A stretch of 35,972 nucleotides of DNA from a virus (Duplodnaviria; Caudoviricetes), in the IMG/VR virus record IMGVR_UViG_3300012953_006567, positions 1-35,972 of that record. One strand, written 5' to 3'. The notes under the pieces were generated by a model. The model worked only from the letters and a program-made list of their open reading frames with translations, did not search any database and was not told the DNA's origin. Positions 1 through 35,972 of this stretch are shown one piece after another. How positions within the stretch are numbered: the first letter of the stretch is position 1; each line of letters opens with the position of its first letter. The translations under genes were made by a program, and so were the position numbers.

Positions 1-195
1 ATTAAGAATACAACTCTTTACTATTTCATAATGAGTATTATCTGGTGTAACAACAAACACCCAATCAACAGAATCTAATTTATCAATGTAAGTATCTTTA
101 CTTCTACATATAAATTTTACATTCGATAGTTTTTTTAGCTTTGAGTATAATATTTTACCCCAATGACCATAACCAACTAAACCAACATTTAACAT
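1..195 (-). CDS. Gfo/Idh/MocA family NAD(P)-dependent oxidoreductase (5' part; runs off left edge)
   Basis: Not in ORF track. My translation from ATG at 195: MLNVGLVGYGHWGKILYSKLKK...DWVFVVTPDNTHYEIVKSCILN. Has GxGxWG Rossmann start and the D-x-V-x-V-x-TP-xx-H motif. Confidence 0.8.
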   Translation of the reverse strand, partial: MLNVGLVGYGHWGKILYSKLKKLSNVKFICRSKDTYIDKLDSVDWVFVVTPDNTHYEIVKSCILN

Positions 196-205
196 AGAAC
201 TTTAT

Positions 206-934
206 TTACCTTTTAGCTAAATGTGATTTTGTACTTCTTTTAAAGTATTTATTATCTCGTGAATCACCTTGAATATAATTGAATTTAATTTTATTTTTCC
301 AGGCAACATAATTAAAACTTAATTGATCTCTTCTACTTCCATATTGTATTTCTGTCCACCAATTTTCCATTAACTCTATACAATCTTTCTCATTATGTCT
401 CCTCAAAATAACCATTGTAGTTGCCAAACCATTGTTTGGTGGAAATCCTTTTGTATAATATCCGTTGACTTGATTTTCAATAATTTTTGCATTATCTTTA
501 TAGTGATGATAAGGAAAACCGTTAGTACATTGTCCTTCACATTGCCAACCCGGTTCTCCCCCTTGACATCTCTGTGTATTCAACTTACCATAATACAAAA
601 TTATTTTTGCTTCTTCGTATAAACAATTTCGTGAGTCAAGTTTATTTTGTCCGTGATCATATAATGCAATATTGGAATCACCTAAATATTCATCTACCAA
701 TTCATCAACATCCCCAAGAATAGTCATATTACCATCTATGAAAATACTATACTCATAATCTTTTAAATATCTATGTGGCAAAACCTTAAATCTTTTAGCA
801 TTTCTATTATCATCAGAGTATAACGATAAACTATTTTCTTCACTAAAACACTTCCAATCCCAATTTTTAGGTAGTGATTGGGTTATTGGCTCATCATATC
901 CACCAAATATTGTGCTATATATTATATTACTCAT
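206..934 (-). CDS. DUF616 (TOD1/MUCI70-like) putative glycosyltransferase
   Basis: IYSTIFGGYD start, K-x-LPHRY, SIFIDGN, WW-x-E...RDQLSFNYV motifs typical of DUF616. Confidence 0.75.
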   Translation of the reverse strand: MSNIIYSTIFGGYDEPITQSLPKNWDWKCFSEENSLSLYSDDNRNAKRFKVLPHRYLKDYEYSIFIDGNMTILGDVDELVDEYLGDSNIALYDHGQNKLDSRNCLYEEAKIILYYGKLNTQRCQGGEPGWQCEGQCTNGFPYHHYKDNAKIIENQVNGYYTKGFPPNNGLATTMVILRRHNEKDCIELMENWWTEIQYGSRRDQLSFNYVAWKNKIKFNYIQGDSRDNKYFKRSTKSHLAKR

Positions 935-1898
935 ACACCTTTACCCAATGGTTAATCATATCATCCATTAAAGTTTCAAATGTGTATTCTGGTTTCCAAC
1001 CTAATGTAGTTCTTAATTTTGTAGAATCACCACGAAGATATTTAAGTTCTTCTGACCTCATAAATCTTGGATCCTGTGTTACATAATCTTTATAGTCCAT
1101 ACCTAACTTAGAAAATACATATTTACACATATCACCAACCGAATTAGTAACTCCTGTTGCACATACAAAATCATCTGGCTCTGTATGATTTACAATCATA
1201 TGCATTGCTCTCACATAATCCTTTGAATGTCCCCAATCACGATAAGCGTCTAAATTACCAAGAGGTAGTTTATCCCTTAGTCCGTTCTTTATCTCTACTG
1301 CAGTTTTAACAACTTTATTAGTCACAAAATTTGAACCTCGTCTTGGTGATTCGTGGTTGAATAGAATACCATTACATGCAAATAGTTTGTAAGCAAATCT
1401 ATAATGTCTTACCATGTTATAACCAAATACTTTTGTACAACCATAAGGACTTGTCGGCTCCATCTTTGTAGTCTCTCTTTGAAATCCATCTTCATCTACG
1501 GTACGACCAAACATTTCGGAAGATGATGCCTGATAGAATCTTGCATTCGGACAATTATTCTTGTAAGCCTCTAATATGTTTAGTAAACCAAGTGCGTTAG
1601 TCTGTACAGTAAATTGTGGTATATCCATACTAATTCTAACATGACTTTGTGCTGCTATATTATATATTTCATCAGGTTGTATGGTTCGTATCAATCTCTC
1701 CAAGGAACTTACATCAAGTAAATCACCATAATCTAAATTAAGTAATTTAGAAATATGATCTATTCTTGACCTTTGATTTTCAGTTACCGAACTTCTTCGG
1801 ATTATACCATAAACATCATAACCCTTTTCGAGTAATAATTCTGCTAGATAACTTCCATCCTGACCAGATATACCGGTTATGAATGCCTTTTTCTTCAT
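927..1898 (-). CDS. gmd: GDP-mannose 4,6-dehydratase
   Basis: ITGISGQDGSYLAELLL, PDEIYNIAAQSHV, FYQASSSEMFG, SPYGCTK (YxxxK), NGILFNHESPRRG, RDWGH. Confidence 0.95.
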   Translation of the reverse strand: MKKKAFITGISGQDGSYLAELLLEKGYDVYGIIRRSSVTENQRSRIDHISKLLNLDYGDLLDVSSLERLIRTIQPDEIYNIAAQSHVRISMDIPQFTVQTNALGLLNILEAYKNNCPNARFYQASSSEMFGRTVDEDGFQRETTKMEPTSPYGCTKVFGYNMVRHYRFAYKLFACNGILFNHESPRRGSNFVTNKVVKTAVEIKNGLRDKLPLGNLDAYRDWGHSKDYVRAMHMIVNHTEPDDFVCATGVTNSVGDMCKYVFSKLGMDYKDYVTQDPRFMRSEELKYLRGDSTKLRTTLGWKPEYTFETLMDDMINHWVKVYE

Positions 1899-2485
1899 TT
1901 AAAAATCTCCATTTTTGTCAAATTAGGCCAATCCTCTAAAACCCACTTTCGTGGTTCAGTATCCCTAGCCTCTTCAAATTTATCTATACCTATCTGAGCA
2001 ATTTCAGGTGTCATATAATAATGATATCCAATTGTATCTATGTTTTGTTCTCTCCAAGGTACATTTGGAATTCTACCATCATAGACCATTTTAGCTAATT
2101 TATGTGCCGACTTCTTATCATCTACTAAAATCATACCACCCCTACCAAGACTTAAATGTTTTTGAAATTGAAAACTAAGACACATAAGACTATTTGGAAT
2201 ATAACTATTTTCTTTCCATAGTACTGCGGCATCATAAATACCACTATTACTTATTTCATAATAATCTTTCCAATCTTCATCTCTCCACTCCAATGGTATT
2301 CCCAATTTATGTGATAGAAATGGTATGGATAGATAAGTTCTTTTGGGTATTGATAGTTCTTGGATACCCCTTAATCTAAGACAAAGTTCTATTCCATGTG
2401 TACAACTATCTACTGCTATACCATACTTTGCACCAAACCAATCACTAACCAATGACTCAAAATCGTGTACAACCTTCCAACTCAT
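1895..2485 (-). CDS. DegT/DnrJ/EryC1/StrS-like PLP sugar aminotransferase, short form
   Basis: AVDSCTHGIEL, YDAA (PLP Asp), SFQFQKHLSLGRGGMI (PLP Lys motif), GYHYYM. Only 196 aa. Confidence 0.8.
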   Translation of the reverse strand: MSWKVVHDFESLVSDWFGAKYGIAVDSCTHGIELCLRLRGIQELSIPKRTYLSIPFLSHKLGIPLEWRDEDWKDYYEISNSGIYDAAVLWKENSYIPNSLMCLSFQFQKHLSLGRGGMILVDDKKSAHKLAKMVYDGRIPNVPWREQNIDTIGYHYYMTPEIAQIGIDKFEEARDTEPRKWVLEDWPNLTKMEIFK

Positions 2486-2487
2486 AA

Positions 2488-3414
2488 CTATTTTAAAGTA
2501 ACCTTGTTATCAAAAATATTAACATAACCATTTCGTAGATAAGTATCAATATTATTGTTGATATCACACCATTTTTTTGCATATTTACCTTTATATTTTT
2601 CCGAAAACATTGGATGATAATATTCATCACATCCCTCAAAAAAATAGTGAATAGCCTGTGTTAATCGTGTTTTTTCAAAATCTGTTACTCCCTCTATATT
2701 ACAGCCTCCATGTAAAAGATTTGCCGACCAAATTAAAGCAGTTCCTTTTTTTATATTGGCAATATAAGATTCAACCTTTTTTTCTTCTACTAAACTTTGG
2801 ATAAATTCTTCATATATAGTATAATTTACCTCTTCACCATTTTCTATTTTATCTGGATGTGGTAAATTTAATGAATCATAATCATAAACATCCCACTTAT
2901 GACTTTTGGGAATAATTTTTAACGAACCATTTGACTCGTCAACATTTTCAAGTGCAACCCAAACACCCACCATCCAAAGTTGTGGAATAGTATGAAAGTG
3001 AATTATATCACTATGCAATGGTTGATTGCTACCCTTGAAAAAATTAATTGTTGAAAATGGAAACGGTTTTTTTCTATAAAACATCTTTAATATATTTAAT
3101 ATTTTACTGTTTACACATAATTTTGCAACAAATTCACTCTGTTTCCAAAGTTCAAATATTCTTTTAGATGTAGTGTATTGATAATGATCAGATTGATAAA
3201 CGGTTGTTGATGAATCACTAAATTTATACATATCCTTAACAATACAATCAACTTCGTTATCAGTTAATTTTAAATCAATTTCCACATATCCATCTTCGTG
3301 GTACTTTGAACATAATTCTTTTTCATCATTTGATAAATCTGATGCATCAAGTAGGTCATAAAAAAATGGTGATTCTATCCAAGGTAAAGATAACTGGTTC
3401 TTTTCAAATTTCAT
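2488..3414 (-). CDS. Phytanoyl-CoA dioxygenase (PhyH) family 2OG-Fe(II) oxygenase
   Basis: QPLHSD (HxD), VWVALENVDESNGSLKIIPKSH, LIWSANLLHGG, distal Arg. Confidence 0.85.
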   Translation of the reverse strand: MKFEKNQLSLPWIESPFFYDLLDASDLSNDEKELCSKYHEDGYVEIDLKLTDNEVDCIVKDMYKFSDSSTTVYQSDHYQYTTSKRIFELWKQSEFVAKLCVNSKILNILKMFYRKKPFPFSTINFFKGSNQPLHSDIIHFHTIPQLWMVGVWVALENVDESNGSLKIIPKSHKWDVYDYDSLNLPHPDKIENGEEVNYTIYEEFIQSLVEEKKVESYIANIKKGTALIWSANLLHGGCNIEGVTDFEKTRLTQAIHYFFEGCDEYYHPMFSEKYKGKYAKKWCDINNNIDTYLRNGYVNIFDNKVTLK

Positions 3415-3925
3415 AACCTAACTCCTTAGCATATTTATATGCATTCTTACTATCTCTCATTTTGATTGGTCTGGCAGGACTACCTGCATAAATAGTCCAG
3501 GATTCGGTATCCTTTGTTAGTAGTGAATGTGCCCCAACTACTGAACCTTCCGCTAATGTTATTCCTGGCAAAACACAAGAATTAATACCAATACAAGAAA
3601 ACATTTTAAATGTAACTGGTTCGATAACAACATCTTTATATTTTCTTGGAACCTGTGGATTCATGAGTGATCCTGTACTAAAATCGTCTCCACCACATAC
3701 TACTTTTGCCCCTGCTGCCAATCCACTAAAATGTTCCATTGTTAACATTGCATCAAATCCACCTATTATTACACAATATGGTGCCATATGAACATAATCT
3801 CCAATATCAAGTTTTGTAGTACAATAAACTCCCTTATCAATAGCAACATAATTACCAAACTTTACATCATTTTCATGTTTAAGATAAACATCCGAATCCA
3901 TTCTAAAATCAATACCGGTATTCAT
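3404..3925 (-). CDS. Left-handed beta-helix (hexapeptide repeat) acyltransferase
   Basis: IGDYVHMAPYCVI, IGINSCVLPGITLAEGSVVGAHS, YAGSPARPIK. Start placed at ATG 3925 (TAATG overlap); ORF track extends to 3961. Confidence 0.85.
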   Translation of the reverse strand: MNTGIDFRMDSDVYLKHENDVKFGNYVAIDKGVYCTTKLDIGDYVHMAPYCVIIGGFDAMLTMEHFSGLAAGAKVVCGGDDFSTGSLMNPQVPRKYKDVVIEPVTFKMFSCIGINSCVLPGITLAEGSVVGAHSLLTKDTESWTIYAGSPARPIKMRDSKNAYKYAKELGYEI

Positions 3926-4578
3926 TAAAAATCTAAGCCCCCGTTTATTTTTAATGAACACCCACTTACATATTCGGTATCTATCAAATATCTAACAGCG
4001 TTTTCTATTTCAGATATCTTACCCCATCTCTTTAAAGGTATATTATTTTTAACTTTTGTTCTAAATGGTTCTGGTACTTCATAAGTAAGTCCACCATCCA
4101 TATAACCCAACTGTAAAGAATTACAAGTAATACCTTTGCTGAGATTTTCTACACTACAAGTTTTTACTAAATTATCTATAAAAGCCTTACATCCAGAATA
4201 TACACCCGTTCCAAATGCAGGTTTAGTAGACATTATAGAAGAGGTTAGTATAATTCGACCATATCCATCTTCTCTCATACCTGATAAGCAATTTGATAAT
4301 ATATTTAAATTACCCTCTATGTTAACTTTAATTTGTTTTTTTATCTGAATATTGTCACCATCATATTTATGTAGAACAGTATTATAATTGTACCCACTAA
4401 AATTAACTACAATACCAATATCTGTTTCAGATTGAAAAAAATCCTTGACCTCTTGAAAATTTGTCACATCTACATCTTTAGAACTTAGTGGAATTACATT
4501 ATAGTCATTTTTTAATTTATCACATAGTGGTTTACCCAAACCACCACTCCCACCAAAAACTACTAATCGTTTATTCAT
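3925..4578 (-). CDS. Short-chain dehydrogenase/reductase, FabG/acetoacetyl-CoA reductase-like
   Basis: GGSGGLG, GRIILTSS, YSGCK (YxxxK), IPLKRWG, INGG. Confidence 0.85.
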   Translation of the reverse strand: MNKRLVVFGGSGGLGKPLCDKLKNDYNVIPLSSKDVDVTNFQEVKDFFQSETDIGIVVNFSGYNYNTVLHKYDGDNIQIKKQIKVNIEGNLNILSNCLSGMREDGYGRIILTSSIMSTKPAFGTGVYSGCKAFIDNLVKTCSVENLSKGITCNSLQLGYMDGGLTYEVPEPFRTKVKNNIPLKRWGKISEIENAVRYLIDTEYVSGCSLKINGGLDF

Positions 4579-5512
4579 GATTAATCACCATTGAACCCCA
4601 ATTCCAACCAGAACCTATTGCAGTAAGTAATAATTTATCACCATCCTTCACTTCACTATTTTTAAATGCATCATCTAATGCTATCGGTATAGATGCTCCT
4701 GCAATATTACCATACATATCCATAACTGATTTCATTTTATAATCTGGTATACCCACTTCCTTTATTATTTCATGTAAAACTTTTATACCTGCCTGATGGG
4801 GAATTATTAATGATATGTCTTTGGATTTCAGATTAGTTTCTTTCAACACAGATTTTATAGATTTAGGAAGTACATTTAAAGCCTGTTCTCTTACTTCTCT
4901 TGGTGTAGTTTTATATTTAGTATCCAATTCACAATTGAAACCACTAAAACCAGTACCACTACCATCACTTTTTATTTCAGTAAATATCCATCCCTTTTCT
5001 GATTGACCAAGTATTACTGCACCTGCACCATCACCAAAAAATATACAATCTCTGTGTGTATAGTCTGTTATATTAGAATAAGCTTCTGTGCCCACAATTA
5101 ATATATTTTTATACATACCACAACTAACCAAAGGTGCAATAACTCCAATAGAAAATAAAAATCCCGCACATACTGCGTTTATATCAAAACAGGGTATCTG
5201 TCTTTTTAATCCTAACTTTCTATGAATAGTACATGCAGTTGATGGTGATATTCTTTCTGGACTTGATGTTGCCACAACAATCATATCTATATCGTCATAA
5301 CTTACATGAGAGTTAGATATAGCCTTTATAGCAGACTTAACTCCTAAATCCGAAACACTTTCATCTCCAACTATTCTGCGTTCTCTGATACCTAAATTAT
5401 TATATATCCAATCATGTGTAGTATCTATATTTTTAGATATATCGTGGTTAGTAATTATTTTTTGAGGAAGATATGAACCAGTACCTTTAAGTTTTACATT
5501 ATGTATATACAT
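4571..5512 (-). CDS. fabH: 3-oxoacyl-ACP synthase III (KAS III)
   Basis: GTGSYLP, GIRERR, catalytic triad in DINAVCAGF (Cys), PHQAG (His), YGNIAGASIP (Asn); FGDGAGA. Confidence 0.92.
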   Translation of the reverse strand: MYIHNVKLKGTGSYLPQKIITNHDISKNIDTTHDWIYNNLGIRERRIVGDESVSDLGVKSAIKAISNSHVSYDDIDMIVVATSSPERISPSTACTIHRKLGLKRQIPCFDINAVCAGFLFSIGVIAPLVSCGMYKNILIVGTEAYSNITDYTHRDCIFFGDGAGAVILGQSEKGWIFTEIKSDGSGTGFSGFNCELDTKYKTTPREVREQALNVLPKSIKSVLKETNLKSKDISLIIPHQAGIKVLHEIIKEVGIPDYKMKSVMDMYGNIAGASIPIALDDAFKNSEVKDGDKLLLTAIGSGWNWGSMVINHE

Positions 5513-5935
5513 TTATAAAAAAACTTTATCATTTTTTTGTCCTTTATATGGACCCGTTTTATACTCGTAAACTAAAGTATCATCCTCTAATATTAAATAG
5601 GTGTGTCCACCACCTAAAGTCACAGAACAATCGCCTTGTTTTAGTACAGGTTTAGATAATGTAACTCCATCCGTATCCATCAAATTACATTCTACGCTAC
5701 CTTTTATTACCACCCAAGATTCTTGAGCTATACATTGTTCTTCACCTGGTTTCCAAATATGTTGATGTGGTTTAAAAGTATGTCCCTCATTCATATTTAA
5801 TGCTGATAACTGAATGAATTCCTTTTCTCCTACTACATCTCGTCTATGTCCTTCTTCTATCGTGTAGAATTCATTGGCCTTATGAATAATATGTAACAAC
5901 TTATCAGGATCTACCTTTGAATAAATCAATTTCAA
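5513..5935 (-). CDS. Cupin-fold protein, WbuC-like
   Basis: PHQH, QESWVVIKG, GGHTY, EYKTGPY; located in a sugar cluster. Confidence 0.7.
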   Translation of the reverse strand: MKLIYSKVDPDKLLHIIHKANEFYTIEEGHRRDVVGEKEFIQLSALNMNEGHTFKPHQHIWKPGEEQCIAQESWVVIKGSVECNLMDTDGVTLSKPVLKQGDCSVTLGGGHTYLILEDDTLVYEYKTGPYKGQKNDKVFL

Positions 5936-6678
5936 TGATATACCTCCTTTATAATTTTATTATCGACCACAGGTTCATAATGTCTTAACATTCCCATCTT
6001 GGGTATTGCAAAAAGTCTGTCATCTAATAAACTATGAAGTCCAGTATTCATCCACCTACCATTTTGTCGTTGAAAAAAGTTTTCAAATGAATGTGGTGTT
6101 TTCTGTGGAAATCGTTCCAGTACTTGATTTTCATAGTTTAAATTTAAATATGTTAAAATTTCATTTAAAAATGATTTTTTATAAACGGAAACAGATGATA
6201 CCGTTTGAGTTGTCCACTTATTACTATTTACTAAATGTAAAAACTTTTTAGTATCATAGTTACCAAAATATTTTTTATCCGTACCATAAAATTTTATATC
6301 ATCGATTCTTGACATTTGCATAAATTCACAATCATATTTTATAAACTCATCCATAAGATTATCAAAATATTCCATTGTATTAATTACAGTTGTATCTTCG
6401 GGTGGAAATATAAATATATAATCTTCTTTAATATCGAAAATCATACTTTGAATTATTCTTCCATAATCTTCTGTTAAATCATTATAAAATGTTAAGTTTT
6501 TAATATTTTTACTGAAACATTTATAAACATCATTAAAAAAAGTTGGTGTATTATAATTCACATACCAGTTATATTCACCAAAATATTTATTTTGTATTGG
6601 TAAAACATGATGTAAAGTTTTCAATCTTTCTTCGTGAGTAACCACAAAGTTTTGGACTATTGCTAATTTATTCTTCAT
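5932..6678 (-). CDS. Hypothetical protein, possible GT-A glycosyltransferase
   Basis: YIFIFPPEDT acidic motif after a beta strand, SVYKKSFL and PHSFE; glycan-cluster context. Confidence 0.45.
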   Translation of the reverse strand: MKNKLAIVQNFVVTHEERLKTLHHVLPIQNKYFGEYNWYVNYNTPTFFNDVYKCFSKNIKNLTFYNDLTEDYGRIIQSMIFDIKEDYIFIFPPEDTTVINTMEYFDNLMDEFIKYDCEFMQMSRIDDIKFYGTDKKYFGNYDTKKFLHLVNSNKWTTQTVSSVSVYKKSFLNEILTYLNLNYENQVLERFPQKTPHSFENFFQRQNGRWMNTGLHSLLDDRLFAIPKMGMLRHYEPVVDNKIIKEVYH

Positions 6679-7544
6679 ATATAATCTACCCCATCAATAT
6701 AATTCATACCAAGTGGATATTGCCTAACAGATTCATATGATTTACTATACCTCATTATCAAATGATTTGTTCCACATTGATTTGATATATTCACTTTTGC
6801 CTTAGATTTAATGTAAAGTTGGATTCTCAAATCTATATTTCTCATATCTAATGTACCATCTATAAAGTGAAATTCGGTTTCCTTTAAAGGTTTATAAGTC
6901 CAATAAAAATAAGGTAAGGAATTTTCCTTTAAAACTTTGGTCATAACCTTTTTATCCTTATCATAACTTTCTTGATGGTGTTTACCCATCTGAGTTCCAA
7001 ATCGTTCAGAAACCAATAAACAACCAAAATCTTTACCTTTGGTTCTGTCTTTTATTATTGCTTTACCGAGTGTCTCCTCTTTGGGTGACCAATACATTTC
7101 TGGTTGATAATCATCCATTTCCTTACCTGTAAATTGCCAAAACTTTAACATTTGTTTCAACAGTGGATTGTCTTTTTTAGTCTTGTCGTAAATTCTATAA
7201 TGATCATGAAATACTTCACCCTCTATCTCATCAACAAACTCATCTACATATGGGTTATTTTTAAACACCACATCACAATTGTTATGAAACTTTCCAAACA
7301 ACTGATTAATTAATTTTTTCGTAGGAACAACTACCTTACAATTTGGATACTTTTCTTTCAATAAACGAGGCATTGCTGATATGATTCCCCAATCACCTAT
7401 TCCGTGTGCGGTTCTCATAACCATAAACTTTTGCTTATCTAAATATTCATCGGGTATTCTCAATCCTTCTGATTCTTCAAATCCAAGTTCATTTGTTTCT
7501 TCAACAGGATATAGTTTGTTATCTACTATTCTCCAAAATATCAT
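6675..7544 (-). CDS. Glycosyltransferase family 9-like (heptosyltransferase-like) protein
   Basis: GIGDWGIISAMPRLLKEKYPNCKV and FKNNPYVDEF match the GT9 N-terminal signature. Start set at the ATGA overlap (ORF track 7586). Confidence 0.65.
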   Translation of the reverse strand: MIFWRIVDNKLYPVEETNELGFEESEGLRIPDEYLDKQKFMVMRTAHGIGDWGIISAMPRLLKEKYPNCKVVVPTKKLINQLFGKFHNNCDVVFKNNPYVDEFVDEIEGEVFHDHYRIYDKTKKDNPLLKQMLKFWQFTGKEMDDYQPEMYWSPKEETLGKAIIKDRTKGKDFGCLLVSERFGTQMGKHHQESYDKDKKVMTKVLKENSLPYFYWTYKPLKETEFHFIDGTLDMRNIDLRIQLYIKSKAKVNISNQCGTNHLIMRYSKSYESVRQYPLGMNYIDGVDYI

Positions 7545-7828
7545 ATCTTGATTCTTCCCATTATTATTTCTTTGAACATTATCCAATCACATATTTTAGC
7601 CTTGAGTGGGTTATGAAATGCAGCTGGTTTATTTTTTTCAAATAAATAATGACCACTCCAAGCAAAAGGATAAATCACAAATGGTATAATTGGAATCAAG
7701 TACCAATACCAGTTATAAATTACAAATATAGTAAATATCAATGTGAATACTTGACCTGTAAAGTGTAACCTTCTACATCTTCTGTCTTGATGGAGTGTTA
7801 GGTAGTATTTATAATACTCATTTATCAT
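7541..7828 (-). CDS. DUF962/Mpo1-like small membrane protein
   Basis: YLTLH...RRLHFTG, hydrophobic segment, YPFAWSGHYLFEKNKPA, DWIMF. Confidence 0.8.
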   Translation of the reverse strand: MINEYYKYYLTLHQDRRCRRLHFTGQVFTLIFTIFVIYNWYWYLIPIIPFVIYPFAWSGHYLFEKNKPAAFHNPLKAKICDWIMFKEIIMGRIKI

Positions 7829-8234
7829 TCCAACTAACTTCCCAATCTTTAAATTCTGATGCTATACAATCTATCTTATAATCTTTTCTACCACCCACGA
7901 CTTCCATAATTTTATTTATTGCAGTATTTCTAATACCATTTAATCCGTGAGTTAACATTAAATTATCTGAACCTTTTTGACCTTTTCTAACCATAGATTC
8001 ATTATACCAAATATGTGCATTCATTTGAGACAATACCACAATTGCTCGTATAACCTCACCCGTTATCTCACCTTTATGATCCCTAAGAATCATATCGATA
8101 TCATGTACCATATCACTCATTTCTTTTGCATAATTCTTTTTGTTTTCAGGAATGAAAACTTCTTTTAATTGATGAATACTCAATCTATCAATTAACTCAC
8201 CAAGAGTAGGTAACCATCTTCTCTGTTTTGCCAT
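7818..8234 (-). CDS. Helical hypothetical protein, DUF4254/DUF6165-like
   Basis: TLGELIDRLSI-x-QLK, N-xx-IW-xx-E, N-xx-RN-xx-IN motifs; such genes often neighbour GT9 genes. Confidence 0.5.
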   Translation of the reverse strand: MAKQRRWLPTLGELIDRLSIHQLKEVFIPENKKNYAKEMSDMVHDIDMILRDHKGEITGEVIRAIVVLSQMNAHIWYNESMVRKGQKGSDNLMLTHGLNGIRNTAINKIMEVVGGRKDYKIDCIASEFKDWEVSWNDK

Positions 8235-8911
8235 TACATTCTCCTTACATTCAACTCTTCACTAAAATTAGTATTGTAATATAAATTTTGCTGTTCTTGT
8301 TTTTCGATTGTTTTTGGATGATATAAACTTAACTCTTCGTGTGGTGGTAGGTGCGAGTAAGTTTTACAACCTACAATGTGTTCATGAAGTGGTCTTGTCC
8401 AACGAATTTCACTATCACGGCGGAATACACGGGCTTGATAATCAGGATAGTTCACCCATTTCTTTTCTGTAACTCTCCAACCCCATCTTTGTATGTGTTC
8501 ATCTGTCATACCATCGATAGTGTTGACTCTTGGTATCCAAACCAAGTCAACTCCATCATTCATTTCTAATATTTGTTTAAGTTGCTGTAATAATATCTCG
8601 TGTGGATATTCATCGGCATCTATATGAAAGATATAATCACCAGTTGACTTTTCTATTACAGAATTCTTGTGGTCTGCAAAATTCCCATCAAGTTTTCTAT
8701 TATATACTATGATGTCTTTCTTTTTATCAATATCACCACTACCATATTGTTGAACCCAGCTCGTAATAACTTCTTGTACCTTTTCATCATTACCATCAAC
8801 ACAAATAACGATTTCATCTTCAGTATCGGTTTTGTGTACTAATACTTCTAATAACTTATTCAGTTCTTCAGCTTCATTATGAACTGTAATACCATAACTA
8901 ATCTTCATCAC
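8234..8911 (-). CDS. Glycosyltransferase family 2
   Basis: ISYGITVHNE, GDYIFHIDADE (DxD), YPDYQARVF, LHE. Confidence 0.88.
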   Translation of the reverse strand: MMKISYGITVHNEAEELNKLLEVLVHKTDTEDEIVICVDGNDEKVQEVITSWVQQYGSGDIDKKKDIIVYNRKLDGNFADHKNSVIEKSTGDYIFHIDADEYPHEILLQQLKQILEMNDGVDLVWIPRVNTIDGMTDEHIQRWGWRVTEKKWVNYPDYQARVFRRDSEIRWTRPLHEHIVGCKTYSHLPPHEELSLYHPKTIEKQEQQNLYYNTNFSEELNVRRM

Positions 8912-9386
8912 TTAAACCAAATTTTTTGATTGAAGCTGGATCTAATACTCTGATAAAATCGTATTCACATATATCAACTTTTGATATTTTATCTAACTTA
9001 AATGTCTTGTATATATTTGGAATTTGTCTTGTCAAAGTCTTTACTCTTTTATTGTAAAATTTAATATTTGCCCTACCATCAGGAGTTTTCATTTCTAAAA
9101 ATGTAGTACCTCGATTGTCTACTACCATTTCTTGCAATCCACCGGTTTCTTTTACAACTTTTTTTAACTCTCTTGGTGGTAAATAGTCCATATCAAGACA
9201 ATGTAATAATTTTTCTTTATCGTTACCGGTATATGGATAGATATTTAAAGCTACCACTAAGTATCGTGTTTTATTTGCTGAATCACTCTTATATCTAAGT
9301 TCATATATAGGACCAGATTCAATGGTTTTTGGAGTAACAGTTTTTCTGTTTTTAACATTTCTAAAGTGTTGAGAAAAATATCCCAT
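8898..9386 (-). CDS. Hypothetical protein
   Basis: 162-aa ORF in the operon, translationally coupled; no recognised motif. Confidence 0.7.
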   Translation of the reverse strand: MGYFSQHFRNVKNRKTVTPKTIESGPIYELRYKSDSANKTRYLVVALNIYPYTGNDKEKLLHCLDMDYLPPRELKKVVKETGGLQEMVVDNRGTTFLEMKTPDGRANIKFYNKRVKTLTRQIPNIYKTFKLDKISKVDICEYDFIRVLDPASIKKFGLSDED

Positions 9387-9844
9387 TACTTTAACTTCTC
9401 ATCATTTACGATTCCCATGGCCCTACATGCATGTAGAAATTCATACTGACCAAACTCTGCTGCACTTTCAACATCTAATCTTTCAGTATAATACTCTCCA
9501 TCTTTACCAGGTACAGGATACTTTTCCTTATCTTCTTCATCAACTTTTACAACCGATGCAAACTTCCACATCCAATCTTCGGTACTACCTTCAGGAAAAA
9601 TTATACCCAACTTACCCATATTTACAACACTTGGATACCACCATATGTTTCTATCTCTATCCTTTACAGATAAATCCTTTACCAATTGTGATGTCTGTTG
9701 TATTTTATCTATGTTTTCATCAGTATAATTAGAATTACTCATAAAACCACAATTGAAACACATATAAGAACTGAATGTTTCTTGTACATCTTCAAAACAT
9801 CTATCTTGGTCGTAACATAAAGGACAATTAATTACTCTTTCCAT
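9386..9844 (-). CDS. Hypothetical protein with N-terminal Zn-ribbon
   Basis: CPLC...CFNCG; TAATG coupling on both sides. Confidence 0.7.
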   Translation of the reverse strand: MERVINCPLCYDQDRCFEDVQETFSSYMCFNCGFMSNSNYTDENIDKIQQTSQLVKDLSVKDRDRNIWWYPSVVNMGKLGIIFPEGSTEDWMWKFASVVKVDEEDKEKYPVPGKDGEYYTERLDVESAAEFGQYEFLHACRAMGIVNDEKLK

Positions 9845-11187
9845 TATACGCTCACTTTCTTCAATTTAGGTAATTTAAGTTTAGGTGGTTCTTTTGTTTC
9901 ACCTACCTTCTTTAACTTAGGAAGTTTCAGATTTACTTGCTGTGGTTGTTCTTCAAACTTAGGTAAATGTTTATCCAATATCTCTTCGAATTTTACGGTC
10001 ATGGCATCAAGTGAAAATTTAGTTCTATTTACAATTGCCTGTTTCTTACCTTTCAAGGTATACTTGGAATAATTCTTATATACTTCTTTCAAAACATTTG
10101 ATGCATATTGGTAATTTACCTGTGACCATTGTGCTCCTTGAACCAACATACCTTTAGGTACACTACCACCAGGAACTTCTACTAATGAAGTAGGTAGTGT
10201 TATTGAATTTTCTGCTGATAGAAAATCAATCTGTCCACCCCAATTTGGTGCTATAACAGGTTTTTCACTCAAACTTGCTTCGAGTAATGGTCTACCAAAT
10301 CCTTCTCCGTGTGTGAAAGATAAATGTGCCTTTATCTTTGGGTGATTGTACAAACCATTTATTTCATCATCCCTAAAATCACCATGTAGTAAGTATACAT
10401 TAGGTAAATCACCTTTAATACTACCTTTGATATCACGGATCTGTTTTAACATATCTTCCCTATCTATAACACAAGGTGTAGCACCACTTGTTTTCATCAC
10501 AAGAGCTGGTTTGTCTTTTGTGTCTCTAAATGATTCAAGAAATGTTTTTACCATATGACCAACATCCTTTCTATCATTTCCCATTCCACCTTGTAACCAA
10601 TGTCCTACGAAAAGAAAACAGAAATCTTCCTCAATACCTTCCATTTGAGTAACAAGGTCTTTTGAAAACTCATTTGTCTTTTTGTATACATTTAAGTCTG
10701 CACCTTCGAATAATACTTCCAAAGGTTTAGTTATCTGAACTTTTTCTATCAGTTTATTTGTTTTCTCGTCCTTCTTATCAAACACACTTCGTTCAATCGT
10801 TTCCTTTACAAAATTTGCAGGAACGATATTCATATTCATTCTATTCAACCCTTCTATCCACTCAGGAGGACACAAGGTAGTTTCAATACCGGCTGTTATA
10901 CCAATATTAAACTTACCTATTGGTGAAAACTCATTTGGTACTACAATATGGATATGAATATCAGGTTGCCTTTCCATATTCGGTTGATTAAGTAATCTCT
11001 GAATGATAGGGATATCTTCAGGATTTTGCTCACTTAATGCATTTTGTGGTGTTGAACCCCAACGAACAGGAAAGATTTTAATATCAAACCTATCCATATT
11101 GATTAATGACCTACAAATATCTCTACTATGTGCACCATATCCACTTCTTGTACCAACAGGTGCAGTAACTAAAACCAATGGTTTCAT
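9844..11187 (-). CDS. GT-B (GT4-like) glycosyltransferase
   Basis: SGYG near the N-terminus, FLFVGHW, RKD, HGEGFGRPLLEA (ExF..E motif); AGGAG SD upstream. Confidence 0.85.
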   Translation of the reverse strand: MKPLVLVTAPVGTRSGYGAHSRDICRSLINMDRFDIKIFPVRWGSTPQNALSEQNPEDIPIIQRLLNQPNMERQPDIHIHIVVPNEFSPIGKFNIGITAGIETTLCPPEWIEGLNRMNMNIVPANFVKETIERSVFDKKDEKTNKLIEKVQITKPLEVLFEGADLNVYKKTNEFSKDLVTQMEGIEEDFCFLFVGHWLQGGMGNDRKDVGHMVKTFLESFRDTKDKPALVMKTSGATPCVIDREDMLKQIRDIKGSIKGDLPNVYLLHGDFRDDEINGLYNHPKIKAHLSFTHGEGFGRPLLEASLSEKPVIAPNWGGQIDFLSAENSITLPTSLVEVPGGSVPKGMLVQGAQWSQVNYQYASNVLKEVYKNYSKYTLKGKKQAIVNRTKFSLDAMTVKFEEILDKHLPKFEEQPQQVNLKLPKLKKVGETKEPPKLKLPKLKKVSV

Positions 11188-11196
11188 AAATTCTCC

Positions 11197-12627
11197 TTAT
11201 GCTTTATGTAAAGTGAATCGTTCTCTTGGAGTCCACTTTTCGAATGCCATTTCCATATGGTCTACAAACCTATTACTCATAAGTTTTGCAGACATACCAA
11301 CTTCTTCTTTCAATAAATATTCCCTACCTTTCAACCCAGCAGATATTCTTTCTTCCTTCGGTGTATCATACCACTCACGAATCTTTACTGCTGCATCTTC
11401 CCATCTTGGTCTATCATCCATAATGTATGGTGTTGGAATAGAACCTTGAATGGAACGACACGCTGGCCAAACTGGTTTCATCCATTCACCCCAAGTCAAA
11501 TCAGGATTATCCATCCATTTGTCTCTATCGTGTAAAGAATGAACCCAACCATAATCCTCAACGGTTAATAACTTACCTTTGTACTTGAACCCACATTGGT
11601 CTTGTAATCCACCGGTAACATTAACTATCGCAGGAGTTCCTGCCATTATTGACTCACAAGTACCTAAACCAAATCCCTCATTACTTGCTAAATTGATAGT
11701 CATATCTGCTATGTTGTAATGGTAATTCATTTGAAACCCATCGAGTCGTTGATGTGAAAAGATTACATCATAATCAGGACAGATATTTCTAACCACTTCG
11801 GGTAAATCCGTTCCATTATCATCTATTGGTTGTGTGTGCATAACTAATGCACATTTTTTGGCTTGTTCTTCTGATAACCCATCACAGAATGTTTTGAATG
11901 CCATTATAACATCGGCCGGTAGTTTTCTTCTGATGTTTCTATTGTTCCAAAAAACTATAAAATCCTTTTCACTACCCAATAGTACATCCTTTCTCCATTT
12001 CAACAACTCTTTATTATCCCTACTCAAAGGAAAGAATTCTTTATCGGGTATACCGTGTGGTATATAAGTACAATCCCACTCGGTTCTTGGTTTTCTCTCA
12101 CATACATTATTAACAATATTATGCGTCTGTTTAGAGATATTCATAATCAAATCACAAGACTCATAAAAATTCTCATTCCATCTTGGGTATGGTAAATCAT
12201 CCCAAATGTTGTAATAGAATATAGGAATATTTTGTCTAATTTCATGTTCCATTTGATATAACCAAATCCAAAATCTTGGATCTGTATAGTGAATTATAGC
12301 ATCAGGTTTTTCAACATTAATTAAATTTCTCAATAATTCTTGGTTACCATATCCACTAATTGGATAAATTTTTAACCATGCATCCTCTACACCAGTTTCC
12401 TTACGAATTGAGTCATTCATATCAACAATCTTACCCTCTTCAGGATGTTTGATAGCACCACCTAATTGAACCCAATCATATTTATCTATTGTTCCCAATA
12501 CAAAATTTTTGGACACGGTACCAACTCCACTTGTCATCCGTAAATCATCGGATAACAACATTATTTTTTTCTTTTTTGGTTTGTTGGGATTGACTTTTTG
12601 TAACTTTGGTAATTTAATTTTCGACAT
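11197..12627 (-). CDS. GT-B (GT4-like) glycosyltransferase
   Basis: LLSDD...SGVG, YIPHG, NNRNIRRK, SNEGFGLGTCES, VTGGLQDQ. ORF track extends to 12645. Confidence 0.85.
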   Translation of the reverse strand: MSKIKLPKLQKVNPNKPKKKKIMLLSDDLRMTSGVGTVSKNFVLGTIDKYDWVQLGGAIKHPEEGKIVDMNDSIRKETGVEDAWLKIYPISGYGNQELLRNLINVEKPDAIIHYTDPRFWIWLYQMEHEIRQNIPIFYYNIWDDLPYPRWNENFYESCDLIMNISKQTHNIVNNVCERKPRTEWDCTYIPHGIPDKEFFPLSRDNKELLKWRKDVLLGSEKDFIVFWNNRNIRRKLPADVIMAFKTFCDGLSEEQAKKCALVMHTQPIDDNGTDLPEVVRNICPDYDVIFSHQRLDGFQMNYHYNIADMTINLASNEGFGLGTCESIMAGTPAIVNVTGGLQDQCGFKYKGKLLTVEDYGWVHSLHDRDKWMDNPDLTWGEWMKPVWPACRSIQGSIPTPYIMDDRPRWEDAAVKIREWYDTPKEERISAGLKGREYLLKEEVGMSAKLMSNRFVDHMEMAFEKWTPRERFTLHKA

Positions 12628-12628
12628 A

Positions 12629-12826
12629 TTAAAACCTACTTCCACTTATTTGTAATTCATCATATTCTAATATAGACTTATGATACTCTACATCAGTTAA
12701 ATATTTATGTAATGACCTATTGACTATTTTCTGTAAAGTAAAATCGTCCCTAAGTGCACTACCCTTAAAATTTTTATACAAGCTTTCTAACACCTTTACT
12801 GATGTTAATTTTGTTTTAGCTTTCAT
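12629..12826 (-). CDS. Small protein, possible ribbon-helix-helix DNA-binding protein
   Basis: 65 aa, LTSVKV strand followed by two predicted helices; GGAG SD. The ORF is credible, the fold is inferred. Confidence 0.5.
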   Translation of the reverse strand: MKAKTKLTSVKVLESLYKNFKGSALRDDFTLQKIVNRSLHKYLTDVEYHKSILEYDELQISGSRF

Positions 12827-12838
12827 TTACATACTCCA

Positions 12839-12864
12839 TATATACATATATAAGTATATACTTA
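12839..12864 (-). promoter_or_regulatory. Putative phage promoter motif TATATATGTATATA plus overlapping 14-bp palindrome TAAGTATATACTTA
   Basis: The 14-mer at 12839-12852 is identical to 35127-35140; perfect palindrome at 12851-12864; intergenic. Confidence 0.55.
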
Positions 12865-13266
12865 ACTTAAAATAGTTACTTTTTTATTTAATTTTTGTGC
12901 TTCTTTTATAGTATCCATCGTACCCTTTGTATATCTATCCTTTGGCATAAAAGCTATAATAACATCACTATACTCCGCTATCTGTTTATTCCTATCATTA
13001 AAATTACCTGGATAGTATTTCTTACCATAATGATCTCTTTCTAATATACAATGTTGATTGTAAGCATAATGTCTCGGTGGAAACTCCACATACTTCATAT
13101 CAAACTCTAATGCGTATTTTTTAGCATAACCATCGGCACCCTTTGGTTGTCCACCACTTACAATCTCAACTTTTTCTTCAAATTGTTCTTTTAATTTATA
13201 TACAAACTCTTTTACTTTCCTTTTGTTTGTATATGTACGAGAACCTATTATACCAACTCGTTTCAT
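12862..13266 (-). CDS. SLOG-family (DUF2493/YspA-like) protein
   Basis: VGIIGSR, IVSGG-x-PKGAD, RNKQIAEYSD, KGT motifs. Confidence 0.8.
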   Translation of the reverse strand: MKRVGIIGSRTYTNKRKVKEFVYKLKEQFEEKVEIVSGGQPKGADGYAKKYALEFDMKYVEFPPRHYAYNQHCILERDHYGKKYYPGNFNDRNKQIAEYSDVIIAFMPKDRYTKGTMDTIKEAQKLNKKVTILS

Positions 13267-14081
13267 TATACAACTGCCCTACCTTTCATTCTTTCCCAAT
13301 CTCTATTCTTTCTTACTTTATCATTTACACTAAGAACCGATTTTAATAACTCTGAATCAAACTCACTAACTATAGCTGAAACATCTTTAGGTAAACAATG
13401 TCCACCAAATCCACAATCACCATCGGGACCTGGAACTGCCCAATGTGATTTACCAAGTCTTTCATCATATGCTGAATACTCTACTACTTTATCATAATCA
13501 ATTCCTATCTTATCACATACTATTTTCATTTCATTTGCAAATGATACTTTGGTTGCAAGAAATGAATTAATAAAATATTTTACCATTTCAGCAGTTTTAC
13601 TTCCTGTCTTAACAATAGTTGCACTTGGAAATACCTTACTATAAACTTGTCTTAATTTATTAGTTCCTTTTCTTGTACCACCCAATATGATACGAGTCTG
13701 ATTTTTAAAATCTTCAAGAAAATTCATCTCGGTAAGAAACTCCGGATTGAATATAACATTTACATTTTTGTATTTTTTATGTAGTCTTTCAGTTGTACCG
13801 GGTGGTACCGTAGATTTAATTACCACGATTATCTTTCTATTACTTAACTCATCTATTTCTTTTACAACACTTTCTACCACCCCGGTATTGCAACTTCCGT
13901 TTCTATTCATTGGTGTTGGAACACATACAAATATGATATTACACCTCTCGACCATCTTACTTAGATCAGAGGTACTTTTATTTTTATCATACTTGTCATA
14001 AGTTTCTACATCATAATAAGATTCAAATCCCACCTTAATAGCAGTTCCTACATAACCCTGTCCTACTATTCCTATTTTCAT
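13266..14081 (-). CDS. UDP-glucose/GDP-mannose dehydrogenase family (short form)
   Basis: GIVGQGYVG, FVCVPTP, IKSTVPPGTT, NPEFL, AEMVKY, GFGGHCLPKD (catalytic Cys). Confidence 0.9.
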   Translation of the reverse strand: MKIGIVGQGYVGTAIKVGFESYYDVETYDKYDKNKSTSDLSKMVERCNIIFVCVPTPMNRNGSCNTGVVESVVKEIDELSNRKIIVVIKSTVPPGTTERLHKKYKNVNVIFNPEFLTEMNFLEDFKNQTRIILGGTRKGTNKLRQVYSKVFPSATIVKTGSKTAEMVKYFINSFLATKVSFANEMKIVCDKIGIDYDKVVEYSAYDERLGKSHWAVPGPDGDCGFGGHCLPKDVSAIVSEFDSELLKSVLSVNDKVRKNRDWERMKGRAVV

Positions 14082-14485
14082 TAATCATTCCTCTTCTGTT
14101 TTCTAATAGGCTTATCATTATTTTTTGGTTTCTTACAAAATTCGTGAGTTTTACCGAATTGATTTAATCCTGCCAATACATTACCTTCGTATGTATATCT
14201 TGCTCTATTACATTCATATTTCCTATCGGGAATAATATCAAACCATACAAATATATCAGTACCAACCTCTTGTGTAGGTGTGATTGTGGTTTTATAGTGG
14301 AGTAATTTTTCGTATTTTTCAAGAAAAGTTTTTATCTGTGATGATTTTACCTCATCCTTATTATACCATAGGTGTAACTTAAACTGACCTATTTTATATA
14401 TTTGGTTGATTTTATCTATAACATATTCTTCTATCTCTGTATCAATAAATTCTGTCAATTTCAATCTCAATGTTATACTATGCAT
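14081..14485 (-). CDS. Hypothetical protein
   Basis: ORF in the operon; start set at the ATG just after the upstream stop (ORF track 14551). Confidence 0.6.
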   Translation of the reverse strand: MHSITLRLKLTEFIDTEIEEYVIDKINQIYKIGQFKLHLWYNKDEVKSSQIKTFLEKYEKLLHYKTTITPTQEVGTDIFVWFDIIPDRKYECNRARYTYEGNVLAGLNQFGKTHEFCKKPKNNDKPIRKQKRND

Positions 14486-14486
14486 T

Positions 14487-15335
14487 TTATAAGTCCTTAC
14501 ATTTAGTAAATGCTTTGCACTTACTTTTTGGGTGACACTTCTCGTAGTCATTATGTTTTATGTTACCATCTTCATCATAACACTCTTTCATAAATGCTTC
14601 AAGCCTACGAAGTACTTTATTGATAGATGGTTTACCATTTGCTGGTATGAACTTTTGTATCCTTTTCTGTGGAAAATCTGTATTCTCGTATAGTTTTCTT
14701 TTGACGATAAAATACTCAACATCAATCCTATCTAATGGCATATCAAATTGCTTAGAATAGAAAGATTTGTATAATAATAATTGGTCGGTTTTATTCTTAT
14801 CAGCTTTTTGATATTTGTTCCAACCCCAAGTTGATGTTTTTATATCAATAATCTTGATACGATTTCTGATATTGTCTTTAATAATTAGGTCAATGAAGCC
14901 TTTAAATTTTAGATTATTTGGTAAATCAGAGTTTAGAGATGTCTCGATACCAACCAATTCATAACCTTTCTTACTGAAATAATCAGCCCTCTTCTTTCTA
15001 AAAAACTCTAATATCTTCAATCCATCTTCGTAAAACTCAACCATTTCATTTTGGGTACAGAACTCTTCACCACCATTTCTAACCATAATTTCCATAAAAT
15101 TCTTTTTCAATCTATCTTCGAGTTCTTCATTGAGGAGCATTTGATCTGCTTCCTTGATACTTTTACTATACATTACCTTCAAGTATTCCTGTAACACTTC
15201 ATGCATACTTGTACCAAATAGTGTATACATATTATCCGTAAAAGGTAATGCCTTATCTACATATTGTAATTTCCACGAGTATGGACATTGTGACCATAGT
15301 GAAAACTGACTATATGATATTGATTTTTTAGCCAT
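14487..15335 (-). CDS. PD-(D/E)XK nuclease, RecB/AddB/Cas4-like exonuclease
   Basis: ISYSQF..QCP, FGTSMHE, GFIDLII...IIDIKTS, QLLLY, C-terminal Cys cluster. Confidence 0.85.
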   Translation of the reverse strand: MAKKSISYSQFSLWSQCPYSWKLQYVDKALPFTDNMYTLFGTSMHEVLQEYLKVMYSKSIKEADQMLLNEELEDRLKKNFMEIMVRNGGEEFCTQNEMVEFYEDGLKILEFFRKKRADYFSKKGYELVGIETSLNSDLPNNLKFKGFIDLIIKDNIRNRIKIIDIKTSTWGWNKYQKADKNKTDQLLLYKSFYSKQFDMPLDRIDVEYFIVKRKLYENTDFPQKRIQKFIPANGKPSINKVLRRLEAFMKECYDEDGNIKHNDYEKCHPKSKCKAFTKCKDL

Positions 15336-15576
15336 TTAATTTCTGAATAACAGATTGTTTAGGTAATCCACCTATAAATCTATCAACTTCAACTCCATTT
15401 TCTTCTATAACAGTTGTGGGTACTGACCTAACATTGTATTGTTGGGCAAGTGATTTATTCTCGTCCACATCGAGTATTTGTACTGAATGACCTTCGTTTA
15501 GTATTTCGGTCATCACAGGTTTGAATGCTTTACAAGGGCCACACCATGTAGCTGTAAAGTATTTAGCCGTTCTCAT
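15328..15576 (-). CDS. Thioredoxin
   Basis: FTATWCGPCK active site, VRSVPT cis-Pro motif; AGGAG SD. Confidence 0.92.
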   Translation of the reverse strand: MRTAKYFTATWCGPCKAFKPVMTEILNEGHSVQILDVDENKSLAQQYNVRSVPTTVIEENGVEVDRFIGGLPKQSVIQKLNG

Positions 15577-15697
15577 CTTTGTCTCCTTTTAATAGACTTC
15601 TTAACCATTTAACATAGGCCCTAATTCTTCGACCTAATTCTTCATCATTGGGATACTTATCAACCATTTCCTCAACGATTGTTAGAGGTGTTTTCAT
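15563..15697 (-). CDS. Small hypothetical protein (44 aa), not in ORF track
   Basis: MKTPLTIVEEMVDKYPNDEELGRRIRAYVKWLRSLLKGDKDENG; ATG overlaps the upstream TAA and the ORF fills the gap. Confidence 0.7.
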   Translation of the reverse strand: MKTPLTIVEEMVDKYPNDEELGRRIRAYVKWLRSLLKGDKDENG

Positions 15698-16137
15698 TAC
15701 TTACCCCATTTACCTCTTGCTACAATTGTTGCCATAATACCATAGTTACTCACATCTAAGTAAGCATCCTCTAATGGTTCATCCTTTACTGCTGACTTTC
15801 TACCAGTCATTAATAAGGTTTTAACCCTTTGTAACTTATCATTCATACGAAACCACAAACCTGTAAGTGAAAGATTTATCTCTTCCTTTGTTTTCAATTG
15901 TGTACCAACTGATATGTTGCCAGGACCGTAATCATGTTGTTTATGTAGAAACAATTCATATTGTTCCCTTTGTAGTTTTTTAAACTCCTTAGTCATTTCA
16001 GGCCATTCCTTTTCCATTAATGATATAACATCATCACTTCTAACCTGTTCTTCTACTCGTGGAGTATCTTTAATTACTTTTACTTTTTTTTCCATATTTA
16101 TTCCTCGTTTCAAATCTAAAAGACTCTCAGACGGCAT
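15697..16137 (-). CDS. DUF1599 / nucleotide-modification-associated domain 1 (Nmad1)-like protein
   Basis: KQHDYG, RMNDKLQR, EPLEDAYLDVSNYGIM. Two possible SD-preceded starts (16137, 16095). Confidence 0.75.
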   Translation of the reverse strand: MPSESLLDLKRGINMEKKVKVIKDTPRVEEQVRSDDVISLMEKEWPEMTKEFKKLQREQYELFLHKQHDYGPGNISVGTQLKTKEEINLSLTGLWFRMNDKLQRVKTLLMTGRKSAVKDEPLEDAYLDVSNYGIMATIVARGKWGK

Positions 16138-16161
16138 ATACTTCTCCTAATGTCTTATAAG

Positions 16162-16190
16162 AATTTACAAACAATTTTTAACAAAGTCAA
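16162..16190 (-). promoter_or_regulatory. Sigma70-like promoter
   Basis: TTGACT (16190-16185), 17 nt, TAAATT (16167-16162), followed by AGGAGA SD and ATG at 16137. Confidence 0.55.
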
Positions 16191-16783
16191 GTAATAATTT
16201 CATCAATAATACCATATTCTAAACATTCTTTTGCCGTCAAATATGTATCGTGTTGTGAAACCTTATCCCAAAACTCTTGGTCTTTATTTGTAACTTCTGC
16301 AAGTATTCTATTAATATTTTTTTGTAATTTTTTTAGATGGTCGGCTCCTTTTAGTACATCAGATGTTTTACCCGACTCAAATGCTGAACCCTCGTGAACC
16401 ATCACAGTGGAATTTGCGGTCATTGTTCTCTTACCAGTTCCACACGCAAGTATTACTGCTGCAGCTGACATTGCAGCCCCAAGACAATGTGTGTTGACCT
16501 TGATTGGTAGAGTTTTGAAATAATCAATTATTCCCAACATAGAATATACATCACCACCATATGATGCAATTACTAAATTTAATTCTTTAGCGTCATTGTA
16601 GTGTATCATACTATCAAATCTCGTCATTGTTGCATAAAGTGTGTCCTGTTCTATATCGTAAGTCAAATACATTGTATTTGTCTCTAAATCAATTCCCCAT
16701 TCCAATTGTTTAAATAGTTTTTGTGTGGTTGGGTGAACATTCGTCATACTGGCATAATTCACTTTTAATATTGGATCACTCAT
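16187..16783 (-). CDS. clpP: ClpP-like serine protease (paralog 2)
   Basis: IASYGGDV, GAAMSAA (Ser), VMVHE (His), DTYLTAKECLEYGIIDEI (Asp). Confidence 0.85.
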   Translation of the reverse strand: MSDPILKVNYASMTNVHPTTQKLFKQLEWGIDLETNTMYLTYDIEQDTLYATMTRFDSMIHYNDAKELNLVIASYGGDVYSMLGIIDYFKTLPIKVNTHCLGAAMSAAAVILACGTGKRTMTANSTVMVHEGSAFESGKTSDVLKGADHLKKLQKNINRILAEVTNKDQEFWDKVSQHDTYLTAKECLEYGIIDEIIT

Positions 16784-17874
16784 TTAATCTCCTTTTTAAA
16801 GACAAAAACTGGTTCATACTTATAACCTGCTCCCATCACGCTTGATAATGTTAATTGTAAGGAATCCTCTTGTATGAATCCTAATTCCTTAGAAATTTTT
16901 ACTGTTTCTTCTTCTATAAATTTATACTTTGGTGTGTTGGCAATGTTTATTAACATATAACCATTTTGTTTTAAACCAATGTAACAATTCTCTAATGTTT
17001 TTCGTAAAAAACCATTTACCCAACTATCTTCTGTTGAGTATTTTATATAACTTTGAGTTTCCTCATCTGAGTATTTCTCTGTATCGAAATAAGGTGGTGA
17101 GGTAAAACATAAATCGATTGATTCTTTTTTAGGAACGAAGTCCTCACTTCCTTGTTTATATATATCAACCTTTTTATTTATGTATGAGAAATCCTTGCAC
17201 ATTTTCATCAACCCATTGTAAGTTTGTGTGGATGGTTCAGTACCTATGTAGTGTTTGGTGTTTTTAGCGGATAAAAAACCTAACAATCGACCACCCCACC
17301 CACAACTCATATCTCGTATTACTCCATCACCACCATACTTTTCATATATAAGTTTGGCAGCAGTTGGTCTAAAATTACTCACGGATTGAGTACCACTGTA
17401 AATTTTTATTGATTGTCTTAGTCTATTTTCATGAAAAATATTTCTTTCCCCATTAGGATCCTCTCCCTTGTAGTGTTTCTGTTCCCACTTCCAACATTTT
17501 CTGATTGTTGATTTAAACATTTTATCATCATGAAATATATCCATTGGTGAGTTTTTAGCACTACCACATACCACTTCCCAAAAATGTGGAAAGTAAGTCC
17601 AACACAACCTCAAACCATGCATAGTTTGGATAATCTGATTATCCTTGAATATGGTATCCACATCAAACTTTCTCAGTTTCTTTAAATGGTCGTGTTTTTC
17701 TTCTTCACGAATTGTGTAATGAGGGAAACCATGCCTACGATAGTAATCAAATATGATTTCCACACCATACTCGATATCCACCACATCTATTGAATTAGTA
17801 ACCCTTTCAAACTCCAAGTCTTTCTCATCCACATCGATGAGTTTACCGAGAGTTTCGTAGTTTACTCTTGCCAT
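16780..17874 (-). CDS. Putative amino (N4C/N6A)-type DNA methyltransferase, paralog 3
   Basis: SNFRPTAAK, DMSCGWGGRLLG (motif I), FTSPPYF (motif IV), EKYS. Confidence 0.8.
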   Translation of the reverse strand: MARVNYETLGKLIDVDEKDLEFERVTNSIDVVDIEYGVEIIFDYYRRHGFPHYTIREEEKHDHLKKLRKFDVDTIFKDNQIIQTMHGLRLCWTYFPHFWEVVCGSAKNSPMDIFHDDKMFKSTIRKCWKWEQKHYKGEDPNGERNIFHENRLRQSIKIYSGTQSVSNFRPTAAKLIYEKYGGDGVIRDMSCGWGGRLLGFLSAKNTKHYIGTEPSTQTYNGLMKMCKDFSYINKKVDIYKQGSEDFVPKKESIDLCFTSPPYFDTEKYSDEETQSYIKYSTEDSWVNGFLRKTLENCYIGLKQNGYMLINIANTPKYKFIEEETVKISKELGFIQEDSLQLTLSSVMGAGYKYEPVFVFKKEIK

Positions 17875-18317
17875 TAGGGTAGATTTAGTTTCTTGATTTC
17901 CTTTGGTTCAGTTCCAAATTTTTGAAGTATAGACTTTAACTCAGCCTTACCTTGTTCGGAACTATAATAGATTTCTAAGTACTCGTTGGCCTCTTTTACA
18001 CTAACCTCGTGATACTTTGTAATAATTTCAACAACCCAAGTTGGATGTTTCATAACCTTTTTTCCTTTGGTATACCTCAACCATTCCTTTTTCTTAGGAA
18101 GAACATTGGTGTATAGCTTGTATAATTCTTTTGGTTTCAGATTGTATCTCTGAAACTCATTTACGATTTCCACATACTCCATCTTCATAGATAAGAATCT
18201 ATGTATCATATAGTTAGACCAAGTTTTTCTATCGGCATCATTAATATCATCCCAATAGTTTTTGGTTTGTTTTTGTGTGATATGTGTTATGTGATCAAAT
18301 AGTGATTTTGTTTTCAT
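17874..18317 (-). CDS. Clamp loader small subunit (T4 gp62-like)
   Basis: LFDHI, YMIHRFLSM, VNEFQ, LPKKK-x-W-x-RY-x-K, Y-x-VS-x-KEA-x-EYL match the gp62 pattern. Confidence 0.75.
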   Translation of the reverse strand: MKTKSLFDHITHITQKQTKNYWDDINDADRKTWSNYMIHRFLSMKMEYVEIVNEFQRYNLKPKELYKLYTNVLPKKKEWLRYTKGKKVMKHPTWVVEIITKYHEVSVKEANEYLEIYYSSEQGKAELKSILQKFGTEPKEIKKLNLP

Positions 18318-18340
18318 AGTAATAATTAGTTGTTAAAATT

Positions 18341-19174
18341 TCAAATATCGAATTTATTTATGCCCTTTTCTACCCAATCCTTATCGGTCAATCTTTGATG
18401 TCCTCGTAGCCATAATTTTTCATGTTCTGATTTTGAAATTTTATCTTCTGTGATTTTTAAATTCAATTTTTTAATGAATGAATTAATCACATTACTATCG
18501 AATTCTTTTTGATTAATATTAGGATTCTTTTCTAACAACCCACCGATAACATCCGAAACATCTCCTTCAAATTTCAAATTGTCCACTTCTTCATCTCTTA
18601 AATACATAGATTTCAATGTTTTTTTATAATCTAAGTCTCGTATTTTATTTGCTAAATCTGTATGTAGTGAATAACTAATAGCAACACTTGTTTCTACCCA
18701 ATCAAAAACAGATATCTTACCATTACCAATGGCCTTTTTCCATTTACCATCAATCTTGAACAAAGTATCATTTCTACCACTTTGTTTGGTTTCAATACCA
18801 TATTTACCACACTCTTTACTAACCGTATCGATTAATAAATCAAGAGTTTTATCAGGTTCAAGTTTACTGAACAATGTTATGTTGGTGATTTGTGGGCCTT
18901 CAAGGTAGAAAGCTATATTTTCATTTGGAGTTTCTCTCCAATTATCCTCAACTAATATTGTTGCATCAAAGGTTCGTATTTTATCTTCTAATTTTTCTAA
19001 AATGTGTGTTAAATCAGTTGGATAGATACCAAAAAATGTTGCAGTTTCTTTCTCCAATGACCAACGAATCAAAGTTGGTTGTTCGATTTCTACTATATGC
19101 TGGTATTCCCAAATTCCTACATGAACCTCTGGTGAAACCAATCCCAAGTCTACATATCTAACTTGATTTTCCAT
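18341..19174 (-). CDS. Divergent lipoate-protein ligase (BPL/LplA/LipB superfamily)-like protein
   Basis: N-terminal YVDLG, PTLIRW, GRND...KKAIGNG (conserved Lys). Lacks the RRxSGGG motif. ORF track extends to 19216. Confidence 0.6.
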   Translation of the reverse strand: MENQVRYVDLGLVSPEVHVGIWEYQHIVEIEQPTLIRWSLEKETATFFGIYPTDLTHILEKLEDKIRTFDATILVEDNWRETPNENIAFYLEGPQITNITLFSKLEPDKTLDLLIDTVSKECGKYGIETKQSGRNDTLFKIDGKWKKAIGNGKISVFDWVETSVAISYSLHTDLANKIRDLDYKKTLKSMYLRDEEVDNLKFEGDVSDVIGGLLEKNPNINQKEFDSNVINSFIKKLNLKITEDKISKSEHEKLWLRGHQRLTDKDWVEKGINKFDI

Positions 19175-19637
19175 TCCATTCAGAATAGTCGGTATAATCT
19201 TCGAATAATTCCTCACCTTTGACTATATCACGGTTGGATACATACTTGAAATCCCTACTACCAATTACCTCTACATCAAGGTTTGGTGTATCAGAATGAT
19301 TTTGAAAGAACCAATTGGATTGCCAATTCAAACCTTTGGTCGTGTACATCCATATCTTACCATATTCTTCTTTCCAAGTGAAGTCTTTATTGTTTGGTTT
19401 TGTTCCAACACTAATTTGAGTATCGTAGATACATTGAATTAACCCATCACAAAAGTGTGAAACATCTTTCCAATCCACCCATACTCGAATACTCCTATCA
19501 CATTTATCATACACACTTGTACCTTTTGGAATATCTCTAATTGCAACACTACCAACTCCATCACATATTGTTGATGGCCAAGGACGAGCCCATATGTGAT
19601 TTTCGTACCAGTCTATAACAAAATCCTTATTGGTCAT
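19158..19637 (-). CDS. SET domain protein (lysine methyltransferase fold)
   Basis: GVGSVAIRDIPKGT, FQNHSDTPN, RDIVKGEELFEDY. ORF track extends to 19655. Confidence 0.88.
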   Translation of the reverse strand: MTNKDFVIDWYENHIWARPWPSTICDGVGSVAIRDIPKGTSVYDKCDRSIRVWVDWKDVSHFCDGLIQCIYDTQISVGTKPNNKDFTWKEEYGKIWMYTTKGLNWQSNWFFQNHSDTPNLDVEVIGSRDFKYVSNRDIVKGEELFEDYTDYSEWNGKSS

Positions 19638-20535
19638 ACACCACTTCTTTTTCATTGTAGATTAGATATATACCACTTGAAATTAAAAGTAATCCAAATA
19701 TTTGCCATAATGATGGAGTCATGGTTAGAAAGAAATAACCGAGTGATACTCCAAATATAGGTGTTCCTAATTCAACAATACTTGTATTAGTTGCACCAAT
19801 ATTCTTTACCGCTATCCAATAACAAAGATAAGCGATAAAACTTGCCACTACTGAAATGTAAGTGATTGCAAGTAATCCGTTAAATGTAACTTCTGAAATC
19901 GTTGTAGTGGGTGATTGAAATAATGAAACATAAACAAACACACTCAAAAAATCATAAAATACAATTGTAAGTGGTTTGTACTTTTTCATAATACCTTGTC
20001 CTACTATGAGATAGGCTACCCAAGTCAAACAGGCTGCAACATCTAATAACACACCTTTAGTGTTTAGACCTTCAAGTGAGAATGATGGTATCAATTCAAT
20101 GGCAAACATACAACCGAGTGTTCCCAATCCTAATGCAATCTTCCTATTATTACTAAATTTCTCCCCATAGTAAAATATGGAAATCAAACATAGTATGAAT
20201 GGATACATATAAAATATTGCATAAATCACAGGTAGGTTCGGGTCAAGTAATTCCCAAGCAAACCAATACACCAATAAGTGTGCTGCAAGTATTACACCAT
20301 TGATAAAAAATTGTTTTCTATCTTCCTTCTCAACATAAAACAAATTTTCGCCTGTTGTTTGTTTCTTCCATAACATCACCCCACCAAACAATAATGTGGC
20401 GATTAGAAATCTAACCGATAGAACTGATACGGGTCCTGCTCCTTCTGCAAATATAAAACTACCAGTTACTTCGAGAGTTGACCAAGCGAATACTGCAGTC
20501 GCTATTGCTATAAATCCTTTTAAAAATTTATTCAT
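19627..20535 (-). CDS. EamA/DMT family transporter
   Basis: About 10 hydrophobic segments in two repeats; VRFLIA, Y-x-YP, IGATNTSI, P-IFG motifs. Confidence 0.88.
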   Translation of the reverse strand: MNKFLKGFIAIATAVFAWSTLEVTGSFIFAEGAGPVSVLSVRFLIATLLFGGVMLWKKQTTGENLFYVEKEDRKQFFINGVILAAHLLVYWFAWELLDPNLPVIYAIFYMYPFILCLISIFYYGEKFSNNRKIALGLGTLGCMFAIELIPSFSLEGLNTKGVLLDVAACLTWVAYLIVGQGIMKKYKPLTIVFYDFLSVFVYVSLFQSPTTTISEVTFNGLLAITYISVVASFIAYLCYWIAVKNIGATNTSIVELGTPIFGVSLGYFFLTMTPSLWQIFGLLLISSGIYLIYNEKEVVYDQ

Positions 20536-21403
20536 TTTCTTTTCCTACCTTTAAAGTAAAACCATAATACAATTTAACCTTTAAATCACCTTCTCCACTT
20601 AATTCAGCAGAAACAAATTGATTGGATTCTCCATACTGATACACAACACCATAAAGTGCTTGTGTTTCATCTTCGGTTCTTTCCAAACCACCAATTAGTC
20701 CTAAACCTTTTAGATGCCACATATTAGGTAGTCTAATAACGGCTCTTCCCCATTGATAATCTTCTCTAAATTCTGTAACATAATCTACAAACTCACTATA
20801 TCCACTTATATCAAGTGCCTGTTTGTTTTGGTCATCAAGTGATACACCAACAAAGTGATCACCAAACTCATAACTCACACGACCTGATGTGTATTCCTCG
20901 AATCCATTTTCTATATCACTACCGTAATAGCTTTCTAAGAACCACTTACCAACTCCACCATAGATAGTAACACCATCTCCAAAATATAACAAACCAACAT
21001 CGTTAGGTGTTGGTGTTTGATAGGTAAATTTATCACCTCTTGTTAAATCCAAATATGGAACATTAGAACCAAATGGAATTGGTTGTCTACCCAAAACAAC
21101 CGTGAACTTATCGGTATAAGGTTTGTAGTATAACTCCTCGACATAAACACTACCTCTCGCCCAAGGTGCGTCCAAGAACATCGATATTCCCCACTTTGAA
21201 TCATCGCCCTTTATGAATGACCAAACATATGGCTTCTCAAAAACAAAATGGTCTTTATATTCATCACCATTTCTATCATCACTACCTTCTGGATCATATT
21301 TCTCACTAATCGTAGTGTATCCTACTATACTATTTTTGATTGTTGCCATCTGTGAAAATCCAACGGTAAAAAAACATAATAGTATAGTTACTATTTTATT
21401 CAT
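20528..21403 (-). CDS. Secreted protein, probable outer-membrane beta-barrel (porin-like)
   Basis: Signal peptide MNKIVTILLCFFTVGFS/Q; VEELYY..VVLGRQPIPFG; alternating aromatic/Gly strands; ends YYGFTLKV plus a short tail. Confidence 0.6.
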   Translation of the reverse strand: MNKIVTILLCFFTVGFSQMATIKNSIVGYTTISEKYDPEGSDDRNGDEYKDHFVFEKPYVWSFIKGDDSKWGISMFLDAPWARGSVYVEELYYKPYTDKFTVVLGRQPIPFGSNVPYLDLTRGDKFTYQTPTPNDVGLLYFGDGVTIYGGVGKWFLESYYGSDIENGFEEYTSGRVSYEFGDHFVGVSLDDQNKQALDISGYSEFVDYVTEFREDYQWGRAVIRLPNMWHLKGLGLIGGLERTEDETQALYGVVYQYGESNQFVSAELSGEGDLKVKLYYGFTLKVGKENE

Positions 21404-21920
21404 AACTAAACTCCATGTTTATAGATATTCTATATTCCTTCCCATATATAAAATTTGTTGTATGGTATAACCAATTTGGAAAAACAACCAATGAATTTTC
21501 AATCGGTCTATGTGAAAACTCGTTAGATTCTTCTTTGAATGTTATCTCACCCCCAACCATACCTTTTGGTACACTTAGATAGTACACCCCAACCATACTA
21601 TCCGAAGTAGTGATGTGATTGTGCCAATTTAACGGACAATAATCTTCATTATTCACCATAGGGAAATATCGTCTTTTGTATGAAATTGGTCTATCATAAG
21701 TATCAAAGTTATCCTTACAAAACTCAATAAATTTAGCGTACAAATCTTTGAATATTCCCTCATCAGTATCGGTCATTACATTGTAACCAGCATTATCAAA
21801 CACTTCATTATAGTAGATTTCAACGATGTTTTTCCTTGAAACTTCTATTGGTGAGTTTTTGAAATCCAAAAAATTTAACTCTTGATATACAGGTAAACTA
21901 TTATGTATTTGTTTCATCAA
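21396..21920 (-). CDS. Putative 2OG-Fe(II) oxygenase
   Basis: WHNH, GVYYL, GGEI, FPNWLYH, RISINM. Confidence 0.8.
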   Translation of the reverse strand: MMKQIHNSLPVYQELNFLDFKNSPIEVSRKNIVEIYYNEVFDNAGYNVMTDTDEGIFKDLYAKFIEFCKDNFDTYDRPISYKRRYFPMVNNEDYCPLNWHNHITTSDSMVGVYYLSVPKGMVGGEITFKEESNEFSHRPIENSLVVFPNWLYHTTNFIYGKEYRISINMEFSYE

Positions 21921-22614
21921 GTTTTCTCAATTCTTCTATGTTAGGAATTAATTCATATGTTTTATCTGTTTTGTAACACTTTTCCGATACCATCAAATCA
22001 CCAATAATATCATTTAGAAAAGTGTCCTCAACATCAATATCTAACTTTCCTAATAAATCACAAAAATTGTTACGATGTTTATCAGTATAACTATTTCTCG
22101 AAAATAAATCCTCATAACTATACACTATAAAATCATCATCTATAAAATTTAAAAAATATCCCATTTTATCTCTTACATCATCTATTTTTTGTCTTACAAT
22201 ATCAACATCTATCTCATTAAATTCATATCCACTTTTATAAACTTTATGTCGACCAATTGGTGCAACCCAATGATTGGTTTGTATTGCAAGTTCTTCTGAT
22301 ATAACCTTTTCCCAAATGTTTTCCCTATGTAATAAAATCTTCTGAATTGGATAATCTAATAATTCATCTATTATATTGAAAAATGCTGGTTCGTCCCAAT
22401 TTATCTTACATCCACTATATTGGTCAAATAATTCATTCAAACACCAAGTTGAATTATAATCCCAAATATTTTTTGGAAATGGTAAATCAAATTGTTTCCA
22501 AGTTCTTGGTGGTGCATCAAACCAAACAAATTTTTTATTACTCAATTGACTTATAGCATTCATCAGATGATTCGAACCTGTCCTTTTCATCGACAATAAC
22601 ATAAATTTATTCAC
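21901..22614 (-). CDS. Sulfotransferase (Stf0-like)
   Basis: 5'-PSB loop MKRTGSNHL, 3'-PB R-x-N...S (HRENIWEKVIS), YEDL. Confidence 0.8.
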   Translation of the reverse strand: MNKFMLLSMKRTGSNHLMNAISQLSNKKFVWFDAPPRTWKQFDLPFPKNIWDYNSTWCLNELFDQYSGCKINWDEPAFFNIIDELLDYPIQKILLHRENIWEKVISEELAIQTNHWVAPIGRHKVYKSGYEFNEIDVDIVRQKIDDVRDKMGYFLNFIDDDFIVYSYEDLFSRNSYTDKHRNNFCDLLGKLDIDVEDTFLNDIIGDLMVSEKCYKTDKTYELIPNIEELRKLDETNT

Positions 22615-23026
22615 TTACAAATCCACACCTTAAAACTATTTCATGACTTGGTTTATTCCATTCATCAATCTGTGACCATATAAAATCATGTTTTAGTTTA
22701 GAAATGTTAAGAATATACCACATCATTTGTATACCATAACCTGCACCTCTTTGTGATTTCTCCACATATAAATTTTTACATTCTTTTGTGTTATTGTCCA
22801 TCCAAACCCAACCATCACAATTTTTTAAATTTAAGAAATCCCAACCATTATTTAATCTATGTTCAGCATCGTCTACATTCCACATCAAATCCCAATTCAA
22901 CTCTGATTGAAATTTCTCAATGGACTTTTCCAATTTGTACTTATTTATTTCTCTTACATATTCTACATTATGTACATTTGGACAGAATGTGTAATCTTCT
23001 AAGTATCGTGTGTATTTAATCATCAA
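22607..23026 (-). CDS. GNAT family acetyltransferase
   Basis: LYVEKSQRGAGYG (motif A), N-x-PS...GF (motif B). Confidence 0.75.
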   Translation of the reverse strand: MMIKYTRYLEDYTFCPNVHNVEYVREINKYKLEKSIEKFQSELNWDLMWNVDDAEHRLNNGWDFLNLKNCDGWVWMDNNTKECKNLYVEKSQRGAGYGIQMMWYILNISKLKHDFIWSQIDEWNKPSHEIVLRCGFVSE

Positions 23027-23660
23027 AAAATGAATCTAAATATTCAGACTTTCTATCATCCTCAGTTTTACTGGGCAATCCAAGAAATTTTCTCTTATCA
23101 TACTTGTATTCACTAAATTCACCATTCTTTCTAACATAATGTATGAATAACTGAACACATTCGTAACCTGAAAAAGGTAATCTCCAATGATTCATCGTTG
23201 TACCTGAGTAAAAACACATATCACCCATTTCAAGAATAATAGATTTGGATGGTGATGATCTTGCAGATTCCTCAAACCCCTCTGGTCCATACTTTTCAAA
23301 GTCGTACTTTTGCATCATAATAGGCCACTTTTTATCGAAATATATCGGTAAGGTAGCACTAAATTCACAAGAGGGTCTATCACAATGTGGTTCTAAAATA
23401 TCACCTTTGTTGTAGATTCTCAAAAAGGTATAACAAGGATACAACTCCTCACCAATTACACTTTCGGCTATCGGTAGAGTCCACTTCAATATAGCATCAT
23501 TTAATGTATCACCATACATTGTGATGGTACCAGGTACCTGTTGGGCATCTAAATCGAACTCACTGTTGTGTATTTTTATCTGATAATAATTGTATATTAA
23601 TTCGAGTACATCTTTGTGTATAACATTACTCTTGACTTCATAACCATTTTTACTGAACAC
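23016..23660 (-). CDS. 2OG-Fe(II) oxygenase (phage type)
   Basis: RIYNKGDILEPHCDRPSCEFS (HxD), GDM..Y.G...HWR, QLFIHY. Confidence 0.82.
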   Translation of the reverse strand: MFSKNGYEVKSNVIHKDVLELIYNYYQIKIHNSEFDLDAQQVPGTITMYGDTLNDAILKWTLPIAESVIGEELYPCYTFLRIYNKGDILEPHCDRPSCEFSATLPIYFDKKWPIMMQKYDFEKYGPEGFEESARSSPSKSIILEMGDMCFYSGTTMNHWRLPFSGYECVQLFIHYVRKNGEFSEYKYDKRKFLGLPSKTEDDRKSEYLDSFFDD

Positions 23661-23661
23661 A

Positions 23662-24153
23662 TTAACTCCAAGGTGGTATTACATAAGGTCCTTCTGATGA
23701 AGTTGCCGGTACTAAATAACTCTCGGTCAAAACCTCATCTTCAAAATGACGATATTTGTAGTAGGAACCCGTATCATAATTTGAATTGAATGAATGAGTT
23801 GCTTCGGTATCCTCTATTGCCAAGGTGTAGACCTCTTCGAAATGAGATTGACTCATATGAGAAGCACTCACCATAAGGGTTGCTAAACCATCATCTAACT
23901 CATTTTTCCACCAAGACCAACTGCCTGTTAAATCAGTAACATTATCAAATGTATGAATTACTTGTCTTGCTGCCACACATGGTTTTTGGTCTACTATATC
24001 TGCTATAGCTATTGGGGGCATAAAAGAACCACTTGGTGGTGGATATCCGTAATCAATAGGTTCATCGGACAAGTAAACACTACCTGATTCATCAACTTGA
24101 ATTGATGAGGTGTTCATTAGTAGATGACCCGATATCTTAAATGTTTTTGGCAT
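23662..24153 (-). CDS. Hypothetical acidic protein with many [S/T]-x-S motifs
   Basis: 163 aa, AGGA SD; TSSI, SGSV, SGSF, TGSW, SASH, SQSH, THSF, TGSY, TESY, TSSE. Confidence 0.7.
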   Translation of the reverse strand: MPKTFKISGHLLMNTSSIQVDESGSVYLSDEPIDYGYPPPSGSFMPPIAIADIVDQKPCVAARQVIHTFDNVTDLTGSWSWWKNELDDGLATLMVSASHMSQSHFEEVYTLAIEDTEATHSFNSNYDTGSYYKYRHFEDEVLTESYLVPATSSEGPYVIPPWS

Positions 24154-24165
24154 ATTTAATTCCTA

Positions 24166-26835
24166 TTAATTTTCAAATTGACCACCCTCATGGTAGGCTC
24201 GATTATTAGGATGACCACTATTAATATTTACCGCCATTGCTCCAACTTGAGCTGAAGGTAAAACCGTATCCCAAATCAAAACCTTAGACCATATCCAATC
24301 CCCATCTGAACTCGATGGATTCGGATACGCATTACCACCAAACGATACGGTATTACTTGGTGCCCGTGGATTTGATTGTGGTGTTGGAAAAGCGTGAGTG
24401 GTTTGCATCACACCAGCTACAAACGGACTTGGTTGGTCGAAATCTTGATACCATCCCACACGAGGATTTGATGATTGTAGAGTCAACGCCATAAATTTTT
24501 GTTTAGCATAATATTGTGTGGTTTTGGGTGATGGTATGGCAAATGCTGCATCAGCAAAAGGTGCTGCATCAAATCCAACAGGTACGGTTTGCCAAGTTTG
24601 AGAAGGACCTAAATACACATAGGTTTGTGCTCCTGGTCCTGATTGACCTGGATAAACTGCCATATCACCATTTGTACTCGGTGAGTGACTCATCCATCTT
24701 CTCCGAGTTGGTGAGTTTGGGTAATGTGTGTTCGTGCCTGGCCAACTACCTGGTCTGATATATGGGCCTCTTGCATATGCAAACATATATGTTGTTGGAT
24801 CCTGAGAACTAAATAATGCACCGGTATGATAGGGATTACCTGGCTGTTTAGTCAATCTGGCTCCCTTGTAATTCTCAGGTAAAGGTATAGCTTTAAACTC
24901 AGGATTTGGATACTTTGGTTGAATAGCTGGATAGTTTGAAATTGTTTGATTTGCCTTTTGATTTGGACTCGATGAAGTAGTCGTGTGTATGGTTAAGTCA
25001 GCATCCAACCTCGTTGTTAAATCATATATGGTGTTATCAGGACTTGAAAAACTACTTGGGTGACCAATATCCCAATGTCCTATTATCTGTGGGCCACTTG
25101 TGAGACTATATTGTGCCGGGCCATTGTGTACTTTTAACCGATTCATAAAGTAATTCTCGGTGGGTAAAATATCGTAAATATCCCAATGTGATTTTTTACC
25201 AGGTACTTCTTTCATACTCACTACCCTACACGGTACCATTGCACCATAAAGAGCCTGTGTGATTTTCATATCCTTTCTCTTCGGTGTAAGACAAATCATA
25301 CCAGGTCTCAACTTCATTACCATCATGTTCTTCACTTCGTAGGTAAGTTCAGGTTTGTAAGAAGCCCAACCATAAGTGGGTTTATCCTTTTTTATACCAG
25401 CCTCATTATGAGTTCCAAATATTTCCTTACCATCGGTTCTATCCATACGAATATTAAACTCTTGTGAGTTTATCACCTTTAATGGTTTTTCAAATAAAAA
25501 TTCACTTGTGAAGTAAGTTCCACTACACTCGAATGTTATCTCCACAACCCTTTCTGGCATTTCTGAATCTTTTGCCCTTGCAAGTATTGCAGAAACTATC
25601 TTGTCCTCTTCACTACTCAGAACAGATTGACCTTCCAATGGATTTGTTATTATACCATCGATTCCACTAATAAAATTATCTGATTTTGCCTGTATTTGAA
25701 ATCCGTGATAATTTAAAGAGTTGTCTAATGTTGTAATACCCTTTACTCTTCTTCGTTCTTTGATGATTTCAATCTTTTCTACCTTTACTTTCTCACCATC
25801 TCGAAGTAAAACATCACCTACTTTCAATAGATGAATAGGTTTGAAATCACCCCTATTATTTTGATACACCAATATTGAACACGAATGGACGAACTCAAAT
25901 TCGTCATTTATTTTAAAATGTCTGTAATGAAATGGATGTACCCTTTCGATTTCCTTATTTATAATGTTTTCATCTACCTCATCATTCAAGAATAAGTTGG
26001 AATGGTCTATTCTGTTTGGAAACTTTGAATTTTCGTGTTCGTGATAATCGTATAATTGAGTATAAACATTTGGAGTCATGTTGTAGGAGTGCTTACGAAA
26101 CATCATTGAGTAATGTTTTACCTCCACATTAAAGCCCGTTTGATAGTCTAAATCACTCTGTATAAACTCTTCCACATAATCATACTCGGATAATTTAGAC
26201 AAAAAGTCTTTTTTGGTATCGAATTTAGATATAGATATACCACTCTTCTTATCTATGTCGCGTTTTTTGAAAACAAAGTACTTCCCTTTCTCATAAATAT
26301 CTTTACCTGAATCCGGAGTAGAAAGAGATTCTTTTTGTAAAAGTCTTTTGAATGCCAACTTATCTTCTGCAAACTTATCAATTGGACAATTTTTATCCCA
26401 AGCAATTCTTAATATGAAATCTCTTCTATCATAATCAAAATTCCATATATCTTCCCCCTTCCAAGGATCATATGTTTGTATTCTTACAGGTGTGTCTTTA
26501 CTTAATAATTGTAACTCCTTGAACCACTTTCCATTTTCAGTAATTTCTCGTGTTCTTTCTTCAATTAAAACAATTATACTTTTATACTCCCACTTCTTCA
26601 CAATTTCAAATATTGGATTGAAGTCGAACCAATCCACTAAATCATCATCAACTGCGGTATTAGTGTTTATTTCTGTAATATATGGTTCGTATTCTCTTGG
26701 AATTATATCCCAGCAATACAATAACGCTTCATTTCTTTTGAGAAAACTTTTATCTCTGAGAAAGAAATGTTCAATATGATCTACTGAATTGTGAACGATG
26801 TGCTTGTAAACTATTTTATCAAATATACTTTTCAT
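24166..26835 (-). CDS. Multidomain protein: circularly permuted ATP-grasp-like + Hint domain(s) + Pro-rich LamG/ConA-like domain
   Basis: D43...EINTNT, FVFKK...GISI, VEEFI; KPIHLLKVGDVLL; GWASYKPELT...NYFMNRLKVHN (N571); then IGHWDIGHPSSF...IYDLT and SKVLIWDTVLPSAQV. Confidence 0.65.
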   Translation of the reverse strand: MKSIFDKIVYKHIVHNSVDHIEHFFLRDKSFLKRNEALLYCWDIIPREYEPYITEINTNTAVDDDLVDWFDFNPIFEIVKKWEYKSIIVLIEERTREITENGKWFKELQLLSKDTPVRIQTYDPWKGEDIWNFDYDRRDFILRIAWDKNCPIDKFAEDKLAFKRLLQKESLSTPDSGKDIYEKGKYFVFKKRDIDKKSGISISKFDTKKDFLSKLSEYDYVEEFIQSDLDYQTGFNVEVKHYSMMFRKHSYNMTPNVYTQLYDYHEHENSKFPNRIDHSNLFLNDEVDENIINKEIERVHPFHYRHFKINDEFEFVHSCSILVYQNNRGDFKPIHLLKVGDVLLRDGEKVKVEKIEIIKERRRVKGITTLDNSLNYHGFQIQAKSDNFISGIDGIITNPLEGQSVLSSEEDKIVSAILARAKDSEMPERVVEITFECSGTYFTSEFLFEKPLKVINSQEFNIRMDRTDGKEIFGTHNEAGIKKDKPTYGWASYKPELTYEVKNMMVMKLRPGMICLTPKRKDMKITQALYGAMVPCRVVSMKEVPGKKSHWDIYDILPTENYFMNRLKVHNGPAQYSLTSGPQIIGHWDIGHPSSFSSPDNTIYDLTTRLDADLTIHTTTSSSPNQKANQTISNYPAIQPKYPNPEFKAIPLPENYKGARLTKQPGNPYHTGALFSSQDPTTYMFAYARGPYIRPGSWPGTNTHYPNSPTRRRWMSHSPSTNGDMAVYPGQSGPGAQTYVYLGPSQTWQTVPVGFDAAPFADAAFAIPSPKTTQYYAKQKFMALTLQSSNPRVGWYQDFDQPSPFVAGVMQTTHAFPTPQSNPRAPSNTVSFGGNAYPNPSSSDGDWIWSKVLIWDTVLPSAQVGAMAVNINSGHPNNRAYHEGGQFEN

Positions 26836-26838
26836 ATC

Positions 26839-26850
26839 TATAAATATATA
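26839..26850 (-). promoter_or_regulatory. Putative phage promoter TATATATTTATA, 3 nt before ATG
   Basis: One mismatch to the motif at 12841 and 35129; in a 30-nt intergenic gap with no SD. Confidence 0.5.
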
Positions 26851-26865
26851 TTATTACGAAAAATG

Positions 26866-27501
26866 TTATTTAAAACATGGGCCGTGTATCCAAGTAACTA
26901 TTGAATATCGGTTTCCCTTTGTTACAGGTTTGACTGCATGCATTAAATATGAAGGAAAAAATATTATAGTTCCCGCAGTTTTAGGATAGTGGATTATATC
27001 AGTTCCATCGTGATTTTTACCCACTCCATCAAATACTAATTCACCACCTTCATAATCATCATTTACTAATATTGTACAGGATAGTTTTCTAAAACACGAT
27101 GGTGCTGCTCCACCGACATCCATATGAAAATCGTATTTTCCTTTTTCATTACTATCGTATCTTAGATATATTGAGGTTTCAAGAAATCCGTGTAAATCAA
27201 ACCCATAAACATTCTGATTGGCACTCCAAACCAATTCCTCTAACTTTTGATAAAACCAGTCAAATTCTCTTATGTGTGGTATTGGGGTTTCATATGCAAC
27301 TCTTTCAGAATCCTCGCCCCTTTGACCAAAACTAGCATCTCCATGAGTAAGAGCAGGGGTTTCTTCTAAATCCCCAATCTTTAAAAGTTGCTTTAACCTT
27401 TTTAACTCGAATTCATTATATGCACCCTCAATAGCAAATGGGAAACTCAATTCTCTCTGTGAGAGTTCCATAGTTTTTGATAATATTCCAGCTCTTAACA
27501 T
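26866..27501 (-). CDS. 2OG-Fe(II) oxygenase, prolyl 4-hydroxylase/PKHD-type
   Basis: YDFHMD (HxD), RKLS, YEGGEL, FPSYLMHAVKPVTKGNRYSIVTW. Confidence 0.9.
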   Translation of the reverse strand: MLRAGILSKTMELSQRELSFPFAIEGAYNEFELKRLKQLLKIGDLEETPALTHGDASFGQRGEDSERVAYETPIPHIREFDWFYQKLEELVWSANQNVYGFDLHGFLETSIYLRYDSNEKGKYDFHMDVGGAAPSCFRKLSCTILVNDDYEGGELVFDGVGKNHDGTDIIHYPKTAGTIIFFPSYLMHAVKPVTKGNRYSIVTWIHGPCFK

Positions 27502-27954
27502 TTAATTCTCCAATTTAATTTCTTTATATTTTTTCTTTTCATGTTCTGAGACATCCAACCTCCATTCAAAATCAGGTTTCATACTCACATCGAATACACT
27601 ATCGAAAATAAATAAAGATTTATCCGACATTGGTTTATGTTCGATTACTCGTTTGGTGAAAAAACCACCCTTCCATAACTGAAAGGTCAAAAATTGATGA
27701 GTTTTCTCTTGGGATTTCTCGTAATAAAATATTTTGGTATTGTATTTTTCATCATCGAACTTATAGTAAATAGATTTACCCAATCTTCTTTCCGTTTCCC
27801 TTGAAAAATCCTTTAAGTGTGATTCTATTAATCCGATAAACAATTCATTATTCTGATAATTATCTTCTTTAATCAAATCATCTAATAAGAAATTGTCTCG
27901 GCAAAAATATATTAACGAACCTATTACATTTGGAACTACTTGATATGGATTCAT
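27502..27954 (-). CDS. Hypothetical protein
   Basis: ATGA-coupled ORF (ORF track extends to 27972); no recognised motif. Confidence 0.6.
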   Translation of the reverse strand: MNPYQVVPNVIGSLIYFCRDNFLLDDLIKEDNYQNNELFIGLIESHLKDFSRETERRLGKSIYYKFDDEKYNTKIFYYEKSQEKTHQFLTFQLWKGGFFTKRVIEHKPMSDKSLFIFDSVFDVSMKPDFEWRLDVSEHEKKKYKEIKLEN

Positions 27955-28487
27955 ATCGTGTTTCCTGCACAAACATATCTTGAACCTGAGAATTTTTTAG
28001 GTTTCACTTCATGTGATACCCAACCAGGAAAAAATAATAAATTACCTCTTTCACTATATATTTTTCTACCATCTTGTATTTCTAATGGTGGAAAATCTTC
28101 GGATTCATTTAGGTTCATACAAAAAGACCACCTACAAGGTCTATGATTGTGTTCTCTTGCATAATCATCACTCTTATATTTAGCACACCAGATATCCGAA
28201 ACTTTAAGGTGTAACTTATTTTCAATCAATATGTTCTCAACGATACCTATCATATCTTCGAAAATATCCTTATATTTAGAATTTAGTTGTGTTTTATATT
28301 CTGTCATCTGACAGAAAAGATTTGTGGTAAACCCCATTTCATCACCAGTCTCATCCATCATTGATATTAACGAATCAAGTAATATATCATCATTTACTTT
28401 ATACTTGATTATTGGTATTGGAAATGACCTTTCATACCAACCAACATCAGGTGTAATACACTCTATTCTATGTTCCGAGTCCGACAT
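27951..28487 (-). CDS. Putative 2OG-Fe(II) oxygenase
   Basis: W...Y...AREHNH, WSF, LLFFPGWVSHEV, RYVCAGN. Confidence 0.8.
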   Translation of the reverse strand: MSDSEHRIECITPDVGWYERSFPIPIIKYKVNDDILLDSLISMMDETGDEMGFTTNLFCQMTEYKTQLNSKYKDIFEDMIGIVENILIENKLHLKVSDIWCAKYKSDDYAREHNHRPCRWSFCMNLNESEDFPPLEIQDGRKIYSERGNLLFFPGWVSHEVKPKKFSGSRYVCAGNTI

Positions 28488-28728
28488 CGTTCATAATTGT
28501 CGTGGGTACTTTACCACAATTCCCACAACTATAGATATCAATTGGTGCAAGAGCCTCTTCACCCGTTGGTGACATGATTGCAGATATTCGTTTGATTATA
28601 GTTGCCTTTATCCAAACATAGTTATCACAATCCTCACATTTCATAGTTTCAGCCTGAGATAGATCAACTTGTACTTTCTGAGGTTGTGGTTGTTGACCGG
28701 GTTGAGGTTTAAATTTTCTTTTTGCCAT
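28468..28728 (-). CDS. Small Zn-ribbon protein
   Basis: CEDC...CGNCG; AGGAG SD. Confidence 0.75.
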   Translation of the reverse strand: MAKRKFKPQPGQQPQPQKVQVDLSQAETMKCEDCDNYVWIKATIIKRISAIMSPTGEEALAPIDIYSCGNCGKVPTTIMNDVGLGT

Positions 28729-28737
28729 TTTTTCTCC

Positions 28738-29346
28738 TTAAATTATTTCGTCAATTAACCCATACTTTAAACAGGTTTCAGCATCCCATAATAAATCGTG
28801 TTTCAATATTTCATCAAGTTTCTTCATTGGAACTTTAGTATATTTCTTATACACATCTTTAATGGTTTTCATCATCAAATCAAGATTCTGTTTCTCATCC
28901 TCGAAATTAGAGTATGTTCCCCAAAACTGACTTGATAGTTGATGAATCAGCATATAGGAATTACGACTCATAAATCTATAATTACCCACCACCGATAGGA
29001 ATGTTGCTGCACTTGCTGCAAATCCATCTACATATGTATGAACAGGTACCTTAGTTCTTAATATAGTATCCATAGATGCTATACCACTAACTACACTACC
29101 ACCACCTGAATTTATGTATATTCTTAAAGTTGGTGGTACTTCTAAATCCAATGTATTACATAGAGTCAAACTCTTCGTTTCAATTTCACCTATCTTTTTA
29201 TTAAGTTCAGATGCACTATCTCTATTCACATTTGAATAATAATAAATTTTATTCTCGTGAACTGAAATATGTTTTTCTGATTTATTAGAGGTATTTACAG
29301 TTTTTAATGTGGGTGATTTTTTCTCACCCCAATATCTTTGTTCCAT
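28738..29346 (-). CDS. clpP: ClpP-like serine protease (paralog 1)
   Basis: YINSGGGSV, GFAASAA (Ser), MLIHQ (His), DLLWDAETCLKYGLIDEI. Confidence 0.88.
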   Translation of the reverse strand: MEQRYWGEKKSPTLKTVNTSNKSEKHISVHENKIYYYSNVNRDSASELNKKIGEIETKSLTLCNTLDLEVPPTLRIYINSGGGSVVSGIASMDTILRTKVPVHTYVDGFAASAATFLSVVGNYRFMSRNSYMLIHQLSSQFWGTYSNFEDEKQNLDLMMKTIKDVYKKYTKVPMKKLDEILKHDLLWDAETCLKYGLIDEII

Positions 29347-29552
29347 TACTCTATCACATCCACTATTTTAGATTGTTTTGCTACAATGGTTTCGAATACA
29401 AATACTGAATCCTTTAACCATTCATTTACTTTTGTTTCTGCAACACTTACCGAATCACATTCAACCAAGTAAGTCTTACGGACTTTCTTTTCCTTTACTC
29501 CGTTTTTTGTCTGTATTTCCTCAATGAATACAACCGTTGCTTCAAAGTACAT
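29346..29552 (-). CDS. Small protein, DUF4494-like
   Basis: YFEATV...NGVKEKKVRKTYLVECDSVSVAE resembles DUF4494 from memory; AGGAG SD. Confidence 0.55.
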   Translation of the reverse strand: MYFEATVVFIEEIQTKNGVKEKKVRKTYLVECDSVSVAETKVNEWLKDSVFVFETIVAKQSKIVDVIE

Positions 29553-29561
29553 TATAACTCC

Positions 29562-30479
29562 TTATTTAACTATTTGTAAAATTTCTATTAACATAGCCAT
29601 CGCGTTAATTTCCTTATCCACAACTTGAGCATCGGATAATTCATATTTTGCTATAACCAATATACATTCGGCCACATGACCTCTACCATAAATATCCACT
29701 TCATCATACAAAAGACGAAATAAATCTGCAAAATCCGTAACCTTACTATCTGCCATTAACTGACGAATATTCTTAAATGCATTTTTCTTATCTTGTGTTT
29801 TGAGAATATCTAACAACTTCATCTTGTAATCATTCTCCACAATACTCTGCTTATCAATTGTTAATTTACCACCAAGTGATTGTCTTTGTGCACCATTGAT
29901 AACTCGTCTGATATCTGGATAACCACTATTGACCAACATTTTTAAATCTTCCATCTCATATTTTATACTTTCATCGGTCAAAATATTATGTAAATGTTTT
30001 GCAACATCATTTTTATTTGGTGGTATAACTTGAAATATTTGACACCGTGATTGTATCGGGTCGATTATTCTCTCGACAAAATTACAAGTCAAGATGAACC
30101 TACAATGTTTACTAAATGTTTCCATTAGGTTACGAAGTGCTGCCTGAGAGTGTGGACTTATAAAATCAACCTCATCTAAGATTATGATTTTCATATCTTG
30201 AAATCCTATCGTTGATGCAAAGTTTCTAACCTTTGGTATCAAATCATCGACTCTTCTTACATCAGATGCGTTAATGTATAGATGGTCACAATTTATGTTA
30301 TTCATAAGTAGTTTTGCCAATGTCGTTTTACCTGTACCAGCCTTACCAAATAACATCAAGTGTGGAATATCACCACTATCTAAATATACTTTAACCTTCT
30401 CTTTTAATTGTTCATTACCAATATATGTATCAAGATTACTTGGTCTATATTTTTCTACCCAAAGGGTGTGATCATTCAT
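29562..30479 (-). CDS. Clamp loader large subunit (T4 gp44 / RFC small-subunit-like AAA+ ATPase)
   Basis: LWVEKYRP, GKAGTGKTT (Walker A), INASD, ILDEVD (Walker B), SRC motif. Start at the ATGA overlap (ORF track 30497). Confidence 0.93.
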   Translation of the reverse strand: MNDHTLWVEKYRPSNLDTYIGNEQLKEKVKVYLDSGDIPHLMLFGKAGTGKTTLAKLLMNNINCDHLYINASDVRRVDDLIPKVRNFASTIGFQDMKIIILDEVDFISPHSQAALRNLMETFSKHCRFILTCNFVERIIDPIQSRCQIFQVIPPNKNDVAKHLHNILTDESIKYEMEDLKMLVNSGYPDIRRVINGAQRQSLGGKLTIDKQSIVENDYKMKLLDILKTQDKKNAFKNIRQLMADSKVTDFADLFRLLYDEVDIYGRGHVAECILVIAKYELSDAQVVDKEINAMAMLIEILQIVK

Positions 30480-31690
30480 ATTTTTTTCCATATCCAAATT
30501 GGTTCTCCAAATGCCTGGTTTTTAGTTTCTTGTGATTTCTCTTTAAGGTCATCCGAGTAGTAATCACTAACAGCGTTTCCAGCTCCTGCTGAATTGAATC
30601 TCTTAGTCATCTCCATTCCTATACAACCCTCGTATTTTAATCCTTGTGACTTTATATAGTCATTCATAGCGTTTGTTATATCAACATAACCCTTTACGGA
30701 TTCATGATAAACATCTGCTATATTTACGGCAAGTATACCATCCTTCTTTAATGTAGGTATCAACTTACCGATTGTTTTGTGTAGGAAATTTTCATTCCAA
30801 CTATCTATCGTGGTATACCTTTTAAAACTTTGGGTATCCTCGTCACTATACTTCTCCACATCAAAATAAGGTGGTGAAGTAAATATGGTATCGAAATGAT
30901 TTTCATAATCTTTATAGTCCACATCTTCTGCTGGACTACATATCAAATCGACTTTCTTCTCTTCTTCAAAAAATGTTTGATGTTTTTTGTAAAACTCTAC
31001 TTGTCTCTTATAGTTAGGGTGGTTTTTTGAATTAGGATCTATCCCAACATAATGTTTGGTAGTTTCCCCACAATAGAAACCTGCCAACCTGTCTCCCCAA
31101 CCAGCACTAAAATCAAGTACATTTTCACTCTCGAAATAATCATAGAATGCCTTTGCTATACTTGGTTTGAATTGTGATGCTACATACTTTCTCAAAGTTG
31201 TGGCCATTCTAAGAGTTTGTAAATCAACCTTGAGTAAGACCTTTTCTAATGTGTAGTATGCCCTTACTATGGTTTTAATTCCCTTTACAGTTTGCCATGT
31301 TTTCCATCCACTTGGCATCCTTGTCCAATCAACCTTCCATCTATTCTCTATATGAAACGGATTAGATGCGTTATTTCCCTTATTATCTCGTTTGAAATAT
31401 TTCGGTGTTAATTGATACTTAGTATCTCTTTCGTTTCTCGGAAACCATTGACCTTCTATTAGTAAATCAGGCCATTTGATTCCCTTGAGTTTGTTGAGAC
31501 TTTTTAATGTGTCCTTTTCGGATATATTAGGTACAGGACAAGGATAAGTATGAAGTGCCTTTGATAACTCCTCAATCACATCATCCTTTTCATATGTATC
31601 CATTATATGTTTCCATTCTTTTGCATCTATGAAAAGATATGGTTTCATATTATAAAACTTCTTAAAATAACTCTCTATGTCTTTTTCCAT
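30476..31690 (-). CDS. Putative amino (N4C/N6A)-type DNA methyltransferase, paralog 2
   Basis: SQFKPSIAK, LDFSAGWGDRLAG, FTSPPYF. ORF track extends to 31696. Confidence 0.82.
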   Translation of the reverse strand: MEKDIESYFKKFYNMKPYLFIDAKEWKHIMDTYEKDDVIEELSKALHTYPCPVPNISEKDTLKSLNKLKGIKWPDLLIEGQWFPRNERDTKYQLTPKYFKRDNKGNNASNPFHIENRWKVDWTRMPSGWKTWQTVKGIKTIVRAYYTLEKVLLKVDLQTLRMATTLRKYVASQFKPSIAKAFYDYFESENVLDFSAGWGDRLAGFYCGETTKHYVGIDPNSKNHPNYKRQVEFYKKHQTFFEEEKKVDLICSPAEDVDYKDYENHFDTIFTSPPYFDVEKYSDEDTQSFKRYTTIDSWNENFLHKTIGKLIPTLKKDGILAVNIADVYHESVKGYVDITNAMNDYIKSQGLKYEGCIGMEMTKRFNSAGAGNAVSDYYSDDLKEKSQETKNQAFGEPIWIWKKI

Positions 31691-32895
31691 ACCCAAATAG
31701 GTTCTCCGAATTTTTTATCTTCTTTATTTTCAAGTGATTTTTCTGTCCACACAGAACCCTCATAACTTTTTGCCGTTCCAGCTCCACCACTATTAGGTCG
31801 TTTGGCCATTTCCATTCCAATACAACCTTGATACTCTCCTAACTTGGATAAGTAGTCATTCATAGGATTACAAATCTCTAACCAACCCCTTTCGGTACTC
31901 CATTTAGCATTTGAATAAACATCACTAATATTCACTAATAAATATCCACCAACTTTTATAGAATCCCATAAATTACCCAAGGTCGAATGTAAGAAATCTT
32001 TGTTCCAATCATCTATATCTTTGTATCTAACCCAACTTTGAGTATCATCATAGCTATAGCGTTCCACACTAAAGTACGGTGGACTCGTAAATACCATATC
32101 GAAATGTTCTTTGTACGGGGCGAAATCAAAATCTTCCGCGGGACTACAATGAAAATCACACTTTCTATCGTGTTCAAAAAATCCCAAATGTTTTTGGTAA
32201 AACTCTGATTGTTTCTTGTAGATAGGGTGATTCTCCTTTCTTGGATCCAAACCAACATAGTGTTTACCATGTTCACTTGCATAAAATCCAGCCAACCTAT
32301 CACCCCATCCCATTGAGAAATCAAGTATGTTTTCAGACTTGAACATATCATAAATTATCTTTGCTACATTAGGTTTAAACTGAGAACAAATATACTTTCT
32401 CAACCCAATCATGGTTCTCAATATATTCTTGGTAATCTTAGGCATCTTCAATGAGTAAGCACTACCCATGAGTGTCGTCATAAACTTTTCACTTTCCCAA
32501 GTTCTCTTAGGACCTGGACTTACTGAACCATCTACTGACCATCTATTTTCTACTTGGAAGTAGTTACTTGCAATATTACCAGCATTGAGTCGTCTAAAAT
32601 ATAATGGTTTCCCATCGTGTAGTAAATCATATGTGTATTCAGTTCCCTCTCTAGCATACCATTCACCCTCAACCATAATTTCATTCCACTTCATACCTTT
32701 GAGTTTTTGGAAATCTTTATATGCCTTCTTTTCGGTCAAATCAGGATATGGTAATGGATAGGTCATTGCAACTTTAGCAAGACTTTCTTTTACATCATCC
32801 TTGTCGAATGTTTCCTTTATGTACTCCCAATCCTTTTCATCTATTTCGAGATAGGGCTCCATATTATAAAATTTATCAAAGTAATCTATATACAT
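31675..32895 (-). CDS. Putative amino (N4C/N6A)-type DNA methyltransferase, paralog 1
   Basis: SQFKPNVAK, LDFSMGWGDRLAG, FTSPPYF. Confidence 0.82.
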   Translation of the reverse strand: MYIDYFDKFYNMEPYLEIDEKDWEYIKETFDKDDVKESLAKVAMTYPLPYPDLTEKKAYKDFQKLKGMKWNEIMVEGEWYAREGTEYTYDLLHDGKPLYFRRLNAGNIASNYFQVENRWSVDGSVSPGPKRTWESEKFMTTLMGSAYSLKMPKITKNILRTMIGLRKYICSQFKPNVAKIIYDMFKSENILDFSMGWGDRLAGFYASEHGKHYVGLDPRKENHPIYKKQSEFYQKHLGFFEHDRKCDFHCSPAEDFDFAPYKEHFDMVFTSPPYFSVERYSYDDTQSWVRYKDIDDWNKDFLHSTLGNLWDSIKVGGYLLVNISDVYSNAKWSTERGWLEICNPMNDYLSKLGEYQGCIGMEMAKRPNSGGAGTAKSYEGSVWTEKSLENKEDKKFGEPIWVWKKT

Positions 32896-33443
32896 TAAAA
32901 GAACTCGTGATTTATAGTTTGTTTCATTTCTATTTTTATTTTTTCGTAAAATTCTTCACCATAGGTTTCAATTAAGGCTTTTTTGGATTGTAACCAAATC
33001 TGATGAACAATATTCTCTATCTTATCATCTAATATAAGTTCATCTCTTTTATTCTTATGTGACTTTTTTAATTTATAATGGTATTTACCTTCTTCAATTC
33101 TATCCAATTCATAATCTTGTGGTTTTGGACAATGTAAGAAAGCCCAATTACCAAGAATTATACGATTTGACTTGTTTGGTTCTAATGGATACATCTTACA
33201 AAACACAGGTCTATCATCACCTAAACTACATCCACTTCCATCTTTACTTAGTAAATCACAACAACCATTTTGTTGCCATTCCAACTCTAAGTCTAATCCA
33301 AACTTTTTTTGGTATTTTTCTTGTTCTTCTTCTGTGATTTCAACATGAAAGGAATTGTGGTTACAACAACCGAAGTTACACAAACCACACATTATCTTTT
33401 TTTCCAACCACGCCTTAGAAAAAGTCGTGTTTGACTTGCTCAT
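32895..33443 (-). CDS. CxxCxxCC (YkgJ/UPF0153/FliB-like) putative Fe-S or Zn cluster protein
   Basis: CGLCNFGCC...CCDLL...CSLGDDRPVFCKMYP...HCP. Confidence 0.8.
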   Translation of the reverse strand: MSKSNTTFSKAWLEKKIMCGLCNFGCCNHNSFHVEITEEEQEKYQKKFGLDLELEWQQNGCCDLLSKDGSGCSLGDDRPVFCKMYPLEPNKSNRIILGNWAFLHCPKPQDYELDRIEEGKYHYKLKKSHKNKRDELILDDKIENIVHQIWLQSKKALIETYGEEFYEKIKIEMKQTINHEFF

Positions 33444-34395
33444 GTTTCCTTCTCATTTCTCTATCAATTATGGTTTCGTATTCTGATTTATACCATTTAA
33501 TTTTCTCAACATACTTCAGGTCGTATTCCTTGACTCCCACATCCCAAAACAATACTTTTTTGGATGGTTTGATATTATTAATCATCCATTCCCAAGCCTT
33601 AGCCTCATAGGTTTGGTCAAGTGGCAAACCCTCTTGTAGTTTTAATTTGTATTGATACGGAAAATTTGATTGTACTACTGAAAAGTCTCCATCAAACTTG
33701 TACTTATCAGGTAGTCTATCGTATGATGCCTTTCTATTCCTATGAACATACTCACTTAGAGCAACTGGATGTATGGTTTTAACATTTTTTTTGTTAAACA
33801 ACTTACACCCCATAGCGACTCCTAACATAGATAAACCACTTCCTGCTATCCCCACGATGGTTTCAACTTCATCAGGTATATTCTTCACCTGTTGTGCAAC
33901 GGTTTTCATCACTTCAAACCCATTCATTCCAAATTTAATCTGAAAATAACCAGTCTCCACCACGAGTTTTTTAGCATCAAGCTCAGGACCTGATATGTTG
34001 GGATTACCCACACCATACACTTTAGCACCAAACTTTTGAGACAATGAAGAATTAATTCTATAACTATCTATTATATGATCTGGATAGTGTGGAATCGTAA
34101 TCAAACATTTCAATCCAAAGTATTTTGCTACTGCACTTGTGATACAAGATTGTGGTGATGGAATACCAGCCGCAGTTAGTATTCCACCATTACAATCATT
34201 CTTGATGTGGTCTAAATTATCATAAACAAGTTTAGCACATTGTCTGACTTTACCACCACTTACACCTGCAAGATTAAAAAGGTCGTCTCGTTTGACCGAG
34301 TAACCATTGTGTTCTTCAATCGGTGTAAGTTCGTTTACCCAATCGTGAAAATGTTCTTCACTAAAAGTTGGGAAATTGTCGAGATTAATCGACAT
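33415..34395 (-). CDS. Fold-type II PLP-dependent enzyme (ACC deaminase/D-cysteine desulfhydrase-like)
   Basis: LTPIE...VKRDDL...SGGKVR (PLP Lys), SPQ, AGSGLS phosphate loop, LDQTYEAKAW, VLFWDVG. Confidence 0.82.
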   Translation of the reverse strand: MSINLDNFPTFSEEHFHDWVNELTPIEEHNGYSVKRDDLFNLAGVSGGKVRQCAKLVYDNLDHIKNDCNGGILTAAGIPSPQSCITSAVAKYFGLKCLITIPHYPDHIIDSYRINSSLSQKFGAKVYGVGNPNISGPELDAKKLVVETGYFQIKFGMNGFEVMKTVAQQVKNIPDEVETIVGIAGSGLSMLGVAMGCKLFNKKNVKTIHPVALSEYVHRNRKASYDRLPDKYKFDGDFSVVQSNFPYQYKLKLQEGLPLDQTYEAKAWEWMINNIKPSKKVLFWDVGVKEYDLKYVEKIKWYKSEYETIIDREMRRKHEQVKHDFF

Positions 34396-35104
34396 CCTGA
34401 ACGGCTACCAAGTAGTAAGTTACATCGTAATCATCAACCTTAAAGTTGATACGAGCTAAACCATCTTGTGCCACTTCGAGAGTTGCACTTTCACATTCTT
34501 TGTTAGCAACCAATACATCTTTAAACAAGTTAGCGTTAAAAGACACATTGTTGATGTTTTCCGCCTCTTCGGTCTGTACAGGAATTGTTACACGATTCGT
34601 GTTTATTGAAGCATAACCAATTACAACTTGTACTCCACTGTCATCTGATAAAACCGTAAAGGTTTCAGTATCACTTAGAGCACTTTTTCCACTAATAAAC
34701 CTCACGATAAACTGAGTATCGACTTTGATTTTCACTTGAAATTCAGGAAGTTGTTTTAGTGCTGGTGGTTGGTTAATAACTGATTTATCCGATAACATAA
34801 AATTAACAGATGAATGTTGGTCTGAAACCTCAAGAGCAATAGCCTTATCACCACTACTTTTCAAATTATATGTAACATCATCTGATAATACACTTAATAG
34901 TTTACTTAACTGTTCAGTATCATAAACCCCAAGTTCTGTAGCATCAAAATCGAAGTTATCAACACTCAACTCACCCAACAGAGCTTTATCACCTGTGATA
35001 AACCTTGTGTTGAGTTTATTGTTTTTACTATTGATTACAACAGCATTTACATTACCACCTAAATGATATTTATCAATAAACCGTGTTAATTTAACTTTTT
35101 CCAT
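34385..35104 (-). CDS. Sliding clamp (T4 gp45/PCNA-like)
   Basis: 239 aa, GVYDTEQL, FNANLFK, GLARINF...YYLVA C-terminus; adjacent to DNA polymerase. Confidence 0.8.
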   Translation of the reverse strand: MEKVKLTRFIDKYHLGGNVNAVVINSKNNKLNTRFITGDKALLGELSVDNFDFDATELGVYDTEQLSKLLSVLSDDVTYNLKSSGDKAIALEVSDQHSSVNFMLSDKSVINQPPALKQLPEFQVKIKVDTQFIVRFISGKSALSDTETFTVLSDDSGVQVVIGYASINTNRVTIPVQTEEAENINNVSFNANLFKDVLVANKECESATLEVAQDGLARINFKVDDYDVTYYLVAVQDVD

Positions 35105-35126
35105 TTATTATTCTCCTTATATTCTG

Positions 35127-35140
35127 TATATACATATATA
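35127..35140 (-). promoter_or_regulatory. Putative phage promoter motif TATATATGTATATA
   Basis: Identical to 12839-12852; intergenic, upstream of AAGGAG SD and the clamp gene. Confidence 0.55.
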
Positions 35141-35155
35141 CAAGTTTTCTCAAAA

Positions 35156-35972
35156 TTAAAAAAATCTTTCTATACTTTGTTCTTGATCTACTGGTTTACC
35201 CCAGTCCAAACAATCGTAGAACATTTGTATTTTTTTAGTTAGTGCCTGATCATAAATTTTATCTATATCCATTGTGTTTTTTATGAATTCCATTATTTCA
35301 GGTGGGTCCTCATAACCTTTATATGCAACAACCTTTAGTCCCAATGGATTATTCTTCAAGTATACCCAACGAATTTTATCACCATTATTTATAAACCCAT
35401 ACTTCTTGTCTTGTCCAAAATATCTAACCAAATCATTATATGCTATCGCCGCTTTTACATGAACAGGACACCCTTTCTTTGTTTCTGAAAATGATGAAGT
35501 ATTCTCTTTATTTTTTTGTAGATATTTCCAAATACCCTTTACACCAGTTGGTGATGATATTTCATCTAATGGGCTAAATTTCATATTTTTCTTAAACCTA
35601 ACAATCCTATGGTCTACCTTGTCTTTTGGAACACTTGCCAAAATATCATCTAACACATTAGATAACAACTTTCTAAACGATGGGGCGAAGTTACTACGAA
35701 CCGTATCTAAACCCTTCACCATAGTTTTATTCACTTGAACACCATTATCGGATATAATCTTCATACCATATCGTTTCTTCACAATGAACAATCCAGCTTT
35801 TGCTACAATTTCTTGTTTAATCTCAAATCTATGAATATCGAGATTACAAAACTTTTGTGCAAAATAATCATAACTTTTATTTAGATAACCTTGTACTTCG
35901 GTAGCTATCTCATTAATTCTTTGAGTTTTCATCACATCACTTAACTCTTGATTTGGATATCTCTTTTCAATC
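35156..35972 (-). CDS. Family B DNA polymerase, C-terminal part (T4 gp43-like; runs off right edge)
   Basis: KKRY, KGLDTVRS, PVHVKAA, NGDKIRWVYLK, C-terminal SIERFF. I checked that the frame is open to the window edge. Confidence 0.92.
   Translation of the reverse strand, partial: IEKRYPNQELSDVMKTQRINEIATEVQGYLNKSYDYFAQKFCNLDIHRFEIKQEIVAKAGLFIVKKRYGMKIISDNGVQVNKTMVKGLDTVRSNFAPSFRKLLSNVLDDILASVPKDKVDHRIVRFKKNMKFSPLDEISSPTGVKGIWKYLQKNKENTSSFSETKKGCPVHVKAAIAYNDLVRYFGQDKKYGFINNGDKIRWVYLKNNPLGLKVVAYKGYEDPPEIMEFIKNTMDIDKIYDQALTKKIQMFYDCLDWGKPVDQEQSIERFF

What the first reader, a model, noticed from the sequence alone, without database searches (positions are those of the whole stretch)
18341..28487. 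~10 kb tailoring-enzyme island between the clamp-loader subunits: candidate undescribed phage modification or biosynthetic system
Seen: 13 co-oriented genes comprising four 2OG-Fe(II) oxygenases, an ATP-grasp-like/Hint/LamG-like protein, a Ser/Thr-motif protein, GNAT, sulfotransferase, porin-like protein, EamA transporter, SET protein, LplA-like ligase and one unknown. Known: T4 genes 44 and 62 are adjacent, and these families hydroxylate, ligate, acetylate, sulfate and methylate peptides or small molecules. Inference: either a post-translational decoration kit for a self-released Pro-rich (virion) protein, or a RiPP-like/small-molecule pathway with its own transport route. I know of no described system with this composition.
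Basis: partly seen in the sequence, partly recalled or inferred. Interest (0 to 1): 0.82.

Follow-up and report, generated by a model that had tools for sequence, protein, structure and literature searches.

The report
Self-cutting phage ligase-Hint-lectin kit
A marine T4-like phage carries, at a swappable genome site, two separable gene modules: one built around an undescribed protein that joins an ATP-driven ligase fold, two intein-like domains and a lectin fold, which likely cuts off the lectin and likely has it chemically decorated by its neighbours, and a second that likely imports a small molecule.

Summary
The site between the Zn-ribbon gene and gp62 is empty in 29 of 64 distinct related loci and filled in 35. 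The fill here splits in two. Module A (unknown, 2OG oxygenase, 889-aa polyprotein, Ser/Thr protein, 2OG oxygenase, GNAT, sulfotransferase) keeps its order in all 17 islands with the polyprotein, down to 35% identity (one lacks the sulfotransferase). Module B (porin-like, EamA, SET, LplA fold) occurs with A, without it, or elsewhere. The polyprotein is a circularly permuted ATP-grasp (glutathione-synthetase/YgiC class), two Hint domains and a fast-evolving LamG domain. Hint 2 keeps only the C-terminal cleavage residues (His-Asn|Gly-Pro, 26 of 26). It belongs to an almost wholly viral family with swappable cargo: six-Cys peptides, repeats, LamG, S74 chaperone. All 18 filled islands lacking it hold another family member, 8 of them truncated. 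Best reading (45%): a self-released, ligated and decorated binding protein, probably on the virion. Cleavage, ligation and location are inferred. No paper found; earlier scan notes cover the peptide form.

The parts
28468..28728 (-). Zn-ribbon gene, upstream flank of the variable site (not part of the island)
   Evidence: present before gp62 in empty and filled loci
27951..28487 (-). 2OG-Fe(II) oxygenase d (2OG-FeII_Oxy_5 type), accessory to module A
   Evidence: Pfam E 1e-5, PHROG 81 E 2e-19; in 11 of 17 polyprotein islands, 0 of 18 others
27502..27972 (-). Module A: unknown 156-aa protein
   Evidence: no family hit; a homologue in 17 of 17 polyprotein islands, 0 of 18 others
26866..27501 (-). 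Module A: 2OG-Fe(II) oxygenase c, PKHD/PiuC (prolyl-hydroxylase-like) type
   Evidence: Pfam PF13640 E 5e-14, PiuC E 4e-6; directly upstream of the polyprotein in 17 of 17
26005..26835 (-). Polyprotein residues 1-277: circularly permuted ATP-grasp ligase fold
   Evidence: VIA Z 10.6-12.5, rmsd 4.2-4.6 A over 231-256 residues, to glutathione synthetases, YgiC, GspS, Cp1B; D43, E55, N57, K159, K190, E222, E238 invariant in 26 of 26
25681..26004 (-). Polyprotein residues 278-385: Hint domain 1, catalytically degenerate
   Evidence: VIA Z 8-9, rmsd 2.3-2.6 A over about 105 residues, to inteins and Hedgehog; position 1 is Leu here (Cys in 13 of 26), last residue Ala/Ser/Thr instead of Asn
25123..25677 (-). 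Polyprotein residues 387-571: Hint domain 2, predicted to cut only at its C-terminus (Asn571|Gly572)
   Evidence: profile match to intact Hint domains of relatives, E 1.6e-5, probability 79%; only partly modelled (AXH Z 5.3); H570-N571-G572-P573 and D552 invariant, Asn in place of Cys1 in 26 of 26; best-conserved part, 65% mean identity
24166..25122 (-). Polyprotein residues 572-889: LamG / concanavalin-A-like cargo, Pro/Ser/Thr-rich and fast-evolving
   Evidence: VIA Z 15-17, rmsd 3-4 A over 200-250 residues; Pan3 tailspike Z 16.3; phage LamG models in BFVD; 32% mean identity, 11.9% Pro; S74 chaperone fused in P0028
23662..24153 (-). Module A: 163-aa Ser/Thr-motif protein of no known family, candidate partner or acceptor
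   Evidence: just downstream of the polyprotein in 17 of 17, 0 of 18 others; identity tracks the polyprotein, rho 0.88; no named family
23016..23660 (-). Module A: 2OG-Fe(II) oxygenase b (PHROG 2954)
   Evidence: PHROG E 1e-43, H92-x-D94 and H158; 17 of 17 against 0 of 18
22607..23026 (-). Module A: GNAT acetyltransferase
   Evidence: Pfam E 8e-5; 17 of 17, but related GNAT domains also in 12 of 18 other islands and rho only 0.15 with the polyprotein
21901..22614 (-). Module A: P-loop sulfotransferase-like protein (Stf0/NodH-like by motif)
   Evidence: invariant PAPS-binding-type motifs, weak hits; 16 of 17 against 0 of 18
21396..21920 (-). 2OG-Fe(II) oxygenase a, found only at the A-B junction
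   Evidence: Pfam PF13759 E 1e-6; 7 of 17 polyprotein islands, 0 of 18 others
20528..21403 (-). Module B: secreted, porin-like protein (fold not confirmed)
   Evidence: no library hit; followed by EamA in 25 of 26 loci fetched with it, the 26th ends inside the gene
19627..20535 (-). Module B: EamA/DMT inner-membrane transporter
   Evidence: Pfam E 3e-29; weak match to choline transporter LicB, E 0.019; 81% mean identity, the most conserved island gene
19158..19655 (-). Module B: SET-domain methyltransferase
   Evidence: Pfam E 5e-10; GxG, NHS-x-x-PN and ELxxDY motifs present
18341..19174 (-). Module B: LplA/LipB-fold acyl ligase or transferase
   Evidence: Atlas structure TM 0.72-0.75 to LplA-B_cat clusters; R/N-D and K-K-x-x-G motifs invariant in 12 of 12
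17874..18317 (-). gp62-like clamp-loader subunit, downstream flank (not part of the island)
   Evidence: PHROG 225 E 1e-16

Best explanation
The island is a swappable site holding two separable modules, and module A is built around a ligase-Hint-Hint-LamG polyprotein that likely cuts itself at Asn571|Gly572 to release a 318-residue lectin-fold protein, which the fused ATP-grasp likely joins by an amide bond to an acceptor and the neighbouring oxygenases, sulfotransferase and acetyltransferase likely decorate, probably as a host-binding appendage of the virion. Shown: gene content, folds, conserved residues, fixed order of module A, independent movement of module B. Inferred, in falling order of trust: one-sided cleavage by Asn cyclisation (about 70%); an active ligase (about 65%); the cargo or its acceptor as the substrate of the tailoring enzymes, for instance Pro hydroxylation followed by sulfation (about 50%); a place on the virion (about 45%). 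The freed Gly572 amine is my candidate nucleophile and the co-inherited 163-aa Ser/Thr protein my candidate acceptor or adaptor; neither is tested. Module B likely imports a small polar molecule through an outer-membrane channel and EamA and uses the LplA-fold and SET enzymes to acylate and methylate protein lysines; it serves several different fills of this site and is not needed by A.
For: Empty site in 29 of 64 distinct loci; A+B 11, A only 6, B only 11, neither 7 among 35 filled; fills are interleaved on the gp62 tree. Six module A neighbours are in 16-17 of 17 polyprotein islands in one order; unknown, Ser/Thr protein, 2OGb and this sulfotransferase family are in 0 of 18 others. Folds by AlphaFold2 plus VIA. 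Seven ATP-grasp positions and H570-N571-G572-P573 invariant in 26 of 26 homologues at 36-93% identity; these match the assisting His and terminal Asn of intein step 3 with no +1 nucleophile (PMC4031507, passages). Cargo is the most variable part (32% against 65% for Hint 2), resembles phage tailspike and LamG virion proteins, and is followed by an S74 tail-spike chaperone in P0028. The wider family swaps cargo behind the same His-Asn and sits beside 2OG oxygenases in 79 of 80 and sulfotransferase-like genes in 75 of 80 loci of another phage group. In five long records (64-132 kb) PF13640 oxygenases are not scattered: 3 of 4 matches lie in the island, none in the three records without the polyprotein.
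Against: No experiment. Hint 2 was only partly folded by both models, and its C-terminal strands, including the His-Asn, have pLDDT under 50; the block F His is absent (1 of 26), and in some inteins C-terminal cleavage needs the earlier steps (PMC4031507). The Arg two residues before the first Asp, used by glutathione and glutathionylspermidine synthetases (recalled), is Thr/Cys/Val/Ala in 26 of 26. The island lies in the replication operon, about 85 kb from the major capsid gene in the one record that holds both. The +1 residue is variable, including Pro, in the six-Cys relatives, which argues against a general role for the freed amine. The sulfotransferase looks most like sugar or lipid enzymes (NodH, Stf0; weak). 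GNAT does not track the polyprotein (rho 0.15). The island sample is biased: most A islands were fetched with the polyprotein and 10 of 18 others with the porin, so the four counts show that all combinations exist, not their frequencies.
Confidence: 0.45

Rival explanations
1. Module A works inside or on the infected cell: the ligase and tailoring enzymes make a small amide metabolite or modify a host surface glycan or lipid, and the released or retained LamG domain binds that sugar substrate or masks a receptor against superinfection.
For: Cp1B, a fold neighbour (Z 10.6), works with a 2OG oxygenase to make the small molecule E-64 (PMC12568646, abstract and passages). Sulfotransferase leans to NodH/Stf0. 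The island is in the replication operon, and other fills bring AdoMet decarboxylase, DUF1989, glycosyltransferases and an amino acid-carrier ligase. PMC7824862 (passage) proposes capsule decoration or a metabolite for a cyanophage cluster.
Against: Does not explain why a one-sided Hint and a hypervariable, swappable cargo are always fused to the ligase, nor the S74 chaperone behind some cargoes. The polyprotein has no signal peptide (sequence).
Confidence: 0.25
2. The polyprotein does not cleave: both Hint domains are inactive spacers or docking modules and the ligase keeps the LamG domain as its substrate-targeting arm.
For: Hint 1 is degenerate at both ends; Hint 2 lacks Cys1, the block B His and the block F His; several relatives end right after the Hint with no cargo or with His-Ser/Asp-Asn.
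Against: His570-Asn571 is invariant in 26 of 26 at the exact border of the cargo, and every one of 124 wider-family proteins examined has His-Asn at the end of its Hint; Hint 2 is the most conserved domain.
Confidence: 0.15
3. All 13 genes form one pathway with its own import or export route.
For: All 13 genes are in the same order in 5 other distinct islands, and 12 of 13 in L092, whose gp62 is only 48% identical, so the array has moved as a block. SET identity tracks the polyprotein at rho 0.69.
Against: A without B in 6 and B without A in 11 islands; B lies upstream of A, or outside the site, in L097, L099, L100, L121, L123, L124, L127, L128; EamA and LplA track the polyprotein poorly (rho 0.34, 0.27).
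Confidence: 0.08
4. A hotspot of unrelated cargo with no shared substrate.
For: The site and its neighbours take many different genes; 2OG oxygenase arrays are common in marine phages (PMC2938197 section 11).
Against: Order and exclusivity of module A (17 of 17 against 0 of 18 for three genes), correlated divergence (rho 0.56-0.88), and the same enzyme classes around the family in another phage group.
Confidence: 0.07

Closest known systems
Circularly permuted ATP-grasp amide ligases: eukaryotic glutathione/homoglutathione synthetase, E. coli glutathionylspermidine synthetase, YgiC, fungal Cp1B
   Same: Fold over residues 1-277 (Z 10.6-12.5); N-terminal Asp...Glu-x-Asn metal motif and nucleotide-binding lysines.
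   Different: Lacks the Arg before the Asp; 6-11% identity; fused to Hint domains and cargo; almost only viral (161 viral contigs against 1 short contig in 185,579 genomes for the six-Cys branch).
Bacterial intein-like (BIL) domains, Tetrahymena BUBL BIL2, pretoxin HINT of polymorphic toxins
   Same: Hint fold ending in His-Asn before a variable C-terminal module with no +1 nucleophile; the family profile hits BIL2 at E 4e-10 and relatives carry PT-HINT.
   Different: No Cys1; upstream partner is an enzyme, not a secretion stalk or ubiquitin-like repeat; the cargo is a lectin fold, and no immunity-like gene is evident.
Phage multi-dioxygenase tailoring clusters (Synechococcus phage Syn9, S-SSM6a) and bacterial beta-hydroxylase/sulfotransferase/acetyltransferase/tail-collar operons
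   Same: Several unrelated 2OG oxygenases with sulfotransferase, acetyltransferase and a non-enzymatic virion-like protein (PMC2938197 section 11; PMC7824862 passage).
   Different: Those are predictions without a known product and, in the text I saw, have no ligase-Hint-cargo fusion; this window has no halogenase.
Tail spikes with a self-removing S74 chaperone
   Same: Self-processing next to a receptor-binding-type domain; P0028 has LamG plus S74.
   Different: The window's protein has no S74; release is from an N-terminal enzyme block.
Graspetide RiPPs (microviridin type)
   Same: ATP-grasp ligase acting on a ribosomal precursor; tailoring enzymes nearby.
   Different: Different ATP-grasp class (recalled: RimK-like, not permuted); no separate leader-core precursor; the cargo here is a 318-residue folded domain.

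Membership tests
Circularly permuted ATP-grasp ligases (GSH synthetase/GspS/YgiC class) | ATP-grasp fold with the Glu-x-Asn strand moved to the N-terminus | tested here: met
   E55-x-N57 near the start
Circularly permuted ATP-grasp ligases (GSH synthetase/GspS/YgiC class) | Metal and ATP ligands (Asp, Glu, Asn, two Lys, Glu) | tested here: met
   D43, E55, N57, K159, K190, E222, E238 in 26 of 26; their mapping to the known enzymes is by recalled motif, not by a residue-level alignment
Circularly permuted ATP-grasp ligases (GSH synthetase/GspS/YgiC class) | Arg two residues before the Asp that holds the acyl phosphate (recalled) | tested here: not met
   position 41 is Thr 11, Cys 8, Val 5, Ala 2; Arg only in the L014/L016 relatives
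Circularly permuted ATP-grasp ligases (GSH synthetase/GspS/YgiC class) | ATP-dependent amide formation | not testable with these tools
   needs an assay
Inteins (protein splicing) | Cys/Ser1, block B Thr and His, and Cys/Ser/Thr at +1 | tested here: not met
   Hint 2: Asn at 1, no TxxH, Gly at +1; Hint 1: no terminal Asn (residues as defined in PMC4031507)
BIL / pretoxin HINT domains | Hint fold | tested here: met
   Hint 1 by fold; Hint 2 by profile match and a partial model only
BIL / pretoxin HINT domains | Terminal His-Asn before a non-nucleophilic +1 residue | tested here: met
   H570-N571|G572 in 26 of 26
BIL / pretoxin HINT domains | Cys at position 1 (recalled as usual) | tested here: not met
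   Asn387 in 26 of 26
Polymorphic toxin systems | N-terminal secretion module, C-terminal toxin domain, adjacent immunity gene | tested here: not met
   N-terminus is a ligase fold and C-terminus a LamG fold; the downstream small gene has no known family, so immunity is not excluded
Graspetide RiPP clusters | Short leader-core precursor plus non-permuted ATP-grasp | tested here: not met
   no short precursor ORF in the tightly packed island; ligase is the permuted type
LamG / concanavalin-A-like domains | Jelly-roll beta-sandwich | tested here: met
   Z 15-17, BFVD LamG rows; no Pfam PF13385 hit
LamG / concanavalin-A-like domains | Sugar binding | not testable with these tools
   needs a glycan array
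P-loop sulfotransferases (Stf0/NodH) | 5'-phosphosulfate loop and 3'-phosphate Arg...Ser motif | tested here: inconclusive
   motifs invariant, library hits weak (E 0.09-1.1), no model made
Outer-membrane porins | Transmembrane beta-barrel | tested here: inconclusive
   no hit in Pfam, PHROGs, NCBIfam or PDB sequences; no model made
LplA/LipB/BirA cofactor transferases | BPL/LPL catalytic fold | tested here: met
   Atlas TM 0.72-0.75 over 238-248 residues
Syn9-type phage dioxygenase clusters | Tandem unrelated dioxygenases with tryptophan halogenase | tested here: not met
   four oxygenases but no halogenase in the window; the freshwater relatives have one in 50 of 80 loci

The most novel reading that the evidence does not exclude
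A large group of aquatic T4-like and jumbo phages runs a general 'release, ligate and decorate' system: a permuted ATP-grasp ligase carries its own substrate behind a one-sided Hint protease, the cargo is swapped freely (LamG lectin here; six-Cys peptides or repeat domains elsewhere), and after release it is covalently fixed to the virion and hydroxylated, sulfated and acetylated by a dedicated enzyme set. This would be enzyme-driven covalent virion decoration with a changeable binding tip.
Probability: 0.3. Interest if true: 0.9.

Novelty: categorically new. Interest (0 to 1): 0.66.

Why it matters
Marine phages carry arrays of 2OG oxygenases, sulfotransferases and similar enzymes whose substrates have been unknown since they were first noted (PMC2938197, 2010). 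Module A names a concrete candidate substrate, encoded in the same polypeptide as a ligase, and makes the question testable with seven genes in E. coli. The LamG form also shows that the cargo of this family need not be a RiPP-like peptide, which shifts its likely role towards binding and display. A natural ligase plus self-release unit could be a protein-labelling tool. The novelty label applies to module A's polyprotein; the island as a whole is a variable tailoring site of a known kind.

Tried and rejected
Complex prediction of the 163-aa protein with the ligase and LamG domains gave no verdict (score 0.61, one control 0.43); not used. No RNA holder listed for the island. Promoter scan: 62 sites against 61.2 expected, nothing to read; 12 terminator-like sites against 5.0 lie inside genes and were not followed. 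The 163-aa protein does not match the DUF7936 proteins of other fills (hhalign E 0.064), and its Atlas hits are under 0.9. The 156-aa unknown does not match oxygenase d. Single-sequence scan of viral contigs with the polyprotein found nothing; the alignment did. No sequence match of the polyprotein profile in PDB, nor of the polyprotein, P0060 or EamA in 50,697 GenBank phages. Foldseek on the Hint model gave intein rows only at E above 0.001. A Fisher test of A against B (p 1.0) was computed but is not relied on, because of how the loci were fetched. The gp62 tree is the quick one; the careful search did not finish. Iyer et al. 2009 on ATP-grasp amidoligases is not held and may bear on novelty. 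Botulinum and tetanus toxin rows in the fold lists reflect the shared LamG fold only.

Full report
Setting. The window is a whole 36-kb contig of a T4-like phage: gp43, gp45, gp44 and gp62 homologues, two ClpP, three methylases and a glycosylation block. One metagenome record, L101, is the same sequence. The nearest cultured phages, by a conserved glycosyltransferase, are Microcystis phage Mel-JY01, Flavobacterium immuto phages and Rhodothermus phage RM378 at 26-50% identity; the host is unknown. Long related records suggest genomes of about 180-210 kb (120-132 kb at 63-66% completeness).

Observation. All 13 ORFs are present, co-oriented and tightly packed. The labels hold for the four oxygenases, GNAT, EamA, SET and the LplA fold. 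The sulfotransferase rests on motifs. The porin is unconfirmed.

The site. I fetched 80 loci with gp62 (the best 80 of 360), 21 viral and 33 metagenome loci with the polyprotein alignment and 26 with the porin alignment. 106 span the Zn-ribbon gene to gp62; 64 remain after removing near-copies, the window's own record included. In 29 the interval is 0-964 bases; in 35 it is 3.6-13.4 kb. Close relatives hold very different fills: L001 has a 93% identical gp62 but a 41% identical polyprotein.

Two modules. In all 17 islands with the polyprotein, the order unknown - 2OGc - polyprotein - Ser/Thr protein - 2OGb - GNAT - sulfotransferase is kept, with occasional extra genes; L092 lacks the sulfotransferase. 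The unknown, the Ser/Thr protein, 2OGb and this sulfotransferase family occur in 0 of the 18 other filled islands; weak 2OGc-like genes occur in 4 and GNAT-like domains in 12. Pairwise identities of these genes follow the polyprotein (Spearman 0.56-0.88, GNAT 0.15) and not gp62 (-0.01 to 0.23); the pairs are not independent. Porin-like - EamA - (DUF1989) - SET - LplA is a second block with its own fixed order: with A in 11 islands, alone in 11, missing from 6 A islands and from 7 others, and placed after A, before A or upstream of the Zn-ribbon gene. 'Missing' means not in the stretch held; the contigs are fragments. The counts are shaped by how I fetched the loci. On a quick gp62 tree of 46 of the 64 loci the island types are interleaved (A+B needs 8 changes for 11 rows). 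Against a clean split: all 13 genes keep the window's order in 5 other islands and 12 of 13 in a distant backbone (L092).

The polyprotein. AlphaFold2 on 26 homologues (pLDDT 64.7) gives residues 1-277 the fold of glutathione synthetase, GspS, YgiC and Cp1B, and 575-881 a LamG fold. A second model (22 sequences, pLDDT 63.7) gives 278-385 a Hint fold. Residues 387-571 were only partly folded but match intact Hint domains of four relatives by profile (E 1.6e-5; those relatives pass Pfam PT-HINT or Hint families). Hint 1 has lost its terminal Asn. Hint 2 has Asn for Cys1 and no block B or block F His, but keeps Asp552, His570 and Asn571, followed by Gly-Pro, in 26 of 26. By the intein chemistry in PMC4031507 (passages) it cannot splice; Asn cyclisation would release the cargo. 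That step is inferred. The ligase keeps seven invariant acidic, Asn and Lys positions but lacks the Arg of the known enzymes (recalled).

The wider family. A search of 1.84 billion representatives gave 38 hits, among them ligase-Hint proteins with one to three Hint domains and different tails: none, Cys-rich peptides, repeats. A profile of 15 such proteins found 365 more; I examined the 119 newly listed plus 5 earlier ones, and nearly all carry a 25-35-residue six- or eight-Cys peptide after His-Asn, some followed by an intact Hint or an S74-like segment. This branch was found in 161 viral contigs and in 1 short contig among 185,579 prokaryote genomes. In the 80 viral loci kept, 79 have a 2OG oxygenase, 75 a sulfotransferase-like gene and 50 a tryptophan halogenase nearby. 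Back at the window's site, all 18 filled islands without the polyprotein hold a family member: 10 a full ligase-Hint protein, 8 only a 190-230-residue N-terminal half. Five of the reference proteins came from these loci, so their membership rests on alignment A3 and the profile search. In five long records the family gene is single and at this site, and PF13640 oxygenases are not scattered. The constant of the site is thus the ligase gene; cargo and tailoring set change together.

Mechanism. I commit to release, ligation and decoration of a binding protein, probably for the virion (45%). The cargo is the most variable part, is Pro-rich, resembles phage tailspike and LamG proteins, and can carry an S74 chaperone. 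The strongest points against are the position in the replication operon, 85 kb from the capsid gene in one record, the sugar-type look of the sulfotransferase, and the weak model of Hint 2. A metabolite or host-surface role is the main rival (25%); E-64 synthesis shows that a 2OG oxygenase and this ligase class can make a small molecule (PMC12568646, abstract and passages).

What is known. PMC2938197 (passages and section 11 in full) describes phage dioxygenase arrays and hydroxylase/sulfotransferase/acetyltransferase/tail-collar operons; PMC7824862 (passages) describes a cyanophage halogenase cluster. Neither text, as far as I saw it, has a ligase-Hint fusion; their supplements were not read. 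Nine full-text searches listed no paper on this layout. Iyer et al. 2009 was not available. This scan's own notes hold 26 findings on the ligase-Hint-Cys-peptide form and one on a small lectin-like tail, none listed on the LamG form or on module B. They are unchecked AI notes and not independent support; I had reached the family and its C-terminal tag before reading them.

Verdict. Observation confirmed; interpretation partly supported. Module A is a coherent, undescribed unit; module B is a separate passenger; the 13-gene single pathway is unlikely. Interest 0.66.

Noticed in passing
L159-L238, genes around the ligase-Hint-peptide gene: The tailoring enzymes share a C-terminal tag, Lys-x(0-4)-two hydrophobic residues (like KKTLI): 553 of 585 proteins in eight enzyme clusters against 23 of 218 others. 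By inspection of the printed C-termini, the window's island proteins lack it. Earlier scan notes report the same tag.
   Followed up: partly
P0130-P0248: The six-Cys cargo peptides mostly end in Lys or Lys-x; in four (P0179, P0204, P0243, P0245) an S74-like segment starts right after a Lys, so self-removal would leave the same end (cleavage position recalled).
   Followed up: partly
L009:3673-4993, L013:6633-7953: A different channel plus transporter pair (DUF5020 and Vut_1) sits beside another ligase-Hint gene at the same site: an independent import unit like module B.
   Followed up: no
L014:5054-6421, L016, L064, L068: A seryl-tRNA-synthetase-like amino acid-carrier ligase (NF005479, E 4e-20, below cut-off) lies directly before another ligase-Hint gene.
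   Followed up: no
L002:2833-4933, L138, L139, L148, L150, L152, L154: B-only islands often carry a truncated ligase (190-230 aa), a GNAT-QueC-like fusion and an AdoMet decarboxylase before the porin-like gene.
   Followed up: partly
window 206-14081: A separate surface-modification block: GDP-mannose dehydratase, UDP-sugar dehydrogenase, several glycosyltransferases, FabH, a short-chain reductase, hexapeptide acyltransferase, PhyH dioxygenase, DegT aminotransferase and an Mpo1-like protein.
   Followed up: no
   Followed up: no
window 16187-16783 and 28738-29346: Two ClpP-type proteases flank the island.
   Followed up: no
L099:3301-14693: One island holds two family members, a ligase-Hint protein with a 67-residue Cys-containing tail and the LamG polyprotein, with module B and a glutaredoxin-sulfotransferase fusion between them.
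   Followed up: partly
L123:1113-2981: A 622-aa protein with a deaminase-like start (by motif), a nucleotidyltransferase and a ligase-family C-terminal part; its relative P0063 hits NTP_transf_2.
   Followed up: no
L060:2031-4733, L066, L076, L079: Distant relatives carry a 900-aa protein that looks like a TonB-dependent receptor (by its N-terminal sequence) between gp44 and the Zn-ribbon gene, which would point to a Bacteroidota-type host.
   Followed up: no

Follow-up and report, generated by a model that had tools for sequence, protein, structure and literature searches.

A large, uncultured marine phage encodes in a single open reading frame (ORF) of 889 residues a predicted ATP-grasp ligase, two predicted Hint domains, and a predicted lectin-like tail (hereafter, the cargo), and this arrangement raises the question of whether the protein cuts itself and what its ligase would do with the domain that is released. 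The window, i.e., the whole stretch of DNA that was analyzed, is a linear virus record of 35,972 bases (completeness estimate, 15%), in which nearly all of the long ORFs lie on the minus strand and which includes genes for a family B polymerase and a sliding clamp, two clamp-loader genes, and ClpP-like genes (Pfam/PHROGs). The stretch is present, whole or in part, in 20 of 24 listed runs from 10 studies, all of them marine or aquatic metagenomes, two being flagged as possible sources, and no RNA datasets are listed among the runs that contain it. A contig of run X3 is unbroken across window positions 23600-27600 with 7 differences, none listed within the 889-residue gene; this near-identical record may be the source of the DNA of the window. 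Among 50,697 GenBank phage records, neither the 889-residue protein nor one member of its wider family has a match, and the sliding clamp has only 2 matches, both distant. Promoter-like sites occur at chance level (61 vs. 60.3).

The ORF resides in an island of tailoring enzymes containing four 2-oxoglutarate (2OG)-oxygenase-like genes, GNAT, SET, and EamA genes, an LplA-like gene (a weak match, obtained for 2 of the 5 relatives that were scanned), and genes without a family, and the gene order around it is broadly kept in 21 viral loci. Wherever a gene was called upstream of the ORF (39/39 loci), it is a 2OG-Fe(II) oxygenase, as judged from a shared N-terminal pattern and blastp clusters. The partner gene (163 aa) lies directly downstream; among the 40 loci in which a gene was called at this place, 38 have a similar one of 132-170 aa, two of these 38 being judged by eye; this count started from 54 loci, of which 10 have no complete ORF and 4 no downstream gene called, and it includes the window itself and many near-copies. 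Two subgroups of the partner match each other (hhalign 93.8%), and an Atlas search of the partner gave no score above 0.80. Prediction of a complex between residues 1-835 and the partner scored 0.59 (runs 0.59, 0.00, and 0.61; best of three controls, 0.00), with contact agreement of at least 0% and partner pLDDT of at least 58; the mark is reached by 116/157 solved vs. 2/215 mismatched pairs, 18 solved pairs and both mismatches being at 0.60 or under. The models lend weak support to binding of the partner to the 889-residue protein, and the partner is possibly a binder or an acceptor.

Features of the locus and predicted parts of the 889-residue protein, in window positions
Feature	Position	Strand	Residues or site	Evidence
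Ligase-Hint-Hint-lectin ORF	24166-26835	minus	889 aa	
Circularly permuted ATP-grasp, GspS/YgiC/eukaryotic glutathione synthetase fold	26011..26835	minus	1-275	VIA, Foldseek, invariance
Hint1, degenerate	25684..25998	minus	280-384	hhalign, VIA, A1
Hint2	25123..25683	minus	385-571	hhalign, VIA, Atlas model, conservation
H570-N571/G572-P573, predicted single cleavage site	25117..25128	minus	bond between 25123 and 25122	
LamG/concanavalin-A-fold cargo and stop	24166..25122	minus	572-889	VIA, BFVD, mass
2OG-Fe(II) oxygenase, directly upstream	26866..27501	minus		Pfam PF13640 E 5e-14
Acidic partner gene, directly downstream	23662..24153	minus	163 aa	no family
Tailoring-enzyme island between two clamp-loader genes	18341..28487	minus		Pfam/PHROGs, synteny

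Predicted architecture of the protein

No domain of the protein is named at cut-off by Pfam, PHROGs, or NCBIfam (weak Pfam matches below it are ATP-grasp_3, E 0.053, and AXH, E 0.0012), and profile searches of PDB sequences returned nothing useful for it. The structure search recovers all four predicted folds, the match being better than chance would give, and the modeled architecture, comprising an ATP-grasp domain, Hint1, Hint2, and a LamG/concanavalin A (ConA) domain, is well supported. The full-length AlphaFold model has a mean pLDDT of 68, and Hint2 is poorly folded in it (pLDDT below 50 at 390-427 and 549-574); therefore, both Hints were modeled again on their own (pLDDT 78). The alignment for this refold has 36 rows, 12 of which are wider-family rows with canonical Hints, so that the resulting Hint model is biased to that fold; two checks are independent of this alignment, namely the hhalign comparison given below and the low-confidence model of the Atlas itself, for whose residues 380-600 the nearest rows come mainly from clusters of Hints or inteins. 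Relatives were sought with residues 1-580 as query, which gave a clade of 30 among 7,994 candidates; alignment A1 comprises the query and 29 relatives, one 95% identical copy being left out.

The model of residues 2-283 matches YgiC (7uka; VIA Z 12.8, rmsd 4.2, 237 aligned), the ligase model matches GspS (2io7; VIA Z 12.0) and glutathione synthetases too, and Foldseek pairs it with 1m0w at E 5.5e-5. A first-pass annotation, made from the sequence, had described D..EINTNT ahead of K..G and EEFI as the motif order of a circularly permuted ATP-grasp ligase; the order is as described (D43..E55-I-N57-T-N59, then K159, K190..G199, and E222-E-F-I), and the predicted fold agrees with this class. D43, E55, N57, K159, K190, D195, and G199 are invariant in 27/27 clade rows and E222 in 28/28, and the D/E/N metal ligands are present in all 66 wider relatives. 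By motif rather than by superposition, D43, E55, N57, K159, and K190 correspond to the Mg/phosphate ligands of trypanothione synthetase, Asp-330, Glu-344, Asn-346, Lys-513, and Lys-548 (PMC2427367, excerpt). Arg-328 of that enzyme aligns the substrate carboxylate (PMC2427367, excerpt), and the equivalent Arg of R-x-D, at position 41, is replaced by C/V/A/T in the clade and is Arg in 2/66 wider relatives; therefore, the substrate site would differ. Position 240 is Arg in 59/66 wider relatives and Lys in 29/29 clade rows.

The cargo consists of 318 aa (34.7 kDa), is rich in Pro/Ser/Gly/Thr, and contains no Cys. Its model has the β-sandwich fold of LamG/ConA-like lectin domains and superposes on the tailspike of cyanopodophage Pan3 (9vyh; VIA Z 18.3, rmsd 3.8, 241 aligned, 9% identity), and its BFVD matches are phage LamG proteins, which agrees with the LamG-like tail of this length that had been noted in the sequence. 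Botulinum binding domains and sialidases are also among the fold matches, which is explained by the shared LamG fold alone. A LamG-like tail follows VHN/GP in 29/29 complete clade rows, and one of these 29 cargos (P0028) ends in a Peptidase_S74 fiber chaperone (E 1.1e-6); S74 chaperones are typical of fibers and spikes. The position of the gene between replication genes, not structural genes, argues against a simple virion role of the cargo. A search for free-standing relatives of the cargo among 410 shorter candidates found none, its 3 matches all being apparent family fragments. The abrupt change of composition seen earlier at the junction is real: the fraction of Pro+Ser+Gly+Thr rises from 0.11-0.24 before the junction to 0.39 in the tail, and that of charged residues falls from approximately 0.3 to 0.12. 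GC3 is flat at 0.26-0.31 along the gene, and therefore the change is at the amino-acid level with no sign of foreign DNA; a recent foreign origin of the cargo is ruled out by the same flatness.

The Hint pair and the candidate cut at Asn571

Profile and structure searches by segment predict the tandem Hint of the first-pass annotation as well as its ATP-grasp ligase. Against 37 canonical Hints, hhalign gives 95.7% for Hint1 and 97.2% for Hint2, the latter reaching 1.9% against the first-Hint class of the wider family described below; the Hint1 model matches the VidaL intein (6vgv; VIA Z 11.0, rmsd 2.2, 103 aligned) and the Hint2 model matches BIL2 (6y75; VIA Z 16.3, rmsd 2.1, 138 aligned). Hint1 is approximately 20 aa shorter than in most relatives. 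By sequence register and spacing, its position 1 is N280 in 30/30 rows, a Cys directly after N280 in 15/30 rows being one place off by spacing; it has no TxxH, and A/T/S-K/Q stands at its terminus in place of His-Asn. Hint1 is predicted from these residues not to cut, and since it dropped His-Asn yet kept the fold, the Hint fold does not need His-Asn. The term "polyprotein" in the first-pass annotation can stand for self-cutting into no more than two predicted products, because Hint1 has lost His-Asn.

The start of Hint2 is ambiguous: the sequence alignment sets N387 (30/30) opposite Cys1, whereas most superposition end points pair S385/D386 with intein residues 4/5 and thereby place position 1 at approximately Q382, which lies within the last strand of Hint1. 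No Cys, Ser, or Thr occupies position 1 of Hint2 in the 889-residue protein in either register, and the earlier observation of a missing Cys at the start and a Gly at +1 is borne out in both. That inventory of the active site was right about position 1 and overlooked the loss of two His residues: block B TxxH is replaced by LFEK, with B:10 being K450 in 30/30 rows, and the block-F His (F:13) is present in 1/30 (E560 in the query), F:4 being D/E/T/N. Furthermore, the first hairpin of Hint2 is truncated and new inserts are present. The intein catalytic set comprises Cys/Ser1, Thr B:7, His B:10, F:4, His F:13, His G:6, Asn G:7, and Cys/Ser/Thr+1, and class 2 inteins need Cys+1 and His B:10, while class 3 inteins need Cys F:4 (PMC4031507, excerpt). 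Class 1 features are absent from Hint2 (N387 or Q382 at position 1, LFEK450, G572 at +1), as are those of classes 2 and 3 (+1 Gly in 29/29, F:4 D/E/T/N). Splicing is very unlikely because the nucleophile and the block-B His are missing in both Hints and His-Asn is found in Hint2 only; all splicing routes being excluded by the tested residues, C-terminal cleavage is the sole reaction left.

The junction had been placed at 25123/25122 after N571, and the N571 codon indeed occupies 25125-25123. HN/GP is invariant in 29/29 rows (one row ends earlier), and its codons include both for His, both for Asn, and all four for Gly, in 32 distinct DNA contexts. At least 95% conservation is found in 73/185 columns of Hint2, 46/275 of the ligase, 6/105 of Hint1, and 21/309 of the cargo; no other domain of the protein is as conserved as Hint2, and since Hint2 is conserved throughout, its invariant His-Asn is less telling inside the clade. 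The block-F His is important for Asn cyclization, which is 200-fold faster once the intermediate is branched (PMC7765530, excerpt), and C-terminal cleavage depends on earlier steps in some inteins (PMC4031507, excerpt); the loss of the block-B His and the near-total loss of the block-F His in Hint2 lower the odds of cleavage. A single cleavage at N571 is nevertheless probable.

Indirect support for the cut comes from the wider ligase-Hint family. A profile of the ligase domain retrieved 140 representatives among 1.84 billion proteins, 136 of them new; 68 of the 136 are at least 430 aa long, and 66 remained after 2 of unrelated architecture were dropped. These 66 proteins contain the ligase and a first Hint without Cys1. 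Some stop there, and the others continue into a short stub, a Cys-rich peptide, a repeat domain, an S74 chaperone, or between one and three canonical Hints. The first Hint ends in His-Asn in 54/57 proteins with a tail of at least 5 residues and in 0/9 with a shorter tail, one of the three exceptions probably being an alignment misplacement; the rows are not independent, and a quick tree needs 4 changes of the loss label, at least 3 of them forced by strong branches. TxxH is found in 3/54 first Hints vs. 36/37 canonical Hints, and the first-Hint consensus has no block-F His. Since His-Asn tracks the tail and TxxH is rare in the first Hint, a state with His-Asn only is the norm of the family and follows the cargo, which suggests that the His-Asn of the ligase-linked Hint serves release. 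The claim of the first-pass annotation that the protein cleaves rather than splices is supported, as a predicted cut, by the folds, the residue inventory, and this family-wide link.

In the quick tree, the clade with two Hints and a lectin forms one side of a branch with support of 100. Five loci of the wider family (L056-L060) encode a ligase-Hint-Hint-repeat protein in the same slot after a clamp loader and ClpP, with a C39 peptidase, radical SAM, sulfotransferase, and GNAT as neighbors, and the GW-S--P-LT motif is common to Hint2 and their complete second Hint. Swapping of the cargo behind VHN among homologs, which had been proposed as a check, is not seen inside the clade, where the LamG-like tail is kept (29/29), but is seen in the wider family, including this same slot. 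Hint2 resembles canonical Hints and not the first-Hint class, and therefore it apparently reached the His-Asn-only state separately. We infer from these comparisons that the second Hint of the clade decayed to cleavage only as His-Asn disappeared from Hint1, so that ligase-Hint and cargo would again be separated by a single cut. Across 85 wider-family loci, one cluster of 2OG oxygenases is found in 57, tryptophan halogenase in 42, and radical SAM in 15.

Explanations for the fusion of ligase, Hints, and cargo

As the leading but tentative explanation, possible rather than probable, one cut at Asn571 would be followed by attachment of the freed cargo through Gly572 to an acceptor by the ligase. 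The ligase would stay joined to both Hints, because neither Hint is equipped for N-terminal chemistry and Hint1 lacks His-Asn. His570 would assist cyclization of Asn571, yielding a ligase-Hint-Hint piece of 67.8 kDa and a 34.7 kDa domain starting GPAQY. The ligase would then phosphorylate a carboxylate of the acceptor and the Gly572 amine would attack it, a step about half as probable as the cut itself; the acceptor may be the 163-aa partner, some protein of the virion, or what the island enzymes produce, and the cargo would thereby become an adhesin-like domain that is N-acylated or covalently anchored. Trypanothione synthetase forms an acylphosphate that is then attacked by an amine (PMC2427367, excerpt), and glutathione synthetase takes glycine as the amine (PMC2845819, excerpt), which makes an N-terminal Gly plausible as the nucleophile. 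The residue at +1 after the first Hint in the wider family is of 15 types among 54 proteins (Gly 2, Pro 5), and therefore an alpha-amine nucleophile is not general. Two other modes of attachment were considered: a C-terminal Lys as nucleophile is a modest fit in the wider family (47/54 vs. 311/513 neighboring ORFs) and occurs in 1/29 of the clade, and head-to-tail joining of cargo units was set aside, their C-termini not being conserved. Tail-less ligase-Hint proteins count against the explanation by cutting and ligation, as do the missing R-x-D Arg, the Lys at position 240 of the clade, and the location of the gene among replication genes.

The same cleavage evidence would serve equally if the cut at N571 simply releases the lectin, as a component of the virion or of a surface, while the ligase acts elsewhere, for instance on the partner protein or on a small molecule that the oxygenase/acetyltransferase island supplies, the fusion merely coupling synthesis. 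This somewhat unlikely explanation accounts for the ligase residues kept by tail-less members, and the oxygenase, halogenase, and radical SAM neighbors in the 85 loci resemble a small-molecule or peptide pathway, GspS, YgiC, and glutathione synthetase being small-molecule or peptide amide ligases (in part from PMC2427367, excerpt). It fits less well with a ligase-Hint-tail fusion that is kept family-wide and was apparently rebuilt in the clade with a different Hint, and with an invariant Gly-Pro after the cut in a cargo that is otherwise the least conserved of the domains. A different answer is that neither Hint cuts and that pseudo-Hint scaffolds sit in an intact 102 kDa ligase, Hint2 acting as a conserved binding platform and the lectin carrying the enzyme to a glycan or surface. 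The loss from Hint2 of its position-1 nucleophile and block-B His, that of the block-F His in almost all rows, and its truncated hairpin, inserts, and conservation everywhere favor such a scaffold, as do the scarcity of free-standing cargo relatives (none but the 3 apparent fragments among the 410 shorter candidates) and the tail-less members that keep a Hint without His-Asn; the tracking of the tail by His-Asn (54/57 vs. 0/9) and the loss of His-Asn from Hint1, in the same chain and with the fold retained, make it rather unlikely.

Splicing by Hint2, as a type A BIL or a class 2 or 3 intein, would instead join the ligase to the lectin. Splicing without a +1 nucleophile is open to type A BILs, which have a terminal His-Asn (PMC4031507, excerpt), and the best fold match of Hint2 is a BIL; however, the type A route needs an N-terminal thioester and position 1 of Hint2 is Asn or Gln, and the needs of classes 2 and 3 are contradicted by Lys at B:10, D/E/T/N at F:4, and Gly at +1, so that this outcome is highly improbable. 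Returning to cutting followed by ligation, its fullest form is a one-gene phage conjugation system, in which a stripped Hint exposes Gly and the fused ATP-grasp enzyme fastens an adhesin of lectin fold to a protein of the virion or to the partner protein; we regard this form as unlikely. If true, unrelated parts would have been assembled into a functional counterpart of tagging by sortase or of the ubiquitin type, and the clade would show a cleavage-only state evolving twice in one family, the job having passed from Hint1 to Hint2. If the cut occurs, Hint2 would be a natural Hint cleaving by His-Asn alone, a test of what Asn cyclization needs from the intein active site and possibly the basis of a self-cleaving tag that needs no thiol; were ligation to follow, phages would attach folded domains in an ATP-dependent manner, a novel virion decoration with a use in protein engineering. 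The clade is an easier test case than its relatives with short peptides because both products of a folded 35 kDa cargo would show on a gel.

Comparison with known systems

The component parts are known, and their union is apparently undescribed: no paper on an ATP-grasp/Hint/lectin fusion was found in the literature covered, which was mostly open-access, and the supplements of PMC2938197 and PMC7824862 could list one. Cyanophage islands of 2OG dioxygenases and halogenases share tandem oxygenases, halogenase, sulfotransferase, and acetyltransferase with loci of the family (PMC2938197, excerpt), and the text excerpted there on these islands does not mention an ATP-grasp-Hint fusion. The LamG/ConA fold of the cargo is common to the Pan3 tailspike (9vyh) and to structural proteins of S-PM2 and S-TIM5, although the fold alone shows no function, and the cargo, unlike these virion proteins, stands behind a Hint and has no tail-anchoring N-terminal domain.

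The phage ligase shares its predicted fold, the permuted order, and the Asp/Glu/Asn and two Lys residues with GspS, YgiC, trypanothione synthetase, and eukaryotic glutathione synthetase. It differs from them in having no Pfam or NCBIfam match at cut-off, no R-x-D Arg, and a smaller domain, and in being phage-encoded and fused to Hints and a cargo. In pretoxin HINT and Hedgehog proteins, a Hint releases a terminal module, as is proposed for the 889-residue protein; relatives pass the cut-offs of PT-HINT and Hint, and the Hint model matches Hedgehog (1at0) at Z 14.2. Hedgehog autoprocessing uses Cys1 chemistry. In contrast to pretoxin HINT, no toxin or immunity gene is seen at the phage locus, and the partner enzyme is predicted to be an ATP-dependent ligase.

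The closest counterparts of Hint2 are type A BILs, such as BIL2 of the Tetrahymena BUBL1 locus (6y75, 6tmm), which likewise have the Hint fold, a terminal His-Asn, and no Cys/Ser/Thr at +1, and in which cleavage products dominate (PMC4031507, excerpt). An N-terminal thioester forms in type A BILs, which are also capable of ligation; Hint2 has neither the position-1 nucleophile nor the block-B His, and therefore only C-terminal cleavage would be possible. Judged by its residues, Hint2 would work like the C-terminal step of a type A BIL without being a member of that class, and, in a further difference from type A BILs, it is preceded in the same chain by a predicted ATP-grasp enzyme.

Genes within and around the island

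Two of the five scanned relatives of the possible lipoate-ligase-like gene in the island of tailoring-enzyme genes gave weak matches to LplA-B_cat (E 0.004 and 0.035), and a search of PDB sequences gave no match. Neither the 291-aa protein nor any of four relatives had a Pfam match. The FTSPPY-motif genes flanking the island resemble DNA methyltransferases, and the sugar-nucleotide/glycosyltransferase-like block could be a source of glycans relevant to the predicted lectin cargo of the full protein.

Features in the window and in related viral loci
Feature	Location	Remark
Possible lipoate-ligase-like gene	window 18341-19216	weak LplA-B_cat matches in relatives
291-aa protein, signal-peptide-like start, porin-like pattern	window 20528-21403	adjoins EamA gene
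Hint2 insert	window 25360-25460	residues ~459-486
Two ClpP-like genes	window 16187-16783, 28738-29346	flanking island
Three genes similar to one another, FTSPPY motif	window 16780-17874, 30476-31696, 31675-32895	flanking island
Sugar-nucleotide/glycosyltransferase-like block; FabH-like gene	window 206-13266, 13266-14081	judged by eye only
Second ligase-family member	L021:3301-4911	
Ligase N-terminal-part paralogue, 198-200 aa	L015:1147-1749, L016:7201-7803, L017:3163-3759	
Cys-motif gene, ~95 aa (example)	L100:5667-5954	
Cys-rich peptide flanked by two Hints	P0070, L066:6001-7953, L067:1488-3365, L107:6001-7932	

Hint2 and additional ligase-family genes

Alignment of relatives places an insert at the block B/C loop site of Hint2; the insert is ~20 aa shorter in one subgroup but well conserved apart from that. 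The short paralogue lies upstream of the gene for the full protein, a few genes away; it consists of the N-terminal part of the ligase alone, retaining EINTN and terminating just past the K190 equivalent. In L021, a second family member shares the island with an 892-aa orthologue of the full protein; it comprises the ligase, one Hint without Cys1, HN followed by AAC, and a ~70-aa tail containing Cys, and the next gene is a glutaredoxin-sulfotransferase fusion.

Cys-motif genes and Cys-rich peptides in the wider family

The ~95-aa Cys-motif gene is present in 68 of the 85 loci of the wider family (predicted ligase, first Hint without Cys1, varied tails); blastp detected no counterpart within the window, and a Pfam search gave no match. 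In the relatives tabulated above, a Cys-rich peptide of ~30-40 aa is preceded by a putative cleavage-only Hint and followed by a complete Cys1 Hint, which terminates in HN followed by KK; Lys occupies the +1 position in 21 of the 37 canonical Hints used for comparison. This Hint/Cys-rich peptide/Hint layout resembles engineered two-intein peptide release.
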